From: Spirogloea muscicola
Taxonomy: Eukaryota
Direction: 5' to 3'
NCBI GenBank assembly: GCA_009602725.1
Contig: WELB01000007.1
Location: 628,647-686,338, forward strand
Length of the DNA: 57,692 bases
Both the position numbers and the translations under genes were made by a program. The notes under the pieces were generated by a model. It ran no database searches and was not told the DNA's origin. It worked only from the letters and a program-made list of their open reading frames with translations. Positions within the stretch are counted from its first letter, which is position 1, and each line of letters starts with the position of its first letter. Shown here piece by piece: positions 1-57,692 of the stretch.

Positions 1-52
1 CCCCCCCCCCCCTCAACTTGTCAAGTGATAGGAAGAGGAAGTCTAACCTGGC

Positions 53-62
53 GCCACGTGGC
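53..62. promoter_or_regulatory. Palindromic G-box (GCCACGTGGC) about 300 bp upstream of the first gene
   Basis: Perfect 10-bp palindrome with a CACGTG core. Function is inferred only. Confidence 0.35.
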
Positions 63-193
63 AGGCGAGGGTGCGGCCCTCTGGGAGCCGTTGGCTTGGC
101 CTGGCGCGAAATGGCCAGGACGGGCCAAAGCCCCCCCCCCGGCAGCCACAGCTGCAGGCCCCACCCCCCCTTCCGCCGCTGCCGCCTCCGCCA

Positions 194-224
<31 letters not shown>

Positions 225-362
225 ATGCCGGAAGCTCGCCCCGACTGCCCTCCGGCCCCACCCCCTCGCCGGCAGCTCCGCCCTGCCGGCACCGGTCGCC
301 CGGTTGCCGGCGAGCCTCAAGCGGGCCCGCGGAGTGGGGCGCTGAGCAGCAGCTTCCAAGCC

Positions 363-2788
363 ATGACGGCCTCCACGACCGTCTACGTGTACGAGTGGCC
401 GCTGAGGGCGGCGGAGGAGGGGGCCAGGCCGCCCGTCCTCCGGCTGGCGCTCCCGGGCCTGCGAGTTCACGGCGCCTCGGTCGCAGCCGTCAGGGCCGCC
501 GTGCAGGGCGCGACGGGCGTTGCCGCCAGCCGCCTGCGCATCCTGGCGCCTCAGTTCGCCCAGCTGGGTCATCACGAAGCCGTGCCTCAGCAGGTTGTCT
601 CGAGCAGGTTAGCTACAAGCTGATGAAACTGGGATATACCCATCGTACGAGGCGCCCCGCTTACGCAGAAGTCGCCATCTATGCAGCGTCCGGCGTGCTT
701 TGCAGCCGCAGCACTGCCATGACTGACGCATGCCCTGTGGGCATCTTTGGTGCAGCAGAGCTCATGAAGTGAGCCCGTTCTTTCTGGAATTGACAACGCA
801 GCGCCTGGTCTTCCTCAAGGGCCCCGAGCTGGTCGAGCTCAACGACTGCCAGCACCTGTCCGACCTGCCCTTCTCGGAGTCGCCACTTCACGTCCACGTG
901 AGCACGCGCCCGCCAGCTCACTGCGCGAGCTCATAGTATCCTTGCATCTCGCGCGAGCATTACTTGCAGCACGCACTGTTGTGGGAGTAGGCTGTAAAAC
1001 TGAAGCCCGTGTTCTGGCGGAGGCAGATCCTGCCGAGGCCTCTCCATGCAGCAGGAGGACGCCTTCGTGTCACCGCTCCCACAGGATTAATCGTCTTGGA
1101 CGACGTCCACCCTGGCCTTCAGGTCGAAGCCCTCAAGCAGCGGGGCCAATCTTCTGTGGGCTTCAAAGCAGAAGGCTTGACTTTGGTCAGTCTGGGGCTG
1201 GATCTACGCGACCATGCTCGCCTTAACAATATACAGGGAGTGCATGCAGTCCGCGAGGACTCCATCTTGGATGTCTGCCCCTCTGGTGAGACTCTCGACC
1301 AGTTCGCTGCATCGACTGCGCAAACTGTTGGTAAATGCTGAAAGGATAGGGGGTTAAGACATGCTCCTCATCCAGCTCTTTGAGGGCAATGTCTATTTCC
1401 TGCCATGCAGGCTTAACATCAAAGCCGGGGCTGCACTGTCACGTGCTTGTCAGCCTGAAATTGCCAGATGGATTGCACATGGACGTTGTGCTACAGCTGA
1501 AGCATACTATCGATGAACTTTTGAAATTAGCAAGCCACTTTACGAGTGTGAGCGCAGTCGACTTGCAAGCCAGCTTTGATGGTGAGCGCCATCCAACAGA
1601 AGGGTTTCCATGGTGTTTCCAAGGTCAATCATGCTTCGCAGTGCAAAAAAATTTTACTTAAGAAGAGATAAGCACCTAGCACATGAAATGGAACAGCTCA
1701 GCTTCATGTGGTAACCTGAAATATGCTTGCTCAACTAAATATGCTGCCCACTACAAATAGGTATGCTGCTGGAGAAGGACAGGAAACTAGCAGACTACAG
1801 GCCAGTCCTGCACGGCATCATCAATGTTACAAGTATGCACGTCACCTGCTGCAGCAACACCAATGCTGCAAGTCCATGTACAGGTCTCATGTGGTTTCCT
1901 CTTAGAGTAAAGCAGATACAAAATTTCAGACTCTTGTGTTTCTGTAAGGCCGTCACCTCTCTGACACTCATCTTCCTGTGGTCTCTCTCAGGTGCTTATA
2001 GCCAGGAGCTCTCACATACGCAGGCCTTGCCACTGGTCACTGTCAATGTGTGCCGCTCTGGACAGGCCGTGGGAACATACTATTTCCCATATCAAGAGGG
2101 AGAAAAGGTTGGAGCATTCCTCCACAGAGCCCGCAGGCACTTGACAACACCATTTGTAGATGCCACCAGCAGTGGAGAAGGTAATTTTCAGGGTCAACTT
2201 GCTGGCAGAGACCAACAAGCGGAAGACGTCTTTAAGGCTAAAGGCGGACCATGTATAAACAGGGTTTGGGGCCAGGAATCCTGCAGTGACTCCCAATACC
2301 ACAGCACGGGTGAAGGATATCATTCAGCTCCAGAACCAGAAGCGCATGCAGGTAGTGCCAAATGCAAGGAGAGCGCTGCTGTTGGTGAGACTAAAAGCTG
2401 GCTTGAAAGCTCGTGGTGGAGGGGCACAGATACTTCAAGAGCAACTGCAAATCTCACGTTTACAGAAAATCTTTCTGACAGCAACATCAGAGGTTCGAAA
2501 GTTAGCCTGCTACGTCAGGGCAGTCAGTCTACACGCAGCTCTTCAGTCCTCCTCGGCTGGCTGTCAGTCAAGCTGTCTGTGACCACTAGCGAGCTGCTGC
2601 CCGTCTACAGAGAAGACTCGGGCCGATACAGATCTGCTGCTAGCAGTGGCTACCTCTCCTTGCGCCACTCCTGTTTAGGCTGGAGGAAAAGTGGCCTCGC
2701 CAGCTGGCTAAATGGCAGCATGGTCCTTCCAAGATTCCAGCAGAGCCTGCTTGAGAGGAGGACATCTCGCACCGCCATCCCAATTTGA
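363..2788 (+). CDS. Multi-exon hypothetical protein with several divergent ubiquitin-like (beta-grasp) segments
   Basis: ATG at 363. Exon-like segments: SVAAVRAAVQGATGVAASRLRIL; QRLVFLKGPELVELNDCQHLSDL; QVEALKQR..LTLVSLGLDLRDHARLNN; VSLKLPDGLHMDVVLQLKHTIDELL..LQASFD/GMLLEKDRKLADY. These echo the ubiquitin pattern (tv..lK..i..QrLif.Gk.LeD..tLsdY). Splice phases are not fully resolved and the 3' end is uncertain. Confidence 0.5.
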
Positions 2789-3224
2789 CTGGGTTTTTGC
2801 TTGTACATGTATACCCTTGACTTGCGTAATGATACCCCCTCAGTAACCTTACGATGTGCAGCTGGATGCATGCACAGTTGTGTAGGCCTCCAAACCATAC
2901 AAGCACCAACTTGTGCCGGTATTGCTACATAAGAATTTGCACAACTGCAGGCCACCGTGATACAATATTCCGAACCGTGAGGCCGTCAACCTCCTGATGC
3001 ACAGAACGGCCCGTGCTGGTCGCTTGTATTGCTGTTGTTCTCGGTCTTTTAAGTTCCAGCTCGTCCGGGCGGCTCACTGCTTGCCCGTCGGCCTCGGAGG
3101 GTCTGACAGCGGAAGTGTTCTGTGGCATGCCCGAGCCACCATGCTGCTCGGGACAACTTCCTGTGTCACTCATAAGGCGGCAGCCCCTCTGAGTGAAAGC
3201 CTTGGAGCAACCGCGCGTACGGTA

Positions 3225-3465
3225 TGGCTTGTATTTGGCCACACAGACCCTCCATCACTTCATACACACTTCATCGCTCTCCTTCGCCATGGTCTCTTGC
3301 ATAGCTGTGTGCTTTTGGCGCCTCCTGGCCCTTTTTCTCTTCGGCTTGTTCATTCATTCTTGGCTGGCTTTTCACAGCCCCCGCCCCTTTTGTCATCAGA
3401 TGTGCTTGCCTTTGTACTTGGCCATTTTGGCCTTCGATCGTATCTAAGTACATGAGACTTTCTTG
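3225..3465 (+). mobile_element. Two adjacent 3'-UTR remnants of the RLE/CRE-like non-LTR family (subfamily B)
   Basis: 3398-3462 GATGTGCTTGCCTTTGTACTTGGCCATTTTGGCCTTCG matches the 3' UTR of the 24359-24738 copy. 3235-3390 matches 14160-14230, 19890-19915 and 38160-38260 (reverse). Confidence 0.65.
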
Positions 3466-3542
3466 CGGAAGAGGAAGGAAGACTCTTCCACTAGAGGGCG
3501 ATCAGCTGTGACTTCGGGAAGAGCTCACTTCTCCGCTCCCCA

Positions 3543-3842
3543 GGTAACTTAGGGCATTCTAGCGTCCCGCTAGCCATCGTTGCATGCTATAGAATGCGGT
3601 TATCATTGAGTCTACAGCGCTCCCAGGCACTCGCCATACACCAGCGTGCTGGTCGTGCATTAGCACAGGCTAATGGCTTCCGTGGTGGTAGTTTGGCGCC
3701 TGAGCTTAGCTTGTCAGATATGCATGTGCTCACTCGGGGATATTAGTGTCCCCCTTAGCCAGCTCATTACCCAGTTAACAGGTCATTTGTAAGGCTTGAA
3801 TTGGCCTCCCTTTCAATTTCATGCGCACCGCGCGCCTTCTCC
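3543..3842 (+). mobile_element. 5'-truncated RLE/CRE-like non-LTR retrotransposon fragment (subfamily A)
   Basis: Encodes LGHSSVPLAIVACYRMRLSLSLQRSQALAIHQRAGRALAQANGFRGG..LSLSDMHVLTRGY*. Close nucleotide match to 37759-38090 and 43469-43654. Confidence 0.8.
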
Positions 3843-4108
3843 CCAGCAGGTTCGAACCCGGCGTCTCCAACACGACACCGACGACCCTCCGGCACTCTGA
3901 GCGTTCCCGCCAAAACCCCCCCATGGCAGGCGACGACCTGTGCAGCGCCCGGCCCGCATCTCGCGGCGCGTCCGGCGGCGCAACAGCCGCCGCCGGCGCT
4001 GACGCGGAGGCTCAATTAGGTCTCTGGGCTTTCTAGGGTTCAGGGTTAGCAGGGCGGCCGCGGTGCCGGGGCAGGGCCCCTCCCCCGCCGTGCCGGGCAG
4101 TTCGCGCC

Positions 4109-7100
4109 ATGAAGTACGTGGTGGTCACCGGCGGCGTGGTGAGCGGCCTGGGGAAGGGCGTGACGGCCAGCAGCATCGGCGTCGTGCTCAAGGCCTGCGG
4201 CTTGCGCTGCACGGCCATCAAGATCGGTGAGGCCGCCAGCGTGACCTTAGCCGTCCTGGCCTCCCCCCCGCGCGGTCATGAGCGGCGGGAGTGCGCCGTA
4301 AACTTGTGAGCAGTTTATTTGTTGGGAGAAGCGAGTGGTTCTGTATTTTTGTGAAGGCCGAGAAAAATGCCTCACAAAGAAAAGACGGACTGGGCTGCCC
4401 CCGCTTGAAGCACAGACCCCTACATCAACACGGATGCGGGCACAATGTCGCCTTTCGAGCACGGCGAGGTGTTTGTGCTCGACGATGGGGGTGAGGTGAG
4501 CCCCCTCACGACCACAACTGCTGCAGCGTCCGACACTTGAAGCCTGCTGTTGGGACTTGCGCCTGCAGCATACAATCGATGAAAAGCCTGGAATTAGCTC
4601 CTCCTGCTAGTAAGAGCGCCACGCTGTGCGCGGGATTTGGGACCCAGGTGGACTTGGACCTTGGCAACTACGAGCGATTTCTGGACATCACACTGACGCG
4701 CGACAACAACATTACCACTGGAAAGATTTACCAGGTGACCCCGCGCAACACCACTATTCCAGTCAGCACCTGCAGCAGCCTCTGCTTTCACCAACAATGT
4801 CGAAACTTGTTACATTGGACTCCTCCAGCTGACAAGTTGCAATCTGAGCTACTTGCAGTCCGTGATTGAAAGAGAACGGCGCGGAGACTACCTTGGGAAG
4901 ACCGTCCAGGTCAGAGATACCTGGCTATTCTACTTGACTCTATCTTCACTTCACACATGGCAGGATTGCCAGCAAAATCTGGCTCGTCACCAATCCTGCT
5001 CCATGCGGCAGACCGCAGCATTACATCACTCACTGAGCAACCCCTTTGTCAAGCGTGTGCAGGTAGTGCCCCACATTACGGATGCCATACAGGAGTGGAT
5101 TGAAAGAGTCGCTCACATCCCAGTGGACGGTCTGCAAGGGCCGTCTGAAATCTGCATCATTGAGCTCGGCGGAACTGTTGGTACGCAGCCTTCACTCTCA
5201 GCTTCCTCTCCGTATTGCCTTACAATGCAGAAATGGCCATTCTTTACGGCACTTGGATTAATTTTGAAGATGAGCATTGTGAGCTCCTTCCGCTAAGAAA
5301 GTGCACCCTTCAGAACAGCTGCCATCCAACATGGCTGGCGCTTGGATGGTGCAACTAATGCAAGCCGTGAGAAGCTCAATCTCATTGTCAGTTGACTTGC
5401 ATGATACTGCTGTCTTTGCAGGTGACATTGAGTCAATGCCCTTCATTGAAGCTCTCCGCCAATTCCAATTTCGAGTTGGTGAGTGAACTTGGCAAGGGTT
5501 AGTCCCACGTGATAGCCTCTTTTGCTACTCTCAGGAGATTGATGTCACTTGATAAACGGTGGTCAGTGTTAGAAATCAAAATCTGGAAGTTCACAGCCAA
5601 ATACTATCAGCCCAATCAATAGATGCTGCATCAAGTTGCTGGTTGTGTTCCTCAATCTCATGCACTTCCTGTAACCGCCTCATTGAATACTGCCATGCAT
5701 TCTGGCGTGCAGGCAAGAACAATTTTTGCCTTGTACATGTGAGCCTGGTGCCTGTCTTGGGCGTGGTTGGTGAGCAGGTATGCACGCAAGCTGACGCACA
5801 GTGGAGACAAAGATGGCAATTGCAAAGGTCCAAGTCAAGTTCAATGTCTAAGTGAGAAGGATTGCTTTTGCTGGAATGTAGACAAGGAGGTCTTGCTCAA
5901 GTTGATGGGTCTAAGTTGCACATTTACCTCTGCTTTGAGGCAAGCGCTTGAGAACCCTTTGCACGGACCTGCAATTGATACACTGCCAGAGAGGTGTTGC
6001 TGTGCTGATTGGATGCTGCAGAAAACCAAGCCAACGCAGCATAGCGTCCGGGAGCTTAGGGCCCTGGGCCTCACTCCACACCTCCTAGCCTGTCGCAGTG
6101 CTCAGGTAAGCCAAGAATGTCGCCCACTGTGTGAAGCTATTGGCACAAATTAGCAGGTCATCTCATGAGTTGTAATATCAGAGTGAGCACCAAAGTGCAG
6201 CTACAAAGTGGCAGAGGCTGCATCCTCCTTCTATCGCTTTAGATTGAATGTGTGGTGCAAGTGCTTGCGTTACCAGACAGTGAATATCCTCCGCACCTTC
6301 TATGTACCAGCCTCTGGAGCAGCCGACCAAGGAGAAGCTTTCACAGTTTTGCCACGTTCCGGTCAGTCTTTTGCCTTCGATATTGCAAAATTTAAAGATA
6401 ATGCCATGCCTAGCATGTTACAGAGCTCCTCTAATGCTTGGGCAGGTCCGCCTGTTCCAGCTCTGCTAAGTTGCTCAAATGGCAGCTGGCCTAGAACTGT
6501 TCCATCTTCCTGAACGGGCTGATGCAGTCTGATCACATCCTTAACCTTCACGACGTCTCCAACATATGGCATATACCACTTATTATCAAGGTCTATCTTT
6601 AGCTCTTCTAACTTATATGTCCAGATAGTTGGTAGTTCAACATCACATCCGGCATCTCGCAGTCATATGGCACCCCTTCTTGTCTTCTTTTCTTTACATA
6701 CATTCTCTACAAGAGCAAAACAGAAGATTGTGTGGATGATGAGGACCTTCTTCCAAACTGACTGCTTGCCTCTGCCATTCTCCTGAAATTCTTCCACAGG
6801 ATCAAGGAGGTCACAGTGCTATTCTTAAGGAGTTCAATCTTCTGTAAGGGGTCAAAGCAACCAGCCCTTGATCCATGTGCTTAAGAGTGTACGACAATAC
6901 TGTATGCAAGTAAGTAGCAAATGCTTTACAAGCAGTCGACAAGTGCCTGACTGTGAAAGGCAATTACTTGAGGCACTTGCTCCTATGACTCGCTGGAAGA
7001 AATACGAGCAAGTTGCGCACACGTGTTTGTTGTGCAGCGACACGACGCCTTTACCAAAGTTGAAGGACTGGGAGGCACGGGCAAGTCGTTGGGACAGTCT

Positions 7101-10090
7101 GATGAAGGAGGTAAAGGACTCCACCAAGCTTGCTCGTGCTCATGGATGGCTTCTCTCGTCAATCTGTTGCGTTAAGTCAAGAAAAGTCTTATTCTGTATT
7201 TACCGCATAGTGGGCTGCAGTGTTTTTTTGACATACATATGCCTGATCTGTCGTTGCTTCTACAGGTCCGTATTGCCATGGTGGGCAAGTATACTGGCCT
7301 GGCAGACTCATATCTCTCAGTTCTTAAGGTAGGCCATCATAACTTCTTCTAGAGGCACTGGGTGTCAGTGTTGTATGTAGATGCAGGTTCCAAAAGCTGT
7401 TTTCAAAATGCTGCAGGCTGGGTACGAGGCAGTGTTGAAGCTATTAAGGCCATCAAGCAGATACAAGTCGTTCCTTTTGCATAGGTCGTGAAAGGATAAA
7501 GTAGCTGTTGCAACAGAGCGGGCCAATGACGAAGTATCATGCACGTATTATCTGATGGCAAGATACCTTGTCACTTGTAGAGGAAACTTGTCACTACCAC
7601 TGAGGCCCGACGTGAACCTAGGTTGCAAGTTAGAAAGCAGCGGTGATTTGACTAGGTTGGGCTCTGCATGGGAGATTGATTGAGAGCGGAGGCGTGTGTA
7701 TTTCACAGGCGCTGCAGCACGCATGCATTGCTTGCTCAAGAAAACTGGTGATTGACTGGATAGCTGCTACGGACCTTGAAGAATCATCTCAGCACGAGGT
7801 TTGCTTAAGAAACCCATACAGAAGCTACCTTGGGTCCATGAATCAATACCTTGATCTGATAAGAGTATGTCAGTATTATGGGCTTGATCCGCTGGCTTTG
7901 TGCACAAGCTGCTCTTTGCTTGTTTTAAGCGCGAATTCAAGCGTGATGATACTTGAGTCTCCTCAAGGATTACCCTCACACCTCCCTGAAGCAGCAGTAG
8001 CAGCAATTGACATCCCTGTTTCACATGTCCTCATCCTGCTCAGAGTGAGGAGGCCAGCACAGCAGCCTGGGCGGCATTGAAAGTTGGCACTATACACTCC
8101 AACCACTTTGTGCAATTTGTCGTAATATTGAGTATGATTGTCTGCATAGCTACTGAGAATTTGTCTTGATTGCCACACTTTGTTTGTCTTCCTGTAGTTC
8201 TTCCTCATTAGAGGCATGGTCAATGTGCACAGGGAGCAGATGGTATACTTGTCCCTGGAGGTTTTGGAGATAGGGGTATTGAAGGAATGATTATTGCTGC
8301 GCAATATGCTAGAGAGTCTGCAAAGCCCTACCTTGGAATCTGCCTTGGCCTTCAAGTTGCTGTCATTGAGTTTGCTCGATCGGTGAGCATCTACCATTGG
8401 CGCTCACTTTTAGATTGACTTTTGGAAGCAGAGGGACAAGAAATGAAGGACTTGCTGTGCAGCATCATCACTGTTCTGCTGTGTGAATTAGGAGGTCCTT
8501 GACAATTCCATCGTCATAAAAATTGCTGTACTGACATGGAGGAGCTGGCTGACAGTGTCAAATAGTCTCTGAACATTGAAGTGTTTGCAATGTCAGATCC
8601 TGGGTATGACAAGTGCAGACAGCACGGAGTTCGATTCTGCCACTTCAAGCCCCTGTGTTGTATTCATGCCAGAGGTGTCAACCTGGACCAACATGCCACA
8701 CAGCTTAGGTCTTGAGCCAAAATCTTTCTGCTAGGCATGTATGCAGTATCACGCAGATGCAGGTATGCATGTGGTCGCGTCAAAAGCATCTGCACTGTTA
8801 TGATTATTGTGTCCTTGCAGGTGTCAAAGACGCAGATGGGAGGCACCATGCGGTTGGGTTCAAGGAGGACGATTCTTCTCACACCTGATTGTATTACGGC
8901 AAAGCTGTGAGTTAGATGGGCCATGATCGCTACCAATTTTACTGAAGGGTCGCCTTCTCAAGGCGTTTGTGTTATGTATATTGGACTGTCATGCTTAGGC
9001 TTGCGAACATGCTCTTTGTGAAGCTTAGTATTGAGCCTAGTGCATGCTGTGGTAGCTTATTCATTCCTCTATTCATGTAGGTATCAAAAGGATGGCTTCA
9101 TTGATGAGCGGCACAGACATCGATACGAGGTATAGAAATACTGCCAGCCTCCCTGTATTCTCTCTTCATAAAATGCACCAAGAGTTGCTCTTGTAGCAAG
9201 GACCACCAGGTTCTTAGTGCCATTCTGCAGTGCATGTCCTAGTATGAGGTGCTGCTTGCATCACACATCCGCTTGAAGGAGAGATTTTTGATACACTGCG
9301 ATTATAAGTCACAGGTGCTTAGGTACAACTTTGTTGTGTGGAGAGGTGAGGCAGCTGTGGTTTGCATTTTGTTGAAGGTCAATCCCGAGATGGTACCACA
9401 ACTGGAAGAGGCAGGCTTGCGCTTTGTTGGTCGTGACGAGAGTGGTCGCCGCATGGAGGTAATCTGCTAATCTGAAGCCTAGAGATACGAAGATGTCTGA
9501 TATGTGTCTGTATGCTTTCCTTAAAGGGTGTAGTCTGTATTGTAAATGCTCCTTGACTCCCTGATGTCACAGATTGTGGAGCTTACTGGTCATCCATACT
9601 ACGTTGGAGTCCAATTCCATCCTGAATTCAAGTCGAGGCCTGGTCGTCCTTCAGCTGTCTTTCTTGGTAAGGATGATATACCATTTTGCTGTTTTATTGT
9701 CAGTCTGATGGAGACCATGCAGAGGTTATGCAATGCTGATTATGAAAGAATGTCTTGCCCTTGCAATTACTGACGAGCCCTTAGCATCATTGTGCCTGCC
9801 ACGTGTGATGCACATTTGCGACGACTCAGAAGCTTGCCTCCTCTGCCATGACATGGGATCCTTGTGTTTGTTGCCGTCTATCTGCTGCAGGCCTCATCTT
9901 GGCAGCCTCTGGTCAGATGGATAGGTACATGAGGGGAGACAATCTAAGCACACCACTACAGTCTCCTCAGAAAGCCCCTAGTATTCACGGTTACATGAAT
10001 TCCAAACCCATGTCAGCTCTTGACCTGCTCCCCCCGCGGCCCCACGTGGCAAGGAACCTCAATGATGTTGAATTCGATGCCGTGAGCTAA
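4109..10090 (+). CDS. CTPS: CTP synthase, about 22 exons
   Basis: [73 protein letters not shown], catalytic [26 protein letters not shown] introns; first exons 4109-4226, 4416-4495, 4648-4734, 4859-4909, 5063-5180, 5422-5478; stop TAA at 10088-10090. Confidence 0.98.
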
Positions 10091-11169
10091 CCAGTCGAAA
10101 GAACCTGCTAATGTGGTCTGTACTGTACTTCCTCATTGGGCAATTTCTAAAATTCTATTCATCAGGCCTAACATATCAAGTTATGCTGTTCACCTTGACT
10201 GGTTGTTGGCATCACTGCAAGCACTAAGTGTGAGGCAAGATGTGAATCTCATCACCTTCTTATACAGGAGCACTGTGATGTGAGCTAAGAGCTGTAACAC
10301 ACTGCACGGCAAAGTCATTTGTGAAATCTATGCTCATACTTCGTCGTGCTGATGAAACGAGGAACAAGCTTGAGCAATATATTACAAACACGGACCTCTC
10401 AAATATGAGAGGTCTGTGTCTTCGCATTTGCGACTGTGGAGTTTGGCGCCGCATTGCTTCATTGCCTCGCTTGACTGATTGCTCCACTATTGCTTGCTGC
10501 AAGCCAGCAAAGGTGTACAGGCTTTATTCCATGGACTTGATGCTGCAATGATGTCATGGTTGGCTGAGTAGGACCATGTCATACACTGCCTGCAGAATTG
10601 AAGGCTTACATACATGTGAAGCGTTGAGAGCTCCTATGCTCCTTGTCCTCGTTTACTGCTTGCATCACATGTCAGTTGAGGGTGCTGTGTCCAAGTTCAT
10701 GTGTGTAAGTCGTCTCGTGTGTGTATGGTGGAAAGTGCCTGGGGTTGTCCACCACCGCTGTGCATCTTCAACATGGCGTCGTGGACGGGGGTGGCGAAGG
10801 GGGCGGTGGGAAGCTGGCGAGGAGTGATGGCAAGTGCGAAAAGATCTACTGTATTGCCTTGTCTCTCCTTTGAGCTGGCCTTTCACAGCCATCGCCCTGT
10901 ACTCGACAAGTCTTTCATTCACGGCGCTCGCCCCCTTCATGTTTGTGGAGGAGCTGCATTTGCAGCCACCGCCTTGTACTTGGCCATTGTAGATAGGGAG
11001 AAAGAGAAAATAACAGCGAGCGATGCGCAGGGGTTGAGGTGGGGGCCATATCAAGCCTTTAAACTGTCTAGGCAATAAGCGAAACCCCTTGCTAAGTGGG
11101 GAACTCAGGTGAAGAAAGCATTTGCTGAAGGGGCAATATCAGGTAGCAGTGCGAAAGTAAGAAGCTATG

Positions 11170-11355
11170 CCAAAAGGGGGCGATGGCCGTGGAAGGCCAG
11201 CCCAACCGTAATGAACACTGACAGTAAAAAGATCAGCTCAGAATGGTCATGGCCGGGGAATGGGGAAATGGCCAGCCCATAAAGCATGAGGAAGAGGAGA
11301 GAAGACGTGCGATGCGTATGCAGTGAAGGGAGGCCAAATCAAGCCAATACAATGT
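11170..11355 (-). mobile_element. 3'-UTR remnant of the RLE/CRE-like family running into the stem-loop motif
   Basis: Reverse strand CATTGTATTGGCTTGATTTGGCCTCCCTTCA matches 15962-15995. It is followed about 130 nt later by GGGCTGGCCTTCCACGGCCATCGCCC. Confidence 0.6.
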
Positions 11356-11952
11356 TCAAAAAGCTGGTGCAAAGAATGGGGTTACATTCCTTTGGGCTGG
11401 CGTCTCACAGCCACCGGTCAACTTGGAAGCGCTGTTGTTTGCAGGCTACAGTGAAGCCAAGGACAAGGAAGGACAAGGAAGGAAAGAGGACATCCCAAGA
11501 TCATTGCCTTGCGCAACGGCTTGGGAAACGGAAGGAAAGACTCTTCCGGTAGAGGGCGATGGCTGTGACGGGCCAGCCCAGAGAAAATTATGAGAAAGGG
11601 GACAACGGTCATGTCTACGACTGTGCAAAGCGTGTCCGTCGCCTGTTACTTAGTACGCCCAAGTGTGGGGGCTCGAGGGTAGGGACGCCGTCGATGTCCT
11701 GGCCAGCTCAAGGGCTGAGATGCGCTGCCATCGGACGGCTGAGCCCAGCCCCGGAGACGAGCCGGGCCAGGTTACCCGAGTGGTCGTGACCCCTGGCCCG
11801 AGAAGAACCCTAGTGCGCCACGCGGGGGTTTAGGTCCCTTCAGAACCGGCGGCGGCGGCGGCGGCGTTAGCGNGGCGGCGGCGGCGGCTTTCGCGGCGGC
11901 GCTTGCGGCGGCGGCGGAGGCGCCTGGGGCAGAGGGGCTCGGCGGGGGCGCG

Positions 11953-12735
11953 ATGAAGGGGCACGGGCTGCGGTCGCGGACGCGGGACCTGTTCTCGCGG
12001 GCGTTCCGGAAGAAGGGGTACATCCCGCTGGGCACGTACCTGCGCACCTTCCGCGTGGGGGACTACGTGGACATCAAGGCCAACGCGGCGGTGCAGAAGG
12101 GCATGCCGTTCAAGTTCTATCACGGCCGCACCGGCCGCATCTGGAACGTCACCAAGCGCTCCCTCGGCGTCGAGATGAACAAGCAGGTGTGGCGCTTCTT
12201 CACGTCTCGGCCGCCTTCTAGCCGAGCCACCCGAAGCCGGGGCCCCACTGACACGGCCGACGGCGAGCTGCTGCTGCTGGTGCCCGTGGGGGATGCAGGT
12301 GGGGAACCGGATCATCAAGAAGCGCATCCACGTCCGCCTCGAGCACGTCGTGCAGTCGCGGTGTCACGAGGAGTTCCTCGAGCGGCGCAAGCGCAACGAC
12401 GAGCTCAAGGTGCGGCGCCGCCTCCGTGCCACATCCCGCCACTGCTAAACGCTGCACCAGTCGCCCTTCTTCTGGGGCCCCTGCTCTTGAGCGGCTACCT
12501 TTGCCGCTTGCGGGCTGTATTGACGACTGCCGTCTGGAACAGTGTCAATTAGGCCAATACGGGCGCCATTGCCCCCGCCGCTGTGCAGGCCGAGGCCAAG
12601 AAGCGAGGGGAGAAGATTTCTACCAAGCGGCAGCCGGCAGGGCCCAAGCCCGGCTTCATCGTGGAGGGCCAGACGCTGCATACCATTACGGCGGTGCCGT
12701 ACGACATCGTCACTCAGCTCAAGGGCGGTTATTAA
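11953..12735 (+). CDS. RPL21: 60S ribosomal protein L21 (eL21), 3 exons
   Basis: [73 protein letters not shown]. Exons 11953-12186, 12299-12409, 12589-12735. Confidence 0.97.
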
Positions 12736-13408
12736 GCAGCGGCTGTAAAGCTCCTGGAGCAACCCCTGTACCCACGAAGTGACATGGCTGCGGGCGGCGC
12801 CCGCCTGTGCTACTGGCGGAATCTCAAAGAAACAGAGCCGCGCACAGATAGTGCCCTTGGGCTCGGCCTGTCAATTGAACAGCATTGTGCGTTGGCTCTG
12901 GCAACGCCCTCCAAGCGCCCCTTCTGATGGTGTGGTGATGATGTCTTACAATGGGCCATATCTTGGCGCTTGTGGTTAGAGACTCAGATCTGGGACCCCA
13001 AAATTCCAGCAGGTACCTTAATCGGGTGGCAGCTTTTTACTTTCAAATCGTTAGTTGCGACAGCGCACGCGCATCTCCACTAATGTGCCTTACTGGCATG
13101 ATTGCAATCCTGATTGCAGAAGAAGAGCTGGCAAGTTTAACAAATATGGTCCCTGCAATCCTTGCACATGGCCAGAAGGTGACAGAGGAGCTAGTCTAGA
13201 ATTGGCAGTTACATGCGGTCGACAAGCTTCCACTCTGCTGCACAATGCCATTGCGTGTAGAACAGCAAGATCAGCGGTGGTCTCTGGGAAGAGTTTGCGG
13301 ATATAGCATGCAAAATTGGTGTGACATGAATCGCCCTTGAGATTGGCGGCTGCATTGATCAGTCTTGATGGCCGCCACTGGTAGTAGTCAAAGCAGCAGC
13401 TACAAGAT

Positions 13409-14714
13409 TTACCAAGATGCACGTGGGCCCCATGTGCCGTTGGTCAGGCGTTGGCCGGGTGGAAGGAGTATGCCAGATATCCACTGCGTGCGGGCTGGTG
13501 CACTTGGGTGTCGGGCACGGAAGTCGGGCGGGAAGTCGCCCCGAGCGTTGATCTCGGGTGACTGCGGTGCCTCAGTGAACTTGAGCCAGCAGTTGCCCTG
13601 GACGTGGTGGTGCGCATCCGCTTCAAAGCACTCGTCGTCGGGGCAGAACACCCACGCGTTGCACGGCAGGTCCTGGAAGGGCCCGCCAACTTGCGGACCA
13701 GGGACGTGATCCCTGCGGCCGCAAGCCAGTCAAGAAGCACCAGCATTGCCCCATCAGCTCATGCATTGCCAGATGCCGCCGCTGTCGTCAGCGCTGCCAA
13801 TGCCGTCGCTGGGCCCGGCTAAGGAGCCGCCTCAAGGCGAGACCAATGGCGCCTGTATCGATGGTGGCGTGCACCTGCAGTCCTGGCAGCACTCCTCGGC
13901 CGAGGCCTTGATATTGTGGAGCCCCCAGCCGACAGCGAGGCCGTCAATGCTCACTCCCACCTCGGTGTTGCACTCCAAGCCTTCGCCGCTCTTGCCGCCC
14001 TGCCAGCCCGCCAGCGCGGCGCAGACCCGCGACCGTTACAAGGTGGCCGCGCGAGCCGCAAGCAGTGGGCCCAAAACCGGCCAGACGCTTTCCAGCACGC
14101 TCTAAAGGCAGGTGCGGGGAGCACAATGCAGGACTTGAGGCTCGCAAGCCGCGGGGCGAAAGGTGAGGAAGGAGGGAGGGAGACGGAGGAGTGGAGTGTG
14201 CATTGAGTGATGGAGGGCCTGAGTGGCCAAAGTATAATGGCAAGCACATCGACAGATGTACGTAACCAGCTGCTAAGCTGACCCGCTCAGTAACCACGAG
14301 TCAGCCATTAGAGGTCGCTAAGTGATGTCCAGGTACCGATTGGCAACGGGGAGGATTGAGGGACTTTGAAAGGGATTTGGCCACCTGGGGGTGCAGCTTG
14401 CGCCAGGCGAGCGCAGTGGGCGACTCGAGCAGGCACTCGGGCTTCACGTGCGCGTACCCGTCCACCGCCGGCGACCCACAAACGCGCGGAAGCGGCGCGT
14501 CGCCCCAATCCTCCTCCTCCTCCGTTGGCGCCGCCGCTGCGCCGCCGAGGCCGCCGTCCTCGGCTCCGCCGCCGCCGCCGCCGGAGGCGGCAGCCCAGAC
14601 GCCGGCGGTGAGGCCGATGCTGCTGGCGAGGGTCAGCAGCGCGCCCACGACGACGAAGGCGAGCATCAGCGCCGCGCCCGCGCGGAAGCTCACCGCCGCC
14701 GCCGTCGCCGCCAT
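13409..14714 (-). CDS. Secreted or membrane-anchored Cys-rich PAN/Apple-like domain protein, 3 exons
   Basis: N-terminal hydrophobic segment (LMLAFVVVGALLTL). Then CGSPAVDGYAHV, IDGLAVGWGLHNIKASAEECCQDC, CNAWVFCP, GNCWLK and QWISG, which is the CC-x2-C..CN.W..C..CWLK apple pattern. Exon 1 ends at 14385; stop at 13411-13409. Confidence 0.8.
14155..14345 (-). mobile_element. RLE/CRE-like 3' remnant (subfamily B) in intron 1 of the PAN-like gene
   Basis: Reads SLSDL*WLTRGY*, followed by GCGGGTCAGC..GATGTGCTTGCCATTATACTTTGGCCA, as in the other subfamily B copies. Confidence 0.7.
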
Positions 14715-15164
14715 GGCCTCATGCGCGGCGGCTACCCTCCGCCGCCGCCCGCAACTACCGCAGGAGCTGAGCAGGTGCTATGGTCTCCGGACCGGAAGAA
14801 TACGCGCATATGCATGTAGCTCCGGAGCCAGGGATTCCGGAGCTGAGCGGAGACCGCGGCATGTTCTGATTCCCCGTGCCCTGACTGGTGAGAGCTGGCC
14901 CGAGTGCGCCAGTGCCCCTCCGGAGAAGAAAGCAGCCGGATATAGATGTATATATAAATAATGATATAGATAATTCATGAGAAAGACTTCCAGATTGAGT
15001 GCAGTGGCTGTGATAGGCCAGCCCAAAAAGAAAGGACAAGGTCCAAGAAAAGCCATGGGAAAGATACAAGAAGCTGCTCTTCCGAAGGTGACGAGGGTAT
15101 TAAGAGCCAGCCCTCAAATCACTGAGGTGGTCCTTGTACTTGGCACAAGTACAAGGACCACCCG

Positions 15165-16020
15165 GCTGAGTGCAGCACTTCCTTGAGGCTCGGTGCCTTT
15201 GGGACTTGTGTCCTGCTACCGCATGCGCATATCTATGTCCTTACAGCAGTCCCAAGCGCTTGCTTTGCACCGCCGAGCCGGTCGCGCCCTTGCAGCAGCC
15301 TCCGGCTTGCGCAGCGGGGTTTTCTCTTCCTCCCCTCGTCTGGCATCCGGCATCATGCCAATCTCCCCAAGGCGCGGCAAGCCATACGTGCGGCGTCTGG
15401 ACGTGGTCGCCACCTCCCGGGACGGTGGGCCTCGTCTGCTCCTGGACGTGGTACTGATCGACGCATACAAGGCTGGCGCACCCACGTTGACCGTGTCTGG
15501 GCTGGGCGTCGTCCGTCGTCCAGCGCGGAGCGCAAGAAGGAGAGGCACTACCAGGGCCATCCCCGAGGGGGCCATATTTTGTGCCATGAGTATCCACGGA
15601 GGCTATGACGTGAAATGGTCTTCCCTGATCCAGCATCTGGCCCGGCTGGTTGATGCGCGTCGTCGAAGTCGGGGGGGCAGCTTAGGCCACTCCAGCATTC
15701 CGCAGGCCTTAGTTGCATATTATAGTATGCCGCTTTCGCTTAGTTTGCAGCGCTCGCAAGCATTGGCTCTTCATCAACGTGCAGGGCGCGCTCTAAGTCA
15801 GGCCTCCGGCTTTCGTGGCAGCGCTGCAGCTCCCCAAGTTAGCTTGTCGAATTTGTTTGTGCTCACCCGTGGGTATTAATGTCACCCTGTTACCTTAGGC
15901 ACCTTACTTTAGGTCTCCGTATTATGTAGCCTTGTTTAGTTTGCACTAGACTCTGCGTGGACAATGTATTGGCTTGAACTGGCCTCCCTTCCATTTCATG
16001 CGTACACCCATCCTTCTTGC
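15165..16020 (+). mobile_element. Two tandem truncated RLE-type (CRE-like) non-LTR fragments, the second retaining the restriction-like endonuclease domain
   Basis: First C-terminal fragment: CYRMRISMSLQQSQALALHRRAGR (about 15210-15320). Second: RRLDVVAT..LLLDVVLID, then AERKKERHY after a frameshift, IFCAMSIHG and LSLSLQRSQA..FVLTRGY*. This is the RxD..DV..E..K..Y and terminal ls..lQr pattern of RLE-bearing non-LTR elements, followed by the shared 3' UTR. Confidence 0.8.
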
Positions 16021-16414
16021 CCTCAGCTCATGTGACTTCCTACTGCTGACACGGGGGTACTCAAGAGCGCCCGTGTCTGCCCCTAGTCTGGTGGCTCCGT
16101 CGTGAACACCTGTCTGCAACTGGCTGGCTTCTTACAGCCGCTCTTTCGATATCAGCAGCCGCATTCATTTCAATCACTGAACAGGGGACAGAGGAGCCGG
16201 AAAGGGGAACAGCTCTACCAGATTGACAGCAGTGGCCTTGGCGAGGCCAGCCCGAAAAAATGGACAAGGTCTGAAAGCGTACATGAGAGAAGCACTTCGC
16301 AATGGCAGAGGACGCATTTCCATGCGGGGGATGGCTGTCGGCGGCCGCGCCGAAATGACCAGGGTCCGAAGGGAACGGGCAAGGAATACCTGAGCTTCTC
16401 ATTGTAAGCCTCGT

Positions 16415-16454
<40 letters not shown>

Positions 16455-16477
16455 GGAGGTGGCGGCGCTGGCAGCGG

Positions 16478-18246
16478 ATGCCGCGCGACTTCGCCTTCTG
16501 CGCCGTGTGCCGGCTGAGCCACGACGCCGGCCGGCGGCACGTCTACGGCGCCCGGCACCGAGCGGCGGTGACCANTCGCCGCCGCCGCCGCCGCGCGCTT
16601 CTTCCTCCGCTCGCCCGCGCCCGGCGGCCGCGCCGCCGGTCCCTCCTGGTGCACCTTCTGCGCCGCCGCCGTCTCCGAGGACGCCAGCACCTTCGCCTGG
16701 TGCGCGCAGCTGAGCTCGCTGGCGACCGCACCTGGTCGACCCTTGCTCAGCTGGCTCAGCTGCATGTATGTCTCGTCTAGATAATTAATCAAGGACTGCT
16801 GATGGTGTCCTCTAAAGGTCAGAGTCTGCATCAGATGATCTTGATTTCCGAAATAGCTTCAGAGATTGTGCCGCTGCCCTGTGCAGCGAGCAACTGATCC
16901 GGCACCGCGCCAGCCAGGAGCATCAGGATGCCGTCAACGCCTGGTTCCGCGAGCATGGAGCCGACAAGGACCAGCGCCAGCTGCACTTCATCACCGCCCA
17001 TGACCTCGCCAAGGTCAGAGCTACGATCCTGGCGAAGGCTGCGTCCGGTTGCCGTGAGAGGCTGTCAGTGGTAGCGGGGGTCCAGCGTACTATGCTATGA
17101 GAGTCTTACACGGGCTTGCCGCGCAACTGCGTGGCTCACTGGTGGCAGTGGGAGAAGGCCTGTAAGAAGGTCTCTAAGGCTGGCGAGCATGCTCCAGCAG
17201 CTCCCACAGCGGCGACTTGCACGAGCAGCTCAAGACTTGGCTCTGACACAGATCATATCCAATCCAGAATAGCCTTGGAGTGCTTGATGCCTGCAGTGGC
17301 AGTGCCTGCCACTGGCTTCCCCATGCATGCGCTGCCGCCGCTGCCGCCGTCGTCGCTGGTTCCACCCCTTGTTGGCCCTTCACTGCCTAGCACGCCCCTC
17401 TTCCGTGGGGTTGCTGGAAAGACCCTGCCTGGGAGCAGCAGCAGCAGCGTGAGCAGCGCATCGCGGTTGACAGAGGCAACCCCTGGAGGCTTGGATAGTC
17501 AAGACATAAGAGCTGCAGCTCGAGCCCTTGCCCCCGCTCCGCTGCTGCCAGTCGCAGCTCCAGCAGGTATTTGTGATTCCTTGGTGGTCGCCACCTTAAG
17601 TGAAGGCTTGTCTTGGGCAACATCCATTTGTAACATCGGACAAGTAGCATCACTGTCTATTACTTCATTTTCCTAATCGAAATCGTCCACGACAACAGCC
17701 GCAGCCATGCAATTGCTCATTGTCCATGTACCGCTGTATCTGCATCTTTGGGGGAGGTGTCCACTAAAGCTCATATCCTCAATAGCAGCCTAGTGTGTGA
17801 ATTGTTTATAGCTGCCAGTTCACTTGCAGAAGGGAACGTCCACACTGGGGCGCTGCCACCTTGGCTCCAAGCTGGGAATGCCTTGCCTGACTCGTCAACG
17901 CACAGCAGAACGCAGGCTGGTAATTTGAAGGTATCCCTGTCCAGATCTCAAAAGAGGAAACTGGCCAAGCTTCGTAACCCGAAGCGAGTTGGAGCAGCTT
18001 GGGCAGAGCAGCGGCTGAAGGAGCTGGCAAGAGAGACAAGCAGCGAACGTCATTCAGCAACCCCGGCCTCTGAGAAGCTCGAGGAGTGGCTTCCCAGCTT
18101 CGGGCGCGTGTGGCAGAGCGGGTCCAGATTGGACACTCGGAAGGAGTTCTTGAAAGAATCTCAGAAACAGGCAAAGACCAGCATGCAGGCGAATGAGGCT
18201 CGTGCTGGCTTTCCTGTTGTGAAGCCCTATGTGAGCAAACGGCAGG
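16478..18246 (+). CDS. TTL: TITAN-like protein / CCDC84 (CENATAC) homolog with two zinc fingers; last exon uncertain
   Basis: FCAVCRLSHDAGRRHVYGARH, RFFLRSP, WCTFC, WEKAC, GNVHTGALPPWL, NPKRVGAAWAE, WLPSFGRVWQSGSR, VKPYVSKR. An assembly n at 16575 breaks the frame. Confidence 0.9.
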
Positions 18247-19819
18247 TATGTCACAAGTGTACCTGCACAAGAAGCTGCCTGGTGACCTCTCTCAGTACAA
18301 GGTCGTAAGGACTGGTGTGCATTTGAAGCAAGTGGTCTTCATCCAAATCTTACTTCGGCTGTTGCTGGCATGCATACAAACGCTCCAGTCCAATGATGTC
18401 AGGTCTGTCCAGTGACATCGTGGCGAGCACTTTCACAGCAGCCCTCAATGACATAGTCTCTTTTATGGTGGCAGCGCTTGGATCATTTGCTCAACGATGG
18501 GAAGGAGACTTCAGGCAAAGAATGAGCTCTTCAGAGCTTGGTTGTCAAGCCTTGGTTGTACAGAGTGCAAACTCTCATTGGTCCCTTGACAGCATAGCAT
18601 CTGTCAGGCTGTGCAGCCTTTATCTGCATTTGTGACGTACACAATGCATGACATCTCCACCTGGAGGTCTAGGGTTTAGGGTTAAAGGGTTATAACTGTC
18701 ATTTGTTGGGCTTAAGTAAGCTTGAAGACAGGTCTGCAGATGCCAAGAGGTGGTGTTTAGGGTTTGGGATATAGAGTGTACATTTAGCTGCCAAGGTTAC
18801 ACAAGGTCATCTTCACCTTAGAAGCACCCGAGGTCCAGTGTTTTGTCCTATAATCCTGGTTGTAGGTTGCTATGCCCTCTATTGTTGCCAGTGGTTATCT
18901 TATAATGCCCCCATTTCGTGATCCTTCTTGGCAGCTGGCCACGGTAATTGATGTGCATCAAGAGTGCTCAAGTAGAGCTTGCTCCACTGGGGAGGCTGAG
19001 ACTGGACAGCTGAGACTCCTTACCTAGAGTTGCAGCTCACATTACCAGCAAAAGACTGCATTGCATTTCAAGTAGCAGTTTAGGAAGTTGAATGCAAGCA
19101 GTAGGAGGCTTGCAAGCGAGAGAGATAGGAGCGCAGAAGCCCTGGCTTAGCCACTTGCTAAGTCATACTCGCTTCACTTATTAGCTGCTCTTGGCCTATG
19201 ATGACAATCAGTCCATGACTTACCGCCCTCATTGTGATTCGAGCAACAGCCACGAATTTGGCAAAACCCTTAATCAAAACATGGCGTCCACGACCTAGAA
19301 GGAAAGCAACACTCGCCTGTAATGCGTCAATCCAGCTGCTACGCTGCAAATTGGACCAGCAGACCAACCTCGTGCAAAGAAGAGGCTGTTGGGGGCCTGC
19401 TTTACATAGTGACGTAGGCGAGCTCCACACAACTCTAAGAAAAGGATGAGAGGGCCTCAGCCTCATATCACTGCGGGGCAGCCAGAAGGTCCGTGGCTAT
19501 CACTGCATTATATTGCAAACGTCAGACGAGCTCGCTCTTTCAATTATTACAAGGTATTCACCGACTTCAAGATCGCGGGGTCCAGTTGGGCCAGAAGAGT
19601 CACAGGTAGCCCAGCCTCAAACATTGAAGCTTTTCTCAGCCCTCGCCCTTTTGTAACGAGCTGCTTCCTCTTTCGCAGCCATTGCCCCCCTTCTGGAGTG
19701 CTTCTTATTTTTCCGGGGGGACTTCTTCTCTCAGTCCGCCGAGCGAAGAGCGGTATAGGCGCAGGGGCCAGACAAAGCCGCGGAGGCTGCCGAAGGAACT
19801 CAAGTGTGTCTTGAGTGAT

Positions 19820-19950
19820 GGAGGTTCTGAGGGTCAGCTTACAGGGGATATACATAGGTCAATGTGCTTGTCTTCGTACGCAGCCACATAGGCCATCCAT
19901 CACTCAGTACACACTGTACTCCTGGCCCAGTACAAAGGCAAGCACAATGA
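19820..19950 (+). mobile_element. RLE/CRE-like subfamily B 3'-UTR remnant, joined to an inverted copy of the same motif
   Basis: GGGTCAGCTT..AATGTGCTTGTC..GGCCATCCATCACTCAGTACACACT, then the reverse of TGTGCTTGCCTTTGTACTGGGCCA at 19923-19946. Confidence 0.6.
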
Positions 19951-20053
19951 CAGATGTACATCACCTGCTGCTTTCAGCTCTTTCGGCTGTCGTGCCATAT
20001 CCCGTCGACGGCCTATTTGTGTCGATCTGACTTAAACAGCTGACTGGGCTTCA

Positions 20054-20195
20054 CACGTGGCCTCCTAGGCTGACTCATTCACTTTTCTGTGTGATTTACG
20101 CTAAGGATGGAGGACCACTTTTTTCCCTATGTGGCTTCCTAGGCTGGGTCACCCACTTCTGTGTGTGATTTGATTCACGCTAACTATGGAGGACC

Positions 20196-20197
<2 letters not shown>
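20054..20197 (+). repeat. Imperfect tandem duplication, unit about 75 bp
   Basis: GTGGC(C/T)TCCTAGGCTG..TGTGTGATTT..ACGCTAA..ATGGAGGACCAC occurs twice. Confidence 0.8.
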
Positions 20198-20272
<75 letters not shown>

Positions 20273-20315
20273 CCCCCCTTTCGGCGACCGCTCATCAAAT
20301 GCGGACAACAACAAN

Positions 20316-20414
<99 letters not shown>

Positions 20415-20490
20415 GACAACAACAACATCGACCGCTCATCCAATGCGGACAACAACAACATCCACCGCTCATCAAATGCTGACGACAAAA
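20198..20490 (+). repeat. (CT)n microsatellites interleaved with three copies of a ~33-bp unit
   Basis: (CT)n at about 20198-20267 and 20317-20411. Unit ACCGCTCATC(A/C)AATGC(G/T)GAC(A/G)ACAA at about 20287, 20431 and 20464. Confidence 0.9.
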
Positions 20491-23400
20491 GAACGGAGCG
20501 ACTACAAGAACCCAGGCCCACGCACGACGCCAACCGGCCGAAGACCGTCCATGGCGCAACGAGGGAAGCCCATCTGCAAGCACCTCAACCACCAACAAGA
20601 CCGTCAAGGTGGGCGCTATCGAAGCGGAGGCGGAACGATCGTGGAACAGACCACTGGAGGTCACCGTCTGCAGTCAAGTCGGCCCCAGGGTCGAGAACGG
20701 CCCACGAAGGCTTAGCCAACCAGCGTAGCCAACGGCCGCATCTGGCCTACCAGGTAGCGCTGGGGTTTCACCGCGTCCGGCCCATGTTGGAGCGCGTTGT
20801 CTTGCCAGGCAATCTGCTTGGCAATACTCACCCTCCTGCAACGCCTGCGCCTACCCGCGCATGCGTTCACTCGCGCCTGCGTCCGCGAAAGCGTAGAGCT
20901 CGGCGCACACGGCGAGCGCGCATAGCGAGCCTTGCGCGGACCGGCTGCGACTGCGAGAAGTCGTTCTATCTGTGCGGTGAGCAGTCTTCATATCAGACTG
21001 TTCTTGCAAGTCTTCACGCCCGGAGTTGTTGTGCTCATTGTTTGAGTGCACATTTCTAGACCGATTGCTTGCGTGCATCCATTGGCTGCACTGCTTGTTA
21101 TATCCACGAACACAGAAAAGGTGCGGGCTTAGCCCGAGAACAATTGGGCATTTAGCATCGCGGCCGCCCATTGGGAGTCTCGCACCGTAGTGCTAGGTGA
21201 AACCATCAAGCAGACAGTGATACCACGATACTCCTTATACTGGAAACCGATTACCGGGCACTATCACGGCCCCTTGCAGCAGTGCAAACCTTCTGCCAAA
21301 TCACTGGATCATCCAGGTCCACAACGTCAGTAACAGTGCGGATGTTAGCTGGAATAACTGGATGCCGACCGTTTAGAAGAAGAAAAGGACTATAGCAGGA
21401 CAAAGAAGTCTGGTTTCACATTCGATATCCCATTATCAACCATGGTAGAAATCGGTCCCAGCGCTCCAATCCATGTTTCATTGCATATGTCATCAGACCC
21501 TTCGTCATTGTCTGCACCATCCGCTCTGCCATACCATCAGCTTGCGGATGATCCCTAGATGTAAGACGATGATCTATGAAGCTGCGATCTAACAGCTGTT
21601 GAAAGTCGCCCTTGGATTCAGTACCGCGGTCTGGAAGGACTTCGGCAGGAGCCCCATAGCGAGTAAGCACAACATTGCGGAAAATATTAGCAATGAGTTC
21701 ACTGAATTTGGTAGGAATGATAGCAACTTCGACCCATTTAGAAAAATGTTCTATCATAATTAGAAGATGAGGCCGCTGCTTCCCCAATCGGAGTGGCCCT
21801 GCCAAATCAAGACTCCATCTGTAGAAGAGCCCCCCAATTGGCAAAGGATGCAATACCGGAGATTTGAGTGAGAAGGTACTACGGATACGATCGCACTCCT
21901 CACATTGTGACAAAACATGCATGACTGTTCTTGTCACACCATGCCACCAATACCTTGGCATAAGAAGACTGATGGTACGTTTAAAACCAAAGTGTCCATA
22001 GTCTGTGTGGACATCTTGGACTTTCTGCAACCGATCAGGAGGAGGGACAACCTATTTCCTGTATTACTGATGTAGATGGATGAATTGATTGTGTTGCCAA
22101 ACACATCGCCGAGCTCGGCTTTTGATCCTGTCCTTCTGAATAGAAAGTTTAGGAAGATACATGCCAGTCTGGATGTAATGACGAACTGGAAGATCTAGCC
22201 AAACATCTTTTGAAAAGAAGGTTTATCAAGAGCACAGGCAAGTGGCGAATATATAGCAAAACAGGCCAGATAAGAAGCAGGACTACTGAGAGGTACAGAC
22301 ACAACAGCTACTGAAAGCAAAGCAAATTGCTCGTCCACAGATGTTGGTGTAGGGTTGCGGCTGAGGGCATCTGCATCCAGATTTTGTAGCCCTGGTTTCT
22401 GAATAATCTCAAACTCATACTCCGTTTAACGCAATGACCATCTGGCTAGTTTGCCAGTCGGTTGATAAGTGGTTAGTTGCCACTTCAGAGGTTGGTGATC
22501 CGTAATAAGCTTAACGGTCGTCCAAATAAGGACGGACTAAAATGCGTGACAGCCGAGACAGCTGCAAGACCTTTGCCTTCGTAAGCTGAGTAATTCCGTT
22601 GGGCAGCATTGTTAGAACGACTTGCATAAGCAATGAGATAATCGTGGTGATCTTCGTCCTGCTGTGTAAGTACAGCTCCAATGCCGGGTTTACTCCAGTC
22701 TGTGTGCAGCAGTGGAACTCTTTAGCATATGCCGGACGACGCAAAACAGGAGCTGTTGGCAGTGATCGCTTCAATTGACAAAAAGCGTTTTCCGGTTCTG
22801 ATCCCCATAGCCATGGTGTATTTTTCTTGAGAAGACTTTTAAGAGGACGAGCCAAAGAGCTAAAATGCTCAATATACCGACGATAGAAACTGGCAATTCC
22901 TAAAAACGATCTCAAAGATGTAAAATTGGTAGGTGCAGGAATGGACAGGATTGCTTGCACCTTGCTATCTTTTGGAGAAAGACTATTCTCCGTTATCTGA
23001 TGACCAAGATAATGAACCTCAGAGAGTGCAAACCGGCATTCTCCTGGATGGCACTTGTAAGCTGAGTTCTGTATCAACTTAATTACAGAGTCAACATGAG
23101 TCACATGCTCATCGAATTCATGACTGAATATTAGAACATCGTCTATGTAACATCTGGCGTATGGAATTCCTCTCAGTATCTGGTCCATAACACGCTGAAA
23201 TGTAGATGGTGCATTCTTCAGTCCAAAGGGCATTTCATTGTTATAGTGTATCTACCCCCTAGAATGCAGTTTGTGTCTATCACCAGGCTCAATTTCAATC
23301 TGATTGGACCCATTTTCCAAATCTAAGAGAGAAAACCTTTGCGGAACCAATATGGTTGAAGATCTCTTCTGAAGTAGGCATTGGATACCTATCCAACGGC

Positions 23401-23924
23401 GTGTTGGCACGTCGCAAACAATAACCGCCGTACATACGTCGGGCAGTATAGTTTCCATGTTCGTCTTTCTTTGCCGGAGGGACGGTAGGAGCTGCGAATG
23501 AACTTCTGGAAGATTCTATCATGCCAATAGCAAGCAATTCTTGACATCTCTTTTCCACAAGCTCATCCTCAAAGGGAGACAACGTATACCTTTTCCGAAG
23601 GACGGGCTTGTCATTGTTAAGATTAATTTGGAATTTGGCACCTGTATAAGTGCCTAAGTCAGCTGCTGAGAATGCAAAACATGCAATGTTCTCCTGCAGC
23701 ATTGTTAAGTGACGCCGCTGCTCATCACACAACTGAGGACCCAGCTGCCACTTGTACTCAACAATGTCTTTGTTAGCAGCAAGGGCTACAAACTTTGATT
23801 GCTACATTTTATCTTCCTCTACAATGTCCTCAAGATCAAACCAAGCTAGCAGACGGTTGTCCATGTCAGTCAGTTTATCTGCACCTGGTTTGAGGCTTTT
23901 CTCGAAGGCCTCCTGAAGTGCTGT

Positions 23925-25015
23925 TTACTTGGTCTGTAGACGTCCAAGCACACTGGTTAACCAAGTCATACTATTCAAGTCAAAAGCTTGACCTATCAAG
24001 CTATTTTTCAGCTCGTCTGGGAAGTGGGCTGGCGTGATGTCACCAGGCCAAAATTCCACGACCTTCTCTCGTTCCCTAGGAGTTGGAACATCAAATTGAG
24101 CACGAGGAGAGTCGGCTGTAAGAGGTGCAGTGATTACCATTCCTTGGCCCACTTCACCGTTTGGTTTGATGCTGTAAGCATATAATCCTGGAGTTGCCAC
24201 AAATGTACGGAGAGTGCGTCGCGGCCTGCCTGCTTTGTTGACCGGGTGATACTTAAAGTAACGTGGTACCGGTTGTAGTCGTCGTCCAGCGTCTAAGACG
24301 AGATCTACTCTGGTGTAAGGGTGTGGGTCCTGCCCGTCGATGCAAGCTTGTAAGAGGGAAAAGATTTCGTGTATTTGAAACAAACGAAGGCCAAATGGCC
24401 AAGTACAAAGGCAAGCACATCTTAAGACCTACATAACCTACAGTAGATTGACCCGCTCGGAAACCACGGGTCAAAACATAAAGGTCGCTAACCGATGCCT
24501 GGATACTAGATGGCAGATACGGAGCCCTTCTGCTACCAACTAGAGCTCGCCCAGCTTTCTGGTGCAAAGCATTAGCCTGAGCACGCTGCAAACAGGCCGA
24601 AACTCGTCGTTGCAACAACGACAGATAAGCAGCTGGCAAGCCCATCTCAGCCGGGAACACATCTGCATGTCGTGTGTAGCCTAGATTGGCTATGTTTTGA
24701 AGGAGAGTAAGGAAACGAGGACCTAAGCAGCCAGAGGGGCACTGGAGCTAAATTTGTAAAGAATAGCCTCACTCTATCTGCCAAAGAATTGACCCTAGCT
24801 GCATCAAGCTTGACGCATGGACCTTATATGAAATAATCGACGAAAATGCCTCGTAGATTTGGCGGCTCTACATTTTCTATGATGTATCTCATAGGCCCTT
24901 TTGGCCTACCGCGAGTATTCTTCATCAATTCTAGCACTGGAAAGAATAGTCTGGTACTGGGATGGTTGAAGCCTTGACTCTTTCCTGCAGCACTGAACCC
25001 TTCGCAGGGAAACCT
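23925..25015 (-). pseudogene. DNMT3-like C5 cytosine methyltransferase domain inside the Gypsy pol, interrupted
   Basis: Hand translation. Motif IV FPCEGFSAAGKSQGFNHPSTRLFF (PC at 25009-25004); motif VI YIIENV (ENV at 24877-24869); motif VIII LDAARVNSLADRVRLFFTNL (RVR at 24775-24767); motifs IX/X PREREKVVEFWPGDIT..KNSLIGQAFDLNSMTWL. In-frame stop at 24826-24824. Motif I not found. Confidence 0.9.
24359..24738 (-). mobile_element. RLE/CRE-like non-LTR 3' fragment (subfamily B) nested in the DNMT domain
   Basis: SGCLGPRFLTLLQNIA..LLQRRVSACLQRAQANALHQKAGRAL..VSDLYVLTRG plus the 3' UTR. Flanked by AGAGGG at 24353-24358 and 24733-24738. Confidence 0.85.
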
Positions 25016-25339
25016 ATGCTACATAGACAAATTTGAACCGTTCTAAACTTTGTTCATGGATTGTGATCTTTGACAACTGACAACAATCGTCTTTGTTGGC
25101 CTCTTATCAGACTGTCCTTCATGTCAGCTGGTTAAGGTAGCCAACATCTTCGTTTGAATTGTGTATCTCGTAGGCTAGTACGTCAGCATTTGTCTTCATC
25201 TGGACTCATCGACGCCATCTCGTATCGACGCCTTTGCGCATGACACGGCCCTTTGGATCTTATCAAGGGTTTTCGGGTTGGCTTTTCACAGCCCTTCGCC
25301 CTCTTTATATCGCTTAATAGACACTCCACTTCTTTGGGA

Positions 25340-25505
25340 GAGCCACATTGCAGCTGACCCCCTCAGTAACTAGAGGTCATCAGCACGTGGAAGTCGCTAA
25401 TTGATGCCCGAATGCCGGACGGCACATCGTCACACTGTGTCACCACAGTCTAATGGTCGACTAAGCTTTCTGGTGCGAAAGCATGAGCCTGGGCTCGCTG
25501 TAAGG
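25340..25505 (-). mobile_element. Degenerate RLE/CRE-like 3' remnant (subfamily B)
   Basis: LQRAQAHAF/HQKA..ASISDFHVL, followed by GTTACTGAGGGGGTCAGC. Confidence 0.65.
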
Positions 25506-25757
25506 AGGCCCGAAGAGAGCCAGACAGCACCCACGGCCGGAGGCTCTGGCAGAAGGCGCCAACGGCCGTTAGCTTCCGACGGGGCCTGGGAAGCTATGGT
25601 CAGGCTCCTGCCGGTAACGGCGGGCTTTGTCGCGAGGCAGGGCGGCAGGCCGTGCCACGACGGCGACGGCTCTGTCGCCGCGCGGCTGGCCCGGCTGGCA
25701 CGCTTTTGGCGCGACAGCCCGCCCGGCGGCTGCCAGGGCCGCCGCTGTGGCCCGGCG

Positions 25758-26509
25758 NNNNNNNNNNNNNNNNNNNNNNNNNNNNNNNNNNNNNNNNNNN
25801 NNNNNNNNNNNNNNNNNNNNNNNNNNNNNNNNNNNNNNNNNNNNNNNNNNNNNNNNNNNNNNNNNNNNNNNNNNNNNNNNNNNNNNNNNNNNNNNNNNNN
25901 NNNNNNNNNNNNNNNNNNNNNNNNNNNNNNNNNNNNNNNNNNNNNNNNNNNNNNNNNNNNNNNNNNNNNNNNNNNNNNNNNNNNNNNNNNNNNNNNNNNN
26001 NNNNNNNNNNNNNNNNNNNNNNNNNNNNNNNNNNNNNNNNNNNNNNNNNNNNNNNNNNNNNNNNNNNNNNNNNNNNNNNNNNNNNNNNNNNNNNNNNNNN
26101 NNNNNNNNNNNNNNNNNNNNNNNNNNNNNNNNNNNNNNNNNNNNNNNNNNNNNNNNNNNNNNNNNNNNNNNNNNNNNNNNNNNNNNNNNNNNNNNNNNNN
26201 NNNNNNNNNNNNNNNNNNNNNNNNNNNNNNNNNNNNNNNNNNNNNNNNNNNNNNNNNNNNNNNNNNNNNNNNNNNNNNNNNNNNNNNNNNNNNNNNNNNN
26301 NNNNNNNNNNNNNNNNNNNNNNNNNNNNNNNNNNNNNNNNNNNNNNNNNNNNNNNNNNNNNNNNNNNNNNNNNNNNNNNNNNNNNNNNNNNNNNNNNNNN
26401 NNNNNNNNNNNNNNNNNNNNNNNNNNNNNNNNNNNNNNNNNNNNNNNNNNNNNNNNNNNNNNNNNNNNNNNNNNNNNNNNNNNNNNNNNNNNNNNNNNNN
26501 NNNNNNNNN
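25758..26509. other. Assembly gap (N run)
   Basis: N tract between GC-rich flanks. Confidence 1.
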
Positions 26510-26650
26510 CCCCCCCCCCCCCCCCCCCCCTCTTCTATCGCCATCTCTCCCATCATCCCCTCGTCTTTCCCACCGTCTGCTCTGCTCTCGTCAGACTTGC
26601 CGTCACGGGCAGCGAGAGATCGAGCTCCCATCCCGGCACCCCGGCCAGCC

Positions 26651-26848
26651 ATGGAGATGCTGGCCAGCTGCGCCCCGCTCGGGCCCCTGCCTGGCTCTGG
26701 CCCCGTCCCCGGTCCCGCCTACACTGCCGGGGCCTTCGGCGGCGGCATGGACCTGCTCGAGTATGTCATGGCCAAGAACAAGTCCGAGGAGCTCATGTCC
26801 ATCTTCAATACGCTGGGCGGCACCAACGGCACTGCGGGCTTTGCCATG

Positions 26849-26879
<31 letters not shown>

Positions 26880-27879
26880 CCACGAGCTGCCGCGCGGAGC
26901 TCAGCTCGCAGCTCAGCCTGCCGGGCTTGGCGCCACCGTTCACGCCTGCTCCAACGCCGTCCTCGGCGCCTGGCGGCAAGCGGCAGTGGCAGGAGATCGA
27001 GGCGCAGCTGGCGCTGCTGCAGCACTCGCACGCCATGACGCTCGCCGAGTTTGAGCGCCGCAAGCAGCAGGAGCAGCAGGTCCTCCAGCTCCAGCACCTC
27101 CAGGAGGCCCTGCTGGGCATGGCCACAAACGTTGGCAATGGGGGGCAGTGGAACTCAGCCCCAGCCAGCAATGGCGGCGGACTCCTCGCAAGCGCCCTCA
27201 TGGCAGCAGTCGCCGCAGGCGGAGGCAATTCTGGCAACGACCGCAAGCGGCCCGCAGAGCTGACCCTGCCGGACTTTTACCTCGACGGGCCTGGGAGCAA
27301 CAAGCACCTGCGGCTGGAGGACGCGCCGTCGATACTGGACATGAGCCCCTTGTCGCCTTCGCCAGGCAGCGGCGGATGCCGGTACAAGGGCGTGCGGCAG
27401 CGCAAGTGGGGCAAGTGGGTGTCTGAGATCCGCGAGCCTCGCAAGCGGTCGCGCATCTGGCTTGGGTCCTTCGACACTGCTGAGGAGGCAGCCAAGGCAT
27501 ATGATGTCGCCGCTCGCATGCTCCGGGGTGACAAGGCCTTCCTCAACTTTCCTGAAAGGTCAGAACGACTACATCCACAGGATCTTTGCTGCTGATCTGG
27601 ACTACCCGGCTGTGCTCGGCTACGTGATGGATAGCATTTGCTGGTATTGTTGTCATGAATATGATCTGATGTGTCACTTTGTCCTCCTGCAGCTATGAAG
27701 AGGTGGTGCTTCCGGCAGCCACAGCCGACGCGCTCATCAAAGCTGGCGTGGAGGCAGCACGCGTCCTCGGCCTGCCATCGCCCAACTACACCCGCACACC
27801 AGCTGATGGCCCCGTCGACAGCAGCAGCAGCGGCGGCGGCTGCGGCCCCGCTGACTCCTCCGATGACGGCTCTGCCTAG
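26651..27879 (+). CDS. AP2/ERF transcription factor, DREB-type, 2 exons
   Basis: [58 protein letters not shown], with V14/E19 as in the DREB subfamily. Intron 27559-27692. The start is the first ATG after the gap, so it is tentative. Confidence 0.92.
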
Positions 27880-28977
27880 CCCCACTGGTCTCCAAGCGCA
27901 GCCCCATCTGCTCTCCCAAGGGCCAAGGCCTTCCCCTCTCTCCCTGTTCTCTCGCCGGGGAGAGAGACGAAGGCCTTGTGCCTCAGGGGCTGCGGCGGCT
28001 GCGGCGGCAGCGGCTATTGTACCTCCGCAGCAGCGATGGCAACACCGACGACTCTCGCGGAGGGCTGTCTCCTCCTCTATCTTCAATCGCCTTGCTCGCA
28101 CATGGCGTTCTGTAGAGTTTCTGCTGCTTGACTTGGCAGGCCTGGCACTGCTCTGCGCCATCCAGACCTGCCCCGTCAAGCAAGTAGGCTGCCAGTAGTA
28201 GCCTCCCTTTTGAGTGTTTTGGTATACGCTTCCGCAATGGCACTACTCAAAGGTGCATAAAGGAAAGGAAGAGCACAACATCAGCAGCAATGCCTGCCGC
28301 AATGTCTCTCCAAAGAGATTGGTGTCGGCAACTTCATGAGCCATTGCCAGTCCATTGGTGGTGATGTAGTGCCTTGCAGTGAATAATTGACACTGTAACA
28401 TGCTACTGATAAGACAGGCCTGTGATTAACTATTCCACCTGACATAGATTGAATCTGTGCATTGCATACTTTACGAAAGTGCAGCACGTTAGCTCACCAA
28501 ACGCATGTATACCAACTAAGATTGTCTTCACGAAGGTGCAGCAGCTACATGTAGATTGCACTACTTTCACCTGGGGTCTGTAGGACTGCCTCTACCGCAC
28601 TTGGTTGGGAACCATCAAAATGCATCAAAGCTTTGCCAGCACAACTCATGCCTGTGCAAAAGTGCTACCATGAGACTGGTTCAATGCCAGCTGCATGGAG
28701 CGCAATGCCATCCATGTCCTTCTGGGACTTGCAGGCTGGTGGACAAGGAAACCTAAGCAACCTGAACACAACTACTGCACTACCATCATTGACAGATGCA
28801 TGCTTGGTGCCGTACACCACTGAGACGCATGCATACCAGGGTCTCGGAGTTCGGGACTAATAAGGGACTCATTCAGGGTTACTGTAGCGGTGGACTTTAT
28901 ATAAAGTAGCTGGTAGACACTTCAGACGACCGAGGGCACCGTACGTCTGCACGTCAATAAATATTGTGAGCTTATGC

Positions 28978-31900
28978 TCAGCAGTGGCCTTTAATAACTC
29001 GTCGCCGCCATGTGGCAGTCCAACGGTCTAAGTACAGCTCCCATGTGGGCCAGTAGTGGAGGTCTTGCTTCAGCGTCAGCACCTTGGGCTTCCCATTGAG
29101 GTGCACTGTGCGCACACGCACGAAGGCCCCATGCTCCAGCTCCTGGGAGTCCATTGAAAGGGACTGATAAGGGCTGGTGACTCATGCTTTTGAGAAGGAG
29201 ATGGCTAGACGGCTTTTGCATGAAATGGCATACACAGCAGAACACAAGCAGATCACAGTGCACAATGCACGGCCTGATTGACAACAGCAGGCGAAGGGGC
29301 CAAGGAACATTGGGCAGTCTGCAAGGCAATAGTCAGCCCCTGTGAAGGCCAGACTGACCTTGGCAACTGCCAGAAAGGTGTCAAGGTCGCTTGTGGGCCG
29401 CCCATTGACTTCAACAATCCACTGGAGCGCATAGAGACCGTACCGGTGCGCTGGGCTGCCGTGGCACCACCTGTCACAGTACCCAGGTCTACCAGATGTG
29501 GCAGCACTGTAAGCAAGCATTGCTGCACGACTCAGTTAGAAAATGCCAGCCAGACTGACGACCCCATGCACAACATGCGGCAGAAGCGACCTGCCAATGT
29601 AGACGCCGCTGCCATTGTCAGGGAGGAAGCCCATGGCGCGCACGGCCAGGTGGGGCGCCTGCAGCATGCAGCCCGCCCAGTTGACCAGCCGATCTGTCCC
29701 AAACCCGTCTCGCACGTCCAGCCCCACCTTCAGCTCCATTTCTATGCCCTGCAGCGACGCTAGTTGAGGATCTGAACGTGCACATGAGGAGTCCATCAAC
29801 CAGAATACCGATATATTTTTTACGCATATGCATTTGATGCACGGCACCCATGTTGTGCATCAATGTCCGCTAACAGATACTCTGCTGTGAAAAGCCTCCA
29901 AATATTGACTGCAACTCTCAGAAGCAAAGCGGGCATGTTTCTAGACCCATCAAACAGCGGCATTGAAATGGTGGCGCGATGAGTACGCGTCTGAAGATGG
30001 TCAGATGGATGCTGCGGTCGGCTTCGGCAGCCTCGCAGGCCTCCTCGACATCCTGGAAGCACGTGACAGGTCCCACGGTGTCGGTGGCCAGGAGCATGTC
30101 GCCCTCCTCGAGTACGCTCCTGGCTTTGCCGCCAGCGAAGCAACCCTTCACCCGCAGGACCTGCCGCCGCAGTGGGTCCTTGCGTGCCAGCGCCTGCGCA
30201 TGGGCATGGGCAAATGTGTACTGGTGTTAGTCGACTTGTTGACGTGGCCGAGCAGCCCCTGCAAGAGGCACATCTGCTGCAGCTTTCATTCTGCTTTACG
30301 ACTGCCAGTGGCTAAAGGCTGATAACAGCTTGCATGCAGGTTCTGAAAACAGGTATTGGGAACAGTGTTGGTCACTCATGTGAGCTGCCCAGAGGTGGCA
30401 CCTGCACCCAGGCCTCGGACAGGCCGAAGCTCCGGGCCTTAGAAAGCAGCGTTGGCTGGAGCTCCGCTTCCAGGAGGAGGACGAGTGGCATGCGGGTGAG
30501 CCGTCCAAGGATGGCAAGCTTTGGCCCGTCCGTGGGCGACTGCCCGCTGTTTCGCCCCTCCACGATAGTGCAGAGAAAAGCCAGGATGCTGCGCACACCA
30601 ATCCCCCGCACAAACTGGTGGTCCTCAGGCGCGCTGCCATCCGTATACTTCATCTAAAGACAAGGACACACCACTGGTCAGGGCGCCGGAACCATCTCAC
30701 TGCTATGCCCAGCTAAGGATCTGTGCTAAGGAGGGTCCATTGAGTCTGTTCTGTGATACAGATGAAGCAAGTGAGCGGGCATGTACTCGGCACCTCTGCT
30801 TGCACACCTGTGTTGAGAAGCTGGCCCAAAGGCCTTGGACGCAGCCCTCATCATCGGCCAGCACACCGGAGAATGTGTGCCCAAAGTCTGCCGCAGCACG
30901 CATCAGGATTGGGCTGCGGAGCACCAGGCGGTGGCTGTAACATTCATGAAAGTGTGCGCAGGTGGAGCAAGCGGACCTGTGTCGAGCTCGATGACCTCAA
31001 TGTTCATGGCACGGTAGCGGGGGCAGTCAGCGGCGCTGACCGCCGGGGCGGCGCAGGCATTGGTGACAACAGACTTGCGTGACGTCGCCTGCAGGCTGCG
31101 GCTCAGCCCGACCAGGTTGACCACCTCGCCGCGGCTCAGCGGCAGCTCTGCGGGGTCAGTGGCAAGGTGGGCCATAGCCGCATATGAGTGCCCACACAAG
31201 AGCCGCAGACGAACGCTGCAGCAGGATTAGCAGCTGGCAGGGGCCCTGTGGCATACTGACATACCTGGCCGCAAGACTGCAGCCTTGACAGCCGCAGCGC
31301 CGGCAGAGCCAAGTGCCGCAGGGTCATAGGCGACAAACGCGAAGTTGTGGAGAGGGTGCAGAAACACCACCTGCTCGCACATAGCAAATACAGCAAGCAT
31401 TTGCATTGAGACGAGAGGCACAGCCTGGTGAGAGGCCCAGGCTCTTTGAAGTACAGATGAAAATTCAAACGTCATTTATTGTTCATAAGCTGCAAGCTCA
31501 GGGTAAATCAGGGTAAGGGCCAGTACATAAGTATGGGCTCGAACCGGCAGCCAGAGTTTAACACTGATTTAGCACCTAAAACCCTCAGGTTGGGGGCGAG
31601 TCAGGGCTGCGTGGCACCTCGCCAGGAACCTCAGCAGGGTAGGCTGCAAAGGAGAGCACGACATCTCCAGCTGACACGGCAACGGTGTTGCGGTCCACAG
31701 CGACGATACCCAGGCCACCGCTTGCGTCGTGATGGACCACAACACCCGTACCGAAGAAGTGCTGCGAATGCACGCCGTCCAGCATCGCTGTGGGCGGGAT
31801 GTGCACCTGCACAGCAACATAGAAGCCACTAATTTAAAAGGCAGAGGAGAAGGTTCGAAGTTTAAAGGTCCAAAATTGACTTTCTGTGTTGCTTGGGGTC

Positions 31901-34179
31901 AAGTCTAACAAGATCACAAGGTCTCAGTCAAGGTGCAGAACTACGGCTATCAAAGAGTTGCAAAATACAGTCCACGGAGTGGCGAACCTCCAGCATCACA
32001 AGCGCAGCTTCCACCACATGCTCGGCAAGGGACGGCAAGTTCCGGCCGCTGACGCTTCCATCTTCGCCATGTCTGCTGCTGGCAGGCTGCCGCCTGAGAT
32101 CATCGCTGTTGCAGCCTCCCGGCGGTGCCAAGTCCACGTCTTTGACAGCGGCGGCAAGTGGGGCGGAGCTCGGCACAGCAGCGTCCGCGAGGTTACCTTC
32201 CTCATCCTTGACCACAATCCTCTTCTTCTCACCGTTCCCTCCTTCTCCCTCCTCCCGCCCCACCTCGCTAGAAGCCAGTGCATGACTTGCGGGGCGCACG
32301 TTCCAGAGGCCAGTGCCATCGTCACGCTCGTACACCTCCGGCGGCGCGTGCCACTCATGGCGGTCAATGGTGAGCAGCGCCGACTTGGACCTGTGGCGGT
32401 CAACTGCGGTGCGATACTCAAGCGGCACACGAGCGCCAGGTGGCAGGTCCGCCAGTGCTGCATGCAGCGTCGCGAGGTCTGGAGTCGGCAACCCGGCAAG
32501 GCGCGTGAGCAGCGCATGCTTTGGCAAGCCGGCACGTGCGAGAGCGTAGCCCGGCTCTGCAACATACACGCCGCCGGCGCCAGCGCCCGTGGCGAAGCGG
32601 AAGTTGCGTGCCTGCTGGTACGACAGAGCGTGCAGCACGCCGCCAGCAAGCTCCAGGAACAGCGCCGGCGTGACACTGTGCAGGTCCTGCACTGCGACCG
32701 CCAGCACAATGGGTGTGCCGCCACGGTCCACCTCCAAAGCCACCTCGCTACCGACGCGCCCATCCAGCACCTCCTCCAGCTCCAAGAAACTCGTCATAAC
32801 CTGCATCGCGGGCGCCGCTGATTAACAACTGATGAGTAAAGTCCAGGCTGGGTTCTGACTATTATGCCTGTTTGACTCTTAGAAGATGAGAGGAGGAGGT
32901 GGAGGAGGGAGGTGGCAGGAAGAGGGGGCAAGGAGGCGGACGGCAGGAGGCAGGTAGGAGGGAGGAGGGAGGAGGGGGAGAGCTTCTAGGAGGCGGGAAA
33001 GAGGGGTGCAGGCGAGAGGAGGAGGGAGGGGAGAGCACGGCCATCCATGTGCTCCCAGAATAATGGGGATGTAGACTGGACGGCAGCATTGGCGGCAGCG
33101 GGCAAGACGAGCAAGGGGGTCCACCTTGCCGTTGACGCGCACGAGGACGTCACCGGGCTCCAGGCGGCCGTGCGCGGGGCCGTTGGGGACCACTGAGTCC
33201 ACAACAAGCATGCCGACCTCCGCGCCCCCCTTCTCGGCGCGCACGGCCTCCTCCACCTCGTGGCGCAGCCCGAGGCGCCGCGTCTCGTCGAACCCCTTGT
33301 GCAACAACGTGGCCTGCAGCGTGCCGCGTGGGATGACCACCGGCGCCCAAGGTCCGCCGCCGGTCTCTCGCTCGTCCATGGAGGCTTGGAGCAGCTCCAG
33401 GGCGCGCACAACGCGCTCCAGCGGCAGGAAGAAGGCCGACGCGCTCGACGACTTGCTGTCCCAGTCCAGTAGGGAGCAGGAGGCGCCAAGGCAGGGCGGC
33501 GAGGCTGCGGTCAGTCGCCATGGCAGCTGCCCAGCCAGAGAGGGCGCGCAAGAGGAAGGGGAGCGAGAGCAAGGAGCTCGGGCTTATGGGCACCTGCCGG
33601 CGTTGAGGGCGACGGCGCGGCCGTGGACGTCGACGACGGGGGAGCCGGAGGAGCCGCCCTTGGTGCCGGACGCGGCCTGCATGTAGAAGGTGTTGAAGTC
33701 GTTGTACCCGTCCTTGCGGTAGTGGGGGGCGTCGCGGTCGAGGCGGGCGAGCGTGCCGGCGAGGATGGACACCTTCTCGCCGCTGTCGTTGCCGACGACG
33801 CGCACCTCCAGGCCGACGGCGGCGGCGGCGGGCGCCAGCGGGATGGCGTCGAAGGCCAGGAACTGGACGGCGGCGGGGTCGAAGCGCAGGAAGGCGAAGT
33901 CGTGGACGGGGTCGCGGTAGAGCGGCGCCGCGGGGACCTCCTCGCGGTCCACGAACGTGGCCTCCGCGACGGCGGGGCCCGGCCGCGCGACGTGCCGGTT
34001 GGTGAGCAGCAGGCCGCGCCGCTTGTCCACCACGAACCCCGTCGCGTGCGCCGACCCCGCCGCCTCGCCGTCGAACGCCCGCACCGCCGTCACCCGCAGC
34101 ACCACGACCGCCGGCACCACGCGCGCCAGGGCGCGCCGCCAACCCTCCGCCGTCCCTGCGCGCGCCGGCGTGAGCTGCG
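28978..34179 (-). CDS. DEG7: Protease Do-like 7 (DEG7 / Nma111-type HtrA serine protease), multi-exon, 5' end in the gap
   Basis: [27 protein letters not shown], catalytic [17 protein letters not shown], second protease-like half [36 protein letters not shown]-terminus [16 protein letters not shown]. Stop at 28980-28978. Confidence 0.96.
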
Positions 34180-34772
34180 NNNNNNNNNNNNNNNNNNNNN
34201 NNNNNNNNNNNNNNNNNNNNNNNNNNNNNNNNNNNNNNNNNNNNNNNNNNNNNNNNNNNNNNNNNNNNNNNNNNNNNNNNNNNNNNNNNNNNNNNNNNNN
34301 NNNNNNNNNNNNNNNNNNNNNNNNNNNNNNNNNNNNNNNNNNNNNNNNNNNNNNNNNNNNNNNNNNNNNNNNNNNNNNNNNNNNNNNNNNNNNNNNNNNN
34401 NNNNNNNNNNNNNNNNNNNNNNNNNNNNNNNNNNNNNNNNNNNNNNNNNNNNNNNNNNNNNNNNNNNNNNNNNNNNNNNNNNNNNNNNNNNNNNNNNNNN
34501 NNNNNNNNNNNNNNNNNNNNNNNNNNNNNNNNNNNNNNNNNNNNNNNNNNNNNNNNNNNNNNNNNNNNNNNNNNNNNNNNNNNNNNNNNNNNNNNNNNNN
34601 NNNNNNNNNNNNNNNNNNNNNNNNNNNNNNNNNNNNNNNNNNNNNNNNNNNNNNNNNNNNNNNNNNNNNNNNNNNNNNNNNNNNNNNNNNNNNNNNNNNN
34701 NNNNNNNNNNNNNNNNNNNNNNNNNNNNNNNNNNNNNNNNNNNNNNNNNNNNNNNNNNNNNNNNNNNNNNNN
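34180..34772. other. Assembly gap (N run) over the DEG7/RsmE head-to-head promoter
   Basis: N tract. Confidence 1.
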
Positions 34773-45138: not shown

Positions 45139-48100
45139 TCACCTCTTGCTTACTTGCTGCATGTTGCTCATGATGTCGGCCAAAACCTTATTGACAACTT
45201 CCGATATGTTCTCCCACACGATCGGCTTGCTCAAATAACCACTAAGCCCTGCTTCCTCGATCTCCACAGTCAGGACGTCAGCTGTGAGGGCGTAAATTGG
45301 TATCGACTTTGCTGGACCTGGAAGTTGACGGATGAGCTTCGTGGCGCTCAGACCATCCAAGACGGGCATCTGGACATCCATGAGGACTATATCAAAACTC
45401 TCCCTCTGCACGGCTTCAAGAGCAAGTTGGCCATTGCCCACTAAAGTCACCTGAGACATGGATAGAACAATTTGTGTATTAGTGTCTGCGATTGTCCTTG
45501 TTCAATAGGCGATAAAGGCTCCCTGCAAAGAGTTCGTCTACTGTGACAAAGTAGGCCCACCGTTGTTCCTCAAGTGATGATGTTATGATTACTGCGCAGA
45601 GTTCGTTTCTCATGGCAGGTCTGCCATGAGAAACTAGCCTGAAAAGCAAGCCTGGCGTGTGTATCTCCGGTCTTTGCAAGCACTCTTGAGCTAGCAGAAG
45701 CACTCTTTACTGAAAACCTTCACAAGCATTGCATTACTTATGGAGCATAGGAAAGAGCACAAGCCTTGTGGCCGTAATGCTTGAGGATGCGTTGAATGAG
45801 AAGCTGGTTGACTTTGTTGTCTTCGGCCACCAGCACCCTCAGTTGGCCATCTTCTCCAAGAGGAACGGGCCTAGGCGACTTAGCGCGCAGCTCCTTGCTG
45901 GTGAGGGGGGCCTTGTCAAGAGCACTCTCGGCAGGCCCAGTCACCTTCTCCGGCTCCTCTGCCAGAGCCAGCGGAACAGTCACCCGGAAGGTGCTGCCTA
46001 CCCCAACTTCGCTTTCTGCTTCGATCATCCCGCCCATGAGCCCGAGCAAGCCTTTGGAGATGGCCAGCCCGAGGTGTGCGCCAGTGCCCCTTACTCCCAC
46101 CTGCTTCTCTGACTCATGAAACAGCCTCTGGAGGTGCTCTGGATCGATGCCGCAGCCTGTGTCGGACACGCTTATCTCAAACCAGACGTGCTTGTCCTCC
46201 GGCTCAAGCTCCTCGACTGTGGCCTCCCATGTCTGCTGGCACTCAAAAGTGCCCTGCTCTTGCTGCTGCCTCAACCACTGCCTCTTCCACTGCAGCTGCT
46301 CCTCCCTCCTCCTCCTCTCCTCCACTCCTTCAGCACTACTGGCCCACTCCTTGTCGAGCTCCATCGTGACCTTCCCATTCACCTCAGTTTCTGGAGCAGT
46401 GCTACCAGAGTTGGCGTGCAGTTGGGACGACTGCCTCTTTCTGGTCCGAGGCGGCTTCTTCACACCCCAGTCCGCTGTAGGCATGATTTTTGCAGTACCT
46501 ATTGAGTTGGAGGGGTCTTGACATGGACTTCTACCGGGGCTGGGGTTGTCTTGCATGATACCTTGCTGCCCAATGCTGCTGTCCTCCATCTGCACAAAAC
46601 CACGTGATTTAAAGTGGCTCCTGCTTATGACATCTCTGTCAGAAGCAGCGGCCACACCTCCTTGTCTGCTCCCACAAACGTGATCATCGCACCACTGAGT
46701 GACACGCCCCTGAATGACAGCATCAGGGTGCAGAGCCTCCGACATCTGCACGTCTTTGCAACTAGCTGGAGACATGCTCTCATCCAAGCAGCTGTCGTCT
46801 TCAACTCGTGGCACAATGCTCGCTCCTTCAGCTGGGGTGAGGGAGATGTCCAGCCTGAGTGACTCAGCTGGGTGAGATGGGCTGACAGAGGCTGGGCTGG
46901 AGGTAGTAGAACAAGGTGAGGAGGAGCTGCCCATTGTCTGCGTGGATGCTGACCGCGTGAGAAGACTGCCAAGCTGGCCAGAGGCAGACAGTGGGAACGA
47001 CTTGGAGGCTGGAGGCTCAGTGCCAGGGCTGCCGTTGGCAGGACTGCCTGGCACAACAGGTGAGTATGTTCTGCCCCAGATCCCACGAGCAGTAGAATTT
47101 TGGATCTTGGAATGCAGATCAGAGGGGGTTGACGTCTTCACCCACGTGATGGAAATAGTGCCCCGACTGGTGAACTTGACTGCATTGCTGACCAGATTGA
47201 CGAGTATCTGACCATATTGCAAGCACACATATCCATCAGGAAGGAGCACACACTGCCAATTGTAACTCCACTTGCACTTCGAGACATCTGGCCACCTACT
47301 TCAGAGAAGAAAAGGTTACGCTATGAATGAAGCATCACCTGCTTCATGCGTACAGGATCCCCGCGGAGGGCCACCAGATCTTGTGGAGGATACTGGACCT
47401 TCAATTTCAGCTGCTTCTCCTCCAGGTCAAATTGGAACAGGCTCTGCACCTGCACACGTTGAGGTGAATAAGGGAATGTGAGTCACATGGTCTCTTCACT
47501 GCCATGCCGTAACATCCTTTCACTGCCCTTTACTGTGCCTCTAAATTTCTGGTGGAGAATGGCAGCGAATACTTCAGAGTGGGTGTCTTCCACCAGGCTG
47601 ATGAAGCAACAGGGCTTTGCTGACAAGCAGCCATGAAGCATAGTTCTACACCACACATCTGCATTCCCTTGTCAACCTGATCCAACAGGTCGCCCGCGTG
47701 GAAGTCAATGTCTTCCAGTAAGAGGCGACCAGCCTCCAGCTTGCAGTAGTCTAAGATATTATTGATGACGGTCATGAGGCCTTCCGCTGAGCTTTGCATG
47801 ACAACGACAAGGCCCATCTGTTCCTGAGCCAAAGGTGTCAACTTCAGCAAGTCCAGCATGCCCAAAACACCTGCACATGTAAGAGGGCTAACCTTAGCAG
47901 GAATAGAGAACACCTCCACCCAGACAATCACATCGCAGCATGAGCTAGCCTCAACATGTTTGGTTGTTTTCCTGATCTTATCAAGCTTGCAGAAGGCAAA
48001 CATCATGACAATGACTCTTCAAGCTGTGGAAGAAGAGCAGAGTACGTCTCTGAGCAACCTCACCTGTCATGGGAGTCCGAAGCTCGTGACTCATTGTCGC

Positions 48101-50180
48101 CAGGAACTGAGACTTCCCCTTATTGGCCGCAACAATGACATTTTGTGCATCTCTTTCTGCCGTGAAGTCCTCAAACAACCATAGGCGGCCATGTACAGCA
48201 CTGGAGCTACCGCTGACCGGGTAGCTCTGCACATGAAGTACCCTTCTCGGCTCCTTCAGCACCCATTCCTCATTGATAATGGAGTTCTGCTGGCCAGCCA
48301 CGGCCATAAACCATCTGCACAGCCATGCATAAAACGCCTTACAGCAGACCCAAATGGATCATATAGCAGATCTGGAAGAGGATGACCATCTAATGCAGGT
48401 GGTCTCACTGCGATGGAACCTGCACACTGTAGTATTCCACTAGCAAGGAGGTCACACAGATTGCAATGTACATTCGCTGACCCGTAGTAACGCTGCCCTT
48501 GCCATAGTGACTACATGCTGCTCCTACTTAGAAGACACCTATTATGGAACTGCTGTGAGACCTCAACAGACATTGACATCGGCAGGACACGACTGAGAGA
48601 AGATCTGTAGGCACACTACCTTTGTACGTCAGAGCGAGTGCCACTGCGTTCTGCAAGATTGCGCATGGAATTGGCAACCACCAGTGGATCCACCTCACCA
48701 AAGTACGATAGCTGCAGGAGCTGCGCAGCGGCTGGATTGACAACCACCTGCTGCAGGTCATCGTCCACGAAGACAACTGCCTGGGGCATCCTTTTCAGAA
48801 TGGCATCGAACTGGCGAGCAAGACGCTCTCCCTTGCGAGCGTAAGTGCGATTCGCAAGAAGGAGGGGGAAAGAATGCACAGCTTGACTTATTAGGTCCAC
48901 TGCTGTGCTGGGGATGGCTTTTGAGTTGGTCCACAGAGCATAGCAGATGCCATCAAAGCTTTCACAACAGCACAGACGAAATGCAACCCAATCAACTTGG
49001 AGAGAGGAATGCCCAGTATTGTCCTAGAAACTCATGGCAATACAAGTAACACAAGTGCGACAACAAGCCCTGCTGCACTGGAAGAGTCTTGACCTCCACA
49101 GCCCCACAGGAAGACATCAAGCAAGATGTTGATGAGTAATATAAGTTTCTTGCTAATATATTGGGGGCTGTGAGTGCCAGTCTGAACGAATTGAGCAGGT
49201 ATCTGGTCAAAGTGGCACTCACCCTTCCTCGAGGCTGAAGGTCCGCGCAAGGAAGCATACCACATTCCTCCCCAGAGCAGCTGTCACCTCGTCCGCAATG
49301 TGCACCTCCTTGGCATTGACAACCTGCGGGTGATGGCACTCAAGCAGTGAGGTCGTGAAGACCATCACGACATGATAGGAGGCGTCTTGACTGCCAGTGC
49401 ATACACATGCAGCAACGCATAGTAGCTACTGCAAAGACGTGCAACCTTTATCTGGGCCTGTGGCTCCCTGCAACTACTTTTGTGACTACATTTGCAACAC
49501 TCTGCAAGACCTGTCAAATGCTGATGGAGCAAAGATCAACAGCAGTGCTGAGACTTGAGTAAGCAGGGACCTCTACACTGACCTCTACACTGTCTCGTAT
49601 CGTGTTGTGGAAACCTTAGCCTCTGCTTCTCTAGTCAGACAGAAGCGAGAGAAGGGCGTGGCGTGCAGGCAATCGGCGGTACCTGGCCGGTGGCCAGGCT
49701 GAGCAGGTTGTCCTCGTACGTCACAACGTCCGGCATCATGCCCTTAGGCGCACACAGGATGGTCTCGAGGTGCCGGCTGCAGCGCTGGATGGCGGCGACG
49801 ACCACGGCGTCGGCGACGAGGGACGTGGCCAGGATCTGGAGGACCGACTGCGGGAGGTAGAAGGAGACGGCACCGGGCGACTGCGGCGGCGTGTCGACGC
49901 CGAGGAGCTTGCGGACGTGAACGCCGGCGCCGCCGGCACCGCCCTTGCCGTCAGCGGCGGCCTCCGGCGGCTTGGGCTGGGCGACCAGGCGCAGGAACTC
50001 GCCGAGCGTGCCCTCCGCCACCGCGCACCCGGAGCCCACGCTGCCGCCGGCGGCGGCGGCGGCGACGGCGCCGCTCCATGCGGCGGCATCTGCGCCGGTC
50101 TCGGTGTAGGGCACATGCAAGCCGCGCCCGATGTCGCCGACGGCGTTCAGCTGGCTGCCGTAGAGCAGCGCGGAGGCCAT
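45139..50180 (-). CDS. Hybrid sensor histidine kinase (PAS-like, HisKA, HATPase with long insertion, receiver)
   Basis: PAS-like ILKRMPQAVVFVD..VNPAAAQLL; H-box KSQFLATMSHELRTPMTG; INNILDYCKLEAG; RGDPVRMKQILVNLVSNAVKFT; VSDTGCGI; LGLAISKGLLGLMGG..GVGSTF; receiver VLVAEDNKVNQ, DIVLMDVQMP, ALTA, YLSKP. The start codon is tentative because it is close to the gap. Confidence 0.95.
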
Positions 50181-50263
50181 GGCAGCGAGCCAGGCGGCGC
50201 CAGCGGAAGCGAGCCTCGGAGCCCGGAGGCGGCCTCCGTCACGCCGCCGCCGCCGTCGCCGCC

Positions 50264-51245
50264 NNNNNNNNNNNNNNNNNNNNNNNNNNNNNNNNNNNNN
50301 NNNNNNNNNNNNNNNNNNNNNNNNNNNNNNNNNNNNNNNNNNNNNNNNNNNNNNNNNNNNNNNNNNNNNNNNNNNNNNNNNNNNNNNNNNNNNNNNNNNN
50401 NNNNNNNNNNNNNNNNNNNNNNNNNNNNNNNNNNNNNNNNNNNNNNNNNNNNNNNNNNNNNNNNNNNNNNNNNNNNNNNNNNNNNNNNNNNNNNNNNNNN
50501 NNNNNNNNNNNNNNNNNNNNNNNNNNNNNNNNNNNNNNNNNNNNNNNNNNNNNNNNNNNNNNNNNNNNNNNNNNNNNNNNNNNNNNNNNNNNNNNNNNNN
50601 NNNNNNNNNNNNNNNNNNNNNNNNNNNNNNNNNNNNNNNNNNNNNNNNNNNNNNNNNNNNNNNNNNNNNNNNNNNNNNNNNNNNNNNNNNNNNNNNNNNN
50701 NNNNNNNNNNNNNNNNNNNNNNNNNNNNNNNNNNNNNNNNNNNNNNNNNNNNNNNNNNNNNNNNNNNNNNNNNNNNNNNNNNNNNNNNNNNNNNNNNNNN
50801 NNNNNNNNNNNNNNNNNNNNNNNNNNNNNNNNNNNNNNNNNNNNNNNNNNNNNNNNNNNNNNNNNNNNNNNNNNNNNNNNNNNNNNNNNNNNNNNNNNNN
50901 NNNNNNNNNNNNNNNNNNNNNNNNNNNNNNNNNNNNNNNNNNNNNNNNNNNNNNNNNNNNNNNNNNNNNNNNNNNNNNNNNNNNNNNNNNNNNNNNNNNN
51001 NNNNNNNNNNNNNNNNNNNNNNNNNNNNNNNNNNNNNNNNNNNNNNNNNNNNNNNNNNNNNNNNNNNNNNNNNNNNNNNNNNNNNNNNNNNNNNNNNNNN
51101 NNNNNNNNNNNNNNNNNNNNNNNNNNNNNNNNNNNNNNNNNNNNNNNNNNNNNNNNNNNNNNNNNNNNNNNNNNNNNNNNNNNNNNNNNNNNNNNNNNNN
51201 NNNNNNNNNNNNNNNNNNNNNNNNNNNNNNNNNNNNNNNNNNNNN
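50264..51245. other. Assembly gap (N run) over the kinase/MO25 head-to-head promoter
   Basis: N tract. Confidence 1.
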
Positions 51246-51325
51246 GGCGCCGCCGTCGCCGCCGCCGCGGCGCCGCCTGCGGGAGCGAGCCTAGGCTGGC
51301 GCAAGGGGCCGGCGGAGGCGCCGCG

Positions 51326-54300
51326 ATGAAGGGCCTGTTCAAGCACAAGCCCAAGGGCCCCGCGGAGCTCGTGCGCGCCACGCGCGACCTGCTGCAGGGC
51401 CTGGACGCCGCGGCGGCGGCGGCGGCGCCGAGGGACCCCAAGCTGGCCGAGAAGGTGCGCCGCCGCCGCTGTTCTCACCTTCGCTGGCCGCCGGCCGACG
51501 AGCCGGCGACGTCTCGGGGCGACGACGCGCCGCGGAGTGGCGAGCTGACGAGAACGAGGCCTGGCTTGCCGTTCGGTCCCATGGCCGACTGCGGCGTCGA
51601 TGGCGGCGGCGGGGGCGGGGCAGGCGGCGGAGGAGCTGGCGAAGCACGTGTACGAGCTCAAGGTGCAGCTGTACGGCGACACGGAGACGAGCCCTAGCCC
51701 GGACATCGTGGCGCAGCTCACCACCGAGGCATTCCGCGACAACTTCGTGCGCATGGTCATCCTCGGCCTCCCGCGCATGGAGTACGAGGTGCGCGCGCCG
51801 CACGAGGCCCACATTGCTAACTGGGCGCCGTTTGTCAGCCCTCGTCACTGTGCTGTCCGGCCATGGCGGTGGCACAAGGCCGTGGGCTGTGGCGCTGCGT
51901 GGTGGGCTGGGGCGCTGCATGACGATGGTTGCCTCCACTGGCTGGCAACTGCTGCTGGCCGCCGCTGCAGACGCGCCGGGACGCGACACAGGTACTGGCG
52001 AGCCTCATGCGGCAGCAGGTGAACTCGCGCTACATCGCGTCCGACTACCTCAGCCGGAATTGCGACTTGCTCGATCTCCTGCTCCTTGGGTGAGTCGCAC
52101 GGGCGCCTCCGGCTCGAAAGCCAGGGCGAAGGAGCGAGCTTGTCAATGTCCGAGTGCTCATTTGAATTGAGCCGAGCTTGAGCAGTGCATGACCTGCTTT
52201 GAGTGCTGGACTGAAGGGGACGACTGCGTGCTGCCGCCCGGTGCGTAGCGCTTGCGTGCTCGCCACCAATGCCGAGGGCTTTTGCTGCGGGCGGGCAGGT
52301 ACGAGCGGCAGGACCTGGCATTGCTCTACGGGAGCACTCTGCGAGACGCCGTCCGTCACCAGGCGGCCGCCAAGTTAGCGCCTGGAGTTGCTCGGGCCCA
52401 GGGCTCTGCTGCATCTTGCCAAGCTGGCCCCCCCCATGTCGATATCATATGAATCTGAAGGTAACGTGATCAATTCAAGGGCGTTGCTGCATTGCTGCGT
52501 GGGCAGGTGCGTGCTGGACTCGCCAAACTTTGAGAGGCTCTTCACGTACATCCAGCTGCCCAACTTCGACGTTGCGTCAGATGCAGTTGCGACCTTCAAG
52601 GTGGAGTCTGCCTGCTGTTGCTCGTCAGCTAAGCTTTCGATGTAGCAAGTCAGCCTCCAGCTCCACAATCGATGCACGCTGCAGGCACAGGAGCCTCCTG
52701 AGCTGATTCACACCTGCATTATCTTGCCATTCTCATGCGGTTGCAGGACCTCCTGACGCGGCATCGCTCGACGGTACAGGACTTCCTGACACGACGCTAC
52801 GACTGGGTGGGCAATGCAATTTTCCTAGCCAACTGCCTGTTGTAATAGCCAGAGCCGGCGCGAGGTTGACAGGAACGTGGCCATTTTGGGTCTTACCAAT
52901 TGATGACTCCAGCTTGATCAGCACCAACATGGCTGGTTGCAGTTCTTCGAGCGCTTCAACAAGCTGCTCGAGTCCCCAGAGTATATAATTCGTCGCCAGA
53001 TGACTGAGGTGATGACATGCACCAAGCGCGTACTCCAGGCGCATCACTTACACGTTCTATCTTCCTTCCATGCTGACGTGGCACCAGCCTCTAGCAGCCA
53101 ATTCTTCCTGCACTAATTGACTTCAGCTACCGTTGAATGGGAAGATTTCCTCCTTGCCAGATTGTACACTGTGCTTCTCTATGCCTCCCGTGTCTTACAG
53201 TCGGAGAGCAGACAAGATCAGGCCTCTAACCCAGCCGCTACTGCGCTCTCGGGCATGTCAGCTTCTTGCAGACATGCTCTCCAACAAGGCAAACATCAAC
53301 GTCGTGGTGCAATACGTGCAGAGCCTTGCCAACCTCCGCATCCTCATGAATCTCCTGAAGGTCTGCACATTCCGAGTGCTATTCTATAGGGAGCTCCTGA
53401 GCCATGAGCTTCGGTGTTGCTCTGCCTCTTCTGAACATGGCACCCGTGCAGTCTTGTGCCTCTGCTTTTGTAGCTTACGTCAAAGCTGGTCATCGCAGAC
53501 CTACGAGCGACGGTTGACTACACTGCTGTAGCCCTAGAGAACATGTATGCAGTACCACGTTGGTCCGAGTGTGACAGTTGCTGAGCCATTGTGTGGATGT
53601 TGGTGTAGGACTCGAGCAAGTCCATACAGTTGGAGGCATTTCATGTTTTCAAGGTCGTGCAGACACCCTCACTCCTTCTAGAGCAGCACAGATGGCTTTG
53701 TCGACTCCTTGTCCAGCTGAATAAAGGGCATCATCCTTGCTTTGCACACATTGTCTTTCTGGACAAGAGCAGGAGTCTTAACAGGAGGTTCTGTTACTCA
53801 CTTGCTTGAGTGACGATTTCATAATTTCTTGGCTGAGATTGGTGACAACTCAGTCGTAAGTTGAGGAATTGAGGTTGCTAGTCACTGCAAGTTTGTTGAC
53901 ACACATTGCTGACGGGGTTTGAGACGGGGTCGTTTGTAAGACCAATCTTTGGGCGCCAGTCGAGTCTGCTGACAGGTGCTACATGCATCGCAGATCTTTG
54001 TGGCCAACGGTAACAAGCCCCCTGAGGTAGCCAACACGCTGGCAAACAACAAGGAGAAGCTGCTCCGTTTCCTCCAGGACTTCAAGCTTGACAAAGGTTC
54101 TATTCTTTCCTCTTGCTCCAGCTCAGGTTATTTCACTCGCTTTGTCTCCTCTAGGTGCCCAGTTATGCTTGATGACACTTAGTCTGCTGATGTATGTTTG
54201 CATACTGGCACCTGGGTCGGCAGAGAACAAGCAGTTCGAGGAAGACAAAAAGACCGTGATGATTGCAGTTGAACAGCTACCTGCAGTGCATCCTTCCTCA

Positions 54301-54342
54301 TTGCAACGTACAAGCTCCACCAACTTGAACGGGCAGGCATAG
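51326..54342 (+). CDS. MO25: MO25/CAB39-like protein, paralog 2 (MKGLFK type)
   Basis: [93 protein letters not shown]. About 11 exons; stop at 54340-54342. Confidence 0.95.
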
Positions 54343-55053
54343 ACCAGTAGGATGTGGATGATGCTTGAAAGACCAGCTGCAGATTGCAGCTTCTGCAGCA
54401 CAGTGCTGCTTGTACTAGTCTGCTTGCTTGATATCAGCCGATGACCAAGCGATCCGCTTTGCACGACAAGACTTCTAGGTGATGGTGGGAAGCACCAGCA
54501 GGAAACAGGGCGAGTGACATTCAATCGGCTGGCTGCTTGCACGGTGAAAATGTATACGTATGTGTACACTGTAATGTACTTTCTTGGGCTAAAGTTTTCA
54601 CGAGTTTGTTGTACGTACATGCTAGCTTTCTTCAGATGAAGCGGAATGCTGAGAGTAGCTTAGAGGGCAATCTCTTTGATGACGACATGCATCGATGAGC
54701 TCCCTTTCAGCATCTACTTGGACCTGGCATACATTGTATCGAGGTCGTGGCCATTGGCCATCCCCATGGATTCGTCACTGACCGGACGCGGCTTCTTGTA
54801 TGTACTAGTTATTCTGCTAAATATTGAAAGCCAAATATCTAATCTGAAGCCAATTTGTGGTTGGCGGTTGACAACACTATTTGGCCACGCGGTCCTTTCT
54901 ACAAGGCTATGCCTCCTAGTAAGACTCTGTACTACCAAAAACTAGTCAAGCGGATGGCCGGTATTTAATGTGGAGGCACAAATATACTCAACCAAATTGC
55001 ACCTCTAGATGCGAAGGCACAGACGTCTGCCTTAGCTGAAGTAGGCGGACATG

Positions 55054-57477
55054 CTAGCGCTCAAGGAGCCTTGCGTCGTGCGCCAGGGTGTTCCACATGG
55101 CCACCTTCTCCACAGCCGTGCTCCGCTCATCCGACAGTGTCGCCTGCAGCTTTGGCTGGCTCATGAGCCAGTCCTCAGCGTCGAGCCCTGACGGCGACGC
55201 GGCTCGCCGCCATGCCCGGCGCCGCCAACTGGTGTGTGACTTCTTTGCGACGCCAGGCTGCACCACAGCTATGCTACGTGGAGCAAGGAAGGCCGCCGTG
55301 GAAGTGGGATTTGTCAGGCCGAAGTCCTCAGCAGCACACGGGTACTCCAGGCCGACGTTGTCGGATCCGCCACCGGCGCCCGGAAGTGACCACGGCACGT
55401 GGCTGTTCTGCGTGCTTGATCGATGTAGCCGCAGCCCGCGGGAGTGCCAGCAACCCACGTTGGAGGGGCTGAGGGGCGGCGTCGATGATGACACTGTAGA
55501 CGGTGGCGAGCACACTCCGGTGTTGCCAGCGTCGTCTGAGGCAGCCCATGGTTCGTGGGCGCCCTCGTCGTCGGCGTCCTCTGAGCTGGAGTCCACAGAG
55601 TCGAGCGAGAAGGCCCGCAGCTTGGCAAGCCTGGCCAGCTCGTGGAGCCCCCGACGCGGCGTCGACGCCGAGGATGCGGAGCGCGCCTCGTCCGAGCTGC
55701 AACTACCGCTACTGCCGACAAGGGCCACGCATGCCAAGACATTGTCACAAGTGTCAGATGAGAGCATCATGTTATCTTGCTAACTACAGGGGACGACAAC
55801 CACCAGGCTACCAAATGACAAGTATCCTGATAAACGGCACATATTCATTGTACTGCTTGCATCAGTTGTAACAAACCCTTTCAAGGCTGCGCATATAGTG
55901 CACGTTTTCTTGTAGAAAGCAACCCCCAGTCTGGCAGCAAGCAGCCCAGACTGGTCAAGCACGCATGCGCTGCAGCAGGGGCGGCGGTTGTGCTGCCGGG
56001 GAGCTCACTTGTCACTGGATAAAAAGTTGCAGTCATGGTCCACAAGGCACCGGACCTCCTCGGTTCGCAACTTCGGGCTCTGTGGTGCCCTGCATGTACG
56101 CCAATTGAGCCGAGGAAGAGGTCAGCGCCAGCCGGCTTGCTTCGATTCTTTTGCCACTTGCCCGTGCACTCACTCTTCTGACTAGGCTATGCAGCACATC
56201 ACCATATCAGCACATGGTATGCGAAGTACTCATCATATTCCAACAACGATTGAACTCAAAATGGCAATCACGGGCCCATCAGTCTGACAAAAAGCCCTCC
56301 ATATGACTGGCTCCCGGCCCGCTGAGTGCCTTCTCTAATGAGTGCAAGTGCACAGCCGTCAAAGACTGCTGATGCTATCTGTCACTTGGTGGTTAGGCAG
56401 TACGGCGGCAAGGAACGTGGAGAGCCGCCGACACGCTGCGCTCGAGACTTGCCTCACAAGCCTGCTGTGATGCGGCCGAACCGCGTGACTGTATGCAGTA
56501 CGAGAGGCATTGTTGAAGGGCAAGAGATGCCGCAGTGAAGGCAGGCAATGGCGAGGGCCTGACCTGGAGTAGGCGTCCATCTTGTCGTCGAGAGCATCAA
56601 ACGATAGAAGGCCGGTCGCCGGCTTCGGGTGCAGCCGCCGAGCAGCCGAGAAGACGGCACAAGTGGGCAGCGGTGTGGCGGCCGGGCTGTGTCCCTCCGG
56701 CAGCTGCAGCTGGGCCTTGGGGGTGGCCGGCGCTGCCACTGCGACAGCATCCGCGCCTGGCAGCTGGTGAGCGACGGCGGCGGCAGCGGCTCCGAGGGCG
56801 TCCAGCTCCAGTGACGGGCGCGGCAGCGGCGCCTGCCAGCGGCCGTCGTCGTCGGAGCCTGCGGCGGAGGAGCCGTCCTCGTCCATGGCCCACAGCTCTG
56901 GCGAGGGGCCCACAACAGCCTCCTCCGCAGAGCGGCGGCCGTTGCTCCCTCCCTCCTCCCCCCCTTCCTGGCCACCATCTTCCTTCCTCCATGCTTCCTC
57001 TCCGACCCCCTCCCCAGCTGCTGTTGCAGTGCCGCCGGCATCCTCCTCGGGAGGGGCTAGGAGGAGCCCGGAGAGCGGGAGCTCGAAGAGGCTGGTGTCC
57101 ACGGTGCCCGCCTCGCTGCCGCTGCCGCAGCTGTTGCCGTCGCCGCCCTCGTCCGGCTCGCTGCCTTGGTCCTGCTCCGCCACGGAGTCGAGGAGGCGGC
57201 GGCGGGCGATGGAGGCCGGCAGCAGCAGCATGTTGTGGCGGCCGCAGACGTAGAAGTCGAGCCACTTGGAGGCGTAGGAGAGGCCCTCGCTGCCGTCGGC
57301 GACGGCGCAGAGGTGGCACCCCTGGACGTCGCAGCTGGGCTCCTCCGGCGGCAGCCGCCGGGCGGAGAGCTGGAGACCGGCGCGGTCCGCCGAGAGCACG
57401 TCCCGCTGCTCGGGCTGGCCGCCTGCAGTGCGCTCGAACTTGCGCTGGTGGCCCCTCCACCACGAGATGCACGCCAT
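55054..57477 (-). CDS. Hypothetical protein with an N-terminal Cys/His cluster and low-complexity Ser/acidic regions
   Basis: GC-rich first exon from ATG 57477 to a donor at 56563, and a long terminal ORF 55770-55054. Middle exons are unresolved and no family was recognised. Confidence 0.55.
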
Positions 57478-57692
57478 TGCGGAGCCGCCGGCGGGGCGGC
57501 GGCAGCAGCGGAGGGCGTGGCGGAGCCAAATGCAGGAGGGACACGAGCGCGGCCCGGCTGTGGGTCGGCGGCGTGGGCGCTGGGTTGGCGTGGTTGTGTC
57601 AAAGACCTCGGGACGCAAACCGAGAGTGTAGTACCGCCCTGCGGGCCCGGGGCCGGAGGAGCAGCCGGCGGGCGCGGAGGGGGGGGGAAGGG

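What the first reader, a model, noticed from the sequence alone, without database searches (positions are those of the whole stretch)
23732..25060. Gypsy retrotransposon carrying its own DNMT3-like cytosine methyltransferase fused to pol
Seen in sequence: on the minus strand, upstream of the RT, one frame reads FPCEGFSAAGKSQG..RLFF (catalytic PC, motif IV), YIIENV (VI) and LDAARVNSLADRVRLFFTNL (VIII; DNMT3 has IDA..VS.AHRARYFWGNL). After a nested insert it reads PREREKVVEFWPGDIT..LIGQAFDLNSMTWL (IX/X; DNMT3 has E.ER.FGFP..YT..LLG.SW). The same frame continues through only two stop codons (TAA at 23927-23925 and one TAG) into WQLGPQLCDEQRR..FAFSAADLG, the pre-RT region. The ORF track shows only the tail. 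Established: DNMT-bearing retrotransposons have been reported in dinoflagellates and in charophyte (Klebsormidium) Gypsy elements, so the architecture is rare but not unprecedented. Inference: the ancestral element made a DNMT-RT-RH-INT polyprotein able to methylate its own cDNA or host DNA. This copy is dead (stops, an insertion, no motif I, no LTRs). It may extend the system to another lineage.
Basis: partly seen in the sequence, partly recalled or inferred. Interest (0 to 1): 0.9.

Follow-up and report, generated by a model that had tools for sequence, protein, structure and literature searches.

The report
Dead retrotransposon carrying its own DNMT3
This is a broken copy of a jumping gene, likely from a green alga, that carries a DNMT3-type DNA-methylating domain, a design already described in one alga; here a conserved, likely leaky stop codon would make that enzyme as abundant as the particle's coat protein.

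Summary
The fusion is real. DNMT motifs IV-VIII (25012-24743) and the recognition domain to motif X (24353-23946) match positions 105-203 and 207-333 of a profile of 27 relatives, split by a 380-bp high-copy insert. The family profile hits DNMT3A best (E 1e-24). Of 150 relatives found, 26 have DNMT before RT; so does a Klebsormidium nitens protein. It is therefore of the KnitGypsy-Dnmt3 kind (PMC5890265), and this scan noted moss copies before. The copy is dead: about 4 kb (gag, protease, motifs I-III) is lost, plus frameshifts. Two corrections. First, both ends survive: TGTCATG at 25245, CACGACA at 19988, with a 4-bp target duplication; relatives show A-coding-B-A-B repeats. Second, the TAG at 23804 reads TAG-CAA-TCA, the plant leaky-stop consensus. 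A stop sits at this place in 23 of 24 loci of two related subfamilies, and is the only stop in one 2417-codon copy. It is likely programmed: Gag-protease-DNMT made abundantly, RT-integrase by readthrough. Methylase activity, readthrough and host lineage are untested.

The parts
25246..25249 (-). 5' target-site duplication, GCCG
   Evidence: same 4 bases follow the 3' end; joined flanks match another repeat copy across the junction (80% over 76 bp, E 3e-11)
25020..25245 (-). 5' terminal repeat unit A, beginning TGTCATGC
   Evidence: same first bases as unit A of relatives L016, L041, L072; many sister contigs end their match at 25245 with unlike flanks; inner end approximate
24739..25012 (-). 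DNMT3-like domain, motifs IV (FPC), VI (ENV), VIII; one TAA at 24826-24824; gag, protease and motifs I-III (about 4 kb) deleted just upstream
   Evidence: PF00145 E 8.4e-9; family profile 105-203; no motif I-III remnant; A-to-motif-IV distance 230 bp here, 4.2-5.0 kb in five relatives
24359..24738 (.). nested insert, 380 bp including one copy of a 6-bp duplication; member of a very high-copy dispersed repeat, unclassified
   Evidence: depth and ends; 68-86% matches elsewhere in the window; no Rfam hit; empty form in a sister contig
23928..24358 (-). DNMT3-like domain, target-recognition region and motifs IX-X
   Evidence: family profile 207-333, E 5.6e-16; alignment
23925..23927 (-). TAA just after the DNMT domain; likely decay
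   Evidence: no readthrough context and no counterpart at this place in relatives
23796..23804 (-). TAG-CAA-TCA, likely programmed leaky stop between Gag-protease-DNMT and RT-RH-integrase
   Evidence: matches UAG-CARYYA (PMC2754532); stop at the matching place in 19 of 20 and 4 of 4 loci of two subfamilies; 4 of 927 TAG triplets in the window have this context
22715..23801 (-). Ty3/Gypsy reverse transcriptase with pre-RT region and connection; YIDD intact; frameshift near 23330, one stop
   Evidence: RVT_1 E 1.3e-15; lesion map; family profile's best PDB match is Ty3 RT
22321..22712 (-). RNase H, frameshifts near 22713 and 22505, one stop
   Evidence: tblastn with P0177, P0011, P0188
21308..22207 (-). 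integrase (H2C2 zinc finger, rve core), 2-3 stops, C-terminus shortened
   Evidence: Integrase_H2C2 E 6.7e-12, rve E 9.4e-7
20270..20282 (-). probable polypurine tract (run of seven G) followed by a GA microsatellite
   Evidence: relatives have a G run directly before unit B; position inferred, a single N lies at 20315
19988..20269 (-). 3' terminal repeat unit B, ending CACGACA; no second A unit
   Evidence: same last bases as relatives; a contig of run X5 joins this end to the start of A over 2 bases (23 of 28 match); A has no convincing match in 20000-21420
19984..19987 (-). 3' target-site duplication, GCCG
   Evidence: CA[CT]GACA+GCCG found once; in 0.1% of 5000 shuffles of a 2-kb stretch

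Best explanation
The stretch 19988-25245 is a dead, internally deleted Gypsy retrotransposon that carries a DNMT3-type domain directly ahead of its reverse transcriptase; its ancestor likely made Gag-protease-DNMT in bulk, likely read through a leaky TAG to add RT-RNase H-integrase, and would have used the packaged enzyme to methylate its own cDNA. Shown: domain order, DNMT3 affinity of the family, both ends with a 4-bp duplication, the lesions, conservation of a stop at this place in two related subfamilies. Inferred: readthrough (from the UAG-CARYYA context and conservation); release of the DNMT by the protease and packaging near Gag amounts (from general LTR-element biology, recalled); CG methylation of cDNA (by analogy to SymbioDIRS-Dnmt3, active in yeast). 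The ends belong to a family with A-coding-PPT-B-A-B repeats whose B|A joint reads GACA-NN-TGTCA, that is end joined to start. This copy has only A and one B, from loss of the second A by B-B recombination or from integration at such internal joints.
For: Colinear profile match of both DNMT pieces. 26 of 150 HMMER hits have DNMT before RT, one of them on a weak 15-bit match; 19 have it after RNase H; 105 show none, mostly short fragments that begin at the RT. Intact single chains zf-CCHC, protease, DNMT, RT, RH, integrase (P0011). Klebsormidium KFL_009030040 has DNMT at 304-568, RT at 674-930. Window RT falls in a 100/96 clade with all DNMT-bearing rows. Family profile: DNMT3A E 1.3e-24 over the whole domain, DRM2 2e-13, HhaI 2e-12; model of a relative's domain (pLDDT 91) matches DNMT3B/3A best, TM 0.73. 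Catalytic Cys in 46, motif VI in 45, motif VIII in 47 of 47 full-length relatives. Sister contigs differ from the N piece at 6 synonymous and 3 replacement sites among nine well-supported ones (expected synonymous share 0.23; list cut by the tool, so a hint only). Ends and duplication. Stop conservation; L032 has 2417 codons with that one stop.
Against: No activity is shown for any Gypsy-borne DNMT3: KnitGypsy-Dnmt3 gave no methylation in yeast (PMC5890265 section 10; inconclusive by its authors). The window's domain is at most 39% identical to any relative, sits on a long branch (1.77 against a median of 0.34) and reads DRVRLFF where 47 of 47 relatives have HRxRxxW; no difference at those codons is listed for sister contigs (table cut). 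41 loci of a third subfamily and the Klebsormidium, Closterium and P0011-type proteins have no conserved stop, and the 20-locus subfamily has CAA-CCY, not the full consensus. The abundant sister subfamily (about 20-25 times single-copy depth) was laid over RT-integrase but not over the DNMT at 80% likeness, so it is more diverged there or lacks the domain. CpG in the coding part is only slightly lower than in the rest of the window (0.67 against 0.74). The 80 loci are three subfamilies from few samples, not independent draws.
Confidence: 0.72

Rival explanations
1. The fusion is real, but in this subfamily the domain is no longer a working methyltransferase; it is kept as a DNA-binding or spacer module, or is decaying.
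Against: Catalytic FPC, ENV and both motif VIII arginines are kept; sister differences are mostly synonymous (6 of 9); the yeast test also failed for human DNMT3B.
Confidence: 0.2
2. The TAG at 23804 is ordinary decay (CAG to TAG) and the ancestor had one open gag-pol frame like the Klebsormidium protein.
For: The copy has many other stops and C-to-T changes; one subfamily of 41 loci and several proteins are open here.
Against: Full CARYYA context, which 4 of 927 TAG triplets in the window have; stop 17-25 codons before the same pre-RT position in two other subfamilies, 23 of 24 loci, one with the identical nine bases.
Confidence: 0.12
3. A host DNMT3 pseudogene happens to lie beside an unrelated Gypsy element.
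For: None found; two word-index searches with the single pieces gave no hits, which the tool marks as weak evidence.
Against: Fused relatives, no introns, both parts inside one pair of element ends with a target duplication, a sister contig bridging the RT start and the DNMT end (joint 23807-23932). Host plant DNMT3s carry DUF3444 (PMC6453930), which is not seen here.
Confidence: 0.01

Closest known systems
KnitGypsy-Dnmt3 of Klebsormidium nitens (de Mendoza et al. 2018, PMC5890265; read: abstract, sections 9, 10, 11, 15, passages of others, search in 3 supplements; the main supplementary PDF and the figures could not be seen)
   Same: Intronless DNMT3-like domain in the pol region of a Gypsy element; repeats arranged as in DIRS (A-coding-B-A-B by their legends); a K. 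nitens protein, KFL_009030040, has the same order DNMT-RT-RH-INT (that it is a KnitGypsy-Dnmt3 product is my inference) and its RT lies in the same supported clade.
   Different: Separate subfamily (about 30-33% identity over DNMT and RT start); likely leaky stop between DNMT and RT, which the K. nitens gene model lacks; only one B and no second A in this copy; divergent motif VIII; dead.
SymbioDIRS-Dnmt3 and SymbioLINE-Dnmt of Symbiodinium (same paper)
   Same: Retrotransposon-borne cytosine methyltransferase; the DIRS form is DNMT3-type, in Pol, and methylates CG de novo in yeast.
   Different: Tyrosine-recombinase or LINE elements; here a DDE integrase, TG..CA ends and a 4-bp duplication.
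EpiLTRs of Cymbomonas and Euglena (bioRxiv 10.64898/2026.05.21.726589; passages read)
   Same: LTR elements carrying a cytosine methyltransferase.
   Different: Their DNMT is sister to DNMT4 and comes with an adenine methylase and a chromodomain; the preprint sets them apart from streptophyte Gypsy-DNMT3.
Type I leaky stop of TMV and BNYVV (PMC2754532; passages read)
   Same: UAG followed by CAR-YYA, the context given as essential for readthrough; 6-10% in stable Arabidopsis lines, Tyr inserted.
   Different: Untested here; it lies after protease and DNMT rather than in a viral replicase.

Membership tests
Ty3/Gypsy LTR retrotransposons | Pol order RT, RNase H, integrase | tested here: met
Ty3/Gypsy LTR retrotransposons | RT nearest to Ty3-type enzymes | tested here: met
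   family profile's best PDB match is Ty3 RT, E 3.5e-58; no tree with named reference clades was built
Ty3/Gypsy LTR retrotransposons | TG..CA ends with a 4-6 bp target duplication | tested here: met
   TGTCATG at 25245, CACGACA at 19988, GCCG twice
Ty3/Gypsy LTR retrotransposons | Two identical direct LTRs | tested here: not met
   the two ends are unlike; relatives have split repeats instead, as described for KnitGypsy-Dnmt3
Gypsy-DNMT3 (KnitGypsy-Dnmt3 kind) | Intronless DNMT3-type domain in the pol region | tested here: met
   the DNMT3 call rests on the family profile and a relative's model; the window's N piece alone hits only HhaI weakly (E 0.02)
Gypsy-DNMT3 (KnitGypsy-Dnmt3 kind) | DNMT in the same reading frame as RT | tested here: met
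   same frame, through two stops; one likely leaky, one likely decay
Gypsy-DNMT3 (KnitGypsy-Dnmt3 kind) | DIRS-like split repeats A-coding-B-A-B | tested here: inconclusive
   met in 7 of 42 related loci of 9 kb or more, many of the others cut by contig ends; the window has A and one B only, like L019; a B-NN-A joint with the window's own end sequences exists in run X5
Gypsy-DNMT3 (KnitGypsy-Dnmt3 kind) | RT in one clade with the K. nitens element | tested here: met
   100/96 clade of 58 rows, place within it unresolved; outgroup only six ordinary Gypsy RTs from the same search
Active C5 cytosine methyltransferase | Complete motifs I-X in one frame | tested here: not met
   motifs I-III deleted, a stop and an insert in this copy
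Active C5 cytosine methyltransferase | Methyl transfer to cytosine | not testable with these tools
   needs an assay
Type I (UAG-CARYYA) readthrough signal | UAG followed by CAR-YYA, in frame with a downstream ORF | tested here: met
Type I (UAG-CARYYA) readthrough signal | Measured readthrough | not testable with these tools
   needs a reporter or ribosome profiling

The most novel reading that the evidence does not exclude
A widespread green-plant Gypsy clade packages a working DNMT3 at capsid-level amounts, set by a leaky stop placed after the methyltransferase, and integrates not at the ends of its cDNA but at an internal CA-NN-TG joint of a circular intermediate: a two-LTR circle would give A-coding-B-A-B and a one-LTR circle would give the A-coding-B form seen in this window and in L019.
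Probability: 0.22. Interest if true: 0.8.

Novelty: new variant of a known kind. Interest (0 to 1): 0.5.

Why it matters
Why a retrotransposon keeps the enzyme its host uses to silence it is still open; the 2018 paper could not show activity for the Gypsy form. A conserved leaky stop placed after the DNMT would mean the element makes the methyltransferase in Gag-like excess over RT, which points to a job inside the particle and can be tested with a short reporter. The family is also wider than in the print I found: Closterium, Marchantia and many unnamed contigs, with the domain in two positions. The end-to-start joint inside the repeats offers a testable route for a DDE integrase working on circles. 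The window's own copy is dead and adds one divergent subfamily.

Tried and rejected
No whole genome was held, so intact copies in the host could not be searched. Word-index searches with each DNMT piece found nothing. The Atlas could not read the piece. PDB sequence search with single pieces: HhaI at E 0.02 for the N piece, nothing for the C piece. A metagenome scan with P0003 alone found no relative; the DNMT-only alignment had no stretch conserved enough for a scan. No RNA holder listed; run X6 is only guessed to be RNA and was not used for expression. Remnants of motifs I-III in 25013-25757: best E 0.13, rejected. A second A unit at the 3' side: score 31 against a shuffle maximum of 28, rejected. 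Rfam over 19500-25757: no match. An altered genetic code (TAA/TAG as Gln) was considered and dropped without a test: frameshifts explain the decay and the TAG has its own context. Troyka elements as precedent for the repeats: rejected, CG ends and 3-bp duplications (PMC12440569, parts 1-3 of 5 read). REXdb survey (PMC6317226, passages), Chlamydomonas v6 (PMC9940879, passages), Ectocarpus (PMC12477816, passages), PMC2774666 (passages): no DNMT-bearing Gypsy named in the passages seen. The REM1 paper was not read. The joint 21208-25050 was first read as an A-to-B joint; rejected once B was placed at 19988-20269; it is more likely an internally deleted sister. The host could not be named; AP2/ERF likeness to Arabidopsis does not fix it.

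Full report
1. Observation. All quoted motifs are at the stated places on the minus strand. The first piece (25012-24739) holds FPC, ENV and the motif VIII region and hits Pfam PF00145 at E 8.4e-9. The second piece (24358-23928) has no Pfam or PDB hit alone. It runs in frame through TAA 23927-23925 and TAG 23804-23802 into the pre-RT region. RT, RNase H and integrase follow, with frameshifts near 23330, 22713, 22505 and between 22321 and 22207 and several stops.

2. The fusion is a family trait. An HMMER search with the second piece plus the RT start (X at the two stops) gave 1492 proteins at E up to 0.001; the best 150 were examined. With profiles built from these hits, 26 have a DNMT before the RT (one on a weak match), 19 have it after RNase H, and 105 show none, most of them short fragments that begin at the RT. 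P0011 is one chain: zinc knuckle, protease, DNMT, RT, RNase H, integrase. Named members are Closterium, Marchantia polymorpha and Klebsormidium nitens KFL_009030040, the last with DNMT at 304-568 and RT at 674-930. A profile of 27 full DNMT domains, built without the window, matches the two pieces at positions 105-203 (E 1.9e-13) and 207-333 (E 5.6e-16), and nothing else in six frames of the window below E 1. Positions 1-104 (motifs I-III) have no remnant.

3. The insert. 24359-24738 belongs to a dispersed repeat with 68-86% matches elsewhere in the window. In contigs of two runs that hold the stretch, its summed depth is about 10,000 times that of unique sequence, with ends at about 24364 and 24733. 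CCCTCT flanks it. A sister contig in X1 and X3 (one sample) continues from the first piece with bases that match those beyond the insert at 21 of 30, against at most 9 in shifted registers. These runs may be the source of the window, so they show other copies in the same genome, not independent support.

4. DNMT3 affinity. The profile of alignment A2 (ten relatives' stretches plus the two window pieces) hits DNMT3A at E 1.3e-24 over the whole domain, DRM2 at 2e-13, HhaI at 2e-12, DNMT2 at 1e-9. Alignment A1, without window sequence, gives the same order. A model of P0011's domain (pLDDT 91) is closest to DNMT3B/3A, TM 0.73. Among 47 full-length relatives the catalytic Cys is kept in 46, motif VI in 45 and HRxRxxW in 47. 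The window's domain is an outlier: at most 39% identical to any, end branch 1.77 against a median of 0.34, on the DNMT-before-RT side of a 100/99 split but with no supported sister, and it reads DRVRLFF in motif VIII. Nine well-supported differences between sister contigs and the first piece are 6 synonymous and 3 replacement (the tool's list was cut and I left out the gapped zone 24824-24860), a hint of purifying selection. The window's RT is 53% identical to its nearest row and lies in a 100/96 clade with all DNMT-bearing rows, including Klebsormidium; its place within is open (rows under 165 profile columns and near-copies were left out; bootstrap not fully settled).

5. The ends. A metagenome scan kept 80 of 289 related loci. 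Of 42 loci of 9 kb or more, 7 show A-coding-B-A-B repeats; many others are cut by contig ends. In these, A starts TGTCATG, B follows a G-rich polypurine tract and ends CA(C/T)GACA, the first B joins the second A as GACA-NN-T(G/A)TCA, and the second A abuts the second B. Of 20 loci with enough flank, 7 have an exact 4-bp duplication around such ends. This predicted the window's ends: TGTCATGC at 25245 after GCCG, and CACGACA then GCCG at 19988, a string found once and in 0.1% of 5000 shuffles. The joined flanks match another repeat copy across the junction (80% over 76 bp, E 3e-11). A contig of run X5 (another organism label, a small share) continues past 25245 with two bases and then the window's own B end (23 of 28). 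So the element is 5258 bp, has A, one B and no second A, like L019, and has lost about 4 kb between A and motif IV (230 bp here, 4.2-5.0 kb in five relatives). De Mendoza et al. describe DIRS-like repeats for KnitGypsy-Dnmt3. The reading that the B|A joint is the integration site of a circle is my hypothesis; foamy virus integrase cuts two-LTR circle joints (PMC1180852, abstract only). B-B recombination explains the window's form as well.

6. The TAG. It reads TAG-CAA-TCA, the UAG-CARYYA context given as essential for readthrough in plants (PMC2754532); 4 of 927 TAG triplets in the window have it. In the loci, one subfamily has a stop 18 codons before the RT profile start in 19 of 20 (13 TAG, 6 TAA; then CAA in 18; the exception has a Tyr codon), a second has TAG-CARYYA 25 codons before it in 4 of 4, and a third (41 loci) has no conserved stop; the window's is at 17. 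L032 has 2417 codons with this stop alone, separating Gag-protease-DNMT (1369) from RT-RH-integrase (1047). Several database proteins end at a shared point after the DNMT. The TAA at 23927 has no such context or counterpart and is likely decay.

7. Mechanism. Most likely the ancestor made Gag-protease-DNMT as its main product and the full polyprotein by readthrough (inferred). The protease would free the DNMT, which would be packaged and methylate the new cDNA, likely at CG as SymbioDIRS-Dnmt3 does in yeast (analogy; the Klebsormidium enzyme gave no signal, inconclusive by its authors). Whether that hides the cDNA from the host or tunes silencing is open. The main rival is a domain that is no longer catalytic in this subfamily (0.2).

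8. Known and new. The kind is known (PMC5890265), and two earlier notes of this scan report moss copies (unchecked AI notes, seen after my own Marchantia hits). A search for KnitGypsy, Gypsy-DNMT3 and the Marchantia ids found two papers only; searches showed no listing on a wider distribution, the stop or the joint, but I read only the papers named here, subscription journals and Repbase are not held, and the main supplement of PMC5890265 was too large to read. PMC6338049 (passages) says such elements are absent from tracheophytes; PMC12344493 (passages) repeats the 2018 cases. The host is likely a streptophyte alga, from an ERF-type AP2 gene and GC-rich, intron-rich genes; this is inference, and its RT groups with neither Klebsormidium nor Closterium rows.

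9. Verdict. Interest 0.5.

Noticed in passing
P0036, P0060, P0100, P0142 and others: A second architecture, RT-RNase H-DNMT-integrase, often with a PHD finger and with catalytic motifs kept. It forms one side of a 100/99 split in the DNMT tree and a 100/98 clade in the RT tree, next to the Klebsormidium-type rows: the domain probably moved once. Hosts unnamed. Not seen in the papers I read.
   Followed up: partly
P0181, P0182 (MARPO_0008s0049, MARPO_0020s0163): Two Marchantia polymorpha 'hypothetical proteins' are Gag-protease-DNMT products of this family; a search for their ids in the paper library found nothing.
   Followed up: partly
P0006, P0015, P0024, P0043, P0093, P0152, P0160: Closterium sp. 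NIES-53/54/65 carry several DNMT-RT subfamilies, annotated as unnamed products.
   Followed up: partly
motif IV of 47 full-length relatives: 25 read G-[WFS]-E-C and 16 G-[WF]-P-C: the usual Pro before the catalytic Cys is often Glu.
   Followed up: no
L032:976-8226: 2417 codons with a single stop (TAG-CAG-TTA) between the DNMT and RT; B|A joint CACGACA-GT-TGTCACG after the polypurine tract.
   Followed up: partly
L046: The one locus of its subfamily without the linker stop has a Tyr codon there, the residue reported at leaky UAG in plants (PMC2754532).
   Followed up: no
window 3280-3846, 14175-15888, 19782-19972, 24359-24738, 25249-25510, 37762-38442, 43468-43930: One or more dispersed repeat families fill the window; the Gypsy element landed in one such repeat and was later hit by another. 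Unclassified: no terminal inverted repeat, one fixed T-rich end.
   Followed up: partly
window 20198-20458: A GA microsatellite doubled around a single N at 20315, probably an assembly join inside the element's 3' part.
   Followed up: no
window 27383-27595 (+), 45142-49023 (-), 4739-5293 (+), 33587-34177 (-), 42117-42464 (-), 51300-51700 (+): Host genes: ERF-type AP2 factor, hybrid histidine kinase, CTP synthase, trypsin-like protease, and two MO25-like genes (read by eye; name recalled).
   Followed up: no
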